Virus record (IMG/VR): IMGVR_UViG_3300045950_000297
Coordinates: 2,334-66,333 of that record
DNA from: a virus
Length of the DNA: 64,000 nt
Strand: one strand, 5' to 3'
Under the pieces are notes generated by a model, which saw nothing but the letters and a program-made list of their open reading frames with translations, ran no database searches and was not told where the DNA came from. This document shows positions 1 through 64,000 of this stretch, piece after piece (within the stretch, counting starts at the first letter, position 1; every line of letters begins with the position of its first letter). Position numbers and translations under genes: made by a program.

Positions 1-139
1 CATGTCCTTCCTCGTATGCCCAGCGCTTTGTTGCAGCGATTTTGCGCGCTTCGTCCTCAGTACATGGGACCTTGCTGCGCCGCAAGACCCACTCCGTCCC
101 GCATCTGGAACATCGGATACGTGTTGCATAGCGTATCAT
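1..139 (-). CDS. Small CxxC protein (partial, runs off window)
   Basis: ATGA overlap with the DUF5131 stop; MIRYATRIRCSRCGTEW... Confidence 0.55.
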   Translation of the reverse strand, partial: MIRYATRIRCSRCGTEWVLRRSKVPCTEDEARKIAATKRWAYEEGH

Positions 140-975
140 GGTATCTGCCTCCATGCCTTGCCATCCAATAGGTGGCCGGCATTGGCAACACGATAGGATT
201 TGGTGCCATCCGGCCACTGATATTCTCGACACTTGAGTATCCACTCGTCAGCGAACGCCTGTTCGTGTATCCACTCTCCCATGTGTTTCAGGAAGAATGG
301 TGTGCCAGTCTCCATGCATTGGTCTCTCAGGTCACGTACCCATTGCGGGTGCATTGGACGGGCCTTTGGGCCGGTCTCACCACCGCAGATAACCCAGTCG
401 ACGCCTGGCCATTTTGGATTGCAGTGGCGGCAGTTGCCGAAGTTGCAGTCTTCCGGTAATCGAACTGGTCCCAGCATCGGTTCGACTGAAACGAACCGGT
501 TGGCAACTGGCATGCTTGCCAGGAGAGGTAGCCGCTCCTCGGTGGTGTCCTGGTCCTCGACGGAGACACCGAACCACACGTTCTCCAGGCTGAAGCCGGG
601 GTGCTCATTCCACATTGCTACGCACTCAGCCATGCGCGCCGGTCGCTTGGTGAGCAGGTAGTATGTGTGCTGCGGGGCTGTTATTGTTGCCATGTGCAGA
701 ATGTCGTAGATGAACCCCACTGGCACGTGATGATGGAACAAGTCGCCCATCGAGACCACGAAGATGCGCTTGGGCCTCTTGACCCTGGCAGGTTCATCCA
801 ACCGCTCGGGGTGCAGTGTCACCTGGAATGGGTTGTCCTTTGGATACCCAACTCGGCCGGCCAGTCGCCTGGCCATACGTGACGCATAGCAGTTGGTGCA
901 TCCGTCACTGACAGGTGAACAGCCGGTGACAGGATTCCACACGTAGTCACACCAGTCGATCTTCGTCCTTTGCAT
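136..975 (-). CDS. DUF5131 / phage Gp37-Gp68 family protein (radical-SAM-like)
   Basis: TKIDWCD..WNPVTGCSPVSDGCTNCYA, FVVSMGDLFH, LLTKRP, SVEPMLG, WVICGGETG, FFLKHMG motifs. Confidence 0.92.
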   Translation of the reverse strand: MQRTKIDWCDYVWNPVTGCSPVSDGCTNCYASRMARRLAGRVGYPKDNPFQVTLHPERLDEPARVKRPKRIFVVSMGDLFHHHVPVGFIYDILHMATITAPQHTYYLLTKRPARMAECVAMWNEHPGFSLENVWFGVSVEDQDTTEERLPLLASMPVANRFVSVEPMLGPVRLPEDCNFGNCRHCNPKWPGVDWVICGGETGPKARPMHPQWVRDLRDQCMETGTPFFLKHMGEWIHEQAFADEWILKCREYQWPDGTKSYRVANAGHLLDGKAWRQIP

Positions 976-1008
976 GCTTCGACTCCCAGTATTGCCTCTT
1001 CCTTTGTT

Positions 1009-1350
1009 TCATAGCTCTTCCAAGAGGGTGGCTGTATCGGCGGCCTGTTTCTCGATCTCGCGCAGGGTCTTGATCAGGCGAGTTACATCAGCTTCGTCGG
1101 CTACCCAGAGTATCCATGACTGGCCCTCATCATCGGTGTCGCCCATGACCAGGCATCGCGATTCGTCCTCGAATGTGAGGCGGTAGAGATAGGGTGCGCC
1201 CGGGACATCGCACAGGCACTCTTCATCGAAGTCAAACTCATTCCCTTCGCACAGCAACATCAGGGCGGTGATGAGGCTGGTGTACTGGTCGCATGCATAG
1301 ATTTCGGGGTTGCTTTGCTCCAGCCAGATCTGGAAGTCGATGGCTTTCAT
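1009..1350 (-). CDS. Hypothetical acidic protein
   Basis: 113-aa ORF tiling with neighbours. Confidence 0.65.
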   Translation of the reverse strand: MKAIDFQIWLEQSNPEIYACDQYTSLITALMLLCEGNEFDFDEECLCDVPGAPYLYRLTFEDESRCLVMGDTDDEGQSWILWVADEADVTRLIKTLREIEKQAADTATLLEEL

Positions 1351-1415
1351 TTGAGTCTATTCATCCAGACCAGGAAGATTGTCAACAGACCGATACTTAT
1401 CAGCATCTCACTCAT
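1347..1415 (-). CDS. 22-aa hydrophobic micro-protein
   Basis: MSEMLISIGLLTIFLVWMNRLK; fills the gap, ATGA overlap with next gene. Confidence 0.45.
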   Translation of the reverse strand: MSEMLISIGLLTIFLVWMNRLK

Positions 1416-1494
1416 CTCTGTGTCTTCCGCAGCGATGGCATATGCTACTGCAGTTGGTGGCCCCACAGTCGGAGCAGACCCAGAACGGTTTCAT
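1408..1494 (-). CDS. 28-aa zinc-ribbon micro-protein
   Basis: MKPFWVCSDCGATNCSSICHRCGRHRDE; ATGA-coupled to upstream gene, AGGAG SD. Confidence 0.6.
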   Translation of the reverse strand: MKPFWVCSDCGATNCSSICHRCGRHRDE

Positions 1495-1991
1495 CGCGAT
1501 TCTCCTTTCATTGAACTGAGCAGGTTCTCGACGAGAACCCGTGTGTCGGGATGCAAGACCATACTTGCTCCGTTCTTGGCATACCATCCGCGTGGGTCGC
1601 TGTTGCCATTGGCCAGGCCAGCACCAATCCAGTCGGCTACCATCTCGCGAACGTAGCGCTCTGGCATGGGTAATGGGTCCAGTGATCCTCCATTTCCGAT
1701 ACTGACCCAGGCATGCCAGTGATGCTTGTTTCTCTGGTGCGACAGCCATGCTTTCTTGAATGTGACCGGCTGTGCGTTGGGGTCATATGCCCCAGATGCA
1801 TCCCGACGCTTGATTGGGCTTCCGTCCTCTGCATAGAAGTGGCAGGCGTAGGGGACCCACTCACATGGCGTGAGTTTGGTGAGGTCATGGGCAAACGCAA
1901 GCCAGATAGGAACACCTAGCTTGAGGCATGCCAGGAATACAAACCACTTGTGGCGGAAGACATAACGAGCGTAGGCAAGGTGCCTTCTCAT
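1491..1991 (-). CDS. DUF5662-like HD-related protein
   Basis: RHKWFV..AHDLTKL..E..Y, HQRNKHHW, EMVADW; start MRRH coupled to upstream stop. Confidence 0.75.
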   Translation of the reverse strand: MRRHLAYARYVFRHKWFVFLACLKLGVPIWLAFAHDLTKLTPCEWVPYACHFYAEDGSPIKRRDASGAYDPNAQPVTFKKAWLSHQRNKHHWHAWVSIGNGGSLDPLPMPERYVREMVADWIGAGLANGNSDPRGWYAKNGASMVLHPDTRVLVENLLSSMKGESR

Positions 1992-2317
1992 TGCTCTCTC
2001 CGTTTCTTCAACCTTGCAGCACGCAAGATACGCCTGGTGATCTTGGCTGCTGGGTTCACCCCCTCTGGATGATTCGGCCACGCCCCATACTCATCAACCT
2101 GAATGTCCTTTCCATTGATGACGAACGTCACTGCGTGACAGGGAATCTCTTCCTCGGCGATACCCTGGCGAACGCGATCGAGTGCGAGCATAGTCCCCAA
2201 ACGATAGGTGCGATGATCATTGCGTAGTGCTGTCGGTTTGAGGTGGTTGTGATACAGCCACTCGATGTTTTCGTCCGCTACGCAGATACCATGCTTGTCA
2301 TAGTGAATGGTGAGCAT
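1988..2317 (-). CDS. Hypothetical protein
   Basis: GGGAGAG SD before MLTIHYD. Confidence 0.65.
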   Translation of the reverse strand: MLTIHYDKHGICVADENIEWLYHNHLKPTALRNDHRTYRLGTMLALDRVRQGIAEEEIPCHAVTFVINGKDIQVDEYGAWPNHPEGVNPAAKITRRILRAARLKKRREQ

Positions 2318-2478
2318 TCTCTCCCTCGTATAGTTGGCCCGGCCGGGGCCGGGCATGTCCTACCCGTGGGTCGACATTGACCAGGATATCTAGTGAGGTG
2401 TCCTTCATGCTGTCTTACAGCTTGATTGTATGGTCATCGCGTCCCCGGCCGCGTGTGCCTACAACCTGTTAACCATGC

Positions 2479-2607
2479 TCAGAATACCTGTTCGTTCTCA
2501 TATTGGGCTTCCAGATGGGCGTCCGGTGGTATCTGTTCCTCTTTCAGCCATGCCTCGAACTCCCCCCAATCTTCATCATTGAAGAATACCTCTACGTCCT
2601 CACACAT
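2479..2607 (-). CDS. 42-aa highly acidic micro-protein
   Basis: MCEDVEVFFNDEDWGEFEAWLKEEQIPPDAHLEAQYENEQVF; starts 3 nt after upstream stop. Confidence 0.55.
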   Translation of the reverse strand: MCEDVEVFFNDEDWGEFEAWLKEEQIPPDAHLEAQYENEQVF

Positions 2608-2610
2608 TCT

Positions 2611-2871
2611 CTACCAGCTCTCCTTCCAGCAGTCTGAACACTCTAGAGGGCAGTCTGGCTGCCCCATGCATTCCCAGGTCTCGCCGCAGTACTCGCGCAC
2701 GCCGTAGATGTCGCTGGCACTGACCTTGCCCCATAGCCACACGTAGCGTACCTGGTATTGCAAGTCCAGGTACTCACATCTCAGGCAGGTGCAGGTGTAG
2801 TAGTAGTCGTGCCAGGCGTAGGCGTTACTGGCGACAAGAAGCAGCAAAGCAAGCAGGATTATCTTCTTCAT
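2611..2871 (-). CDS. Secreted Cys-rich small protein
   Basis: Signal peptide MKKIILLALLLLVASNAYA, then multiple Cys. Confidence 0.7.
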   Translation of the reverse strand: MKKIILLALLLLVASNAYAWHDYYYTCTCLRCEYLDLQYQVRYVWLWGKVSASDIYGVREYCGETWECMGQPDCPLECSDCWKESW

Positions 2872-2873
2872 GG

Positions 2874-3137
2874 TTAGAATCCCAATGCCTCTCGCACTGC
2901 CCCGCGCCGTCTGAGGGCATAGGCAAGCGCGTTGCGATGACCGTTTTCGTCCAGGTTGTTTATGGCGCGATAGGTGAGATAGTCTCCGACAAAGGCAAGC
3001 TTCTCTGCTTCATGCTTGGCGGCTGTGCTGGATAGGATTAGGTCGGAGAACACATCGCTGTAGGCTTCGCGGGCAATGATGTCCTCCCACTCGTCGTGGG
3101 AGGTTTCCTTTAGTCGCTTGACCAGATTACACATCAT
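2874..3137 (-). CDS. Hypothetical protein
   Basis: GGAGG SD; tiles with neighbours. Confidence 0.65.
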   Translation of the reverse strand: MMCNLVKRLKETSHDEWEDIIAREAYSDVFSDLILSSTAAKHEAEKLAFVGDYLTYRAINNLDENGHRNALAYALRRRGAVREALGF

Positions 3138-3138
3138 C

Positions 3139-4416
3139 CTACCTCCTCAGTGCATAGCCGGCGATGACTTGGGCCGCTATGTTGGATACCGCCCTGACGT
3201 GATCGGCGGTGGCATCGGGTGTATCGAATCTGGCATGGGCCATCTCATGGAGAGCGGTGCTGATGGCACTCTCAGGTTTGGACAGGATATGCCTGGAGAT
3301 GCCGATGGTGTTGCCACTATAGAACCCATCCCGGCCAGGGATGACGAACGCCCGCACGTCGTGGTCGTAGAACCTGGCGGTGCTGACGATGCGCCGCAAT
3401 GCCCTCAGCGTGCGCTTCTCCAGGCTGTTGAGCTGGCTGTCGGGGACAGGGACCTGATCTTGTCCCTCGATCTCTCGGATGTACTGGGTGTCCGTTCCCA
3501 CCAGTGAGCGCAGGAAGCGGCCTAGTGCATAGCTGAAGTGCCCCTCGTCAAGAACCTTCGCACCACGATACTCAGCCTCGCGGGCCATATCCCCATTGGT
3601 CCTCATCACCGTGTTGTGGCCGTAGATCGCATAGAATGCCTTCTTGATGACTGGCGTCGAGTCGCTACTGGTCAACCCGGCGAGACGTTCCGCCAGGCCC
3701 AGCTTCACTGCTGACCAGTACTCAGTCAGGAGGTCGTAATCACCGCATGCTCCCCACACATTGCCCATCTCGGATGTGACCGACCATGAGTCAGCCACCG
3801 TCCTGTCCCGGTTCATCTCTACGTTGTTCAGGTTGTACCCAAATGCGGCAGGGGTACTGACTGCCTTTCTCATCGGGCATACCCATACGTCACGAACGTA
3901 GAGAGAGGGCGACTCCTCCCGCAGAATCTGGCTGCCGGTGGGAGAGGTGTAGACAACGCGGGGGTCTCCTGGTTGAATGAAGCGCTCTGCGTACAACGGC
4001 CAGGGCCAGTTGGGGATGGTGATGCGTGTTCCTGGGAAGAGGTGACATTCCTCCCAAGTGATGGCAAGGACATCCTCAGCCATGCCATCGATTCGTCCGA
4101 CATGGTTGTGGATATTGTAGTGTCCGCTGGTGATCTGTGCCGTCAGGTTATGACGGGTTAATGCTAGCAGGGCGAGTTTCAACCCCTCACCGAACTGGCC
4201 GCGGGCATTGCCCTCTTTCTCCGACTTGCCGAACAGAAGATGGCTGATGTCCAAGCCATTGCCATCGTCCTCGATTGTGACAACTCCGTCTTTCAGACTC
4301 ATCTTCCAACTGCCTGAGTCCATAGCGTTGGATACCAGCTCACGAATGATAGACCAGCCCCCGTCGTCCCAGTGTGAGACGTAATCGAGGGTCATTGGAT
4401 AAGTGATGGTTGGCAT
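3139..4416 (-). CDS. GHKL (HATPase_c) ATPase fused to C-terminal HEXXH zincin-like domain
   Basis: RELVSNAMD, EDDGNG, GQFGEGLK motifs; LHEMAH near C-terminus. Confidence 0.8.
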   Translation of the reverse strand: MPTITYPMTLDYVSHWDDGGWSIIRELVSNAMDSGSWKMSLKDGVVTIEDDGNGLDISHLLFGKSEKEGNARGQFGEGLKLALLALTRHNLTAQITSGHYNIHNHVGRIDGMAEDVLAITWEECHLFPGTRITIPNWPWPLYAERFIQPGDPRVVYTSPTGSQILREESPSLYVRDVWVCPMRKAVSTPAAFGYNLNNVEMNRDRTVADSWSVTSEMGNVWGACGDYDLLTEYWSAVKLGLAERLAGLTSSDSTPVIKKAFYAIYGHNTVMRTNGDMAREAEYRGAKVLDEGHFSYALGRFLRSLVGTDTQYIREIEGQDQVPVPDSQLNSLEKRTLRALRRIVSTARFYDHDVRAFVIPGRDGFYSGNTIGISRHILSKPESAISTALHEMAHARFDTPDATADHVRAVSNIAAQVIAGYALRR

Positions 4417-4417
4417 G

Positions 4418-5146
4418 TTACCTCTGTGCATTCAGGCCGCTTCTTACGGTAGCGACCACTTCCCGCTCGGGTAACCCGAGTGATATTCCGACTGCAACCA
4501 GGATCATCTCGGTTGTATGCCGGCAGAGTGCCCCTGCTTGAACAAGTCGCCCTAACTTGAACGCGGCCGTGTTGAGAGCGTTGTTGCGGTTGCCCTTTTG
4601 GGCGCTCTGCAACTGCCCGATCTCGTTATGCAACGCCGCATTGACATAGTTGTCGCTCAACTTAACAGTGGGTGGTGGGGTATCGTCTGGCCGAACCAGT
4701 TCGAGAATCCAGGCAGGTAGCGGGGCAAGGGTTTCTTTTCCGGCCCACGTGTACACCTTGCCGGACGGATGGACCGAGGGAGGGGCAACTGCATAGCCAC
4801 CATCACCTCGGAGATCAAGACCGGGTTTCTTCTTGCAGAAGTTATGTACCTTGAAGCCGGGATGGGTGAAGTAGAACTGTCTTCCCTTGCCGGTAATCAC
4901 GGATAGTGTGTCCGGTTCTCCGTAGTGAGATAGCGTCTTCTCTCCATCCGCTCCGTCCACATCCAGAACGACCAGGTTGCTGATGCTCCCGGTCACAATC
5001 CCTACATTCATCTTCGGCCATAGCGCACGCCATTGTTCTATTTCATCTGGCGACGCTCGCCGGAGCTGGAATGCCTTCCACTGGATAAGTGGCCTTTTGC
5101 CGCGTGGACGGATTGGGATGATGGACCATGTTGGCAGATAGTCCAC
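4418..5146 (-). CDS. Bifunctional DNA primase-polymerase (prim-pol)
   Basis: K.P...W, NVGIVTG, LVVLDVD, TGKGRQFYF, GLDLRGDGGYAVAPPSVHPSG.Y.W; GTG start at 5146 lies downstream of a promoter. Confidence 0.88.
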   Translation of the reverse strand: MDYLPTWSIIPIRPRGKRPLIQWKAFQLRRASPDEIEQWRALWPKMNVGIVTGSISNLVVLDVDGADGEKTLSHYGEPDTLSVITGKGRQFYFTHPGFKVHNFCKKKPGLDLRGDGGYAVAPPSVHPSGKVYTWAGKETLAPLPAWILELVRPDDTPPPTVKLSDNYVNAALHNEIGQLQSAQKGNRNNALNTAAFKLGRLVQAGALCRHTTEMILVAVGISLGLPEREVVATVRSGLNAQR

Positions 5147-5175
5147 TTGAACCTTCCCCTGGTCTGTGTTATTAT
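5147..5175 (+). promoter_or_regulatory. Sigma70-type promoter for the 5205 gene
   Basis: TTGAAC-17-TATTAT with TGn. Confidence 0.5.
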
Positions 5176-5199
5176 ATGTACCAAATGGTCGAGAGGCAA
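5171..5199 (-). promoter_or_regulatory. Sigma70-type promoter for the prim-pol operon
   Basis: TTGCCT-17-TATAAT on the minus strand. Confidence 0.65.
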
Positions 5200-5204
5200 A
5201 CCAA

Positions 5205-5741
5205 ATGGACATGATCACGCTTGACGAAGCCAGACTCACCCGCCTGTATGAGATGCGGACCGATGTCCACCGGAAGTGGACTCTGGCTGAGCAGGCGGCC
5301 GAGATGGGGGTGAGCGAGTCAACGATCAAGCGGATGGCCCGCTCCCCCCAGTTCCTGGATGTCGTCAAGCGTTTGACGCCTGCTCGTTCGCCGATGATCG
5401 ATGCAGCGTCGGATTACCTGGCCGAGGATCTTCTGCCTCTGGCGATGCGGGAGACCAAAAGTCTCCTGGAGAACCCTCGTACTCCGGCGACGGCCAAGGC
5501 GAATCTGATCACTCAGATTTTCCGGTATGCCTTTGAGGTGATGAAGCCTCTTGATGGAAGTACTGCCGAAGTCCTGGCCGGGATGGATTTCCTGAAGCAG
5601 GCCGGCATTAGTCTGCAGCAGGTCAACATTATTGTGCAGCAGGCCCCACCTGAGTTTGCTGATGAGTTGCGGGCCTTGCTGCCGTTTGTTGATGGCGAGC
5701 TAGTTCAGGACATTGGCCATGAAGAAGTCGGGGGGGCTTGA
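5205..5741 (+). CDS. HTH protein, possible terminase small subunit
   Basis: TLAEQAAEMGVSESTIKRM HTH followed by helical region; isolated plus-strand gene with GAGG SD. Confidence 0.55.
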   Translation: MDMITLDEARLTRLYEMRTDVHRKWTLAEQAAEMGVSESTIKRMARSPQFLDVVKRLTPARSPMIDAASDYLAEDLLPLAMRETKSLLENPRTPATAKANLITQIFRYAFEVMKPLDGSTAEVLAGMDFLKQAGISLQQVNIIVQQAPPEFADELRALLPFVDGELVQDIGHEEVGGA

Positions 5742-6080
5742 TTTCTCCCGTTCTTTGGCCTTGGGCTTGGACGGCATGCTCACCCGTTTTGCGACAGCCT
5801 TGAATACCCTATCGTACTGTGGCAACATGCGGGTTATCAGCTCCTCCAGTTGAGCTGGTTCCCCGCTGGAGGGGTATCGAATCTCTGGTGCGCGGTCTCC
5901 AGGGAATACTGGCGAGTATCCGCTCCGATTTGGGTAGATGCCCCGGATGTGGATGTTGCCATTGGTTTCTGTGATCGACAGCACACGGTCATCGATTCTG
6001 AGCACGCATTTGTTATCGCGCGCTCGGAGTTCCCACCCATTTTTCTCGACGAGAACGATCAGGATATTCAGCAAGTTCAC
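5700..6080 (-). CDS. Hypothetical protein
   Basis: GTGA overlap with upstream DUF932 gene, GGAG SD. Confidence 0.65.
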   Translation of the reverse strand: MNLLNILIVLVEKNGWELRARDNKCVLRIDDRVLSITETNGNIHIRGIYPNRSGYSPVFPGDRAPEIRYPSSGEPAQLEELITRMLPQYDRVFKAVAKRVSMPSKPKAKEREKSSPPDFFMANVLN

Positions 6081-6976
6081 ATCTCCATGACCATCTTGAA
6101 TGCGCGTCGTTTGTTCTGCGCGGCTACTCCAAACAGCACTCCCTCGGCACGTTTGAGGCTACGTCGGTAGACATCCTCATACTCGACAAAGGAGTTGTAC
6201 AGGCCCCAGGCAGTACCGGCGAAGGCACGGCTGTCGGCGCCTGAGGCTGCTCCGTGGAATAGCTCAAGCACCCTGTGGCGGGTCATGTTCACCTTGGCTG
6301 TCCCCTCGCCGTTTTTGTAGGGATATACGCCCTCGATGACGGGTTTGGGGTCGTGCACCCTGCGCCGGGCTAAGATGTCGAAAGCCTCTTTGAGCACCTG
6401 AGAGTTCCGGAGGGCGCGGGTGTAAACACCACTGGCCCAGTCGGCCAGGTCTTTGAGGGGGTTGCCGATGTGAACGATGCGCATCACGTCGGTCGCCTGT
6501 CGCAGCCCGGAGATGAGCGTATTGGCACATACGACACGCACCGGTGTGATCATCCCGGTCAGAGCACCAGCACCGTCCATCCAGTTGACCAATCCGAGGT
6601 AGTTGGCTACCTCATCTCCATGGATATCGTAATCAGGCAACTTGGTGGTAAGGAAGAGAGCTTCCCCCTTGTACAATGCAGCCATCGTCTCGATTGGCCG
6701 CTGGACACACTCATCATACATGGCTATGAGGTCATCGGGTGTGATCAGGACGTATTCATTGCTGACGTAGCCAAAGACGGTCCGGTCGCGCATGATCGCA
6801 AACCGTGTAGTGGGGGTACCGTCGGGCAGGTGTAGACGTTCCCTGCGGACAGTGTAAGGCCCCATCTGGGCGTATGCCTCGGCGGCGGTCAGTTCCTTAT
6901 CCACCACGATCCCCTTGGCGTGCCAGGCGGGGACACGATAACCGACGAAACGGTCACCGAAAAGTGAGCTACTCAT
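6077..6976 (-). CDS. DUF932 family phage/plasmid protein
   Basis: PAWHAKG, ITPVRVVCANTL, GTAWGLYNSFVEY motifs. Confidence 0.85.
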   Translation of the reverse strand: MSSSLFGDRFVGYRVPAWHAKGIVVDKELTAAEAYAQMGPYTVRRERLHLPDGTPTTRFAIMRDRTVFGYVSNEYVLITPDDLIAMYDECVQRPIETMAALYKGEALFLTTKLPDYDIHGDEVANYLGLVNWMDGAGALTGMITPVRVVCANTLISGLRQATDVMRIVHIGNPLKDLADWASGVYTRALRNSQVLKEAFDILARRRVHDPKPVIEGVYPYKNGEGTAKVNMTRHRVLELFHGAASGADSRAFAGTAWGLYNSFVEYEDVYRRSLKRAEGVLFGVAAQNKRRAFKMVMEM

Positions 6977-7511
6977 TGTATCTCCTTGCATAGTGGATTG
7001 CCTCAACCAGGTGGCAGGTGTATGACTTCTGCCCCGCCATCTGGCTGATGGTATCACGGACTTTGAGGATAGTCAGGGTTTGCCGGTAGGATAACCCAAG
7101 CTGTGTCACTGCAGCCTTCAGGAGACGGAAGGCAGTCTCATCCAGTTCGTCCTGGATCATCTGCATGATCTCATCCGGCTGGGTGACAGGCACCTCGACT
7201 TCGATGTCATACTGACTGCGGAACAATTTGGTACGGTAGCGTCGCAGCCTCTTCAGGCTGCATACGCACTGAGTTGGGTAGAGTCCGCATGGGCATGGGT
7301 GCGCCCAGGCAACCTTACGCCGGCTGGGCTTGTTGCCGTAACGATTCCTGTACCAGTTCCGGTAGATTTGCACCAGGTCCGGAGCGATGCTCCTGCCGGA
7401 CCCGATGAAGCGGATGGAGTGATTGCCAGCGATAGCGATGCGCAAAGCCCGCTTGGCGTAGTGGGCACCCGGAAGGGTGGCAAGTTGCCTTTCAAGTTCC
7501 ATATTGGTCAT
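6969..7511 (-). CDS. Miniaturised ComM/YifB (Mg-chelatase-like) homolog
   Basis: G..YAKRALRIAIAGNHS, PCPCG...CVC, DIEVEV, LGLSYR...ILKVRDTI, HLVEAIHY; all ComM hallmarks in 180 aa. Confidence 0.8.
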   Translation of the reverse strand: MTNMELERQLATLPGAHYAKRALRIAIAGNHSIRFIGSGRSIAPDLVQIYRNWYRNRYGNKPSRRKVAWAHPCPCGLYPTQCVCSLKRLRRYRTKLFRSQYDIEVEVPVTQPDEIMQMIQDELDETAFRLLKAAVTQLGLSYRQTLTILKVRDTISQMAGQKSYTCHLVEAIHYARRYNE

Positions 7512-7900
7512 TGCCCTTCACACTCTGTTGCAACCCTATTCTTCAGGTTGGTCTTGTAGTCACTGAGGAGTGTAGCCCAGGCTGTGACGACCCCAAGGAC
7601 ATGGTTGTAGTCTTTCAGCGTGGGCAATGAGACCGTCCCTGTCGTTGCGTCTTGCATCCTGACGAGTACATCTTGGTGTGTCCCGTCAGGGAAGTTGAGC
7701 TGGTAGATGCCGGTCAGGCTGACCACCTCGCCGATTACTTTCCAGCCGGGGTAGGGGACAGCATACCTGCTCTCAAGATACTCACAGACGTTCTCCAGGA
7801 TAGCCTCCATGTTGGAGACCTCGGAATCAGACGCAAGTTTGTCGGGGCAGTGTGCTTGGAGGGCATTGACGATTGCGACGAAGTGGTGAGCGTTTTTCAC
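7508..7900 (-). CDS. Hypothetical protein
   Basis: Coupled ORF, GAGGAG SD. Confidence 0.65.
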   Translation of the reverse strand: MKNAHHFVAIVNALQAHCPDKLASDSEVSNMEAILENVCEYLESRYAVPYPGWKVIGEVVSLTGIYQLNFPDGTHQDVLVRMQDATTGTVSLPTLKDYNHVLGVVTAWATLLSDYKTNLKNRVATECEGQ

Positions 7901-8496
7901 AGTGTGCTCCTCATTGCGGTAAGTACTGTGTTCTCGTCGAGAACGATTGTCTTGAGCTCGGCTATCTGGTGTTCCAGCCGGGCTATCTCATCCGGGATTT
8001 GGTAGATCACCTCGATGGCCAGGTCCATGGCTGTTTCTTTCCAGTGGTTTGAGTTAACGCCCCATACTGACGTCTGTGTCAACTGAACACCGCGCTTGTG
8101 GATTTCGACAATGACTCCCACTGCGTTCCACGAGTATCCATACTCCTCCATGTGTTCATAGTCCATGATGGCGTAGTGGATATCGGCATTCTCAAGGGAC
8201 CCGAATTGGGCAATGGCTGCGGCCTTGTCTTCTTCAGGCACATGCTCCCAGTTCTTGGGGTCATGGGGGAGGTGGCTTCCGGGCACGAAGTAACGGCACT
8301 GGCCGTGTTTGTAGTGGCTGTGGAGGTTGCCGCAGAGCACCTGCTGGTTAGGACCAATCAGGGTGCCGTTCATTCGGTCGATGTAGACATCGGTCGGGTG
8401 GTTGGTATACGTCCCCAATGAGGACAAGTCGGGGTCTTCATCGACCTGGCAGCGGATGATGAAAGCGACATCCCCGATCTCGATGATCTTATACAT
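7897..8496 (-). CDS. Hypothetical protein
   Basis: Start MYKIIEIG inferred; tiles with neighbours. Confidence 0.65.
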   Translation of the reverse strand: MYKIIEIGDVAFIIRCQVDEDPDLSSLGTYTNHPTDVYIDRMNGTLIGPNQQVLCGNLHSHYKHGQCRYFVPGSHLPHDPKNWEHVPEEDKAAAIAQFGSLENADIHYAIMDYEHMEEYGYSWNAVGVIVEIHKRGVQLTQTSVWGVNSNHWKETAMDLAIEVIYQIPDEIARLEHQIAELKTIVLDENTVLTAMRSTL

Positions 8497-8677
8497 CAGG
8501 GGGGTCCTCGTACTTTCGGAAGTACATGGGTTCCCCATCGAACGGAATCTGGAGTCGGGGGTCGTCAATGGGGATGTGCCACTTCTGGGGGCACTCCAGG
8601 CAGGCTACGTATTTCTGGCCGGGGACGTTGCTTTCATGCATTAGGACTTTGACGCGAGGGTGTTGGCAGACTTCCAT
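8489..8677 (-). CDS. Small Cys/His protein
   Basis: MEVCQHP...CLECPQKW; AGGAGAG SD. Confidence 0.6.
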   Translation of the reverse strand: MEVCQHPRVKVLMHESNVPGQKYVACLECPQKWHIPIDDPRLQIPFDGEPMYFRKYEDPPDV

Positions 8678-8679
8678 GT

Positions 8680-9009
8680 TTATCTCTCCTTGACAGTGAA
8701 TGCCCCGAAGTCGGCGGCGTGTTGTTTCAACTCGGCCAACAGAGGAACGAGCTTTGGGTGGGTGATCGGGCAGGTGCCAGCGTAGCTGGCGGCAACTATC
8801 TTGTCGGCGAGTAGATGCACACCGAACTCCTGACAGCTTCTCCCGGTGCCTTCGATGCGACAGGTTATGTCCTTGAGCGCGAGGAGGGGGACCATAAAGT
8901 GGGCCTGACTGGGATGATTGGCTGGCACCCATGGAGTGACGATTTCGTGCTGCCCTGCAATGCTCAGCGTGTAGCGGTGCAGTTCAGCGGTAATCGTGTA
9001 GGTTAGCAT
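8680..9009 (-). CDS. Hypothetical protein
   Basis: GAGGAGG SD; first gene after promoter. Confidence 0.7.
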   Translation of the reverse strand: MLTYTITAELHRYTLSIAGQHEIVTPWVPANHPSQAHFMVPLLALKDITCRIEGTGRSCQEFGVHLLADKIVAASYAGTCPITHPKLVPLLAELKQHAADFGAFTVKER

Positions 9010-9090
9010 ACTACCTCCTCAACCAGTTGGTATGTTTGCAAACCGGCGGGTCAAAAAGGTGGTACAGGGGTAATCCACTTGGTCAACACG

Positions 9091-9119
9091 ATTGTACTTC
9101 TGTTGTTGTAGCGGGTCAA
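9091..9119 (-). promoter_or_regulatory. Sigma70-type promoter
   Basis: TTGACC-17-TACAAT. Confidence 0.7.
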
Positions 9120-9137
9120 GTCGAGCTGGTGTAAGCA

Positions 9138-9314
9138 CTACTGATTTTGGCGGGGTGTCATTTTTTGCTGGATGGTAATCTGTCTGTTCTCGACGAGAAC
9201 CGTGATCTTGTCGCCGGGTTTGAAGCCAGCCCTCTCCAGCCACTGGCCGGTTAGCCTGATATGCGGCTGGCGGGTGCCATTTGTTCGCTTCAGGTATACT
9301 GTAAGTGTGCGCAT
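9138..9314 (-). CDS. SymE/AbrB-fold small protein
   Basis: PHIRLTGQWLERAGFKPGDKITVLVE matches the SymE pattern. Confidence 0.75.
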   Translation of the reverse strand: MRTLTVYLKRTNGTRQPHIRLTGQWLERAGFKPGDKITVLVENRQITIQQKMTPRQNQ

Positions 9315-9490
9315 TCCTCTCTCTCCAGTACTGCCATTACTCCGTCTGGGCGCTGTACCATCTGGGCAAGGCCGGTTGGCGCCTTGCCCCACTCGTTCAG
9401 ATGTTTCCCGTCCAGATTCGTTGGGTTATGGCCGGAGTCGATGACCCTGCCGTCCCACACGATCTCTCCGACGATATAGTTGTATCTCAT
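9290..9490 (-). CDS. Hypothetical protein
   Basis: ATGA-coupled start MRYNYIV. Confidence 0.5.
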   Translation of the reverse strand: MRYNYIVGEIVWDGRVIDSGHNPTNLDGKHLNEWGKAPTGLAQMVQRPDGVMAVLEREECAHLQYT

Positions 9491-10125
9491 CGTCGGGTAG
9501 GCTTGGTGAGTGCCGACCGCGCCCTCGATGGTCGGCGGCGTAGGTTCTCGTTGTCTTGTGCGATGAGGGCACCGTCGGACTCGTTCCATTCCTCTGTCTC
9601 TTCATCTGGGCAGCCCCCCGCCTCTACGGATGGTTTGCCAAACTCTAGTGCGCGGAGTGCGGTCTTGAGTTGCTTGGTGCCCCCCGGTTCCTGGAGTAAC
9701 CAGGTATATACAGCCTGGACCAGTCCCGTGACCAGCTCTGTGCGAGCGTACTGGAACGCGCACTCACCTATGGTACGTAGGTGCATCAGGTCGGTGTACC
9801 CGCTATTGAGCGCGCGGTTGCGGACGTCCATTGCGCGCCTGATCGCCGCACACTCGATGCGGTTCCTGTATCGGGTCCGCACAACTCTCTGGGCCGTCGC
9901 CCATTCGGGCGAATGGTATCTCCAGGGGGCGATCTGTCGCCGGAGGCGGTACTGTGTTGAGACACTTGGAGTGCCGACTCTAGCGCCGGCTGTGAAGATA
10001 TCGCGATCGGCGACGTTGACGGTTCCGGCATGGAACACGTGCCATTTGCCATCGTAGACAAAGACTAATTCCCGACCGCAAGTCAGGCAGTTCATGAGCT
10101 TACTCCAGATTGTGGGCAGGGGCAC
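9487..10125 (-). CDS. Hypothetical protein (N-terminal CxxC)
   Basis: ORF on the operon strand; start uncertain. Confidence 0.55.
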   Translation of the reverse strand: MPLPTIWSKLMNCLTCGRELVFVYDGKWHVFHAGTVNVADRDIFTAGARVGTPSVSTQYRLRRQIAPWRYHSPEWATAQRVVRTRYRNRIECAAIRRAMDVRNRALNSGYTDLMHLRTIGECAFQYARTELVTGLVQAVYTWLLQEPGGTKQLKTALRALEFGKPSVEAGGCPDEETEEWNESDGALIAQDNENLRRRPSRARSALTKPTRR

Positions 10126-10177
10126 TGTCTGCTACGCCTTTGTTGGGTCCCACGCTCACCCACCTTTCGGACAGTGA

Positions 10178-10477
10178 TCATATCATCTGTACGACATAGG
10201 TGCGGACGTTGCCCGCGTACTCATGGACCTGTTCCAGTGATAACTCCATACCCTGTAGACTGATCGCCACAATGATATCGAGTGGGATGTTGAGTTCCAC
10301 TACAGTGATGCTGGCCGCCTCAGCGGCCAAGTGGTACGGTAGCGCTCCGATGACATGTTTGCCGCGCACATCGTCTGCCGTGGCTTGAGTTTTGACCTCA
10401 ATGTCGTCAGTGATGACATCTTGCTCACGGAGATACTCTACAAGCGCTTGATGGCGGGTGACGACAATTGTGCTCAT
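10178..10477 (-). CDS. Csx16 (VVA1548)-like protein, putative cOA ring nuclease
   Basis: VVTRH..LVEYL, VIGALPYHLAAE, G.ELS..Q motifs of the Csx16 family. Confidence 0.75.
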   Translation of the reverse strand: MSTIVVTRHQALVEYLREQDVITDDIEVKTQATADDVRGKHVIGALPYHLAAEAASITVVELNIPLDIIVAISLQGMELSLEQVHEYAGNVRTYVVQMI

Positions 10478-11487
10478 TTCGCTCCTCTCTGTAGGTAGAT
10501 GCTATCTGGTTTGGTGGGCATGGTAAGTCGCCACACCCGTCCTGTATCGGGTGGAACATCTGCGACTGGGCAGGCACGCAATCGTACTCCCAGTGCCTCG
10601 GACATCCCACGGATGCCATCTCCACCACGCCCAATGAAGTGTCCCATCATGTTCTGGGGCACCGGGATGTTCGGGTCCCCCTGGAAGGTGATGGAGAACT
10701 TCCCGCATCGAAAGAACGGTATCTCGCCGCGACGGGCCTGATGAATCTGGTCTATCACGGCATTGTACCACCTGCTATTCTCTCTCCAGCCATGGATGAT
10801 GTAGGAGAGGTTATGGAGTTCCAGCCCTATGATGACAAAGCGCTCGCCGTCCACATCGAAGGCAAACTGGGTATAGTTTGGTTCGTCCGGGTTAGCGCTC
10901 ACAACACCAAGGTAGGTGATGCCGACCTTTGAAGCCCTCTTAATGGCGTCTTCCACCAGCCGCTCGTATTGTTTCGCGAGTGTCTCAGCCAGTTCTCGTC
11001 GAGAACTCTCGCGTAGCTCTTCAATCTTGGCGTTCCATTCCGGGTTAGAGATGCTGAGGAGGCACCAGGAGGAATAGAACGCTCCCAGGATGACCCCATT
11101 GTAGTCCTCAACATCGAGGACGAGGTGCTGGTTCAAGAGGCGGATTGCCCTCTCGCACTCTGCTGGTGTAAGGAGATAGAACCCCCACTCTTCCTGGCGG
11201 GCGGCCGCCAGGACTTCTTCGGAGCAGTACTTAACGTCGCGAGCGGCGACATCATAGGTGGTCTCACCACCGAACGCATTCGGCAGCGGTTCGGGCAGTT
11301 CCTTGTAGGCCCGCAACCTCCGCTGCCCCATCATATTCTCACCGAACTCAACCGCGTCTGGCTTGCACCATGTCTTGAGCGAGTCGGTAAACGTCCGTAG
11401 GAACACAGACGCCATCTTCTCCTCGCTCTCCTGCTTCAGGGCGGCAGAGACTGCTGCCGCAATCTTGTCTTCCATCTTGTCCTCCAT
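10474..11487 (-). CDS. Protein with C-terminal KH domain
   Basis: MGHFIGRGGDGIRGMSEALG GxxG KH signature. Confidence 0.7.
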   Translation of the reverse strand: MEDKMEDKIAAAVSAALKQESEEKMASVFLRTFTDSLKTWCKPDAVEFGENMMGQRRLRAYKELPEPLPNAFGGETTYDVAARDVKYCSEEVLAAARQEEWGFYLLTPAECERAIRLLNQHLVLDVEDYNGVILGAFYSSWCLLSISNPEWNAKIEELRESSRRELAETLAKQYERLVEDAIKRASKVGITYLGVVSANPDEPNYTQFAFDVDGERFVIIGLELHNLSYIIHGWRENSRWYNAVIDQIHQARRGEIPFFRCGKFSITFQGDPNIPVPQNMMGHFIGRGGDGIRGMSEALGVRLRACPVADVPPDTGRVWRLTMPTKPDSIYLQRGAK

Positions 11488-11531
11488 TCTTATTGGCCGT
11501 CTACCACGTCATTGTGGCGATCGGTTGATAT

Positions 11532-12320
11532 CTACGGGTTTACGGCAACACGCTCTGGACTGATGCCAGCCCGGCGCAGTAACTCGACAGCACTCGCATC
11601 CACGCAAGCACCAGCAATAGCAATACCCTGCAGATTGGCACCAGCCAGTTTGGCACCTGTTAGATCTGCACTGCTCAGGTTTGCACCCTCCAGGTTAGCG
11701 CGGGTCAGGTTGGCACGTGTCAGATTGGCACAGCTGAGATTGACCGCACATAGGCACGCACCGGTTAGATCAGCATCCTGAAGGTCCGCATCTTCCAGGT
11801 TAGCACTATGCAGACTGGCATGTTGCAGATCGGCACTTTGTAGCCTGGCACCGGTCAGAGCAACCACCTCCAAGTCGGCCCCCGCTAACCTGGCGTTGCT
11901 TAGGTCGGCATAGGCCAGGTTTGCACGGTACAGCCTGCCTATCGTCAGGTCTGCATCCTGAAGGTCTGCAGCATAAAGGTTCGCGCTATGGAGGTTTATG
12001 CCCTGAAGGTTTGCGCCAATCATAGTAGCACACATCAGATTCGCACCCGCCAGATTGGCACTCTGAAAGTTGGTGCCCGACAGGTCAGCACCCGACAAGT
12101 TAGCATTCCTAAGGTCAAGCCCCTCCAAGTCGGCACCACTCAGATCAGCACCACTCATCGACCAGAGAGGAAGCAAATTACGCCCCCGATCAAGAAGCCA
12201 GTAGAGAGGGGACCGTAACAGCTTGAGCTGCTGGTCCCGTGACCACTCAAGCCTCGGGAGCTCTTGTAGGATGGTATCAATGTCCTCTATCTTCTGAAGC
12301 TGATCAATTGTGATCTTCAT
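11532..12320 (-). CDS. Pentapeptide repeat protein (paralog 1)
   Basis: Tandem A(D/N)Lxx repeats after a shared N-terminal domain. Confidence 0.92.
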   Translation of the reverse strand: MKITIDQLQKIEDIDTILQELPRLEWSRDQQLKLLRSPLYWLLDRGRNLLPLWSMSGADLSGADLEGLDLRNANLSGADLSGTNFQSANLAGANLMCATMIGANLQGINLHSANLYAADLQDADLTIGRLYRANLAYADLSNARLAGADLEVVALTGARLQSADLQHASLHSANLEDADLQDADLTGACLCAVNLSCANLTRANLTRANLEGANLSSADLTGAKLAGANLQGIAIAGACVDASAVELLRRAGISPERVAVNP

Positions 12321-12499
12321 GTTCTTCTCCTATAGTGTAGCACAGGTCGGATTTGACCAGATGTGCTCTATGTGGAACCATATTGTGCAGGTAGACCCGC
12401 AAATCTGACCTCCACGGAAGGAAAAGTGGGGACGGGGGTTAGCCCCTGCGTTCCGTGCGCGGGTGTGGGGATTTCTGTATGTTCTGAGGCGATTTTACA

Positions 12500-13144
12500 T
12501 CATCTTTCCTCATTGTTGAGATTAGTATTCGTCAGGTTGGCACCGGTGAGGTCTGCGGCGTGCAGGTCTGCATTGGTGAGGTTAGCGTTGGTGAGGTTAG
12601 CGCGGTATAGGCAGGCGCCGACCAGGTTGGCGTCTCTCAGGTCTGTGTTGGTGAGATTAGCGTTGCTGAGGTTAGCTTCGCTGAGGTTTGCGCCAATGAG
12701 GTTGGTGCCTTCCAGGGTTGAGGCGTGCAGGTTTGCCCAGTGCAGGCTTGCGTTCTCCAGGTTGGCGTTGGTGAGGTCTGCCCCTTCGAGGTCTGCGCCG
12801 GTGAGGTTGGCGCCTTTGAGGTCTGCACCGCTGAGGTTGGCGCCTTCCAGACCTGTGCCGATCAGGTCGGCGTCGGTTAGATTGGCGCCTCTGAGGTCGA
12901 CGCTGCCGAGTGTGGTACGGCGCAGGTCTGCGTTGGTCAGATCAGCGTGTGCCATGCTAAGACATGGGACGAGGCCGATGTCCCACGCCCACGATAGGTA
13001 CCTTCGCAGCGGGGACCTCAGAATCTCCATCTGGGTATCAACAGTCCACTCGCCCTCCCACCCTTCCGGGTAGAGGGCATTGAATGCCTCGATGCCGGAG
13101 GGGCATGCGCCTCGTGCGGTCAGGTCGTGGCGTGTGATCTTCAC
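12500..13144 (-). CDS. Pentapeptide repeat protein (paralog 2)
   Basis: A(D/N)Lxx repeats; N-terminus MKITRHDL..GAC..GIEAF. Confidence 0.92.
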   Translation of the reverse strand: MKITRHDLTARGACPSGIEAFNALYPEGWEGEWTVDTQMEILRSPLRRYLSWAWDIGLVPCLSMAHADLTNADLRRTTLGSVDLRGANLTDADLIGTGLEGANLSGADLKGANLTGADLEGADLTNANLENASLHWANLHASTLEGTNLIGANLSEANLSNANLTNTDLRDANLVGACLYRANLTNANLTNADLHAADLTGANLTNTNLNNEER

Positions 13145-13222
13145 TTTGTTCCGTTTCTCCCCTAAGGGGGGTATTGTAGATTGCCGTTTCGTGATCGTTT
13201 CTCGTTGGACGAGTCTGGTGGA

Positions 13223-13240
13223 GTTGCGGGTGTAAGCGCT
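13223..13240 (+). repeat. 18-bp intergenic direct repeat, copy 1 (GTTGCGGGTGTAAGCGCT)
   Basis: Identical to 57445-57462. Confidence 0.8.
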
Positions 13241-13288
13241 AAGAGACTCCCCCCCTGGGCAAAGGGGGGGGCGTCGTCACGCACACGC

Positions 13289-13408
13289 TCACGCTTTGAC
13301 GCAGAACGTATGCATGACGACGCCGTCGTGGCGCTCGACCCAGGAGTCGATGTCGAGGTCGATTCGGCGTCCGCAGCGGGGGCACACGTCCCACTGCTTG
13401 AGCGCCAC
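13289..13408 (-). CDS. 39-aa zinc-finger micro-protein
   Basis: MALKQWDVCPRCGRRID...VMHTFCVKA (CxxC...HxxC); GTG start uncertain. Confidence 0.5.
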   Translation of the reverse strand: MALKQWDVCPRCGRRIDLDIDSWVERHDGVVMHTFCVKA

Positions 13409-13427
13409 GATGCTGAAGTTTGGGAGG

Positions 13428-13835
13428 CTAGAACGGGAAAACTTCTTCTCCGTTCCCTGCCTCCCCGTTCCCTGCCCCGTTCCGTTCGCCCGGGCTGCCC
13501 AGGAACTTGATGGTCTCGACCGTCACCTCGAAAGATGCGCGGCTGTTGCCATCCTTGTCCGTCCAAACACGCGGACCTCCGGTCGCCTTGTCCGGCTGCA
13601 GACGGCCCTCGATGTAGACCTGGCGCCCCTTGGCGAGGTATTGGTTGATGACTTCTGCAAGTTTCCGCCAGGCTACGCAGCGGAACCAGACGGTCTCCTC
13701 GCCCTGGCTGCCGTCGTTGTTCGTCCACCTGCGGTTCGTGGCCACTGAGAAGTTCACGACGGCGTCACCTTGTGGTGTGTACTTCAACTCCGGGTCGTGC
13801 CCCAGATTGCCGATGATGGTCACCTTGTGGTACAT
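13428..13835 (-). CDS. ssb: Single-stranded DNA-binding protein
   Basis: IIGNLG.DPELKYT, NFSVATN, YLAKGRQVYIEGRL, acidic tail ending PF. Confidence 0.95.
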   Translation of the reverse strand: MYHKVTIIGNLGHDPELKYTPQGDAVVNFSVATNRRWTNNDGSQGEETVWFRCVAWRKLAEVINQYLAKGRQVYIEGRLQPDKATGGPRVWTDKDGNSRASFEVTVETIKFLGSPGERNGAGNGEAGNGEEVFPF

Positions 13836-13849
13836 GATGCGAGCTCCTT

Positions 13850-14359
13850 TTAGATAATGTGGGCGGTCGGCCTGAAGCCTGACGCCCGGAGTTCCTGCAT
13901 TGCCCGGCCCGCCTCACGGCGGTCCCGGACGGGCCGTTTGTGGACCGTCTCCCCGTCGGTCCACTGGATAATGATGGTGGGCGTGGCCGTCGTGACGGCC
14001 ACTTTCGTGGCGACGCCGGCCGCCTTTGCCCGGGCGACCAATTCCCGGGCCTTTGCCCACGTGGTGGGCCGGTCTGGGCCGATGGAGCGCTGGCCGGTGC
14101 TGGCCTCGCTCTGCCAATGAAGGACGACCCTCCCCCGGGAGAAGGGAAGGTCGCGCACGAGTGCTCGCACGGCTAACATGTGCTTGCACTCGTTCCCTGC
14201 CAGGTGGTCTTGGCAGGTGCAGGATGTTGGAGTCACCTGGTAGCGGGCCTGGCCGGTGCCCGCCACTACGTAGTGTGGGTTTTCCTCAGTTGGGTAACTG
14301 ACGACTTTGCCCGCCCGGACTACCTGGCGGGCGCGGTTGATGCGGGCCTGGTCAGTCAT
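13850..14359 (-). CDS. SWIM zinc-finger protein
   Basis: SCTCQDHLAGNECKHMLAV; start MTDQ coupled to upstream micro-ORF. Confidence 0.75.
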   Translation of the reverse strand: MTDQARINRARQVVRAGKVVSYPTEENPHYVVAGTGQARYQVTPTSCTCQDHLAGNECKHMLAVRALVRDLPFSRGRVVLHWQSEASTGQRSIGPDRPTTWAKARELVARAKAAGVATKVAVTTATPTIIIQWTDGETVHKRPVRDRREAGRAMQELRASGFRPTAHII

Positions 14360-14442
14360 CCCCGGTACCCACAGTTCGGGCACCGGGTGACCCACCCGAA
14401 GGTCTCGTGCCCGCAGAACGGGCACACCCTGAATAGAAACAT
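14356..14442 (-). CDS. 28-aa CPxCG zinc-ribbon micro-protein
   Basis: MFLFRVCPFCGHETFGWVTRCPNCGYRG; AGGAGAGG SD, ATGA overlap. Confidence 0.7.
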   Translation of the reverse strand: MFLFRVCPFCGHETFGWVTRCPNCGYRG

Positions 14443-14511
14443 CTTCCTCTCCTTGTTGGTGGGGCGAAGCGGGGGAGACCCTCTGCTCCGCCCCCGATTT
14501 GGGATTGAAGT

Positions 14512-15186
14512 CTACCTGACCAGCGATAAGTCCACGCCGGTCAGGTTGGCGCCCTCGAGGTTGGCATGGTCTATGTTAGCACCATCCAACCTTGCGCCCG
14601 CCAGGTCGGCGCCGGCCAGGTCGGCCCTACTCAGGTCCGCCCTGACCAGGGTGGCGCCGCGCAGGTTGGCCCCCTCCAGGTTGGCGTGCTCCATGCGGGA
14701 CTCCGCCAGGTTGGCCCGCCTGAGGTTAGCCTGCCTGAGGTTAGCGCCTCCCAGGATGACCCCGCGCAGGCTGGCGCCGGTCAGGTTTGTGCCCTCCAGG
14801 TTGGCCCACTGGAGGTTGGCCACCTCCAGGTGGGCGCCCTCCAGGTTGGCCCCCTTGAGGTCCGCGCTGGCCAGGCGTGCCCCGACCAGGCGTGCCCGCC
14901 TGAGGTTGGCACCCTGCAGGTGGGCGCCCGCCAGGTCGGCGCCGGCCAGGTCGGCATCGCTCAGATTGGCGCCGGTCAGCCCCGCCCTGGTCATCGACCA
15001 GAGCGGAATGAGACCGCGCCTCCATGCCCGCCCAAGCCACCTGCGGAGGGGCGTGCGTAGAAGTTCGAGCTGCTGCGCCCGGGTCCATTCGAGCACAGCA
15101 ACGCCACTTGGGAATGCCTCCAGGAAGACTTCTATGCCCTCCTGGCATGCTTCCATGGCCTCTAGGTCTGCAAGCGTTATTCTCAC
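14512..15186 (-). CDS. Pentapeptide repeat protein (paralog 3)
   Basis: A(D/N)Lxx repeats; AGGAG SD. Confidence 0.92.
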   Translation of the reverse strand: MRITLADLEAMEACQEGIEVFLEAFPSGVAVLEWTRAQQLELLRTPLRRWLGRAWRRGLIPLWSMTRAGLTGANLSDADLAGADLAGAHLQGANLRRARLVGARLASADLKGANLEGAHLEVANLQWANLEGTNLTGASLRGVILGGANLRQANLRRANLAESRMEHANLEGANLRGATLVRADLSRADLAGADLAGARLDGANIDHANLEGANLTGVDLSLVR

Positions 15187-15288
15187 TTGGGTTCTCCTGC
15201 GAGTTTAGGGGGCTTGCCCAAGCCCCACTCCATGGGTTAAAAAGGGGGGTGGGGCGGCCCCATGCTGTCGCACAGGGCCAGGCTACGC

Positions 15289-15591
15289 CTACCAGGACGC
15301 CACGTCCGCCTCCTCGGCGGCAGCGTCCGCGTCGGGGTCGTACTCCCGACGCACCGCCGCTGAAGCCGACACTCCACCCGCTGCCTGAATGGCGTCGGCG
15401 AGAGTGTCGGACTTCTGGCCGTATACCTCTGCTCGGTGCGCCGACTCTGCCGCACCAAGCGCCGAGTTCGCCTTAGCCCAGGCGCTGATATGCCCGGGCT
15501 TGGCAAAGTCACAACCGGGACACACAACAACAGTGCCCCAATTGCGAGATTCCTCACGCAGTTCGTGCCCGCAGCGGCACACCTTATCCAT
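15289..15591 (-). CDS. Zinc-ribbon protein
   Basis: MDKVCRCGH...CPGCDF; GGGAGGG SD. Confidence 0.65.
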   Translation of the reverse strand: MDKVCRCGHELREESRNWGTVVVCPGCDFAKPGHISAWAKANSALGAAESAHRAEVYGQKSDTLADAIQAAGGVSASAAVRREYDPDADAAAEEADVASW

Positions 15592-15843
15592 TTCGCCCTC
15601 CCAGCCGGCATTGTTGTGTGTGTGGGGACTAGGGCATTCACCCCACTGTGCGGCCAAGGTCCTCGCTGTGCGCGATGCCGCTTTGTCGTGGTTTACAGGC
15701 CACGCCCCGAATTGACGCCGCCCCCGCCTCACTGCGGCGTCGTGCGGGCTTGTGCTGGTGCGCACAGGCCCCGCTCCCTTTGAAACTGCCACTTCGACCG
15801 ATAGCACCGTCGTGGTATGTTCACTTCTTATGATACTCAAGAC

Positions 15844-16515
15844 CTACTTTAACCCCCTCACACAAGACAGGTCTCCAGGAATTGGAAGCATCTTCCTCGC
15901 CTTTGTTAGTCGAGCGAGGCGGGTTTGTCCCAATTGGCTACCTGACAGGTCGGCGCCTTCCAGGTCAGCGCCACTCAGGTTGGCATTGGTGAGATTGGCC
16001 CAGCTGAGGTTGGCGCCTCTGAGGTCTGCATCGATGAGATTAGCGTTGCTGAGGTCGGCACCGATGAGGTTGGTCCAACTGAGGTTGGCGTCTGTCAACC
16101 TGGCGTTGGTGAGGTTAGCCTCACTCAGGTTGGCGCGGGTGAGGTTGGCCCTCACCAACCTGGCGTTGGTGAGATTAGCACCACGTAGGTTGGCATTGGT
16201 GAAGTTGGTACCCACCAGGCGAGCGCCCCTCAGGTTGACGCCCTCCAGGTTAGCGCCAGCGAGGTTCGCTCCCTCCAGGTCGGCACCACTGAGGTCTGTT
16301 CTGCTCAGGTCCACCCTGGCCATGGACCAGAGTGGAATGAGACCGTTTGTCCACGCCCATCCTATCCACCGGCGGAGGGGTGTTTTGAGGATGTCGAGTT
16401 GCTGTGCCCTGGTCCACTCAAGCGCGGCAATCCCGTTTGGAAACTCGTCCAGGAAGTCGTCAATGCCTTCATGGCAGACGTCTAATTCTTTCAGGTCATC
16501 AATAGTTATTTTCAT
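15844..16515 (-). CDS. Pentapeptide repeat protein (paralog 4)
   Basis: Start MKITIDDL by homology to paralogs; A(D/N)Lxx repeats. Confidence 0.9.
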   Translation of the reverse strand: MKITIDDLKELDVCHEGIDDFLDEFPNGIAALEWTRAQQLDILKTPLRRWIGWAWTNGLIPLWSMARVDLSRTDLSGADLEGANLAGANLEGVNLRGARLVGTNFTNANLRGANLTNARLVRANLTRANLSEANLTNARLTDANLSWTNLIGADLSNANLIDADLRGANLSWANLTNANLSGADLEGADLSGSQLGQTRLARLTKARKMLPIPGDLSCVRGLK

Positions 16516-17230
16516 AGAATTGGTAAGGGTCTTCGATCCCCATGAAGGTGCTGAGTTTGCGGATGAGGTCATTGATGTCTGCTATTGGGAAGAGGCGCAC
16601 GTTGTTGATGAGTGGGCCGTTTTGGGTTGTGATATCGAAGCGTGGGATGGAGTCGGTGATGTTGTCATCCCAGTAGAACTTGACTCCGTTGTGTTCCATC
16701 CTTTGGCGGCGTTGTTTGTCTGTGTGGTTTCTGCGTGTTTCCAGGGGTGGGCGGTCGGGTATTGGGCCGCGGTAGGCGTGGATGCCGTGGATGGTGATAT
16801 CCTGTCCTTTGAGGATGACCAGGATGTCGATTTTGTCTTGCATGTCTACGTAGAGGTCATAGAGCACTATGGTGTTGCGTATTTGGCGTCGGTGTTCCAG
16901 GGCTTCTTTGAGGCAGCAGTACAGGTACAGTTCGGCGATGCCGATCTCCCAGAGGACTGATATGCGGAAGTCCATTTGGGGGGTTTTGTAGTGGGGGAGG
17001 AGGTGTTGTGTGTTGTATCCGGCCTCGATGTTTTCGCGGAAGACTCTGATGAGGTCTGTGTGGGTGGGCAGTGTGTATCTGGCCATGGCTTTGGTTGTGA
17101 CTGAGGCGAAGAGCATGCGCCAGGAGGGGAGGGGCAGTTGCCAGACTTCATCGGATGAGGTACCTGGGCGGTGGTAGGTGGGGAGGGCGGTGAGTTGTTT
17201 GAGGAACTTTTCGCGCAGCATGTCGATCAT
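16499..17230 (-). CDS. Hypothetical protein (possible PD-(D/E)XK-like fold)
   Basis: 243-aa ORF; weak DMQDKIDILV motif. Confidence 0.6.
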   Translation of the reverse strand: MIDMLREKFLKQLTALPTYHRPGTSSDEVWQLPLPSWRMLFASVTTKAMARYTLPTHTDLIRVFRENIEAGYNTQHLLPHYKTPQMDFRISVLWEIGIAELYLYCCLKEALEHRRQIRNTIVLYDLYVDMQDKIDILVILKGQDITIHGIHAYRGPIPDRPPLETRRNHTDKQRRQRMEHNGVKFYWDDNITDSIPRFDITTQNGPLINNVRLFPIADINDLIRKLSTFMGIEDPYQFYENNY

Positions 17231-17241
17231 CGGGTTTCGCC

Positions 17242-17270
17242 TTGACTATTTCGTGTGTAGGGTGTATTTT
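17242..17270 (+). promoter_or_regulatory. Sigma70-type promoter for small membrane ORF
   Basis: TTGACT-17-TATTTT, then AAGGAGG SD. Confidence 0.55.
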
Positions 17271-17293
17271 CTCTGCATTCAAGGAGGCGCATC

Positions 17294-17413
17294 ATGGACG
17301 ATGACAAGATTGTCAAGGGCAAGTTTGCTCGCCCCCTGGCTTTCGTGGCCATCATTATCTTTGGTCTCTACGTGATCGGGATGATCTATGTGCTAAGCCG
17401 CGCTCCTATTTGA
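17294..17413 (+). CDS. 39-aa single-TM membrane protein (moron-like)
   Basis: MDDDKIVKGKFARPLAFVAIIIFGLYVIGMIYVLSRAPI; perfect AAGGAGG SD; absent from ORF track. Confidence 0.7.
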   Translation: MDDDKIVKGKFARPLAFVAIIIFGLYVIGMIYVLSRAPI

Positions 17414-17654
17414 GATTTGCGTTCAGCCACCAGCCAAGTGCGGCGATGATCTCGCGCGCCGTATTGATGCCCACCTGTTGGCGTCTGGTGGTGCGATAGG
17501 CCAGGGTGTTGCTCAACTCGATGGCCATGCGGTTGATTGATGGGGTGGCGCACTTTGCAAGGGTTTCATTGACCAGCGCCTCGCGCTCACGCGCCGGGAG
17601 ATTCTGCAGTGTCTTCGTGTAACCCATCTTTCTCCTCACTGGCTGGCATTCCAC
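17406..17654 (-). CDS. Hypothetical protein
   Basis: Likely start MGYTKT after GAGGAG SD. Confidence 0.6.
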   Translation of the reverse strand: MECQPVRRKMGYTKTLQNLPAREREALVNETLAKCATPSINRMAIELSNTLAYRTTRRQQVGINTAREIIAALGWWLNANLK

Positions 17655-18181
17655 GGGGTGAACTCGTCGATCATGTCCGGGGTGGGGAATGTTCCGGTGA
17701 ACGGCATGGCCCGGTCGTCGATGTAGACGTGGGCGCCGGTCTTGACAACGGGGTAGCTCAACTTGTCCGTGTCAGTCAGCCCGTTCCGGCGCAGCCACAT
17801 GATCACGGCGACCCGTCCAAGTGGGTCGGTGCACCGGGCACTGAAGATGCTGACAGTAAAACGCTGGTCGGCTAACAACTCCTTCAACCACTCGATCGCC
17901 CCCGGAACTGGGGGAGCGGGGAGATTGCTCGCTCCCTCCCAGGGTCCCGAGTAGAGCACCCCATCGAAGTCAACCATGACCCGTTTGGGCATCGGGGGGA
18001 CGGCCCGATCATTGAGCTGCCCCCCCAGTTGAAGCAGCATGGCAAGTACCCGGCCAGCCACCCAGTAGTCTGCATAGTGGTCGGTGTCCGCATTCTGAAG
18101 GCGCATCGCAATGTCCATGTAGTGAAATGGACGGCCTCCCACTTCAGCGTACAGGGCGTCGAAAGCCTGGGCCTTGTCCAT
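17636..18181 (-). CDS. HAD-superfamily (5'-nucleotidase-like) protein
   Basis: VDFDGVL motif I, IFSAR motif II, YIDDRA motif IV. Confidence 0.8.
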   Translation of the reverse strand: MDKAQAFDALYAEVGGRPFHYMDIAMRLQNADTDHYADYWVAGRVLAMLLQLGGQLNDRAVPPMPKRVMVDFDGVLYSGPWEGASNLPAPPVPGAIEWLKELLADQRFTVSIFSARCTDPLGRVAVIMWLRRNGLTDTDKLSYPVVKTGAHVYIDDRAMPFTGTFPTPDMIDEFTPWNASQ

Positions 18182-18492
18182 TAGATCTGCGCCGCCTCCG
18201 CGATGAACTTGTCACGCACTGCCTGGGGTAACGACTCCCAGGGAGTGGGGTTGCTGATGGCAAACTGGGCGGATGGCACGATCACCCGGTCCCTGTTGGA
18301 GTTGGGGGGGCAGGACTCGACGAACTCCCGCAGCATGCGACAGTGGAAGTCGTACAGCCGAGATGGGGTTGTGGGCATCTGGGGGGCGACTTCTCCGAAG
18401 AGGGTCTCTTCTTCCTGGAGGACGATTTCTTCCTTCTGGGGGGCGACCCCTTCCTCCTGAGGGATGATTTCTTCTGATTTGGGACGTGGCAT
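18181..18492 (-). CDS. Hypothetical protein
   Basis: AGGAGG SD before MPRPKSEE; internal EEI.PQEE duplication. Confidence 0.65.
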   Translation of the reverse strand: MPRPKSEEIIPQEEGVAPQKEEIVLQEEETLFGEVAPQMPTTPSRLYDFHCRMLREFVESCPPNSNRDRVIVPSAQFAISNPTPWESLPQAVRDKFIAEAAQI

Positions 18493-18526
18493 TAGTAGCC
18501 TCCTGCCTGGAATGTTGGGATGATGA

Positions 18527-18766
18527 TCACTCTTCGATGCGTTCTCGACGAGAACGCTTGGGCGCTGCGACGGCTGCGTTGCTGTCCAGAGACAGCTCCA
18601 ACGCCGCGCAGATAGCCTCGAACTCTTCACGCTGGTCAGCCCGGACGTTAACCGAGACGGCGATGGAATCACCCATGTCGATCACATTGATGGGGCGACG
18701 TTCCATCTTGACCAAGGCGGTCAGAGTCTGCATAATTTGCGACTTGACGGGATAGAATGTGAACAT
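18527..18766 (-). CDS. Hypothetical protein
   Basis: AAGGAGGT SD. Confidence 0.7.
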   Translation of the reverse strand: MFTFYPVKSQIMQTLTALVKMERRPINVIDMGDSIAVSVNVRADQREEFEAICAALELSLDSNAAVAAPKRSRRERIEE

Positions 18767-18780
18767 GGCGACCTCCTTTC

Positions 18781-19209
18781 CTACAGAATATTCCTCTCTC
18801 TCAAGAGGGCGACCACTTCATCCAGCACAGCCCGCTCCTCAGGAGTACCGGACTGCATGATCACAGCCAATCTCTCTAGAGCGAGTTGCGCGGGCGGGGG
18901 TTCGTACAGCGGCCAGATGCCCCTCTTGACCAAGAGGGCAATCAGAGCATAGTCGGCCAGATCGAGGAGCGTATCCTCCTCAGATTCGTCGACGAGCGGG
19001 TTGGCGATACCATTAACCACCAGGTTCCACATTCGTCGCATCTTGTCTGACATACGCAGATTGACACCGACATAGCCCCCGATGGCTATGTTATCTGCTC
19101 CATAGCTGCGCTGCTTGACCTTGAACAGGTCGAAAAGCTGTTGCAGATTCTCAGCCATCTCACGTTCAAGATTGATGTCGCCAGATGACCCATCGATATC
19201 AAGTTGCAT
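18781..19209 (-). CDS. DUF1599 / nucleotide-modification-associated domain protein
   Basis: KQRSYG, RMSDKMRR, ESEEDTLLDLADYALI motifs. Confidence 0.8.
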   Translation of the reverse strand: MQLDIDGSSGDINLEREMAENLQQLFDLFKVKQRSYGADNIAIGGYVGVNLRMSDKMRRMWNLVVNGIANPLVDESEEDTLLDLADYALIALLVKRGIWPLYEPPPAQLALERLAVIMQSGTPEERAVLDEVVALLRERNIL

Positions 19210-19233
19210 ACCACTCTCCTGTTGTTGTGTTGT

Positions 19234-19262
19234 ATCATATACGAACCACTTGGTTTTGTCAA
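19234..19262 (-). promoter_or_regulatory. Leftward sigma70 promoter
   Basis: TTGACA-17-TATGAT. Confidence 0.8.
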
Positions 19263-19278
19263 GTCCCCAACCGCCTGG

Positions 19279-19308
19279 TTGACAAGCAAACCGGAGATGT
19301 GTTATACT
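19279..19308 (+). promoter_or_regulatory. Rightward (late-module) sigma70 promoter
   Basis: TTGACA-18-TATACT with TGn; divergent from previous promoter. Confidence 0.78.
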
Positions 19309-19343
19309 CTTGGTGTGGACCACATATCAAAAGGAGATCTCCA

Positions 19344-19775
19344 ATGAAAAGCATCAAGTTCGCATTTCCCATTGTTTTGGGCCTGGTGTGTGTTGTGTTG
19401 GCGCTGGCTATGCTGGGGACCCCGGCGGAGGCTGCATCTCCCAGTATCGCTACCGTGCTCAACACCGCCTCAGCGGTGACCGGCACGTTTTACTCGCGGG
19501 TGGTCGAGTGGGGCGACTGGACCTACGCGGACGTGTTCTTCAGAGGCACAGCAGCGACCACTAACTCGACAGCGGTGGTGCTGGAAGTGTCGCCCGACCA
19601 GATCACTTGGTACGAACATAGCGTCAGTGGAGCACTGAGGACACTGGCAGCGGCGCCGGGGAGTTACAGCGCGTACAACGCGGCAGTGGCCGTGCATGGT
19701 AGGTACTTCCGGCTGAAGGTGACGACCACCAATGCCGGTCTCAATACCTACAACGTCAAGGCGTTCCTGCGATGA
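19344..19775 (+). CDS. Signal-peptide-bearing beta-rich protein
   Basis: AAGGAG SD; MKSIKFAFPIVLGLVCVVLALAMLGTPAEA. Confidence 0.75.
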   Translation: MKSIKFAFPIVLGLVCVVLALAMLGTPAEAASPSIATVLNTASAVTGTFYSRVVEWGDWTYADVFFRGTAATTNSTAVVLEVSPDQITWYEHSVSGALRTLAAAPGSYSAYNAAVAVHGRYFRLKVTTTNAGLNTYNVKAFLR

Positions 19776-20122
19776 ACTGGGAAACTCTGATCGCCGAGCT
19801 TGCCCTGCCTCTGGCCATCGTTCTGGCCACTCTGGTGCTGCGCAAGTGGCTGGGACCGACCAGGGCAGATGAGATCAACAAGGCAGCCCAGGGAGCGATG
19901 AACCTGGGCAGCGTATACGCCAAGGCGGTGTATGACGCGGTGGTGGCGACCGAGCACGGCCTGAAGAAAGCAGGCACGGCGACCGACGCGGAGCTGCAGC
20001 AAGAGGCCGTTCGCCAAGCGCTGGCCATCCTGACAGCGTTGCTGAATCGAAGAGTGGACCCCGCACCTCTGGTGCCGATGGTCGAGAGCACGTACCGATC
20101 CTACAAGAATGCTCAAGGATGA
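19772..20122 (+). CDS. Putative holin (single N-terminal TM)
   Basis: Hydrophobic N-terminus, AVVATE and MVES motifs resembling LL-H-type holins. Confidence 0.5.
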   Translation: MNWETLIAELALPLAIVLATLVLRKWLGPTRADEINKAAQGAMNLGSVYAKAVYDAVVATEHGLKKAGTATDAELQQEAVRQALAILTALLNRRVDPAPLVPMVESTYRSYKNAQG

Positions 20123-20456
20123 GATCAGGCGGGCCGTCTATGAACGCGACGGCCGATGCCTGGTCTGTGGCAAGTTCGTCACATATGAAAGTATGCACCC
20201 CCACCACATCCAGACGCGAGGCAGTGGTGGGGGTGATACTGAAGACAATCTGATCTGTTTGTGCGGTCGGTGTCACGACAGGGTGCATTACTCCTATCTG
20301 ACACTGGACGGCGAGGAATACGAGGTCACCTCCGGGGTGCTGAGAGCACTCCTGCTACTCGTGCACGGCATTGACGCCGGACCCGAGACGCAGGAAATAG
20401 CGACAGCCGAGAAGTTACTGGCGCGCTATTCCCTGGAGGTGGGGTGGGTCTTCTAA
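20109..20456 (+). CDS. HNH endonuclease (terminase-associated)
   Basis: RDGRCLVCG, HHI..GGG..EDNLICLCGRCHDRVH. Confidence 0.9.
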   Translation: MLKDEIRRAVYERDGRCLVCGKFVTYESMHPHHIQTRGSGGGDTEDNLICLCGRCHDRVHYSYLTLDGEEYEVTSGVLRALLLLVHGIDAGPETQEIATAEKLLARYSLEVGWVF

Positions 20457-23248
20457 CATCTAACGAACGGGCACTGTTCACCCTTGCCCTGGCTGGCGGC
20501 TACAGCCAGTTCACCAAATACTTCTTCGACTGGGAACCCCTCAAGACCCAGTGGGTTGAGCACTACGCGCCACAGGTCGACATAACTCTCCTGGGGGGCA
20601 TTGGGAGCGGCAAATGTGTTCATCCCGCGACGCTGGTCTGGACTCCATCTGGTGCACGCATTCCTGTATCCAATGTAAAAGCTGGCCAGGAGATATTATG
20701 CATCGACGAGAAGTCGCTGCAGTTCGTCTGGGGAACGGTCTCTGGCATCTTCGACAACGGTGTACAACCCCTGCTGCGTATTCGTACCGGCATCGGGCAT
20801 GAGATCAAATGCACACCCAACCATCCTGTTCTCACCGTGTCAGGTTGGGTACGGGCTGATTCCCTTGAGATCGGACGGCGAATTGCCACGGCCAGACGTT
20901 ACCCTACTAGAGAGCAGAGCGCGACTCTTACAGAAGCCCACATGCTGATTCTCGGTTTTCTGATTGGTGATGGCGGGCTTACACAAGATTCCGCACGGTT
21001 TACCAATACCAATCCAGAGTTGGTGTATCTACTGGAAGAAGCACTCGAAGTCATCGGCCCATACTACCTCAACCGTTCCGGCGGAAATAGTAACCGCAGC
21101 CCGACTTACACGATACGCGATAGACAACAATGTGGGAGCAACGGCAACGGAGTAGTCCGCTGGTTGCGCGAGTTGGGGTTGTTCAAGTGCGGGTCACACG
21201 ACAAGTTTGTGCCGGATATCGTGTTTGATCAGCCTAACCAGATAATCGCCGCGTTTTTGCGAGCGCTCTATGCATGTGATGGATGGGCATACGCCAAAGG
21301 CAAACGCCAAGCTCAGATTGGCTATGGCACAGTATCTCTCAGGCTGGCCACCGATATCCGCGACCTGTTGCTGCGGTTTGGAATTGTCGCCAGGATACGC
21401 AAGAAGTCATCTAGGTGCACCGGGAGGGTTTTCTCGAGCTACGAGGTAACTATCGATAGCAAGCGTGACCAGATCGTCTTTTGTGACCAGATAGGTATTT
21501 ATGGCAAGCAAAGGCAACTGGATGCAGTCTACGCTGTTGCCAGCAAGGTTGGCCGCTATGGCATAAGACAAGGCGGCAGCAACGATGTCATTCCACGTGA
21601 CGAGATTCACGAATATGTTCTTGGGCGTGCTCGTGAACGCGGGACTCCATTGTGCGGTAAGGGTGACGGACATGTAGAACTATTTGGCAAATACCGCCTG
21701 CGTGGCAACCCGTGCCGAGACAAGGTACAGATGCTGTCCGAGTGGTTGGAAGATGGCAGATTGCACGCGCTGGCAAACAGCGATGTGTACTGGGATAAGA
21801 TTGTCTCGATCGAGATGTTGCCAGCACAGCCAACATTAAACCTTGAGGTTGTTCCCTACCACAACTTTGTCGCTGACGGAATTGTTACTCATAACACCGC
21901 CGGCAAGGGGCGCTCCTTCCTCACCAAGATTCTCACCATCCCGTGGTATCGCGGTCTGAACACCTCGATCTCGTCGTTTCAGGCGACCTTGATGTTCTAT
22001 GACCTATTGCCGATCGTGGAGAGCAATCCCAGGGTCTCGCGCTTCATCAAGGACATCCGCACCAAGCCCTACCCCAAGATCACCACTATCTGGAACTCAT
22101 ATCTCTCGTTCATGACGGTTGGGTACCAGGCCCAGGGAATCCGTGGGTCGGAGTGGGATGAGATCAACTTCGATGAGGGGGGTTATGAGCGGGCCGAGGA
22201 AACATTGATCGCGCTGCGCGGACGCCTGAGAGGCAAGCGCGAAAATGGGGTGGAGAGGCTGGCCCGTCTGTCGGTCACCACATCCCCAACCGACGTCCCG
22301 TGGTTGCGGCGCCGATGGGAGCGTGGTGTCAAGGGATCACGGATGGAGGTCTACGACCCCCAGCAGTACGCTTCGCTGCGGTCCACGCTGTTCGACAATC
22401 ATCATATCCCCGCCTGGCAACGCGACGCGATCATCCGCGATCTTCCCGAGGAGATGGTACAGCAGGAGATCATGGCCGAGTTCCCAGATTGGGGAGACTC
22501 GGAGTTTCCCGAGAAACACATCAACGCCTGTGAGACCACCGCCCTGAATGCCTATATGGAGCACCTCATCAATCCGATCGTGGTCCAGGAGAATGGCGAA
22601 GAGACCACCGGGACTCTGTGTAAAGAGGCTGTCTACATCGAGTTGCCGCATGTCGGCTGCACGCTGTGGGAGCTGCCCCCCCAGCCTGGGCATATCTACG
22701 TTTTGGCATCCGACCCGGGGACGTCCAGCCCCCCCAAGCGCAATACGGCAGTTGTGCTTGTCTTTGACGTGACCGCCAAACCCTACCGGCTGGTCTATTT
22801 CCACTGGGTATCGGGCAATGGGTCCTACACCCCCTGGCTGCGCAGTTTTCGTTACGCACTCGACAAGTACCAGTGTGTGTTGAGGGGACTTGATGCAACC
22901 GGTCCACAAAAGGCGCTCGATGAGCTGGTCCTGGAGCGCGATGGCATCCACGTTGATTCGGTCAACTTCAGCCGCGACAAGATGGGCATGCTGAATGCTC
23001 TGAAGATGCTGCTTCAGAATCATGATCTTGAGTTTCCCTTCATCAAGGGACTGAGGGCACAGCTGCGCTCGTACAAGAGCGACGACAAGGACCTGGCACA
23101 AGACATCGTGGCAGCCTTGATGGTCTTCGCTTACATCCACAAGCATGTCCCCGGAGCACATCCTCCGACAACCGTCGTGACCGCCGCCACAATGAGTCGC
23201 CGTGGCCAGCGCGGAACACTCCGACAACTGAGGAGATCAAGACGATGA
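20444..23248 (+). CDS. terL: Terminase large subunit with intein
   Basis: Walker A GGIGSGK|T split by intein, Walker B NFDEG, RNaseH-like DPG, DATG, DIVAAL. Confidence 0.93.
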   Translation: MGLLTSNERALFTLALAGGYSQFTKYFFDWEPLKTQWVEHYAPQVDITLLGGIGSGKCVHPATLVWTPSGARIPVSNVKAGQEILCIDEKSLQFVWGTVSGIFDNGVQPLLRIRTGIGHEIKCTPNHPVLTVSGWVRADSLEIGRRIATARRYPTREQSATLTEAHMLILGFLIGDGGLTQDSARFTNTNPELVYLLEEALEVIGPYYLNRSGGNSNRSPTYTIRDRQQCGSNGNGVVRWLRELGLFKCGSHDKFVPDIVFDQPNQIIAAFLRALYACDGWAYAKGKRQAQIGYGTVSLRLATDIRDLLLRFGIVARIRKKSSRCTGRVFSSYEVTIDSKRDQIVFCDQIGIYGKQRQLDAVYAVASKVGRYGIRQGGSNDVIPRDEIHEYVLGRARERGTPLCGKGDGHVELFGKYRLRGNPCRDKVQMLSEWLEDGRLHALANSDVYWDKIVSIEMLPAQPTLNLEVVPYHNFVADGIVTHNTAGKGRSFLTKILTIPWYRGLNTSISSFQATLMFYDLLPIVESNPRVSRFIKDIRTKPYPKITTIWNSYLSFMTVGYQAQGIRGSEWDEINFDEGGYERAEETLIALRGRLRGKRENGVERLARLSVTTSPTDVPWLRRRWERGVKGSRMEVYDPQQYASLRSTLFDNHHIPAWQRDAIIRDLPEEMVQQEIMAEFPDWGDSEFPEKHINACETTALNAYMEHLINPIVVQENGEETTGTLCKEAVYIELPHVGCTLWELPPQPGHIYVLASDPGTSSPPKRNTAVVLVFDVTAKPYRLVYFHWVSGNGSYTPWLRSFRYALDKYQCVLRGLDATGPQKALDELVLERDGIHVDSVNFSRDKMGMLNALKMLLQNHDLEFPFIKGLRAQLRSYKSDDKDLAQDIVAALMVFAYIHKHVPGAHPPTTVVTAATMSRRGQRGTLRQLRRSRR
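20615..21895 (+). mobile_element. Intein with LAGLIDADG homing endonuclease (427 aa)
   Basis: N-terminal CVHPAT, block B TPNHP, LGFLIGDG and FLRALYACDG, C-terminal HNFVADGIVTHN followed by Thr. Confidence 0.95.
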
Positions 23249-23376
23249 AAGAGCTGTGGAGACGAATCAGTCTGGCATGGTATGTTCTCAGGACCGGTCA
23301 GTTCCCGACGAGAACTGGTTCGACAATCAACCATCTGGTTGACAGACCAAGACGGATGTGGTACAATGCCGACTAG
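23245..23376 (+). CDS. 43-aa hypothetical micro-protein
   Basis: ATGA overlap with terL stop, GAGGAG SD. Confidence 0.45.
   Translation: MKELWRRISLAWYVLRTGQFPTRTGSTINHLVDRPRRMWYNAD
23339..23367 (+). promoter_or_regulatory. Internal sigma70 promoter upstream of portal block
   Basis: TTGACA-17-TACAAT with TGn. Confidence 0.7.
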
Positions 23377-23653
23377 AAGAATAGCACGCTCTGAAGCCGA
23401 CCTGCTGTGTTCACTGAGAGAACTTCAGTATGGCGACTTCATGCCGGTCAGAATGCTCAACCTTGCTCCATGTGAGGTGGAGGTACATCCAGCCGAGGTT
23501 GCCCTGATCAGTGCTATTCACCTTTACGGGCTACCCATCATGATCAGGGTGGCTGATGGTCTTCCCCAGTTTGCTGAGTGGGAGATCAGCAGCGAGGCCG
23601 GAACCGGCATCAGGCGCATCAACCTGACTGGAAAACCCAGAGGGTCACGTTAG
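23366..23653 (+). CDS. Hypothetical protein
   Basis: ORF in operon direction; start uncertain. Confidence 0.5.
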   Translation: MPTRRIARSEADLLCSLRELQYGDFMPVRMLNLAPCEVEVHPAEVALISAIHLYGLPIMIRVADGLPQFAEWEISSEAGTGIRRINLTGKPRGSR

Positions 23654-23685
23654 AAAGCGTGCCCCTTTTTTGTTGTGGAGAGCTC

Positions 23686-23994
23686 ATGACTGACGACTAC
23701 AGCAGGCTGATCACCGAACACACAAAGTTGCTGGCTGAGTTGACCGTACTGACCAAGCAGCACGATGAGTCGATCAACTCACTTGAGGCCCGGACTGAGG
23801 AGATGGGCAAGGTGATCGTCCGACTTGAGACATCCCTGGTTGGCGTCAACAACGCAGTGGCTGCCCTGTCCGACCGAGTGTGTGATCTCAAGAATGGCAT
23901 CTTGAAAGTGCTCTTTTACGTGGTGATTGCCCTGATTGTAGTCGCGGTAGGCAGCAAGACAGCCGAGGTATTCAAGATGGTAGGTGGGCTGTGA
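23686..23994 (+). CDS. Coiled-coil protein with C-terminal TM helix
   Basis: Heptad region, then ILKVLFYVVIALIVVAVG. Confidence 0.7.
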   Translation: MTDDYSRLITEHTKLLAELTVLTKQHDESINSLEARTEEMGKVIVRLETSLVGVNNAVAALSDRVCDLKNGILKVLFYVVIALIVVAVGSKTAEVFKMVGGL

Positions 23995-25523
23995 AGGATC
24001 CCAACGTCTCTTTGGCGAGCTTTCTGGCCCAAACCAGCACGCAGCAGTTTGGCGACTTCGTTGTGAGTGGCAGAGTCGATGCTACGTGGTGGTCACAAAT
24101 GCAGAAGTACCAGGATTACTTCAACTACTGGAGCGGCAGAATCTTCAATCGCAGGGCATCGGATGAGCATGATGCGCCTCCACTCTACCCACTGCGGGTC
24201 AACATTGCCAGGCTGATGTGTCTGACTCAGGCGGGCACACTTTTCGGACAGTGGGAGGACGAGATCATTGGCTTCATGTGCAAGCCGCTGAGGGATAAGG
24301 GCGAGGCGGCCCGGCGCCGTGCGGAAAATGCCGAGATGATTGTGCGTGACACCTGGGACTACTCACGACTCCAGACCAAACTCTACGAGACCGGGCTGAG
24401 CACACAGGTGTACGGGGGTTGCTATCTGCGAGTCGCCTTCGATATGAACGCTCCGCATTGGGTGCGGGTTGACAAGTTGATGCCCTATCAGGTGTTTCCG
24501 CGCTACCACCCGATCGACACCGACCGGCTGCTGGAAGCCTACATCGTGGTGCCCGGCACCAAAGAGGAGATCGAGCTGGCCTATGGGGTCAAGGTCGAGA
24601 CGAGCTCGGATGTCCTGTACGTGGAGCACTGGACCGAGAAGGAGTATGCGGTCTACGTGGCCGGACAACGGCTGACGAACTACGGAGGCGCCAACCCATG
24701 GGGGAGAGTTCCAATCGAGTACATTCCCCGCATCCGCCTGGAGGATTTCTATGGTCTTTCGCTGATCGAGGACCTGAGGGGCATGCAGGATGAGCTCAAC
24801 CTGCGCCTGGCGGATATGGGTGACCGGGTGGCCAACAATGCCCATCCCATCCGGTGGGTGGTCAACTATCGTGGCGATCCGGAGAAGGACTTCAAGATGG
24901 GCGCCGATGCACTCTGGAACCTGGGGTCGGCTGTCCCGGGCGCGGACAAACCCGAGGTGGGAGTTCTGGAACCCAAGAGCGAACCGTCTTCGAGCTTTGA
25001 GTTCATCAAGTATGTGAACGACCTGGCCAGGTCGGCTGCTTTCACATCACCGGTCGCCTTTGGCGAAGATGAGGGGTCTCAGCGTTCCGGGGCCACGTTG
25101 GAACTGCGTCTATGGCCGATGTTACAGAATTGTAAGGTGACCCGTGGCTATATGGTGGTTGGTCTCTCCAAGGTCCATGACATGATTTTGAAACGGGCAG
25201 CCAAGGACCGGGGTGGAGTGTATGAGGGCGTTGTTGGCCACCGGGTGGTCCCCAGCTTTGCTCCCCTGGTGCCGCGCGACTTGCGTCTGTTCATCGAGGA
25301 GTTCAATGCCCGGGCTGCTCAAGACATGATCAGTCCTGAGGAGGCGCTGGCCGGCTTCGGGGTGCGGCATGGCACTATGGAGGAGGAGATTGAGCGCATC
25401 AAGCAATGGCTGCGCGAGAAGCGACCTGGTGGTGATAGCGGCAGACTTGCACGTAGGGAGCACAGTGGCGCTTTGGCCGAGAAAGCTGATTCTGCCGGAC
25501 GGGAATCCGACGATTCTGAATAG
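23991..25523 (+). CDS. Portal protein (SPP1 gp6-like)
   Basis: 510 aa after terL; NPWGRVPI, YGLSLIEDL..QDELN, SGATLEL motifs. Confidence 0.88.
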   Translation: MKDPNVSLASFLAQTSTQQFGDFVVSGRVDATWWSQMQKYQDYFNYWSGRIFNRRASDEHDAPPLYPLRVNIARLMCLTQAGTLFGQWEDEIIGFMCKPLRDKGEAARRRAENAEMIVRDTWDYSRLQTKLYETGLSTQVYGGCYLRVAFDMNAPHWVRVDKLMPYQVFPRYHPIDTDRLLEAYIVVPGTKEEIELAYGVKVETSSDVLYVEHWTEKEYAVYVAGQRLTNYGGANPWGRVPIEYIPRIRLEDFYGLSLIEDLRGMQDELNLRLADMGDRVANNAHPIRWVVNYRGDPEKDFKMGADALWNLGSAVPGADKPEVGVLEPKSEPSSSFEFIKYVNDLARSAAFTSPVAFGEDEGSQRSGATLELRLWPMLQNCKVTRGYMVVGLSKVHDMILKRAAKDRGGVYEGVVGHRVVPSFAPLVPRDLRLFIEEFNARAAQDMISPEEALAGFGVRHGTMEEEIERIKQWLREKRPGGDSGRLARREHSGALAEKADSAGRESDDSE

Positions 25524-26247
25524 GGTCCAGTCCTGGCTGGATTGGGCATGGGTGGATGCATGGCGAACGGTCTGGTATATGAAGAAGCAAACCGGGGCAA
25601 GACTGTGGACCGTCTTGAACGGGGACCTATGCGAGGGGGACCATCACGATACGTTCCAGCTGATGACGCGCAACGAAGACTGGATGGTCCAAGCAGCAGT
25701 GGAGCTTCTTTCCGGCGTGCGCGAGATGAGCGACGTGTTCTTCGTGGTGTCGGGCACGCCGGCGCATATCGGCCAACAGGGAGGGCTGGACGAACGGGTG
25801 GCCCAAGCCCTGGACGCGACACCCGGGGGGAGGGGGCGGTTGAGTTTTTCGCGTCTCCGGTTCGAGACCGCTTCGGGTGTCCTGTTCGATGTCAAGCATC
25901 GCGCCAGGATGGGCAACCTGCCGCATACGTTCCCGAACGCTTTGAGCTCAATCGTAATGCAGGTGTGTTGGCAGGCGTCACAGCGACAGATACGACCGCC
26001 CGATGTGATCATCAGGTCGCATGTCCATCGTTACGCCACCTCTGGCGACAACTACAGAACACGGGCATTTTCCACACCTTGCTGGAAGGCTACCGACGAG
26101 TATGTCGATTGCCTGCCCTACGAACCAGTAGTGAATATTGGGCTGCTGGCATTTTGGTGTTACGACGGAAAGTTCAATCACTGGTGGATCGGGCGTGATC
26201 GATACACGCCACTGCCAGAAAAAACTTGGAGGCTACATGATCAGTGA
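25369..26247 (+). CDS. Calcineurin-like metallophosphoesterase
   Basis: ADLHVG, NGDLCEG, GTPAH, KH, SHVH; true start probably near 25425. Confidence 0.8.
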   Translation: MALWRRRLSASSNGCARSDLVVIAADLHVGSTVALWPRKLILPDGNPTILNRVQSWLDWAWVDAWRTVWYMKKQTGARLWTVLNGDLCEGDHHDTFQLMTRNEDWMVQAAVELLSGVREMSDVFFVVSGTPAHIGQQGGLDERVAQALDATPGGRGRLSFSRLRFETASGVLFDVKHRARMGNLPHTFPNALSSIVMQVCWQASQRQIRPPDVIIRSHVHRYATSGDNYRTRAFSTPCWKATDEYVDCLPYEPVVNIGLLAFWCYDGKFNHWWIGRDRYTPLPEKTWRLHDQ

Positions 26248-26476
26248 GCGAGAGTTGCTGGCGTTGTTGGATGAGGCCCGCAATACAGAGGTCCCGGAGG
26301 GTGCGCTGACAGTTGTGCAGATCGCAGCGAAGCTGGGCCGGGGGGACGCCTGGGTGCGGAAGCAGATCAAGACTCTGATGGCCCAGGGCAAGATCGAGCT
26401 GGTTTTCAACGTCCCTGTCCGTCGCATGGATGGACGGTGGACGACATCTCATGGTTACAGAATTGTAGGAGGGTAG
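26237..26476 (+). CDS. Winged-HTH small protein
   Basis: LTVVQIAAKLGRGDAWVRKQIKTL; GGAGG SD. Confidence 0.7.
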   Translation: MISERELLALLDEARNTEVPEGALTVVQIAAKLGRGDAWVRKQIKTLMAQGKIELVFNVPVRRMDGRWTTSHGYRIVGG

Positions 26477-26477
26477 A

Positions 26478-27110
26478 ATGTCAGAGGAAACCTCTACGAC
26501 ACCGCAGGCTGGCAGTGGCGAGACCCCCACGGCACCACCTGCTACGTCATCGGGGCAGTCCGAGGACTGGAAGAAGCGTTATGAGGGAATGACCAGGGTG
26601 TTGAGCGACCGGGACAAGACAATTGCCGACCTGGCCGCTCAGAAGGAAGCGTTGAGCAAGGCCATCGAGGAGGCCCAGACAACCAGCGGCAAGGACAAAG
26701 CCGCCTGGGACGCGCTGCGGCTGCAGATGGAAGAGAAGGCTGCCGGTCTGACAAACGAGTTGAACGGTCTGAAGACCAGGACAACCGAGCTGGAAGCCTA
26801 CCAACGCAAGATGGAAGCCCTGAAGTCATATCCCGACCTGCTGTGGATGGCCGACACCATCCCCAGCATCGACGACCCAGACGCTCTGAAAAGGCATCTG
26901 GACACTTTGCAGAGGAGCTTCATGGCGGCGGCAACCGAGAAAGCCAAGACACTTACTCAGGGGGCTGTCCCCGGGCCGGTGACGCCGGGCGTCCCGCAGT
27001 TTGCCTACACCACGATGGAACAGTGGGACAAGGCCATGCGTGACGTTGCCGGGACACCGGAGGCGGGCAAGGTGAGAGAAGCCTTCAGAAAATGGGTCGA
27101 AACCCAATAG
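26478..27110 (+). CDS. Capsid scaffolding protein
   Basis: Low-complexity N-terminus, DWKKRYEG, coiled coil; directly before MCP. Confidence 0.75.
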   Translation: MSEETSTTPQAGSGETPTAPPATSSGQSEDWKKRYEGMTRVLSDRDKTIADLAAQKEALSKAIEEAQTTSGKDKAAWDALRLQMEEKAAGLTNELNGLKTRTTELEAYQRKMEALKSYPDLLWMADTIPSIDDPDALKRHLDTLQRSFMAAATEKAKTLTQGAVPGPVTPGVPQFAYTTMEQWDKAMRDVAGTPEAGKVREAFRKWVETQ

Positions 27111-27128
27111 GCTGACCGGAGAACCCGG

Positions 27129-27154
27129 AGGCCACCCGAAAGGGTGGCCTTTTT
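27129..27154 (+). terminator. Intrinsic terminator-like hairpin before capsid gene
   Basis: AGGCCACCC-GAAA-GGGTGGCCT-TTTT. Confidence 0.75.
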
Positions 27155-36864: not shown

Positions 36865-39800
36865 ATGCTTCCAACTCCAGGTTGGCAACGTGCTGTGTTT
36901 GGCCGGACGGCCAATCGGCAATGGGGAACCTCTTTGAGTGGGTTCTCGATGCAGGTGAGCGGTTTTACCGGCGAGTTCGAGCGTTTTGTGGACCCGCCGT
37001 GGTTTGCCATTCAAAGAATCGTCGGTTTGTATGGCCTGATCGGTGAAAGCGCACGCCGTGCCCAATTGGGCAAGTCGTCGTTGGAATGGTCGGCCCGGGC
37101 ATTGCCGCAGACGGCCTTCGGGCAGCTTGCACCCGAGGATATCCTGTACGGCACGCCGGTTGCGCAAGATGTGCTCAGACGAGCTAACCCACTGCAATGG
37201 GCGGATGCCTTCCAAATCAAGCCCAACCTGGCGCAGGACATTCAGGAGTTCTCGGCGATGTATGCGTCGGGACGGCGGTATCTGTCCCCGCGTGAGGCCA
37301 GGGCTGCGTCGCGGGTGGTCAGTGAGGCGTTCACCCACATGCGGGCGGGGCAGGCAGCATACCAGGCGATCATCGGCCGGCAAAAGTTTGTGGCCAATGT
37401 GTTGGCCGGGATGTACCGGACAGACTCAAGTGGGGCCTTTCTCCGTGGCGACACAGATGTTCTGCCGGACGACTTCATCGAATATACCCTTGACGACTTC
37501 GGCCTGAAGTATGGGACCACCTACGGGGAGTTTCGCCAGCGGTATGACCAGCCGACGACGACCGGCCTGCACCAGATTGCCAGCACGGCAGCGACGAGCT
37601 ACGAGGCCCAGGCCGCCGAGCTGGCCCCGGGCGGGGCTGTGTTCAGGCAGGTGGATAGCATCCAGAAAGCGGTCCGCCTGGCCGCCCGGGCTGAACGCGA
37701 GACGCAGCGTTACCAGATGGCGGGGGAGGCAGAGTACATGCACGCTGTCCAGCCTGGGGTTGCGTCATTGCGAGGCGGCCTTGGTGGCGCGCTACGCGAG
37801 GCTGAGGCGTCCATTCGTTCCTTCGCGGACACGCTGGACAAGAGGGGCAAGGTCTCGGTGGAGCAATACTCGTCGATGCTTCAAGAGAGCTTGCAGAGTC
37901 TCGACTCGAAGATGAAGATGATCGACATCCACGGCAGCGCGTTGAGCAAGGATGCTGTGCGTCTCAAGTATGAGGTCGAGCAAGGTGTCAGCGCTACCGA
38001 GATCGACCCGCGGACCGGGAAGCCGCGTCAGCTTGGCTTTCACGAGCATATAGCAAGGAGTCGAGAGTTACAGGCTGTCCAACTGGAGCAGGGCCAGTTG
38101 GACGCTGCGATGTTGAGGTTGCGCGAGAGGTATGTTGCGGCTGACGCTGAGCACGACCGATTGCGGCCGGAGTTGCAGCGCAGGCGGGAGAACTTCCGCC
38201 GTTCGCAGACAATTCAGCATGCCCTGTGGGCACCCTGGCAGGTCGAGATGATGCGTGCATTCGGCGAGCTTCCGGCGCAGGAGGCGTTCCTGTACGCGGC
38301 GGAGGTTGACAAGCTGCAATCGGATGCGGCCTATCTCTCTGGGGGGACGTCGGTGGGGGTGTCGGCGGAAGCCGGCCGGCGGAGTGCGGATGCGGCCTTT
38401 GCGCAATACTATCGCGGGCGCGGGGCGGAGAGCGGTTTTCTGGGGATATCGGCATTCATCAACCGGATGATGGCCGATAACCCTGCCCTGGCCAGGACAT
38501 TGGGGTCTGTCCAGCCCTGGTTGACCGGGGCGGGCTACCTGCTGATGGGGGAGTTGTACACCTCGCAGATGACCGGCGGACGGATGGGCCTGTTCTTGGG
38601 AGATGACGGGAAGCTGTTCGGGAGGCATTCGGTCGTCGGCAATATTCCCAGGTTCGGGCGCGATGTTGGGGCTGCTTTTTCTCTGATGGGCCAGCATCCC
38701 CAGGCATTGGGGACTATCGCCGGCATGGGGGCGGCCGGAGCAACGGCGGCCGGCCTGGCTGGGGCCGGCATCGTGGCTGGCACGGCTGCCGTGATTGGTG
38801 CTGGATGGGAGGCAGCCCGGAGTCTCGGCGCGCTGCCGGGGAGGCAGGACTTCCTGACCGAACTCGGGTCTGGGGCGAGAAACATCTGGGGGGAGATCGT
38901 CAAGAGTCATGACGAACTCTTCCTGGTTAGTAATCTGCTCAGTGGTATGGGATTCCCCGAAGCGTGGAAGCAAGCGCAGCAGGATGCAGCGATCGCCGGT
39001 GCGTGGGCAGCCGGATATATGCCGTCGGACTCAGATGATGATGTGACCAAGGCCAGGCGGGCATTGGTCGGGGCTGGCTATGCCAAGGGGGACCGGATCG
39101 ATCCGCAGGCGATTGCCGCATCGCGCGCTCAGGCGGCAGCGATTGGCTTGACTGATCTCGATCAATGGGCCAGGGTGTATGCTGGCCTGGGGCAGTTCGA
39201 GGGCGCATTGGGGATGGAGGCCGGTGATATCTTCTCCCAGATGGCCCAGAACGCGCGGAGTACAGGGTTTATGGGGGCCCAGGCTACTCAGTATGTCGAG
39301 ATCATGGGACGGCTGATGCAGACGTTGCCCGAGTCACAGCGGCCCTACGCCATGGCTGGTCAGGAGCTGGCCGGGATGCAGGCCCAGACTTTGATGCAGC
39401 TGGGCAAACGAGATGTGATCGGCATGATGCCATCCCTATTGCGACAGGGTGTCGCCCAGGCCCAGATGGGCATGACCGTCGTCGACAAGCAAATCGAGCT
39501 GGCCAATCGGACAACGCAGAGGCAGATACTGGGCATGGGGCTTGAATTCTCGATGAGAATCCCAGAGATGCTCCAGTGGGGGATGGAGTATGGTCAGGAT
39601 CCTATGCTGGGAGCTCAGCTGGCTGCCCGGGCTTCGGCTGCATATGGAGGAGCGACCCCGCGTTTTGGCGCCGACTACTTCATTGACATGGCCAGGCCAG
39701 GGGCAATGCGGGCTTGGGACATGCAGCGCTACAGCGATGTGTCTGCAGCGTTAGCTCCATACGCCACACAGTTCCGGTGGGATGGAGACACACTGGAAGC

Positions 39801-41115
39801 GATTACCAGGCGGATGGGGGATCTGGATGCTTACGGCCGGCAGCAGTTCATGCGCAGCTTCGGGTTGACCTCGGGCTTCGATTGGTCGAATGCCATTCGA
39901 GGGCAGCTAAGTGTTCGCGGCCCTGGGCAGCTGGGCATAGAAGAATATGACACGCTGGCTAGTATGATCACCCACGATACCCTTGGCCGGCCGATCTACT
40001 TCCAGCCACAGCGGGAGATGAATCGCCTGGGTGTCAGGCAGGACCGTGGGCGGCAGGAGTTGTACTTCGCCCAGGCTGGGACCCAGCTCTATCACCAGGA
40101 ACAGCTGATGATGGCCAGTCGGGCGTTGGAAGACTTCCAGTATGGTGCTCTCCCGGATGGACAATCCAGGGCGCAACGCGATGCCCGTTTCTACGCCGAC
40201 TTGAACCTGGACCGGATGCGTCTCAACATCCGCCAGGCTGAGTTCAACCTGGGTGTGGGGGCTGGATATCAAGATCGGCAGCGCGCCCTGCAGCGTCAGA
40301 TGATGGAGATGCAGTACCAGTGGCGGAGTGACGACATCGGCGTGGCTGGATATCGAGCGAATGTCCAGTATCAGTGGCAGCGCGAGGACTTTGCCGTGAA
40401 TCGCAACGTCCTCAACCTGCAGTCGAGATGGGAGATGGAAGATCTCGATGAGGCCATCCGGTTCTCGTCGGGAAGGGATCGCATTCGGCTGATGCGACAA
40501 CGAGATCGCACGGTGACGATGCAGAATGTGCAGCGATCACAGCTCGATCGCCAGGAGGCACGTGGCGCCACTGCCTTCGAGTGGGGCGAGGAAGATCGTG
40601 CCAAGGCACTTGATCGTCTCAACAAGGAGATGGCCATCAAGCGTGAGATGGTCAGCCTGGATGAGGAGTCGATCAAGAAGCAACGCGAGTTTGCTCGCGA
40701 GCAGATAGAGCTGATGCGGCGCGAGGAAGGCTTCCTTACCACCAAACGAGGTGAGATGGAGGACCAGTTCAAACTTGAGGACGACTACCGCAAGGATCGT
40801 CGCGAGTCGGAGGATGCCTCCCTGCAGGCCCAGAAGGACCGTCTTGCCCAGGAGAAGAAGTTCTACGAGGAGATGAAGCCGCTCCAGGACGCCTACATCC
40901 TCGCCATGGAGACCTACGAGGACAACATGCAAGCCCACTGGCTGGCGGCGAACGGCTACATGGCCGAGTTCAAGAAGTTCCTCGAAGAGGAGCTGGCCGA
41001 GGGGAAAGGGCTGTACGAGATCTGGCGAAAGTTCTGGCAGATACCCGAGAATGTCACCTACCCGAGTGCTGGGTCCATGAGATGGCTGGATAGAGCAACG
41101 CGGGGGATTGACTGA
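36865..41115 (+). CDS. Tape measure protein
   Basis: ~1416 aa, Ala/Gly/Gln-rich, hydrophobic Gly-Ala segment, long C-terminal coiled coil; AGGAG SD. Confidence 0.72.
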   Translation: MLPTPGWQRAVFGRTANRQWGTSLSGFSMQVSGFTGEFERFVDPPWFAIQRIVGLYGLIGESARRAQLGKSSLEWSARALPQTAFGQLAPEDILYGTPVAQDVLRRANPLQWADAFQIKPNLAQDIQEFSAMYASGRRYLSPREARAASRVVSEAFTHMRAGQAAYQAIIGRQKFVANVLAGMYRTDSSGAFLRGDTDVLPDDFIEYTLDDFGLKYGTTYGEFRQRYDQPTTTGLHQIASTAATSYEAQAAELAPGGAVFRQVDSIQKAVRLAARAERETQRYQMAGEAEYMHAVQPGVASLRGGLGGALREAEASIRSFADTLDKRGKVSVEQYSSMLQESLQSLDSKMKMIDIHGSALSKDAVRLKYEVEQGVSATEIDPRTGKPRQLGFHEHIARSRELQAVQLEQGQLDAAMLRLRERYVAADAEHDRLRPELQRRRENFRRSQTIQHALWAPWQVEMMRAFGELPAQEAFLYAAEVDKLQSDAAYLSGGTSVGVSAEAGRRSADAAFAQYYRGRGAESGFLGISAFINRMMADNPALARTLGSVQPWLTGAGYLLMGELYTSQMTGGRMGLFLGDDGKLFGRHSVVGNIPRFGRDVGAAFSLMGQHPQALGTIAGMGAAGATAAGLAGAGIVAGTAAVIGAGWEAARSLGALPGRQDFLTELGSGARNIWGEIVKSHDELFLVSNLLSGMGFPEAWKQAQQDAAIAGAWAAGYMPSDSDDDVTKARRALVGAGYAKGDRIDPQAIAASRAQAAAIGLTDLDQWARVYAGLGQFEGALGMEAGDIFSQMAQNARSTGFMGAQATQYVEIMGRLMQTLPESQRPYAMAGQELAGMQAQTLMQLGKRDVIGMMPSLLRQGVAQAQMGMTVVDKQIELANRTTQRQILGMGLEFSMRIPEMLQWGMEYGQDPMLGAQLAARASAAYGGATPRFGADYFIDMARPGAMRAWDMQRYSDVSAALAPYATQFRWDGDTLEAITRRMGDLDAYGRQQFMRSFGLTSGFDWSNAIRGQLSVRGPGQLGIEEYDTLASMITHDTLGRPIYFQPQREMNRLGVRQDRGRQELYFAQAGTQLYHQEQLMMASRALEDFQYGALPDGQSRAQRDARFYADLNLDRMRLNIRQAEFNLGVGAGYQDRQRALQRQMMEMQYQWRSDDIGVAGYRANVQYQWQREDFAVNRNVLNLQSRWEMEDLDEAIRFSSGRDRIRLMRQRDRTVTMQNVQRSQLDRQEARGATAFEWGEEDRAKALDRLNKEMAIKREMVSLDEESIKKQREFAREQIELMRREEGFLTTKRGEMEDQFKLEDDYRKDRRESEDASLQAQKDRLAQEKKFYEEMKPLQDAYILAMETYEDNMQAHWLAANGYMAEFKKFLEEELAEGKGLYEIWRKFWQIPENVTYPSAGSMRWLDRATRGID

Positions 41116-41275
41116 CCCCCGGGAAAAAAGGAGGCCCCCCAGTCAAGGCACCTCTCCGTCTTGGTAGGGGGTGGTCATCTTGGCAGAAAGCCTTCCACGA
41201 ATGAGATAACACCTGTCAAGAGGGAGGTTGTTTTTACCAGGAAGCAATCTCTGAACGAGACGATGCCTATCAGTG

Positions 41276-41319
41276 ACGGCTAGTCTTTTTCCTTTTTCAG
41301 AAGGAAAAAGACTAGCCGT
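41276..41319. repeat. Perfect 19-bp inverted repeat with 6-nt loop
   Basis: ACGGCTAGTCTTTTTCCTT-tttcag-AAGGAAAAAGACTAGCCGT. Confidence 0.9.
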
Positions 41320-41390
41320 GTGGGTTCTCAAACGTCACGGTCTAAGGTGACCACAAGATAAATGCCCCCGCCCTCGCCTGCGGAACGCTG

Positions 41391-41682
41391 AAAAAAAACA
41401 GCCCACGCTTCGCCGTCTGGTCTATGGCCCCCCCGAGTGGGGGCTTACTCTGCTGCGCCTTGCGGGCGGGTGGCGGCTGAGGGGTACACCCTGGATTGCA
41501 GCATTTCAGCTCAGCGCGGGTTCTTTCAGGACTGTGAGGCCCTGGAATCGCGTGACATCAGCGGCCGGGTATTCACTTGCGTTAGCCCTCCGACCGTTTC
41601 GAGATGGTTGCCCATCCTTGCGTGCCGGCCGTTTAACGTGGTTCTTCCGGGCACCCACGGCACTACGTATTCAGTTGTGACA
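41391..41682 (-). ncRNA. Candidate ~290-nt structured non-coding RNA
   Basis: Downstream of a consensus promoter, ends at a U8 tract, several GNRA-like motifs, no credible ORF. Confidence 0.4.
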
Positions 41683-41687
41683 ACAAC

Positions 41688-41716
41688 AGTATAACACCAA
41701 ATGGTTGAAATGTCAA
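41688..41716 (-). promoter_or_regulatory. Sigma70 promoter into non-coding island
   Basis: TTGACA-17-TATACT with TGn. Confidence 0.8.
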
Positions 41717-41792
41717 CCCCTCAAAAAGAGGAAGCGCGCTTCATTGCGCGCAAGGAGGAGGTCGTCTCCGTAGGATATGGAGAGCTGCGATT

Positions 41793-41821
41793 ATTGTACA
41801 CTCCGTCGGTTGATTTGTCAA
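41793..41821 (-). promoter_or_regulatory. Second leftward sigma70 promoter
   Basis: TTGACA-17-TACAAT. Confidence 0.75.
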
Positions 41822-41829
41822 CCTTCTGG

Positions 41830-41858
41830 TTGACCTATACACCAGAGTGTGCTATAAT
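41830..41858 (+). promoter_or_regulatory. Sigma70 promoter for tail-tip genes (leaderless start)
   Basis: TTGACC-17-TATAAT with TGn; ATG at 41865 only 6 nt downstream. Confidence 0.8.
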
Positions 41859-41864
41859 CCGACT

Positions 41865-42263
41865 ATGGCCAATGCGTACATCAGCTTCACTCATGGCGGT
41901 CTTACCAAGCGCTATGTGGTTCAGCAGACGCTGTATGAACCGCATGAGGATCGGTCACGGCGTGTGTTCGTGACGGTTGGCAAGAAGACCCGGGTGCAGG
42001 ACTTCGGGTTCATCGACAAGGTGTGGATATTCAATCTGTTGGTGCCGTACAGCGATCAGGTGGTGGGTGGAGCAACTTATGGCGGGTTGGGTTGGCTGAA
42101 AGACACATTGTATGCACAACCCACGGTAGCCTTCACCGACCACTATGATATTGCGCACACAGTGGTGTTCGAGGGCGAGATGGTGTCCAAACCCCTGGGC
42201 GGTGCCATTGACGGGTCGGCCAAGTTCGTAGTGCAGGTCCGCTTGAGGAAGCATCAGCCATGA
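41865..42263 (+). CDS. Distal tail (Dit)-like protein
   Basis: 132 aa, beta-rich, after TMP. Confidence 0.6.
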   Translation: MANAYISFTHGGLTKRYVVQQTLYEPHEDRSRRVFVTVGKKTRVQDFGFIDKVWIFNLLVPYSDQVVGGATYGGLGWLKDTLYAQPTVAFTDHYDIAHTVVFEGEMVSKPLGGAIDGSAKFVVQVRLRKHQP

Positions 42264-45200
42264 GAACCGATGTTGCTGCTGCCAATACTTTGTTGCAGCA
42301 GGCGGTCTCCAACCCCGTCAGTCGTGTGTATTCTGAACAGCACATGCCAGTGTGGACACATGTCCGCAGTGAGGGTAGCAGCAACGCCCTTGGGCACGAC
42401 GCCAAGATCATCACCTACGATAACACTCAGCATCTTTTCCGTGTTCGTGTCGAGGGCAATGCTGTCAAGTACATCCATCGGAGCGGGACGGAATTGGGGA
42501 CCCTCTCCAACTGGGACTGCACCAGCACCATGCCCAACCCGAACACCCCGATGGCGGCATCGGTCACGAAGGCCACAGATCACTGTGCTCAGATTGCCAT
42601 TGCCGCCAGCGATGGACAGCCGGACATCTGGGTGCTGTGGTTCACCAAGCAGTTCTACCTGATGGCCCAGAAGTACAACCTGGTCTCCAGGGCGTGGAGC
42701 AATCTGCACATGGTGGCGATGTCCGGCCTGGCGTTTCAATGGGGTGTCACCGCGCTCCAGGTGGCGGCGCCGACTCACGATCGGGCCTATGCCACAGAGA
42801 TGGTCACGACCAGCAGCATCATGGGCTATGCCACGTATGGCACACAGATTCGCAGCCTGTGGTGCAACAATGACATCTGGCGCGTCTCGGATGCGGGATG
42901 GCCACTGCGCTACCGCTGGTACTTCAACAAGATGTACCCGACGGTTGGCGGGACCATATGGACCACTACCGGCACGCCCATTTGGGGATTGCCCGTCTAT
43001 GGGGGGTTGGGCGCAGTCCCCATGGCCGGCGACGATTTGGTGCTGACATCCGGCTTCAATCTCGACTCGCTGGGATACAACGGCAGCGAGTCGGGGGTGT
43101 GGGTATTCAAGCGCGAGCTGTCCTCTGGCCATTGGTGGCGCCAGGGAGCACCTGTTCGCGGCGACTACTCCTATGCCAATGAGGGCTATCGGTTTCTCTA
43201 TTCGATGGCCAGGGCGTCGGTGGTCAAGGGGCAGGTATGGGCGACGTGGCTGCATGAAGAAGAGTCCACCGACCTTGATCAGACAACCAGCGCGGAGCTG
43301 GTTCCGCGAACGGTGGAGGTGGTCTACAGCCGTTCCTTGAACGGGCGTGACTGGACCGAACCCCAGATGATCACGGCGAACGGTCGTGGGCGCGGCACCG
43401 GCCCGATTGTTCTCGTCGAGAACACTGGCGTCAACTACCTCTACATGGTGGGCTACAAGGATCTCTTCCGGTCGGTGGCGACACATATCGTCGAGGACCT
43501 GGACAAGAACCGCACCGATATCTCACATCTGGTGCGTGGGTGGAATGTGACGCAAACCGGTCGCGGGCCAGATGCGGCGATCGAGCTGGATGTAGACGGC
43601 AACCTGACCCCTCAGGAGCGGGCGCATTTTGACGAGAACCGGCGCATCACGATCGAGGTTGGCGATGCGGGCGCCCCCCTGGTAACGCTCGCCAGCGGCA
43701 TTGTTGATACCGCCTCGCCAGCTTTCTCGGTCAACCCGCCCGAGTCGTCAATGCAGGTGGTTGCTCTGGTAGCGGGTATGTTGCAAGACACTCGCTATCG
43801 CACCAACTCACACATTGCCCGGCAGACGACCAGTTACATCGCCCCGAGCAACATTGATCAGTGGGTGATCGACTCGGGCGCATGGACGATCTGCGAGAAT
43901 CCGACTTGGGCCAGGTGGGCCAACCTCTCCGGCAACTTCGTGCGCATCGATTCCCATGACGTGCAAACCAACCTGTGGCACCAGATGTGCTTCTTTGTCC
44001 ATCCGCCGTGTGTGGATGGCGCCATCGAGTTGTCGGTGCGGATGGGGACCGAGGGGCAGTTCAAGCACAAGCAGGGGAATGCCCCGGACGGAGTTGAGGT
44101 TACCAAGGACGCCTGGGGGCCGCTCAATGGGGTGTTCCGCTACAAGTCGTTGCGGGCACCTGCAACCGGATATGACCCGGCCGTACACGACCTGGCCATT
44201 CAATATGTGAATGGCTATCCCTGGCGATATGGGTTGTACCAGAACAGCTTCCCTGATGACAAGTTTCGCACCGATGACGGCTGGGGCCTCACCAACTACT
44301 CAGCCATTGGGGTCACAGTCAGGACGGCCAACAACAAGAACGGCTATGTTTTTGCTTGGGAAGCTGGGATGCCGGAGTGGAATCAGGACAGTTCGATGAA
44401 CTGGCCGAATGACCATGACAAGATAGACGTTCCTGGCTATGACTATGCCAAGAAGCCGGGGACGTTGATTCCGACTGGTATATCCAGCCGCCTGGTGTTG
44501 TACGAGTTCTTTCAGAACCCGGTGACGGATTCCGTCTCCCGGCGTGTTGTTGCGCACTACTCGAAGCCGGTTGATCTGGTGCTGGGCTACCCGCTGCGTA
44601 TGAAGGTGTTGTGTCACGGGCGCAGCATCTACTGCTACTATCGCAAGTGGAACCAGTCCAAGAAGGATTTCGATGGCGACTGGGTCCTGGCTATGCACTA
44701 TACCCAGGGCGATGCGATGGGGGCCGGGTCGTTTGGTTTCTATGGGCGCGGCTTCCAAGGCGGAGTTGGCTATGGCACCGACCCGGCCCATACCGCCAAG
44801 GCGTGGGTGTGGGATGCGATGATGTACGACACCGCCAAGGTCTGGACTCTGGATGATGCCGTCAGGAATATCTGCTGGAAGGCGGGGGTTGAGATCGAGA
44901 CCAAGACGCGCGTCCCGGATGGGTGGACCACCAGGGATGGGATCACGCTCGCCGATACGTCCGGCACCAATCCAATCGTCGAGGCCAACCCGATCATCGA
45001 CGCCAATGCGACGGTATCGTCCAGTTTTGGTTTTGTGGTGCGGGCGTTGACGGATGCAAACAAGAATCCCATCAGCTTCGTCGGGGTGGGATTGTCGAAC
45101 ATGACCGGCGCCTGGCGGTTCTCTGTATGGGGAAGTGGGCTGTCCGGCAGGAGTATCAGCACACCCATTCCGTGGTCGTTCGCCCATGGGGCGGTGATTC

Positions 45201-45907
45201 CGCTGAGAGTGGCTGTCATCGATGAGTGGTACAGCCTGTGGATTGGCGATGCTCTGATCGCGTCTCTGTACTTCCCGTTCAGGACGTGGACCGGGACAGG
45301 TGGGTTGCAGGTAGGCCACTATGGCAGCACATTTGCGGACTTCACCCTGTCGGAGCTGTCCGAACCCCCCTGGGTAGTCACGATGGATGCCAATGCCTCG
45401 GTGCTGGAGACGTTGAATTCTCTGCTGGCGCAACGGCGCATCAAGCGGTTCATGCGCTATAACGGCAAGCTGAAGCTGGGCTACTTCCTCAAGCGCGACC
45501 AGGCGGCCACGATGTCGGATACGGTTCTTCGAGTCAGCCGCAACCAGGTGAACCGTTTCATCTCAGAGTGCCGGGTGGATGGTGCTCGCGGCTGGGCAAC
45601 CTATAAGTCACCCCGGCTAAGCCAGGGGCGGTACTTCCGGCGTATTGACATGCCCGACATCTTCGATCGCTGGGGGATGTATCGGGAGGCGCAACTGATC
45701 GTGCGCGACTCAGGTGAGATGCTGGAGCAGTGCAACTTCGTCGGGCTGCCCCACCTGGCCATTGAACCTGAGGATGAGGTGACCATTGTCGTGACCGACC
45801 AGGGCATCTCCGATGATTACATCGTGGATGACATCAGAACGTCCTTCTCCCTGGAGGGGAGGTCGTTCACTCAGCAGATTGGCACCCGCCAGAGGTACAT
45901 CGAGTAA
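42260..45907 (+). CDS. Tail tip/baseplate hub protein
   Basis: 1215 aa; C-terminal PHLAIEPEDEVTIV hub-type motif. Confidence 0.65.
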   Translation: MRTDVAAANTLLQQAVSNPVSRVYSEQHMPVWTHVRSEGSSNALGHDAKIITYDNTQHLFRVRVEGNAVKYIHRSGTELGTLSNWDCTSTMPNPNTPMAASVTKATDHCAQIAIAASDGQPDIWVLWFTKQFYLMAQKYNLVSRAWSNLHMVAMSGLAFQWGVTALQVAAPTHDRAYATEMVTTSSIMGYATYGTQIRSLWCNNDIWRVSDAGWPLRYRWYFNKMYPTVGGTIWTTTGTPIWGLPVYGGLGAVPMAGDDLVLTSGFNLDSLGYNGSESGVWVFKRELSSGHWWRQGAPVRGDYSYANEGYRFLYSMARASVVKGQVWATWLHEEESTDLDQTTSAELVPRTVEVVYSRSLNGRDWTEPQMITANGRGRGTGPIVLVENTGVNYLYMVGYKDLFRSVATHIVEDLDKNRTDISHLVRGWNVTQTGRGPDAAIELDVDGNLTPQERAHFDENRRITIEVGDAGAPLVTLASGIVDTASPAFSVNPPESSMQVVALVAGMLQDTRYRTNSHIARQTTSYIAPSNIDQWVIDSGAWTICENPTWARWANLSGNFVRIDSHDVQTNLWHQMCFFVHPPCVDGAIELSVRMGTEGQFKHKQGNAPDGVEVTKDAWGPLNGVFRYKSLRAPATGYDPAVHDLAIQYVNGYPWRYGLYQNSFPDDKFRTDDGWGLTNYSAIGVTVRTANNKNGYVFAWEAGMPEWNQDSSMNWPNDHDKIDVPGYDYAKKPGTLIPTGISSRLVLYEFFQNPVTDSVSRRVVAHYSKPVDLVLGYPLRMKVLCHGRSIYCYYRKWNQSKKDFDGDWVLAMHYTQGDAMGAGSFGFYGRGFQGGVGYGTDPAHTAKAWVWDAMMYDTAKVWTLDDAVRNICWKAGVEIETKTRVPDGWTTRDGITLADTSGTNPIVEANPIIDANATVSSSFGFVVRALTDANKNPISFVGVGLSNMTGAWRFSVWGSGLSGRSISTPIPWSFAHGAVIPLRVAVIDEWYSLWIGDALIASLYFPFRTWTGTGGLQVGHYGSTFADFTLSELSEPPWVVTMDANASVLETLNSLLAQRRIKRFMRYNGKLKLGYFLKRDQAATMSDTVLRVSRNQVNRFISECRVDGARGWATYKSPRLSQGRYFRRIDMPDIFDRWGMYREAQLIVRDSGEMLEQCNFVGLPHLAIEPEDEVTIVVTDQGISDDYIVDDIRTSFSLEGRSFTQQIGTRQRYIE

Positions 45908-48900
45908 TGGCCAACGTCACATCGGTTGAGCATCTCAAGAAGATGATGGACCGCCGCGGCGTCACTGCGCTGGATGGCACAGTGCGAGGTGTGGCAGCGG
46001 GGTACGCGCGCGTCCAGATCAAGGGATCACCCGAAGTGGTATTGGCGCGGGTGCCCACGCACATCCCGCCGGACGTCCTGGTCCCTGGCCGGCCGTGTTC
46101 AGTCGGTATCATGGCCAACGTGCCCTACATCATCGCGGCGTTTGCCGACACGAATGACAACGCGAATGGCTATGTGCCGGCCGTGCGCCCCAGACTGGGG
46201 GTCCCTGGCATTGCCGCGACTGTCACAGGGAACGGCAGATGGGCGCTGAGTTTCACTCCTGTCAATGGTGCTTCACGATATCTGGTGTATGCCTCCAACT
46301 CCCAGAATGGCGAGGGGGCGATTGATCTCGCTCCATTTGGGCAGTTCTCCGGCACAAAGAATGTCATCTACAACAACGTCCCCTCCGGCGCACGCTACTT
46401 TGCGGTGCGGGCGGTTGACAGTTATGGGCGGGAGGGGCCGCTGTCGAGCTGGGTGACGGACACTGTTGCTCCCCCAACCCCGGCCAATCCCACCGTATAC
46501 ATGACCAGTACAAATAAGATCATGGTGGTCGTGCCCTCGTCCGACACCAGCGCCAACCATCCCGGGTATCAAAAGTGGGATGTCCACTGGAGCTACGATG
46601 GAACCGGGGTGGGATGGTATCTGGGGACTTTCACCGGCAATGCCAACTCGACCAGCGTCAAGGAGTTCTTGAATCCGACTCTTGGGACTGCGCAATACAC
46701 CGCTCGTCCCTATGTCCGTCTCCGGGCGGCCGACTGGGCTGGCAATGTCTCCGGGTGGACGGGGTGGGTCAGGGATGTCAACGCCACCTTCACGCCAGCC
46801 CTGTCGGTCTACAAGACTGCCAACGGCGCCAACCTGGTCTGGACGACCGACTATCGCGTCCTCAAGTATGAGATCAGAAGCGCGGCCGATGCTAATGGGA
46901 CTGGCGTGAAGACGGTCGGAGACAGGACCGGCAACAGCATCTCAGTGACCAGCACCCATGGGTTTTTCAGTGTCCGGGCGATCATGCTCAATGGCCTGGA
47001 AGGTCCGTGGACAGCCTGGATCAAGGACAACACAATTCCGCTGACGGTTGATATTTCCAGGGTCACGGTCACCAACCTGAATGGCCGGATTCGGCTGACC
47101 ATAGCATCTGATGAGCGCTCCCGAGTCGAACCGGGTTTTGCGCATTGGCAGGTGTGGTACAAGGACACCCCAAGCGGGAGCGCATACAACACCGGCGTGA
47201 CCTTCAGAGGCAGCAGCATTGAGCTACCGCTGGATGTCAATACCGTGCGTTACTACGCCTTCAAGACGGTCGACCTGGCTGGGAACATCAGTGAACTGAG
47301 TGGGTTCGTCAAGGGGACTTCGATCCCCAGTGGTTATGGGCAACTTGAGGAGCGCTTCCGCTATCTAGCTCATGGCTGGCTTCCGCTGGTGCATTGCGTA
47401 GATGCGGATGGCAACATCCGCAACTGGACGTCTGTCTCTGGTACGCTCCAGACGTCGTTCTACCATTTCCCCAACCTGGAATGGTTTGCCTCGCCGTATG
47501 CTCAGTTCACCTCACAGACAACAGTGCGTGGGTACTTCACCAATGCCAGTGGGCTTGACTTGAATGTGCTTCGGGATGACTTCGACACCAACGACGTCAT
47601 CACCATTGCTCTGTCGCTGGAGTATGGTTCAGCGGCGACCTTCACCGCGACCCTGCGATTGCACCCCGACTCATACGGCAGTGGGAACTACCTGATCGGG
47701 TCCGGGAGTGTGGCCCTGACGGCTAATGGGCGGTTCGGTGTCATCAAAATCTCCAAGGCAGCCTTCACTGCCTATGGTAGCGGATCGTGGTCGAATGTCA
47801 GGGTCGTTGATCTCACGATCACATCGAGTGTATCACAGGCGAATGCTCGGGTGTGGATTGGGACCATTCGGGCTTCCAAGGTGTACAGCTCGGGTGACAG
47901 GCCGGCGGCCTATACCAACCTGGACACAGAACCGAGCATGGCTGATGTCCTGGGGCGCAACGAGATAGAGGCGCGCTGGCTGTGTAACGACTCGACTGAT
48001 TGTCATCTGTTCCCATTCGATATCGCGGCGGAGTTCAAGAAATACCCGAGTGACCCTGGCCTTAAGCTGGAGGGTTATCCTGCCAACGGGGTCTTCATCC
48101 CCAGCACGACATGCATGACGGCGAACGGGCGGATGGCGGCCACGTTCATGTATAACTCCTACGTCCCGTACATGCCGTCGGACGGCGAGTTTGGCATTGC
48201 CTTTGGGCTTAAGTTCGAGCACTACAACAACCGTCCAACATCAGGCTTTCTTCTCAGAGCGGGCTGGCGGTCGGGCAACTTCATCGCCGAGCTGTGCCGT
48301 CTGAGTTTAAGCGGTGGCAATGTGGTCTACACCGTCATAGCCAGCAAGACAATCACCCTGCCTGAGTCATGCGGGTGGATTGCCCTGGGGGCAGATTGGA
48401 CCGGTGTAGGCAGGATAATCAGATGTGCTGTTGCCCATTACAAGTCGGTCTCGACTTGGACACGTCGCTGGACCAGCGATGTCTACACGATGAATGCACG
48501 GCCGGAGGACTCCTTCAGCAAGGATGACAATCTGTCGCGCGGGGGGATGGTCGCTCTATGGTTCAAGGGTGCGCCCTTCTACGTGGCAGACATCGTGGCC
48601 GGTTCGCCCGAGCATGCCCATTCGGCCGATATCGCTCAGATTGCCAAGCAGGCATACACCCTGATCTCGCCGGTGGCCGACAATATCGAGTTGCTGGGGA
48701 CCTTAAAAGCGGGGGCGTTGGAGGCTGATGTCCTGATCGGCCAGATGCAGGGTGATCGCTGGCGTGGTTCTGGGGCCGGCGATATGGTTGTTGACCTGAA
48801 TCGGGCCGGGGCTGGGACACTACATATTCGTAACGACTCGCCTGACCAGATCGCCAACCTGCAGGTAGAGGGGAGCATTCTGGTGGGGGGAACTGTGGAC

Positions 48901-51519
48901 GGCGTAGATATATCCAATCACGCCGGCGATGCTTCCGCTCATCATGCCCCGATCACGTTGTCTGCCGCGTTGGATAATGGCCTGCTTGGTCTGTCCGGCC
49001 AGCAGTTGACATTGGACTCTCAGAATGCCAAAGCCTTCCTGGGCGGCCCGACCTCAGGGGGGGCAGCGGCGCCATCGTTTCGCAGCCTTGTTGCTGGCGA
49101 CCTGCCGGCCCACACCCACAAGGCGTCCGATCAAGGGGGCGACTATCCGTGGGCCTACATTACTGGCTTTGGGACGGACCTTGAGGATGTGGTTCTCGTC
49201 GAGAATGCCGGGGCGTCCACCCTGGTTGCGCGGGCCGATCATGTCCACGCGCTATCGCAAGCCATCACCCCGGTGTGGACGGGGCTGCACACCTTCCGCC
49301 GCCAGGGCGAGCAGCTGCGTCTTGGATATGACGTCAGCAACTATGCCGGCCTTGAGGTCAGTGCGGGTGGTGCTTTGACATTGACCCCGACCGGCAACCT
49401 GCTCAGATTTGGCATCACCAATGGGGCGGTCTCCCCCACGATTGGCTACACGGTTGATCTAGGTGTCCTCACGACCAAGTATCGGGCATTGCACGCGGCT
49501 GAGTTGTGGGTCGAGACGCTGGTTGCTCAAGACACCCTGGCGACCATTGGCGGGCGGATACTGGTTGGGCCAACCACCATTCTTGCTGCGGACGTTGGGA
49601 CCGCTGCCACTTCCATCACCGTCAAACACAACAACCTGTTGAACGGCGACCGAATCTATCTTGAGTCGGATGGCAAGGTCGAGTTCATGAGCATCGACTC
49701 GTCCCCGTCGGGCAGCGGGCCGTATGTCTACAACGTGACCCGCAACCTGGACGGAAGTGGGGCGAACGAGTGGTTCGCCGGGGATGCTGTCTTCAACACC
49801 GGCACGACCGGCAATGGGTTCATCGACCTGTATTCGGTCAGGGGGGTTCTGTCCGGCTTCGGTCCCACCATTGTTGGCAACGTCAGGACAGGCACGGCCT
49901 TCAATGCCTACGCCCCCAGGTGGGCTGTGGGCAACTTGAATGCCTTGTACGACTACGGCGCGAACAATGTCTACGGGTTCGCGGCGGGCAATTACTCCGC
50001 CACCTGGGTGGCCGTGGACGCGACCAGCGGCTTTCGTGTGATGAACAGCACCACGCAGCTGGCACGCTGGTTCACCGATGGTGTGATCCTGATCGGTCAG
50101 GAGACGACCGGCCAGAGCAATATCCGCATCTCGGCCGGTAACATTGCGATCCGCAATGCCACGACGGAGATCGCGAGGTGGGATTCCTCCGGGAACATCA
50201 CGCTCGGTCGGACCAGCGATGAGCATGTGAACATCACGGCGACTGCCCTGTCCTTCCGGGATGGGGCGACCGTACTCACCAACATCACAGGTGGGGCTAT
50301 CACAATCGGTCAGGTCGCATCTGGCCAGAGCAACGTCCTCATCTCGGCCGGGACTATCTCGATTCGCAACAACACGGCTGAGCGGATCAGGCTTACTTCC
50401 GGTGGCGAGTTGACGATCAGGGATGGCAGTGGCAATGCCGTCATCACACTGGACGCCAGTGCGGGTGCGGAAATCACTCGCAAGTTGACCATGCCTGGTA
50501 CGAGCAGCGCCATCGCGATTGGGTCTACTCCGCCTACTAGCGCCACTGCGGGCACCGGCATCTGGATCGACCGGACAGGTTTCTACGGACTGGTAGCAGG
50601 GGCCCAGCAGGTCAGAATCTCGGCGTCGGACGGGAAGTTGTATGCCGGCGGCGGGGCCGTGAGATTGGACACTGATGGTGTCACAATTTCAAACACAGCG
50701 GTGCAGATGATCAGATGGCTCGACGGCACGACGCCATGTGGGTACCTCCTCGGGGGAAGTAGGGGACCTGTCATGCAGGGGACCGACCGCGTGGCGTTAG
50801 TGGTGGGCAGTAATTACGTAGTCGAGGTTCTCACTGACGGCGTCTCAATCACGATCCCCATCACCGTTACCGGTGAGGGGTACTTCGTAGAGGACAGGGC
50901 CGGGCTGATGGCCCGCATAGCAAACCACCACCAGTGGGTCACCGACCACTTCCGCAGTGGTAGTATCCCATCTGGGTACGCCTGGACCTCCTCCTTCGGT
51001 CAGAGCGGGACACCCACGAGCATTCTTGACTACTCCTACCGAGGTGATTATATGCGTGTGGCTGGCAACAGTTCAACCGCCAGCCACAGCCTGGTCAAGC
51101 GCGGGCCGCTCGATCTGGCCGGTTGCCGGGGTAAGACAGTCCTAGCCCGGATGGCGGCTGGCAGTACCCTGGCCAGCATCATTATCTGGTACCTGATATC
51201 AGGTGTATGGCGATACGTTACCCTGGAGATCGAGCGGACGTCCGGGTACAACATCAACTGTAAGTTCGTTTACGATGTTGGCGGGTCGCAGGTCCTCACG
51301 ACTTTCAGTAACTTCGGTTGCTATGGTGACTTCTTTACCCTGCGACTGTACCATCACACCGATGACCGGGTGTACACGTATATCTACAACGAGTCCGGCC
51401 TGACGCAGAACATGCCGTCCACACCTGTCTTGTCCGCGATCACGGACTCGTACTGGGGGCTGAGGACGTATGGTACCGGCCAGCCGGCTGTATTCGATTG
51501 GTTCCAGTGCAGTGTGTGA
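45907..51519 (+). CDS. Large tail fibre/receptor-binding protein with FN3-like repeats
   Basis: YFAVRAVD..GREG, VRLRAADWAGNVS, YAFKTVDLAGNIS repeats; beta-helix-like C-terminal half. Confidence 0.75.
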   Translation: MANVTSVEHLKKMMDRRGVTALDGTVRGVAAGYARVQIKGSPEVVLARVPTHIPPDVLVPGRPCSVGIMANVPYIIAAFADTNDNANGYVPAVRPRLGVPGIAATVTGNGRWALSFTPVNGASRYLVYASNSQNGEGAIDLAPFGQFSGTKNVIYNNVPSGARYFAVRAVDSYGREGPLSSWVTDTVAPPTPANPTVYMTSTNKIMVVVPSSDTSANHPGYQKWDVHWSYDGTGVGWYLGTFTGNANSTSVKEFLNPTLGTAQYTARPYVRLRAADWAGNVSGWTGWVRDVNATFTPALSVYKTANGANLVWTTDYRVLKYEIRSAADANGTGVKTVGDRTGNSISVTSTHGFFSVRAIMLNGLEGPWTAWIKDNTIPLTVDISRVTVTNLNGRIRLTIASDERSRVEPGFAHWQVWYKDTPSGSAYNTGVTFRGSSIELPLDVNTVRYYAFKTVDLAGNISELSGFVKGTSIPSGYGQLEERFRYLAHGWLPLVHCVDADGNIRNWTSVSGTLQTSFYHFPNLEWFASPYAQFTSQTTVRGYFTNASGLDLNVLRDDFDTNDVITIALSLEYGSAATFTATLRLHPDSYGSGNYLIGSGSVALTANGRFGVIKISKAAFTAYGSGSWSNVRVVDLTITSSVSQANARVWIGTIRASKVYSSGDRPAAYTNLDTEPSMADVLGRNEIEARWLCNDSTDCHLFPFDIAAEFKKYPSDPGLKLEGYPANGVFIPSTTCMTANGRMAATFMYNSYVPYMPSDGEFGIAFGLKFEHYNNRPTSGFLLRAGWRSGNFIAELCRLSLSGGNVVYTVIASKTITLPESCGWIALGADWTGVGRIIRCAVAHYKSVSTWTRRWTSDVYTMNARPEDSFSKDDNLSRGGMVALWFKGAPFYVADIVAGSPEHAHSADIAQIAKQAYTLISPVADNIELLGTLKAGALEADVLIGQMQGDRWRGSGAGDMVVDLNRAGAGTLHIRNDSPDQIANLQVEGSILVGGTVDGVDISNHAGDASAHHAPITLSAALDNGLLGLSGQQLTLDSQNAKAFLGGPTSGGAAAPSFRSLVAGDLPAHTHKASDQGGDYPWAYITGFGTDLEDVVLVENAGASTLVARADHVHALSQAITPVWTGLHTFRRQGEQLRLGYDVSNYAGLEVSAGGALTLTPTGNLLRFGITNGAVSPTIGYTVDLGVLTTKYRALHAAELWVETLVAQDTLATIGGRILVGPTTILAADVGTAATSITVKHNNLLNGDRIYLESDGKVEFMSIDSSPSGSGPYVYNVTRNLDGSGANEWFAGDAVFNTGTTGNGFIDLYSVRGVLSGFGPTIVGNVRTGTAFNAYAPRWAVGNLNALYDYGANNVYGFAAGNYSATWVAVDATSGFRVMNSTTQLARWFTDGVILIGQETTGQSNIRISAGNIAIRNATTEIARWDSSGNITLGRTSDEHVNITATALSFRDGATVLTNITGGAITIGQVASGQSNVLISAGTISIRNNTAERIRLTSGGELTIRDGSGNAVITLDASAGAEITRKLTMPGTSSAIAIGSTPPTSATAGTGIWIDRTGFYGLVAGAQQVRISASDGKLYAGGGAVRLDTDGVTISNTAVQMIRWLDGTTPCGYLLGGSRGPVMQGTDRVALVVGSNYVVEVLTDGVSITIPITVTGEGYFVEDRAGLMARIANHHQWVTDHFRSGSIPSGYAWTSSFGQSGTPTSILDYSYRGDYMRVAGNSSTASHSLVKRGPLDLAGCRGKTVLARMAAGSTLASIIIWYLISGVWRYVTLEIERTSGYNINCKFVYDVGGSQVLTTFSNFGCYGDFFTLRLYHHTDDRVYTYIYNESGLTQNMPSTPVLSAITDSYWGLRTYGTGQPAVFDWFQCSV

Positions 51520-51525
51520 GGGACT

Positions 51526-52068
51526 ATGGAAATCAAGTTCGGGAACGTTTGTATCGAGTCGGACAGTCTTCGGGCGGCGTATGAGGCGGTCCTGGGGCAT
51601 TTCGAGGGCCTTGATGATTTCAAGGCGTGGGCGTTGCGTGAGGTGGAACGACGGCGCATGGAGGATGAGGCTGAGTACGCCAAGCCGGCCTACCCGGTCA
51701 AGGAGAGAGCGGCGCGTGCGGTGCTCGCGGGCAGTCGAACTGCCTATCTGGAGGCTGAGGCTACGGCGCGTGGAATCACGCGGGTCGAGTTGGCCCAGCT
51801 GATAGTCCAGAAGGCCGAAGCAGCGGCAATAGCCATCGACGCCATCGATGCGTGGGTATATCGAACTAAGACGGCCATCGAGGCGGCAAAGACCGTGGAC
51901 GCAATCATTACGGCCCTGGGGGGCGAAAAGGAGAAAGATGAAACTCTTGGACCTGGTGGCGAGCGAACGAGCATTGAACAACCTGATGCAGCAACCGATG
52001 CTGGCCGGGACGGCATTCCGCCTCGCGATGGTGGTGAAGCAGGCGGCACCGTACCTGGAGCAGTTTAA
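51526..52068 (+). CDS. Tail-fibre-associated protein
   Basis: EATARGITRVELAQLIV motif; 3' part overlaps next gene. Confidence 0.6.
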   Translation: MEIKFGNVCIESDSLRAAYEAVLGHFEGLDDFKAWALREVERRRMEDEAEYAKPAYPVKERAARAVLAGSRTAYLEAEATARGITRVELAQLIVQKAEAAAIAIDAIDAWVYRTKTAIEAAKTVDAIITALGGEKEKDETLGPGGERTSIEQPDAATDAGRDGIPPRDGGEAGGTVPGAV

Positions 52069-52291
52069 CCAGCAGCGGTTCGAGCTGGCCAGGAGGTACA
52101 GCGGCAAGGATGACAGTATCGCCCTGCCCGATGACATCCCACAGGAGAAGCGGGGGGAGTTCGAGGCTGAGATCAACGCCTTGCTCAATGAGGAGATCGA
52201 GATCGGCTTCAAGCCAATCGACCCGGACCTTCTTGGCGGGAATGTGACCCCGATGGATATGCTGGTGTTGGGATGGTTGTTCCATGAGTGA
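51938..52291 (+). CDS. Hypothetical phage protein (DUF1617-like)
   Basis: AAGGAG SD before MKLLDL. Confidence 0.6.
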   Translation: MKLLDLVASERALNNLMQQPMLAGTAFRLAMVVKQAAPYLEQFNQQRFELARRYSGKDDSIALPDDIPQEKRGEFEAEINALLNEEIEIGFKPIDPDLLGGNVTPMDMLVLGWLFHE

Positions 52292-52409
52292 CGTGCTGGT
52301 GAACAGCATCATCATCCCGTCCGAGACAGCCACTGAGATTCGACTGTTGTGCCCTGTTACCGCGCCGGAGTTGAGCTGTCCGGTGACTGCTGAGGTGCAA
52401 GTTGGCTAA
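52284..52409 (+). CDS. 41-aa hypothetical protein
   Basis: Fills gap, overlapping both neighbours. Confidence 0.4.
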   Translation: MSDVLVNSIIIPSETATEIRLLCPVTAPELSCPVTAEVQVG

Positions 52410-52707
52410 GGTTTACAAGAACTCGGTGCTCATCAACATTATCGTGAACGTGGGGATCGATCTCACGAACGCGGTCAGTGTCACGCTGAACATCAAGAAG
52501 CCATCTGGCGCTACTATGGCGCGGACTCCCACCATAGATGCCGACCGGACGAAGGGGCTGGTCTACTATCTGACTCAGGCGTCAGATCTGAACGAGGCTG
52601 GCATCTACTACGTGCAGCCGGTGATCGAGATGAACATCGGCCAAGGGACCAATGCTGTGTGGTATGGCGAGACGGACACTTTCGAGGTGTATGAGGCATA
52701 TGCGTAG
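52402..52707 (+). CDS. BppU-like Ig-fold virion protein
   Basis: IKKPSG, YYLTQASDLNEAGIY motif. Confidence 0.65.
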   Translation: MAKVYKNSVLINIIVNVGIDLTNAVSVTLNIKKPSGATMARTPTIDADRTKGLVYYLTQASDLNEAGIYYVQPVIEMNIGQGTNAVWYGETDTFEVYEAYA

Positions 52708-52903
52708 TGAACCTCGCGTGGTGAGGGACATTGATGGCTGTGTTTCGGTGCGCTATGCCCTCTTGGACGGCAAGCGAGTGAAGAAGATTGCCCCGATGCC
52801 TGTGTCGCCCGAGGCGCCCAGCTTGCAAGACCTGCAGCGTGTGCTTGCAGACATGCGCGCAGCGCTGGCCAGGCCGATTCTCGACGAGAAAGACTTCTCG
52901 TAA
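52700..52903 (+). CDS. Hypothetical protein
   Basis: GAGG SD; coupled. Confidence 0.5.
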   Translation: MRSEPRVVRDIDGCVSVRYALLDGKRVKKIAPMPVSPEAPSLQDLQRVLADMRAALARPILDEKDFS

Positions 52904-52914
52904 AGGAGTTGACA

Positions 52915-53517
52915 ATGAACAGAGGAGTTACGTTCCATCAGGGCGCCACCTCTCCTGGAAATGGTCGGGCTGAGGATGTCAGCCGCATGGCCGAGGTGGT
53001 CATCCAGATATCCGGCATTGTCGCTGGGGTTGTTGTCTTCGAGGGCACCACTGACGATGCCAATTGGGTTCCTGTCCAGGGGATGGATTGCTCAAGTGGT
53101 GAAGTTAGCAGCGGGACGTCAGCTGACGGGATGTTTCGAGTATCAACCGTCGGACTCTCGAAGCTACGTTGCCGCATTGCCTCGCTGGGAAGCGGGGTTG
53201 TTACTATTGTCGGACGCGGCGCAAGATATGGGTCTGGCATGTCCCTCGCGCACATAGCCGAGAACGGTCTTCTCAGGAAGATCTATCAGATACTGGTGCG
53301 TCCGACCACCTTGGATCCCATCACTGGCAAGCAGCGCGTTTCCTTGGCTGGTGAGACACTGCCGACCGTATCGACCGTGACGACTGTATCGACTGTGACA
53401 GCTGTCACGGCGGTGAACAACGTGGTCAGTGTGGGTGGTTATGCGGCCGGCCCCACTCAGATCTACGCCACTGAAAAGATGGCGTGGGCAGTCAACATCA
53501 GATCTAGAATTGCATAA
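52915..53517 (+). CDS. Putative virion protein
   Basis: VVFEGTTDDANW motif; TVSTVTTVSTV repeat. Confidence 0.65.
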   Translation: MNRGVTFHQGATSPGNGRAEDVSRMAEVVIQISGIVAGVVVFEGTTDDANWVPVQGMDCSSGEVSSGTSADGMFRVSTVGLSKLRCRIASLGSGVVTIVGRGARYGSGMSLAHIAENGLLRKIYQILVRPTTLDPITGKQRVSLAGETLPTVSTVTTVSTVTAVTAVNNVVSVGGYAAGPTQIYATEKMAWAVNIRSRIA

Positions 53518-53529
53518 GGAGAATGCAAA

Positions 53530-55113
53530 ATGCCAACTACATTGAGTTTCAAGGACAAGATTGACAAGCCGGATTGGCGGCCGCTGTCGATCACTCCAAT
53601 CGCCAATGCGGCAGGGATGCAGCTGGTATGTGATCTTCGTAACGATGCGTCCAGAGACCCGTGGCTGTGGGGGTTCGCCGCAACGACCTATCTGCTCAAG
53701 TATCTGACGCCCAATGATGACTGGATTCAGACGCAGGCATTTTCGGCCGTGGGCGGGGCGATTGCCGCCGGTTCATTCGCTATCTTCTGCCCCTCGCATG
53801 GCCCAACAGGGGTTGTGGGTGGAACGCCGACAACCACCTCCTTCACTCTCGCAGCGCTTCCAAACAGCGCGCAAGTTGGCGAAAACGCGCTTGCCGATAA
53901 CGGAAGTGGCGTCGGCTACCGGATTCGTGTTATTGGGAGTGGATCCGGTGGTAGTGGCAAGGTCGAAGAGCGAACAATCATTGCGAACACGGCCGGTGCT
54001 ACTCCGGTGGTGACTCTTAACGCGCCACTGACGTTCACGCCACTAACAACCGATCGCTACGAATTGCTGTCCGGGCGTGTCTACCTGCTGGGGTCCGGCA
54101 CGACTGCTGCCGGATTTTTCAGGGCGTTTGACGTAGCAACCGGCACCCTCAGCGGCAACCTGTCTATAACCAACCTGGGCGCCACCATTGCTATTGATAC
54201 TGGCGGTGTGATGCTCGATGAGCTCTATGTCCCGCACAACAGGTTGCCTGGGCAGGGGTTCTTCGGGGTGCTGACAGCCACGGCGATGGCAGCTGGCACA
54301 CTGACCGGACACTCCTCCGGCGGCGATGCTGGTGTGTTGGCAAATGAGTATCGCAACTTCCAGATACGGATTGTGGAAGACACTACCACACCGACTGCGG
54401 TGGGACAACGGCGCAAGATTGCTTCGCACACGGCCGGGGCATCGCCGGTATACACGCTTGCCTCCAACTGGACGGTGACCCCATCGGCCACAGCAAAGTA
54501 CGTCATCGAGCTGAACAATGACTTGCTGCTGTGGACCAACAACTTTGTGGTGACCTATTCATATGCTGCGGGTGGGTTTGCTGCGGATGCGAGCTGGGCC
54601 ACGGCTGCGGCCAGTGGGGGCGCCACACAGTATGCCAACCCACCGGCTGCGCATGGCGCGGGCGTGTGTGCGGAGAGCTTGTTCTCCATCGTCCCTGATG
54701 CGGCTAAGAATGCCCGTCATAGTTTCATCTATCGCATTCGCGGCGGTGGCAGTGCTGTTTTCGAGCGGTTCAACATCGCCGGCGGCGCCAACGGTGTGTG
54801 GTCCACGCTGACGTGGTACGGAAACCAGCTTGGGCAGAATATGACCACAGGCACGTGGTCTGCGCATGACCCGATTGGCAGCCAGGGCAAGTACTTCTAC
54901 GTCTGTGTCAACGGCACGCAGCGTATCATTCGTTTCAACATGCTCACCTGTCAGTTCGAACCATGGGCATATATTCGGTTTGCTCAGGGAGCGGCCACGG
55001 TTGGCTGCAAGGGGGCGACAGCAGCGTTCCTGGATAATGGCGTCGTTGTCCCGATTCTGTATCTGTGGCGCAGCACCGGGCAGGAGGTCTTCGATTGCAT
55101 ATTGCAGCGCTAA
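53530..55113 (+). CDS. Putative virion protein (beta-propeller-like, internal duplication)
   Basis: Two R.I..NT/HT repeats; Gly/Thr-rich. Confidence 0.65.
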   Translation: MPTTLSFKDKIDKPDWRPLSITPIANAAGMQLVCDLRNDASRDPWLWGFAATTYLLKYLTPNDDWIQTQAFSAVGGAIAAGSFAIFCPSHGPTGVVGGTPTTTSFTLAALPNSAQVGENALADNGSGVGYRIRVIGSGSGGSGKVEERTIIANTAGATPVVTLNAPLTFTPLTTDRYELLSGRVYLLGSGTTAAGFFRAFDVATGTLSGNLSITNLGATIAIDTGGVMLDELYVPHNRLPGQGFFGVLTATAMAAGTLTGHSSGGDAGVLANEYRNFQIRIVEDTTTPTAVGQRRKIASHTAGASPVYTLASNWTVTPSATAKYVIELNNDLLLWTNNFVVTYSYAAGGFAADASWATAAASGGATQYANPPAAHGAGVCAESLFSIVPDAAKNARHSFIYRIRGGGSAVFERFNIAGGANGVWSTLTWYGNQLGQNMTTGTWSAHDPIGSQGKYFYVCVNGTQRIIRFNMLTCQFEPWAYIRFAQGAATVGCKGATAAFLDNGVVVPILYLWRSTGQEVFDCILQR

Positions 55114-55140
55114 GCGAATCTGAATAGCGGAGAGGGCACT

Positions 55141-57216
55141 ATGGTCTATCCCGGAATCTGGGTTGCGAATGGCATCCCGACTGATGTGAACCTGATGTAT
55201 AGCTGGTCTCCTGGCACGGTGGTGTGCTTCGTGGACTACCTGAAAGCAAACCAGGTGTGGGAGTACAAACTGAGGCGACCGGAGGCCCAGGTCGTCATCC
55301 GGTTCCAACATCCCATGAACTGGGCGATTGACCGCAGACAGGCGGCCATCAACCATGCCAACTACGTCGTATCCAAGTGGAACGAGATCAAGACGTTGGA
55401 CCCGTTCGTCTACTTCTGCAACGAGATGAACCTGCACTACGAGAACGGCGACCCCAATCCGGGCAATCAGCATCTCTACACAACGCCCGATTTCTACCGC
55501 CGCTACGCCGAATGGGTGACGATCTGTGCGACGGAGATCAAGAACCGCGTACCGGATATGAGGTTGGTCTGCCCGCCTTTCGCCTATGGCCACCGTGAGG
55601 ACGGCGCGCCGGACGACAGCGGCAACCCCAAGGAGGGATGGGCGGGCTACGACTACCTGGCCGGGACGATCAGGACATTGTTCGACAATACCATCTGCGG
55701 TCACTACTACTGGGGGGATGCCGGTGGGTGCATCCCCGCCCGGTTGTATGACCCGGTTGAGTCATCCTGGCATGCGTTCCGCTGGCGTCGGTTGCTCAGA
55801 ATGTTCCGGGTGCGGTACGGCATCTCCGCCAAGATGCTCATTGACGAGTGTGGCAACTTCCAGACCTGGCATCCTGATTTCACCGGGCAGTGCGAGTACT
55901 ATGCCCGGGAGTGTCTGAGCGACCCGCGGGTGATCGGGTTGGCGTTCTTCTTATGGGAAGACCCGACTCGGAGTCCGGGGAACGAACCCAACTCGTGGCA
56001 GTATGTCAAGGACTTGCGGGCGCACGTGAGCGCGATGGGCAAGCTGGATATCCAGAGCGCCCTGACCATTCGCGTCAGGAAGATGGATAACTCCATCGAG
56101 ACGATGCCGGTCGAGGAATACCTCCGGGGTGTTGTCCCGGCTGAGGTGTTTCCCTCCTGGCACATGGATGCGCTCAAGGCGCAGGCGGTGCTGGCCCGGA
56201 GTGTGGCTATGGCCAGGATCGAGAGGCCGCGCGGGAGCACCTTCGACATTTCCGAGACCGATCAGGTGTATCGCCCGGCGAGAGTGCATACGAGGACCGA
56301 CCAGGCTGTCAAGGAGACGGCGGGGGTGTTTCTCGTCGAGAACGGCAAGCCCTACTACGCTTCCTACGTCTCTTCGTGCGGGCGGAAGGATTGCCCCAAT
56401 TGCAAGGGGGAACCCGGACACAAGACAGAGAATAATCCCTCCGGCCTCTGGCCGGGGAGGGCATGCCAGTGGGGCTTGCAGGAGATGGCCAAGAGCGGAA
56501 AGCCGTGGCAAGAGATCGCCACGTACTACTATTCCCGATCTGTTACACTCAAGGAGGACAGCATGGTACCGATTGCTCCAGTTGACCCAAAAGTGATTGA
56601 TGCCTCGGCGATGCGGAACACCTGGAATGACCAGGGTCTCGTCACCGGGGCGGTGGGCCGTGTCATCGCGGCAGATGTGGTGTGGCAACGCTGGGCGGCG
56701 CCGGGGACCGTCCGCTCCCCGATTGTTCCTGGCACGAAGTACATGAAGGTCATTCACATCGCGTGCATTCCTGAGAGGCCAGGCGGGGCAACGCCACAGA
56801 ATATCTGTGTCGAGTTCCGCGACCTGAACGGCCAGCGCAAGACTGTCCAGGACTTCTTCCTGGCGTGGCCGTCGTCCAGGCTGGCGGCCGAGCACTGGAC
56901 GGTCCAGATGTTCGATGGGGTGAACACTGGCGCCTACCCGGGCGGGTATGGCGAAGTCCCGATGGGTCGCAACTCGTTCCTGAATGTTCAGAACGGTTCG
57001 GAGACGCTGGGACCGTACATCCTTGGAGCGCACAACATCCCAACTGAGTATGCCATCCTGGCGGGGCTGATCAACAACCGTCATCATGGCATGTTGGTCA
57101 TCTTCCAAGAGATGATCTGGCAGCCCGGTGTGAGCGACAAGCCCGATGTGACTACCCCTGGCTGCAACCTGGGCAGTCTGCTGGTGGCGATTGGCAGGGC
57201 GATGGGGGGTGCGTGA
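55141..57216 (+). CDS. Endolysin-like: glycoside hydrolase TIM barrel plus SpoIID/LytB domain
   Basis: FCNEMN and IDECG GH-A-type glutamates; EEYLRGVVPAEV..ALKAQAVLARS SpoIID motif. Confidence 0.82.
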   Translation: MVYPGIWVANGIPTDVNLMYSWSPGTVVCFVDYLKANQVWEYKLRRPEAQVVIRFQHPMNWAIDRRQAAINHANYVVSKWNEIKTLDPFVYFCNEMNLHYENGDPNPGNQHLYTTPDFYRRYAEWVTICATEIKNRVPDMRLVCPPFAYGHREDGAPDDSGNPKEGWAGYDYLAGTIRTLFDNTICGHYYWGDAGGCIPARLYDPVESSWHAFRWRRLLRMFRVRYGISAKMLIDECGNFQTWHPDFTGQCEYYARECLSDPRVIGLAFFLWEDPTRSPGNEPNSWQYVKDLRAHVSAMGKLDIQSALTIRVRKMDNSIETMPVEEYLRGVVPAEVFPSWHMDALKAQAVLARSVAMARIERPRGSTFDISETDQVYRPARVHTRTDQAVKETAGVFLVENGKPYYASYVSSCGRKDCPNCKGEPGHKTENNPSGLWPGRACQWGLQEMAKSGKPWQEIATYYYSRSVTLKEDSMVPIAPVDPKVIDASAMRNTWNDQGLVTGAVGRVIAADVVWQRWAAPGTVRSPIVPGTKYMKVIHIACIPERPGGATPQNICVEFRDLNGQRKTVQDFFLAWPSSRLAAEHWTVQMFDGVNTGAYPGGYGEVPMGRNSFLNVQNGSETLGPYILGAHNIPTEYAILAGLINNRHHGMLVIFQEMIWQPGVSDKPDVTTPGCNLGSLLVAIGRAMGGA

Positions 57217-57434
57217 TGGCCACCGCTGCACAGCGTAAGCAAACCGGCTTTCGCGATGGGTCGTATCCTGTAAGCACCAAGTCACAAGCCCTGAGTGCAA
57301 TTCGGTTGCGGCATCACAGTGATGATCACAGCGCTGCGGCTGTCTTGACTCATGTGGCCCGCAGTAAGTGGGGTGATGACCCGGAAGTCCGGGCAGCCAT
57401 TGAGGCTGCTCGCAAGCGGGACCGAAAAAGGTAA
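57213..57434 (+). CDS. Hypothetical basic protein
   Basis: DGSYPV..A.SAIRL motif; coupled. Confidence 0.6.
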   Translation: MMATAAQRKQTGFRDGSYPVSTKSQALSAIRLRHHSDDHSAAAVLTHVARSKWGDDPEVRAAIEAARKRDRKR

Positions 57435-57444
57435 CCCTCTGTAT

Positions 57445-57462
57445 GTTGCGGGTGTAAGCGCT
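57445..57462 (+). repeat. 18-bp intergenic direct repeat, copy 2
   Basis: Identical to 13223-13240. Confidence 0.8.
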
Positions 57463-57485
57463 TAGCCAACGCCGTTTCTGGAATG

Positions 57486-57529
57486 AAAAAAGGGGAGACG
57501 GCCCTCCCGTGATTGTGGGAGGGCCGTCT
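57486..57529 (-). terminator. Terminator hairpin between convergent operons
   Basis: AGACGGCCCTCCC-8nt-GGGAGGGCCGTCT; U-tract on the minus strand. Confidence 0.8.
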
Positions 57530-57534
57530 GGTCT

Positions 57535-58389
57535 TCAGCTCTTGAGCAATGCCTTGAGCTCTTTCCCTCTGGCCCTCAAGGCATCCTTGTCTGCTGTGTC
57601 CAACCAGCCCTGATCAAGTGAGACCTCAGTCCCTTGAGTCTTCAGAGTCTCGATCAGTGAGTTGAGCGCATCGACAATTGTGTCGCGTTCGCGATCGCGG
57701 GGTGGGGCGCCTGACAGCCATTCAAGGAGCGCCTGTGAGATTTCCTCGCCGGGTTGGTAGTAGCGCTGGTCACGCAGGGCCTTGCAGCGTGATTTGGTGA
57801 CCACGGCATTGTTGACCACATCAAGCTGCAAGACTACATCGAAGAGGTACTCCACATCGTCGCGCTGGATGGGCTTGAGACCCAATTTGATAACCTCGGT
57901 TCTCGCCTTCCCGTTGCGGTCCACCTGCTCGATCGCGTACTCGATCTTGGTGCGCAGGGTGGCAAAGACGTGGATAGGGGCGGCGAGGATGAGGTCCATC
58001 AACTGGTTCTGGATAGGCGTCACGTCGGCCCACGCGGAGAAACTGCCGCCACGTTTCTGGCTGCCAATCGTGTCCACCATCTCCAGGGCGCCACCCTTGC
58101 CCGCCCAGGCGTGCGAGAGTGAATCGATGATCAGAGTCCCGTAGCCAGCTTTCACCGCCTCGTTGATGGTGTCGATGTAGGTCCGTGGACTGAATGAGAC
58201 TAGTTCCTGGACATCGAACTTGAACTCGTCGGCGTACTTGGAAGCCGACCCGTGCTCGGTGTCGATCACTGCGATGGGCACCCCCATCCCTGTGGCGAGT
58301 CGGAGTGCGGTGTAGGTCTTGCCGCTACCAGGCGGGCCGAGCAGCACCACCTTGGCTTTGCTTTCCTCTTTCACTGCTGGTTTGAACAT
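57535..58389 (-). CDS. AAA_24 / Sak4-like ATPase (recombination)
   Basis: GPPGSGKT, IDTE, IIDSLSHAW, EYLFD motifs. Confidence 0.88.
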   Translation of the reverse strand: MFKPAVKEESKAKVVLLGPPGSGKTYTALRLATGMGVPIAVIDTEHGSASKYADEFKFDVQELVSFSPRTYIDTINEAVKAGYGTLIIDSLSHAWAGKGGALEMVDTIGSQKRGGSFSAWADVTPIQNQLMDLILAAPIHVFATLRTKIEYAIEQVDRNGKARTEVIKLGLKPIQRDDVEYLFDVVLQLDVVNNAVVTKSRCKALRDQRYYQPGEEISQALLEWLSGAPPRDRERDTIVDALNSLIETLKTQGTEVSLDQGWLDTADKDALRARGKELKALLKS

Positions 58390-58670
58390 ATCTCTCTCCT
58401 TATCTTGCCCCTCAGGGCAACTACTTCTTGGAGCATGGGGTTGGATTGGATCAACTCATCGTGGGAGATGTGAGTGATCTCCCAATTTGCATAGCCGCCG
58501 AGGAACCTGCGGATATCCGATTCTCGACGAGAACCCGCATCCTTGTGGTGTTGGGATGTCCAGACAAATGTCAGCCGCTCGCTCTTGATGATGGTGAGCA
58601 CCCCGCGCAGCAGCGCGGCCAGCCCCCTGTCTGTCTGATTGACCGTATCAATCCACTTCCGCAGGGTCAT
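58371..58670 (-). CDS. Hypothetical protein
   Basis: Tiles in operon; start uncertain. Confidence 0.55.
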   Translation of the reverse strand: MTLRKWIDTVNQTDRGLAALLRGVLTIIKSERLTFVWTSQHHKDAGSRRESDIRRFLGGYANWEITHISHDELIQSNPMLQEVVALRGKIRREICSNQQ

Positions 58671-58884
58671 CTGGCAGAATCTCACACCAGCACAGCTTGT
58701 GGTAGAGATGACAGGGTATCAGCCATCGACAGATGAAGCAGCTGTCTGTGGTGATCTCTGGTCGTGAGGGCAAGCTCAGTGTCTCGATGAGCTCTGCGAT
58801 GCGCTCTCTGGACATACCCAGTTTCTCCGGCAGGTCTTCTTCGTCGGTGCCATAACAGATTTCTATGAACTCGTGGACCCTCAT
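58648..58884 (-). CDS. Small Cys-containing protein
   Basis: AGGAG SD; ATGA overlap. Confidence 0.6.
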   Translation of the reverse strand: MRVHEFIEICYGTDEEDLPEKLGMSRERIAELIETLSLPSRPEITTDSCFICRWLIPCHLYHKLCWCEILPDDPAEVD

Positions 58885-59633
58885 ACTCCTATTTCATCGC
58901 ACGTTGGTCGGACAGGGCAATACCCACACAGCCAGGCGTCACTGGGGCGTACCATAGGAGGAACTTCGTTGTTTGCGTAGGCCATGGCCAGAATACGTGC
59001 GCGCTCCTCGATGTAGCTCTTCACCTTGACCTCCGGCCATATCTTGACTGGACAGACCACCACCCCGTTATGCTCACCATGTTTGGCGGGGCCAGTCAGG
59101 TCAATGTAGACGATCTGCAGGTGTTCGGCCTCGAATGAGTCACCGATCTCATTGTTGGCCAGGAGATAGCGGTAGATGTTGACCTGGGCTTCGTGGTTGC
59201 CGTAGGGGAGGTTGGCGATTTTCAGCCAGCGCGTGGTCTTCCAGTCGCTCAGCACTCGGTTCTTGATGTCCACATGGTCCACGTGGCCGGTTACCGTCAC
59301 CAGGTCTTTTGTGGTCCAGGCGACCGGAACCTCGACCCTATCGTTGTCGGTGATTGCGCATTCCAGCAGTGAGTGGGTGAAGGTACCCATCATCAATGGA
59401 AGCAACCCGCCCGGCTTGTCGTAGTACTCGGTTGTGTACTTGAGGTAAGCCCCCCGCAAGCAACCAGTAAGCTGGGAGGCACTGATGGCCGCGTGCTCGC
59501 GAGCGGTGTAAGCCTGCATAGCCCGGAGCACAAGTGGGGGGAACCCCTCGCACTGACCTTGGAGATCGGCCATAGCGATTGCCTCCCCCCAAGTGAGAGG
59601 GTTGCAGTTATTGTCAAAGATGCCTACTTGCAT
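58881..59633 (-). CDS. Cas4-like / PD-(D/E)XK exonuclease with Fe-S Cys motif
   Basis: SASQLTGC, GTFTH, GHVD, DWKT, QVNIY, C..C.....C. Confidence 0.88.
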   Translation of the reverse strand: MQVGIFDNNCNPLTWGEAIAMADLQGQCEGFPPLVLRAMQAYTAREHAAISASQLTGCLRGAYLKYTTEYYDKPGGLLPLMMGTFTHSLLECAITDNDRVEVPVAWTTKDLVTVTGHVDHVDIKNRVLSDWKTTRWLKIANLPYGNHEAQVNIYRYLLANNEIGDSFEAEHLQIVYIDLTGPAKHGEHNGVVVCPVKIWPEVKVKSYIEERARILAMAYANNEVPPMVRPSDAWLCGYCPVRPTCDEIGV

Positions 59634-59890
59634 GATATCCTCCAGGGAATGTCATTCAGCGTGATTTCAAAGAACGGCTGGTTGTCCCATACTCCCCAAC
59701 AGAAGACGCCACGGTGTGACCACCAGTTGAGGTCATCGGTGATAGCATCGAGGAAGCAGAACAGGTTAGCCCGCCAGCCGCGTTCGTTTTGGTACAAGAG
59801 GAACCACTTGAAGGACGGGAAACGCCGCTGTTTCCCATTCTTCATGACCGGCCGCTGGTCACGATGGTCGTGAACGTAGCAGTGTTTCAT
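59624..59890 (-). CDS. Hypothetical Trp-rich protein
   Basis: ATGA-coupled. Confidence 0.55.
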   Translation of the reverse strand: MKHCYVHDHRDQRPVMKNGKQRRFPSFKWFLLYQNERGWRANLFCFLDAITDDLNWWSHRGVFCWGVWDNQPFFEITLNDIPWRISCK

Positions 59891-60333
59891 GCCACCCCGT
59901 ATCGTTGTGGGCGTTGTTCGTTCTTGGCCATCTTGTCCCGGATAGCTGTCTCAAGACTGATGTCTCTCTCGGCACACAGGAAGTCGAGGACTGCAAAGAT
60001 TTTGTCTGCTCCCCTGATATGCCCCTTCTTGCGGTAGGTTTGCGCCATCTGGGCAATGTGCGCAAACAGATCGTCCGTGCGGCTTTCCTTGACCGGGAAC
60101 CAGACTGGCACCTCGATGCCTTGGATACCAAGCAGGTCGAGCAGGACGATGGCTATGTCGGCCAGTTCCTCGATGTACTTGTCGTCCCGTGCTCGACAGG
60201 CTTCGTCGGCCTCGATGAACAGGTGGTTGAGTTGCCGGAACGTCAGGCACTGGAGTTGGGTGAAGGGCATGGTGTGGAAGCCCTTCTCGTGGATGACTTG
60301 ATACACGTAGTCGCGCAGCTTGTTGTCAATCAT
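59887..60333 (-). CDS. MazG-like nucleotide pyrophosphohydrolase
   Basis: EADEA, EELADIAI, KMAKNEQRP motifs. Confidence 0.78.
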   Translation of the reverse strand: MIDNKLRDYVYQVIHEKGFHTMPFTQLQCLTFRQLNHLFIEADEACRARDDKYIEELADIAIVLLDLLGIQGIEVPVWFPVKESRTDDLFAHIAQMAQTYRKKGHIRGADKIFAVLDFLCAERDISLETAIRDKMAKNEQRPQRYGVA

Positions 60334-60342
60334 AGATCGCTC

Positions 60343-60609
60343 CTAGAACATAGACTCCTGCCCCCTGGCGATTTTGAGGCAGGTCTCGAAGTTGTCGAAT
60401 GTTGCTGCCAGGATGGCGTGGTTGACCCGATTGGCTTCGACTATCCACAAGTGGTCGTGTTCTGCTGAGTACTTGCGTTCCTGGATTGGCACCTTCTTGA
60501 GATTGGCAAGAGCGCCCTGGAAGTCATCGCACTTGCCAAAGTAAAAGCGGTACTGGTCATCCTCTCCATTCGGCTTGCGCACGAGTTGGAAGTCAGTGAG
60601 CAGGTTCAT
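60343..60609 (-). CDS. Hypothetical protein
   Basis: AAGGAG SD before MNLLTDF. Confidence 0.6.
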   Translation of the reverse strand: MNLLTDFQLVRKPNGEDDQYRFYFGKCDDFQGALANLKKVPIQERKYSAEHDHLWIVEANRVNHAILAATFDNFETCLKIARGQESMF

Positions 60610-61960
60610 GACTCTCCTTGTAGAACCTTCCAGTTGGTTTGTGCCAGATACACTTGCCCCTCCCAGTGGGGCCGTGTCGGTTCTTGCCGATGTGATATTC
60701 CATGGGTTCAAACCCATTCTTGTAGCCCGACTGGGTTCGTTCCTTCTCTGTCATGTAGGCAAAAGGCGGATAGGTGAATATCACTGCATCTGAGTTCTGT
60801 TCCAAGGTGCCTGACTCACGTAGGTCTGATAAGAGAGGGGCCTTGTCGGCACGTTTCTCGATCTCACGGCTGAGTTGGCACCCTTGCACGATCGGGCAGT
60901 TGATAGTTTCATCGAGTGTCATCAATTTCACTGCTCGGGAGACTTCACTGACTTCCTCCTCACGTTTGCCGCGGGCAGATGTAGGATTGACCAGTTGGAT
61001 GTAGTCGACGAAGATGGCGCCCAGGGAGGCCCCCCATTCCCGTTGGGCTGTTGTCTGGGTGCGACGGATATGAGACTGGAGTGACGGGATGTTCATCCCG
61101 CCGCACTCGATGTAGATGGGATAGTGGCCATCGACAAAGTGTCCCAAGACTTCCTGTACTTGCTCCATATCTTTGGGCAAGAGTTGCTCGGGGTTCTCGG
61201 CGAGAACCTTGCTATCCACCTTGGCCTGGTAGGCGATCATCCGGTTGACGATCTCACTGTAGGACATCTCCAGCGAGTAGAAGACGACTGGGGTCCTTTG
61301 TGTGGCCAGAGTCATTGCCCAGGCGATCATGGTCTGCGTCTTCCCGCTGCCCGGTCGGCCGGCCACAGTAACCAGCCGGCCAGGCTGCAAGAGAGACCCG
61401 ACGATATCATCAATGGCTGGCATCCCGGTCTTGAAGCCGCGTGTTCGTCCCGGATTGGCGATCATGTCGGCCAGGAAGCGGGCATACTCTCGGGCAACTT
61501 CGGCGATGGTCCTGATCGTGGTCGGCATGTCGCCGCGTATGCGCACTACGCCGGCCTCAAGCATGGCCATCACCTTGTCGGGTGGGTCATTGGCGGTGGA
61601 TGCGATGATCGAGGCTGCCAGTTTGACCAGTTCGCGAGTTTGATAGGTATCGGCCACCAGTTTGGCGTAGGAATCTACATTGGCGGCCGATGCATTGGTC
61701 ATGTACTCGGGCAGACTACCAGCTGCATCCAGCCAGGTGCGGTTCTTGTCCTGCTTGAGGGTACGCTTGCTCAGAAAGTCCGAGAGTGTCACAAAGTCGA
61801 TGGGGGTCCCGTTGTTGGTCAGTTCGACGATGGCTGAGTAGACAAGCCCTGCTGGTGTGGCAAACTTGCGGCCGTCCACTCCTAAGTAGTTGACTGCCTC
61901 AGGTAACCCGGTTGGGTCGATGAGCAATGCGCCCACTACGGCGCGTTCGGCGTCACTCAT
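60593..61960 (-). CDS. dnaB: Replicative DNA helicase (DnaB family)
   Basis: AERAVVGALL, AGRPGSGKT, SLEM, VDYIQL, QLSR, SDLRESGTLEQ, KNRHG. Confidence 0.95.
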   Translation of the reverse strand: MSDAERAVVGALLIDPTGLPEAVNYLGVDGRKFATPAGLVYSAIVELTNNGTPIDFVTLSDFLSKRTLKQDKNRTWLDAAGSLPEYMTNASAANVDSYAKLVADTYQTRELVKLAASIIASTANDPPDKVMAMLEAGVVRIRGDMPTTIRTIAEVAREYARFLADMIANPGRTRGFKTGMPAIDDIVGSLLQPGRLVTVAGRPGSGKTQTMIAWAMTLATQRTPVVFYSLEMSYSEIVNRMIAYQAKVDSKVLAENPEQLLPKDMEQVQEVLGHFVDGHYPIYIECGGMNIPSLQSHIRRTQTTAQREWGASLGAIFVDYIQLVNPTSARGKREEEVSEVSRAVKLMTLDETINCPIVQGCQLSREIEKRADKAPLLSDLRESGTLEQNSDAVIFTYPPFAYMTEKERTQSGYKNGFEPMEYHIGKNRHGPTGRGKCIWHKPTGRFYKESHEPAH

Positions 61961-62891
61961 CGACCCTCCGATAGGTGTTCTGACCGGGTGAGATGTGGAT
62001 GTCCAGGTGGTTGTAGCGCTGGAGCAACTCCATTTGGTCATGGGTGATCGTCCCGCGAAGGTCGTAGGTCACGATTGTCTCGACCTCGTTCCCGTTCTCA
62101 TCGAGAATGTGGGCTGTGTGGCGGGTCGCTTCTAGTGTAGCTGGCGGGATGGGATTGAGGCGCAGCCCCTTTTCCAGGTCCTTGGACGATTGGGCCTCGG
62201 CTGCGATCTCAACGATCTTCTCAGCCATGGCCATCTGCTTGTCCTCCCCATCGACTGCTCCTTCCAACTCTTTCAGAGTTGTCTTGACATCCTCGGAGGT
62301 GACTTTGTAGTCGGGGTTGATGATGGGGCGGAGGAAGCGGATGATGCGGCGCCAGCGCGTCTTGGGGAGTTGTTGCCAGACCTCCCATTCGGACATCCCT
62401 GTGCGTTCCTTGAAGAATGGGAAGACGATCTGTTCCATAGCCAGCAGGTCGGAGGCTTCAGACTTGCTCATCCCGACCTCTTGAGTGGTCAACAATTCAT
62501 CCAGTGAGGCAGGTTTGTCGGGGTGGAATGACCATAGGTCCCCCTGGGCCAATTTTGCAAGGGCCTGGCCGCGCAATCTATCGTGTGCAAATGTCACCGG
62601 GCCGGACAGGATACGAAGCTGATTGACCAGGATGGCTGCCTCGCGGGCCGGGGTGGTCTCGAAGTGTCCCCCCTTGACCATCTCTTCGGCTTGTATGCGG
62701 GCGCTTTGCCCCAGTACCCAGAGCGACTGGTTTACATCCTGTGAGACCAGTTCATTCATGCCAGAAACCTCCCTGCGTTGCCAGAATGTGATACCAGATA
62801 CCGTATCCTCACATAGCATTAGCGGAACTCCCCGGCACTCGAACTGTTTGAGGATATGGATTGGGTGTAAACAATCATACTTTGGTCTCAT
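61953..62891 (-). CDS. Hypothetical protein
   Basis: Long ORF; alternative start at 62759 with GGGAGG SD. Confidence 0.7.
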   Translation of the reverse strand: MRPKYDCLHPIHILKQFECRGVPLMLCEDTVSGITFWQRREVSGMNELVSQDVNQSLWVLGQSARIQAEEMVKGGHFETTPAREAAILVNQLRILSGPVTFAHDRLRGQALAKLAQGDLWSFHPDKPASLDELLTTQEVGMSKSEASDLLAMEQIVFPFFKERTGMSEWEVWQQLPKTRWRRIIRFLRPIINPDYKVTSEDVKTTLKELEGAVDGEDKQMAMAEKIVEIAAEAQSSKDLEKGLRLNPIPPATLEATRHTAHILDENGNEVETIVTYDLRGTITHDQMELLQRYNHLDIHISPGQNTYRRVDE

Positions 62892-62912
62892 GGTGTCCTC
62901 TTCGATTTGTGT

Positions 62913-63239
62913 TTATGTGGTTTGTATGTTACTATTTTGGTTGATAAGCGTAACAAGTCTCTCGTAATCGCCGACACGAATACACAACAGAGCATCGTCG
63001 TAGTCCATGCCTGGGCGATGCAACACGACTGCGGGGACTCGGGTATCGCCGGCATTCTTCGCCCCAGCGAGAATCTGTGCGAAGAAGTCCCGCCACAGGT
63101 AGGGGGCGATGCGTTTCTGGGACTTGACCTCGATGAAGAGTGCGTCGTTGGCCATGTCGCAGCCCTTGCGGCCAAGGAGGGGGATACGGGTGGTCCCCAG
63201 GCGTTGGGCGACCCCTCGCTCTACTGCCTTCCAGCGCAT
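62913..63239 (-). CDS. Holliday junction resolvase-like PD-(D/E)XK nuclease
   Basis: WKAVER, CD, IEVKS, PAVVLH motifs. Confidence 0.75.
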   Translation of the reverse strand: MRWKAVERGVAQRLGTTRIPLLGRKGCDMANDALFIEVKSQKRIAPYLWRDFFAQILAGAKNAGDTRVPAVVLHRPGMDYDDALLCIRVGDYERLVTLINQNSNIQTT

Positions 63240-63553
63240 AGCCTGTCCTGGAGTTCGGTGAATGCTTCCTGGAGCGTTCCGTAGTCCTCTGTCGGCTGCC
63301 TGGCTGCCTCGATCTTCTTGGCGGTGTACTCTTTCAGGACCACAACTAGGTAGCCGGTGAAGGAAAAGCTGGCGGACTGACGGGCGCAACGTACCCTCTC
63401 GGCGATCTCACTGAAGTCAGGTTCGACACCGAAGTACTTAAGTCGGGAGAGACAGTGTTTATCAATGATGTGGTACAGCAGTTTGAACAGCTGGAGTTGA
63501 TTTCCGAAGGGATCGGTCACCCCAGCTGCAACGAGTACTTCTCTGGGAAGCAT
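63221..63553 (-). CDS. Hypothetical protein
   Basis: GGAGGAG SD before MLPREV; first gene after promoter. Confidence 0.65.
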   Translation of the reverse strand: MLPREVLVAAGVTDPFGNQLQLFKLLYHIIDKHCLSRLKYFGVEPDFSEIAERVRCARQSASFSFTGYLVVVLKEYTAKKIEAARQPTEDYGTLQEAFTELQDRLCAGRQ

Positions 63554-63587
63554 CACTCCTCCTAACCAAGTGGTGCGGACGTGAACC

Positions 63588-63616
63588 ATTGTAGCATGTG
63601 GTTGGAACAGTGTCAA
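63588..63616 (-). promoter_or_regulatory. Leftward lytic sigma70 promoter
   Basis: TTGACA-17-TACAAT with TGn. Confidence 0.8.
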
Positions 63617-63628
63617 AAGGAGGCCACT

Positions 63629-64000: not shown

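Follow-up and report, generated by a model that had tools for sequence, protein, structure and literature searches.

Derivatives of the ComM/YifB helicase that have lost the ATPase core form a large and mainly phage-borne protein family, and a 180-residue member encoded by a tailed phage, called here 'mini-ComM', is described below. The reduction is shared throughout the family, and its retention by selection is apparent from the number of its members, their common architecture and the conservation of particular surfaces. What is kept is a helix (alpha0), part of the AAA+ base, a zinc knuckle and the C-terminal lid; what is gone is the motor. This pattern is most economically read as interference with the ComM pathway. 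The specific form of it that is tentatively put first here, with a probability somewhat below an even one, is that mini-ComM is a ComM-derived pseudo-ATPase decoy binding host DprA. The evidence comes from sequence comparison with ComM, from structure prediction and from the predicted complex of a relative with the DprA of its own genome.

The mini-ComM gene and its phage context

The window, that is the whole 64,000-nucleotide stretch of DNA analysed, belongs to an IMG/VR record of 66,333 bases labelled 'provirus' and estimated to be 68% complete. The record is that of a tailed phage, with a terminase-sized open reading frame (ORF) split by a LAGLIDADG intein, an SPP1-type portal and a SpoIID-domain protein among its structural and lysis genes, and with AAA_24 and DnaB proteins for replication. 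The mini-ComM gene lies in a long minus-strand block together with genes for a HATPase_c protein, a Prim-Pol (4418-5368) and a DUF932 protein, an early replication-type block and not a lysogeny module. Further along from this block, DUF5131 and three pentapeptide-repeat proteins are encoded. A search of the 66-kb record (68% complete) for a tyrosine integrase, a resolvase or a serine recombinase found none, so that a prophage-protecting role is unsupported by the gene context; neither DprA nor a DprA winged helix (DprA_WH) was found in the record. The features of the locus are as follows.

7508..7900, minus strand: upstream ORF of 130 aa without a clear family; overlap of its stop with the start of mini-ComM (ATGA)
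6969..7511, minus strand: mini-ComM gene, 180 aa; reduced AAA+ base of beta1, beta4 and beta5, with zinc knuckle and Mg_chelatase_C lid
7425..7463, minus strand: alpha0 helix, residues 17-29, HYAKRALRIAIAG
7380..7406, minus strand: degenerate P-loop, residues 36-44, IGSGRSIAP, without the Walker A lysine or threonine
7260..7298, minus strand: zinc knuckle PCPCG-x5-C-x-C, residues 72-84
7191..7211, minus strand: beta5 strand YDIEVEV, residues 101-107
6981..7139, minus strand: lid, Mg_chelatase_C, residues 125-177, with helices 125-138, 142-159 and 164-174
6077..6976, minus strand: downstream DUF932 gene (DUF932 3.3e-29; phrog_1221)

The ORF at 6969..7511 starts with ATG and runs intact over 180 codons, which confirms the description given in an earlier sequence-only reading of this DNA, and all the motifs quoted there are present in its product, namely AKRALRIAIAGNH at residues 19-31, FIGSGRS at 35-41, PCPCG..C.C at 72-84, DIEVEV at 102-107 and the lid motif LGLSYRQTLTILKVRDTISQ...HLVEAIHY at 138-174. 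The same reading had proposed translational coupling, and both junctions bear this out: the TGA stop of the upstream ORF lies within the ATGA at the mini-ComM start codon (4-nt overlap), and the likely start of the DUF932 gene, ATG 6976 behind AAGGAG, gives an 8-nt overlap with the mini-ComM stop (ATGAGTAG). From these overlaps a probable coupling of the translation of mini-ComM with that of its two neighbours follows.

What is kept of ComM and what is lost

Profile searches place the window protein with ComM. Pfam Mg_chelatase is matched in two stretches (1.5e-8, 34.7 bits, cut-off 20.3) and Mg_chelatase_C (PF13335) over residues 122-174 (2.4e-6, 28.5 bits, cut-off 26), while NCBIfam TIGR00368 (YifB) is matched in three stretches at 6.4e-15 with 54.7 bits, below its cut-off of 362.4, and NF007365 with 20.7 bits, below its cut-off of 530. 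Among solved structures, Legionella ComM (8rxd) is the only real match (4.5e-6), again in three pieces, in which query residues 10-38, 66-116 and 125-176 correspond to ComM residues 191-219, 341-397 and 445-497. Homology to ComM (TIGR00368; 8rxd) thus covers alpha0, beta1, the CPCG..CxC zinc motif, beta5 and the Mg_chelatase_C lid.

Three parts of ComM, a protein of ~500 aa as against the 180 aa of mini-ComM, are missing from this alignment. The first comprises residues 1 to ~183, with the Lon domain and the linker; correspondingly, PF13541 (Lon-protease-like, ChlI) has no match in the window protein, whose N-terminus lies ~9 residues before alpha0. The second comprises the ~120 residues (~220-340) between the P-loop and the NPCPCG strand. 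The catalytic glutamate of ComM is E302 (PMC11612176), and by the numbering given in that source it falls within this part. The third comprises ~47 residues (~398-444) before the lid. The three-piece alignment therefore upholds the earlier statement that the Lon-like N-domain and Walker B are missing.

The ATP site has been lost column by column as well. The Walker A pattern GxxGxGK[ST] is absent, the lysine column, which holds K in 100% of the long forms, being A43 in the window protein; the Walker B block has no counterpart; the sensor-1 asparagine column holds H71; and the arginine-finger motif of ComM (S-G-..-D-R), which precedes beta5, is replaced by F-R-S-Q (F97, R98, S99 and Q100). The P-loop had been called broken in the earlier reading (IGSGRS), and the loss of the Walker A lysine and threonine columns agrees with this. 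The cysteines and glycine of the zinc motif CPCG..CxC are present (C73, C75, G76, C82 and C84).

This distribution of losses was compared across 137 aligned relatives, 40 long forms being set against 77 short forms without a P-loop (see below). The columns of Walker A (G/G/K/T), sensor 1 (N), the arginine finger (S-G-D-R) and sensor 2 (S/R), 79-100% conserved in the 40 long forms, are below 30% or replaced in the 77 short ones, the four Walker A columns being at 14-29% or replaced. By contrast, 77-100% conservation is found in the long and the P-loop-less forms alike for alpha0 (K-R-A-x-E-x-A-x-x-G-x-H), PCPCG and C-x-C, the Asp of beta5, the lid L/A/T-I-A columns and the final H-x-x-E-A-x-x-Y. 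Short forms with Walker A are intermediate, with the P-loop retained in 100% and the arginine finger and sensor 1 lost. Mini-ComM is, in short, a ComM derivative without its ATPase core. To judge from these columns, it is a pseudo-ATPase that cannot bind or hydrolyse ATP in the manner of ComM. Lacking the Lon-like N-domain, the Walker A lysine, the Walker B block, sensor 1 and the arginine finger, mini-ComM cannot be a helicase.

Fold

When given a 69-row family alignment, AlphaFold2 folds the window protein with a pLDDT of 94.6 and a pTM of 0.87; on the single sequence the fold is poor (pLDDT 45). The strands of the model (33-37, 67-70 and 103-107) are beta1, beta4 and beta5 of the AAA+ base, and its helices span residues 3-11, 17-28, 43-58, 86-96, 112-122, 125-138, 142-159 and 164-174. 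The strands of an AAA+ sheet are arranged in the order 5-1-4-3-2, so that beta1, beta4 and beta5 are neighbours. With beta5, beta1 and beta4 adjacent, the loss of beta2 and beta3 leaves a contiguous three-stranded sheet.

Comparison of the model with known structures by VIA-align returned AAA+ modules for all of the top 50 matches (Z 7.6-9.4 over residues 1-180), with no clade prominent. The two components of an AAA+ fold, an alpha/beta base and a helical lid, are both found, with three strands in the sheet instead of five. Foldseek gave weak generic AAA+ matches against PDB and BFVD (E 1.5e-3 at best), and the family profile matched ComM alone in PDB (8.7e-30). The model shows mini-ComM as a cut-down AAA+ module consisting of three strands, a Cys4 zinc knuckle and an Mg_chelatase_C lid.

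A phage-borne family with a shared reduction

An exhaustive HMMER scan of 1.84 billion representatives gave 667 relatives at E<=1e-3, of which 33 reached 1e-10 or better and two, one of them the query, 1e-30 or better. The family analysis rests on the best 150 of these 667. Thirteen of the 150 were dropped: two tandem double forms (P0010 and P0014), a 103-aa fragment (P0096), eight end fragments that are apparently the ends of longer proteins (P0046, P0083, P0088, P0116, P0128, P0138, P0144 and P0145) and two false giants. These giants (P0051 and P0072) were rejected as spurious, one being a repetitive TPS/MBG protein and the other having no matching stretch. The remaining 137 comprise 77 proteins of <300 aa without Walker A, 20 of <300 aa with an intact Walker A and 40 of >=300 aa; short forms thus account for about 97 of the best 150 relatives.

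The typical architecture is that of a protein of 150-260 aa in which alpha0, beta1, a short linker, beta4, the zinc knuckle, beta5 and the lid follow one another and the Walker B block is missing. The window protein has this architecture and aligns end to end with 68 other short forms. In these 69 proteins C73, G76, C82 and C84 of the zinc knuckle are invariant, and the columns of R21, A22, A26, C75, E170, A171, Q173 (in the consensus) and Y174 show a conservation of 90% or more. Dozens of 50%-identity clusters share the same two internal deletions and keep the motifs. The earlier reading had asked for the same deletions in other phages under selection, or else for random decay of homologues; the short forms, with about 97 of the best 150 relatives and with their conserved motifs, answer to the former.

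In a quick maximum-likelihood tree, 64 P-loop-less proteins, including the window protein, lie on one side of a branch with an SH-aLRT of 91, and the short forms with Walker A lie between them and the long forms. This suggests a stepwise reduction from ComM, which may be taken as a reading of aligned sequences in a tree of modest support, rooted at its midpoint, with the P-loop columns retained and a sample drawn from the top of one match list.

The family is mainly viral. Viral members make up 65-83% of the three clusters nearest in the ESM Atlas (198-216 aa, 94-142 members, score 0.93-0.95), and most of them are Uroviricota. In their sources the relatives bear automatic names alone, for example 'magnesium chelatase family protein' or 'predicted ATPase with chaperone activity'. 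A word-indexed protein search returned the window protein itself only, an IMG/VR scan with the single window protein gave no match, and PHROGs gave none for the window protein and one weak match for the 69 short forms. Among GenBank phages, no match was found to the window protein, to its 8-kb neighbourhood or to P0009, and P0036 had one partial match. P0027, a short form with Walker A, matched 26 GenBank phage records, mostly uncultured gut phages with longer forms and also comM junction fragments (Acinetobacter phage records). GenBank phage records thus hold almost no P-loop-less forms.

Another IMG/VR scan returned nine loci, eight of which were taken as carriers of short forms. Their GC contents range from 35% to 64%, and the short genes sit amid many small genes of the same strand. 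No gene homologous to any neighbour in the window was found at these eight loci, and among 52 neighbour proteins no family occurred in more than two and no Pfam family recurred. comM is a hotspot for serine-recombinase elements, and one of the eight loci (L004), where the match adjoins a large serine recombinase, is more likely a comM junction. Genome contigs, scanned with the lid motif, yielded mostly full-length Chloroflexota ComM, the motif being common to both forms.

Predicted docking on DprA

The lid that the short forms keep is the part of ComM on which a partner has been described to dock. The C-terminal winged helix of DprA is reported to bind the Mg-chelatase domain of ComM, where L455 and R497 lie at the DprA interface and replacement by glutamate (L455E and R497E) disrupts or weakens binding (PMC12012524); YraN, too, is reported to bind ComM (10.1101/2024.02.06.579203). 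The short forms have dropped the motor but kept alpha0 and the lid, which led to the hypothesis that they bind the DprA winged helix in place of ComM.

A short form and a DprA in one and the same genome were sought in a sample of 251 Chloroflexota genomes (including the unpublished G232, G150 and G043, which bear no particular claim made here), and a ComM-type match at E<=1e-25 was present in 158 of them. Of the matches listed (12 being unlisted), G122:C55 was the only one to cover positions 5-193 of the short-form profile in a single stretch. A full ComM is also encoded in the Chloroflexus-like genome G122, as is a DprA of 368 aa that has a winged helix and shares 82-89% identity with the DprA of Chloroflexus. 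The short form of G122, of 208 aa and 30% identical to the window protein, is encoded close to a contig end amid orphan genes, a TnpB and an HTH_3 protein.

Complexes were predicted from residues 303-368 of this DprA (59-row alignment) and the whole 208-aa short form (70-row alignment). The ipSAE values were 0.73, 0.68 and 0.72 (median 0.72), as against 0.00 for each of three controls, with a partner pLDDT of at least 77 and a contact agreement of at least 80%. When the tool was calibrated, 58 of 80 solved complexes attained the mark, as did 2 of 110 mismatched pairs; these figures apply only roughly to the present pair, for which custom alignments were used. DprA and ComM chains do not occur together in any PDB entry, so that a remembered structure is an unlikely source of the score. 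The prediction supports binding of the short form of G122 to the DprA winged helix of its own genome.

The predicted contacts fall on residues 7-10 and 12-13 (alpha0), 151-158 (first lid helix) and 176-199 (last lid helices), together with a few others. The published interface likewise lies on the Mg chelatase domain (PMC12012524), a likeness that is stated here for L455 and R497 at the level of the domain. The 27 contact columns have a mean conservation of 0.659, compared with 0.453 for all 195 columns, and 0 of 10,000 random column sets reached 0.659, a conservation that may be structural, because alpha0 packs on the lid. They include near-invariant R, H, E and Y residues and are equally conserved in full-length ComM. 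It may be added that conserved patches attract structure predictors, a caveat on any overlap of contacts with conserved columns.

In the window protein, L130, A134, I155, H167, E170, Y174 and R177 of the lid lie in these predicted contact columns, as do K20 and R21 of alpha0, whose columns are 81-100% conserved in the short and the full-length forms. It departs from the consensus at two contact columns, V169 (A in the consensus) and H173 (Q).

If the prediction can be carried over to the host of the phage, the retained alpha0 and lid face of mini-ComM would bind the C-terminal winged helix of host DprA and compete with ComM for it. The ComM helicase would then not be recruited to single-stranded DNA loaded with DprA and RecA, and less branch migration, hence less integration of long or heterologous DNA, would be expected; recombination events that could delete or rewrite the phage would be among those reduced. 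Another possibility is that DprA is captured for the phage's own use. The decoy proposal accounts for which residues are kept and which are lost, and the complex prediction agrees with it. DprA binding does not account, however, for the invariant zinc knuckle. Against the proposal also stand the low identity (30%) of the modelled relative to the window protein, the two departures of the latter from the consensus at contact columns, the replication-type setting of the gene and the lack of a recurring neighbour family at the eight viral loci.

Alternative functions

Apart from DprA binding, the early block in which mini-ComM lies, with Prim-Pol, DUF932 and the HATPase_c protein, brings to mind an accessory factor of phage replication or recombination, that is an adaptor or loader for the phage DnaB, the Prim-Pol or the AAA_24 (Sak4-like) recombinase, or a DNA-binding factor, with no link to ComM or DprA. 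DnaB and AAA_24 are encoded by the same phage; elsewhere, short forms neighbour DnaB- or RecA-like proteins, an MT-A70 methylase, a GIY-YIG protein and a DNA pol III beta-like protein; and the best structural matches include DnaA domain III, RFC and clamp loader (Z 8-9.4). These Z values, however, are equal across AAA+ clades and give no pointer to loaders, no partner gene is conserved beside the short forms, and the selected surfaces are specific to ComM and coincide with the predicted DprA contacts. Such an accessory role is considered unlikely, although it deserves to be weighed seriously.

The sequence-only reading had proposed a dominant-negative inhibitor, in which mini-ComM inserts into or caps host ComM rings as a poison subunit and stalls them. 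The part of this reading that has stood is that of a ComM derivative without ATPase core that is kept by selection; the mechanism as formulated has not. Homology to ComM and the retention of beta1, beta4, beta5 and the lid, hence of parts of both ring interfaces, speak for it, and nucleotide binding at an interface might persist in the 20 short forms whose Walker A is intact. What builds the ring, on the other hand, is lost: the Walker A lysine, the Walker B block, sensor 1, the arginine finger and the Lon ring domain are absent. ComM is moreover reported to be hexameric only with ATP and DNA, with the Lon domains contributing a ring interface and the zinc finger unresolved (PMC11612176). Poisoning of the ring is accordingly improbable. 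With the DprA docking site on the lid face kept and binding predicted there for a relative, a decoy aimed at the recruiter is a better fit than a poison acting on the helicase.

The same DprA-binding face could be directed at DprA-like or ComM-like parts of anti-phage systems, not at the transformation machinery. ShosA of ShosTA is a DprA-like antitoxin that is reported to bind RecA and ssDNA (PMC12961424), and the short forms lie amid small early genes as is typical of host-takeover regions. ShosA is described, however, with SAM and DprA folds and an extra helix, and the word 'winged' is absent from the main text of that paper (PMC12961424); counter-defence of this kind is thought very improbable.

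Finally, a decaying remnant of a host comM fragment acquired at an integration junction, as might be imagined since comM is often split by mobile elements (PMC12378983) and some short matches are indeed such fragments (P0046, P0083 and others; Acinetobacter phage records), is contradicted by the family evidence and excluded, the ORF being intact and internal to an operon in a record (68% complete) in which no recombinase was found, the same two deletions recurring across dozens of 50%-identity clusters and the fold being predicted with confidence.

Relation to known systems and significance

Catalytically dead AAA+ modules are used as adaptors in the clamp loader, where delta and delta-prime are of this kind. 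The likeness to mini-ComM, which has clamp-loader chains among its structural matches (Z 8.2), is that of an AAA+ fold retained for its surfaces without ATPase motifs; the clamp-loader subunits have no sequence relation to mini-ComM beyond the AAA+ fold. With regard to the contact of ComM with DprA, the difference is that it recruits a working motor, whereas mini-ComM is motorless, so that its binding would be competitive or sequestering.

The proposed outcome is also that of elements known to silence transformation, through insertion into comM by AbaR and serine-recombinase phages, RokLS20, the RocRp sRNA or paratox (PMC12378983). These elements act by gene disruption, by repression at the transcriptional or RNA level or by interference with quorum signals (PMC12378983), whereas mini-ComM would be a protein mimic. 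No mimic of a helicase docking domain appears among the strategies named there, and the words 'mimic' and 'dominant' are absent from the main text of that source (PMC12378983). Neither miniature ComM proteins of phages nor a decoy directed at DprA were found described in the literature searched; this ComM-derived pseudo-ATPase family of phages is new in that sense.

A wider form of the proposal can be envisaged, possible but held with more doubt than DprA binding by mini-ComM: tailed phages of many hosts would carry dedicated ComM-derived pseudo-ATPases that dock on the DprA winged helix and exclude ComM from recombination intermediates, with the tandem double forms clamping the two winged helices of a DprA dimer.

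Few genes are destroyed by mobile elements as often as comM, for a reason that is debated, one idea being that its disruption protects the elements from transformation-mediated 'curing'. If the DprA decoy proposed here is real, mini-ComM would be an independent, trans-acting solution to the conflict between mobile elements and transformation, and a protein-level route to the effect that other mobile elements reach by insertion into comM. It would also provide a simple genetic tool for separating the RecA-loading role of DprA from its ComM-recruiting role. Mini-ComM also illustrates clearly how an AAA+ motor has been cut down to a binding module, a reduction of which intermediate forms still carrying Walker A persist in the databases.

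Short and tandem relatives of mini-ComM

Among the 137 relatives retained from the best 150 of 667 matches in the HMMER scan, 20 short forms (<300 aa; P0027, P0037, P0055, P0065, P0068, P0080 and others) carry a perfect GxxGxGK[ST] despite lacking the Walker B block, and these proteins may bind nucleotide without hydrolyzing it. Two longer relatives, P0010 (531 aa) and P0014 (549 aa), each consist of a cysteine-rich N-terminus followed by two tandem mini-ComM modules. DprA is a dimer, so a protein with two modules could grip the winged helices of both subunits.

comM fragments in bacterial genomes

In a SAR324 genome (G003:C17:117927-119394), the full comM is followed downstream by two extra comM 3'-end fragments, one of them with two stop codons, an arrangement resembling the junction left by a mobile element at comM. 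In several genomes of the Chloroflexota sample (251 genomes), the C-terminal half of ComM is encoded by an open frame no longer than 170-200 aa, which in some cases is an additional copy (for example G145:C9:47370-47855, G216:C28, G201:C91 and G118:C12, given as genome and contig); possible explanations are interrupted comM genes, truncation at contig ends, or more short forms.

Structural arm and early block of the phage

The structural arm includes the following features (window coordinates):

20444-23248, +, 934-aa ORF with an intein that bears a LAGLIDADG homing endonuclease, just upstream of the portal gene
31622-51519, +, run of four very large ORFs (1746, 1418, 1215 and 1870 aa; ORF listing)

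The first presumably encodes an intein-split large terminase subunit, and the four large ORFs take up ~20 kb of the arm.

The early block, the long minus-strand gene block to which the mini-ComM gene belongs, also contains:

3139-4431, -, HATPase_c (GHKL-type) protein, 430 aa (phrog_6077)
4418-5368, -, Prim-Pol gene (domain match)
10474-11487, -, 337-aa protein with a weak C-terminal KH domain match (1.6e-4)
11532-12320, -, pentapeptide-repeat protein
12500-13144, -, pentapeptide-repeat protein
15844-16572, -, pentapeptide-repeat protein

The HATPase_c gene lies directly downstream of the Prim-Pol gene, which it overlaps by 14 nt. A KH match like that of the 337-aa protein is uncommon among phage early genes. 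GC content reaches 0.652 within window 14001-16000, versus 0.55-0.60 in the surrounding sequence. The three pentapeptide-repeat proteins that share the block with mini-ComM match Pfam Pentapeptide with E values from 1e-83 to 5e-47; as proteins of this type are frequently DNA mimics, they may constitute a second host-interference module.
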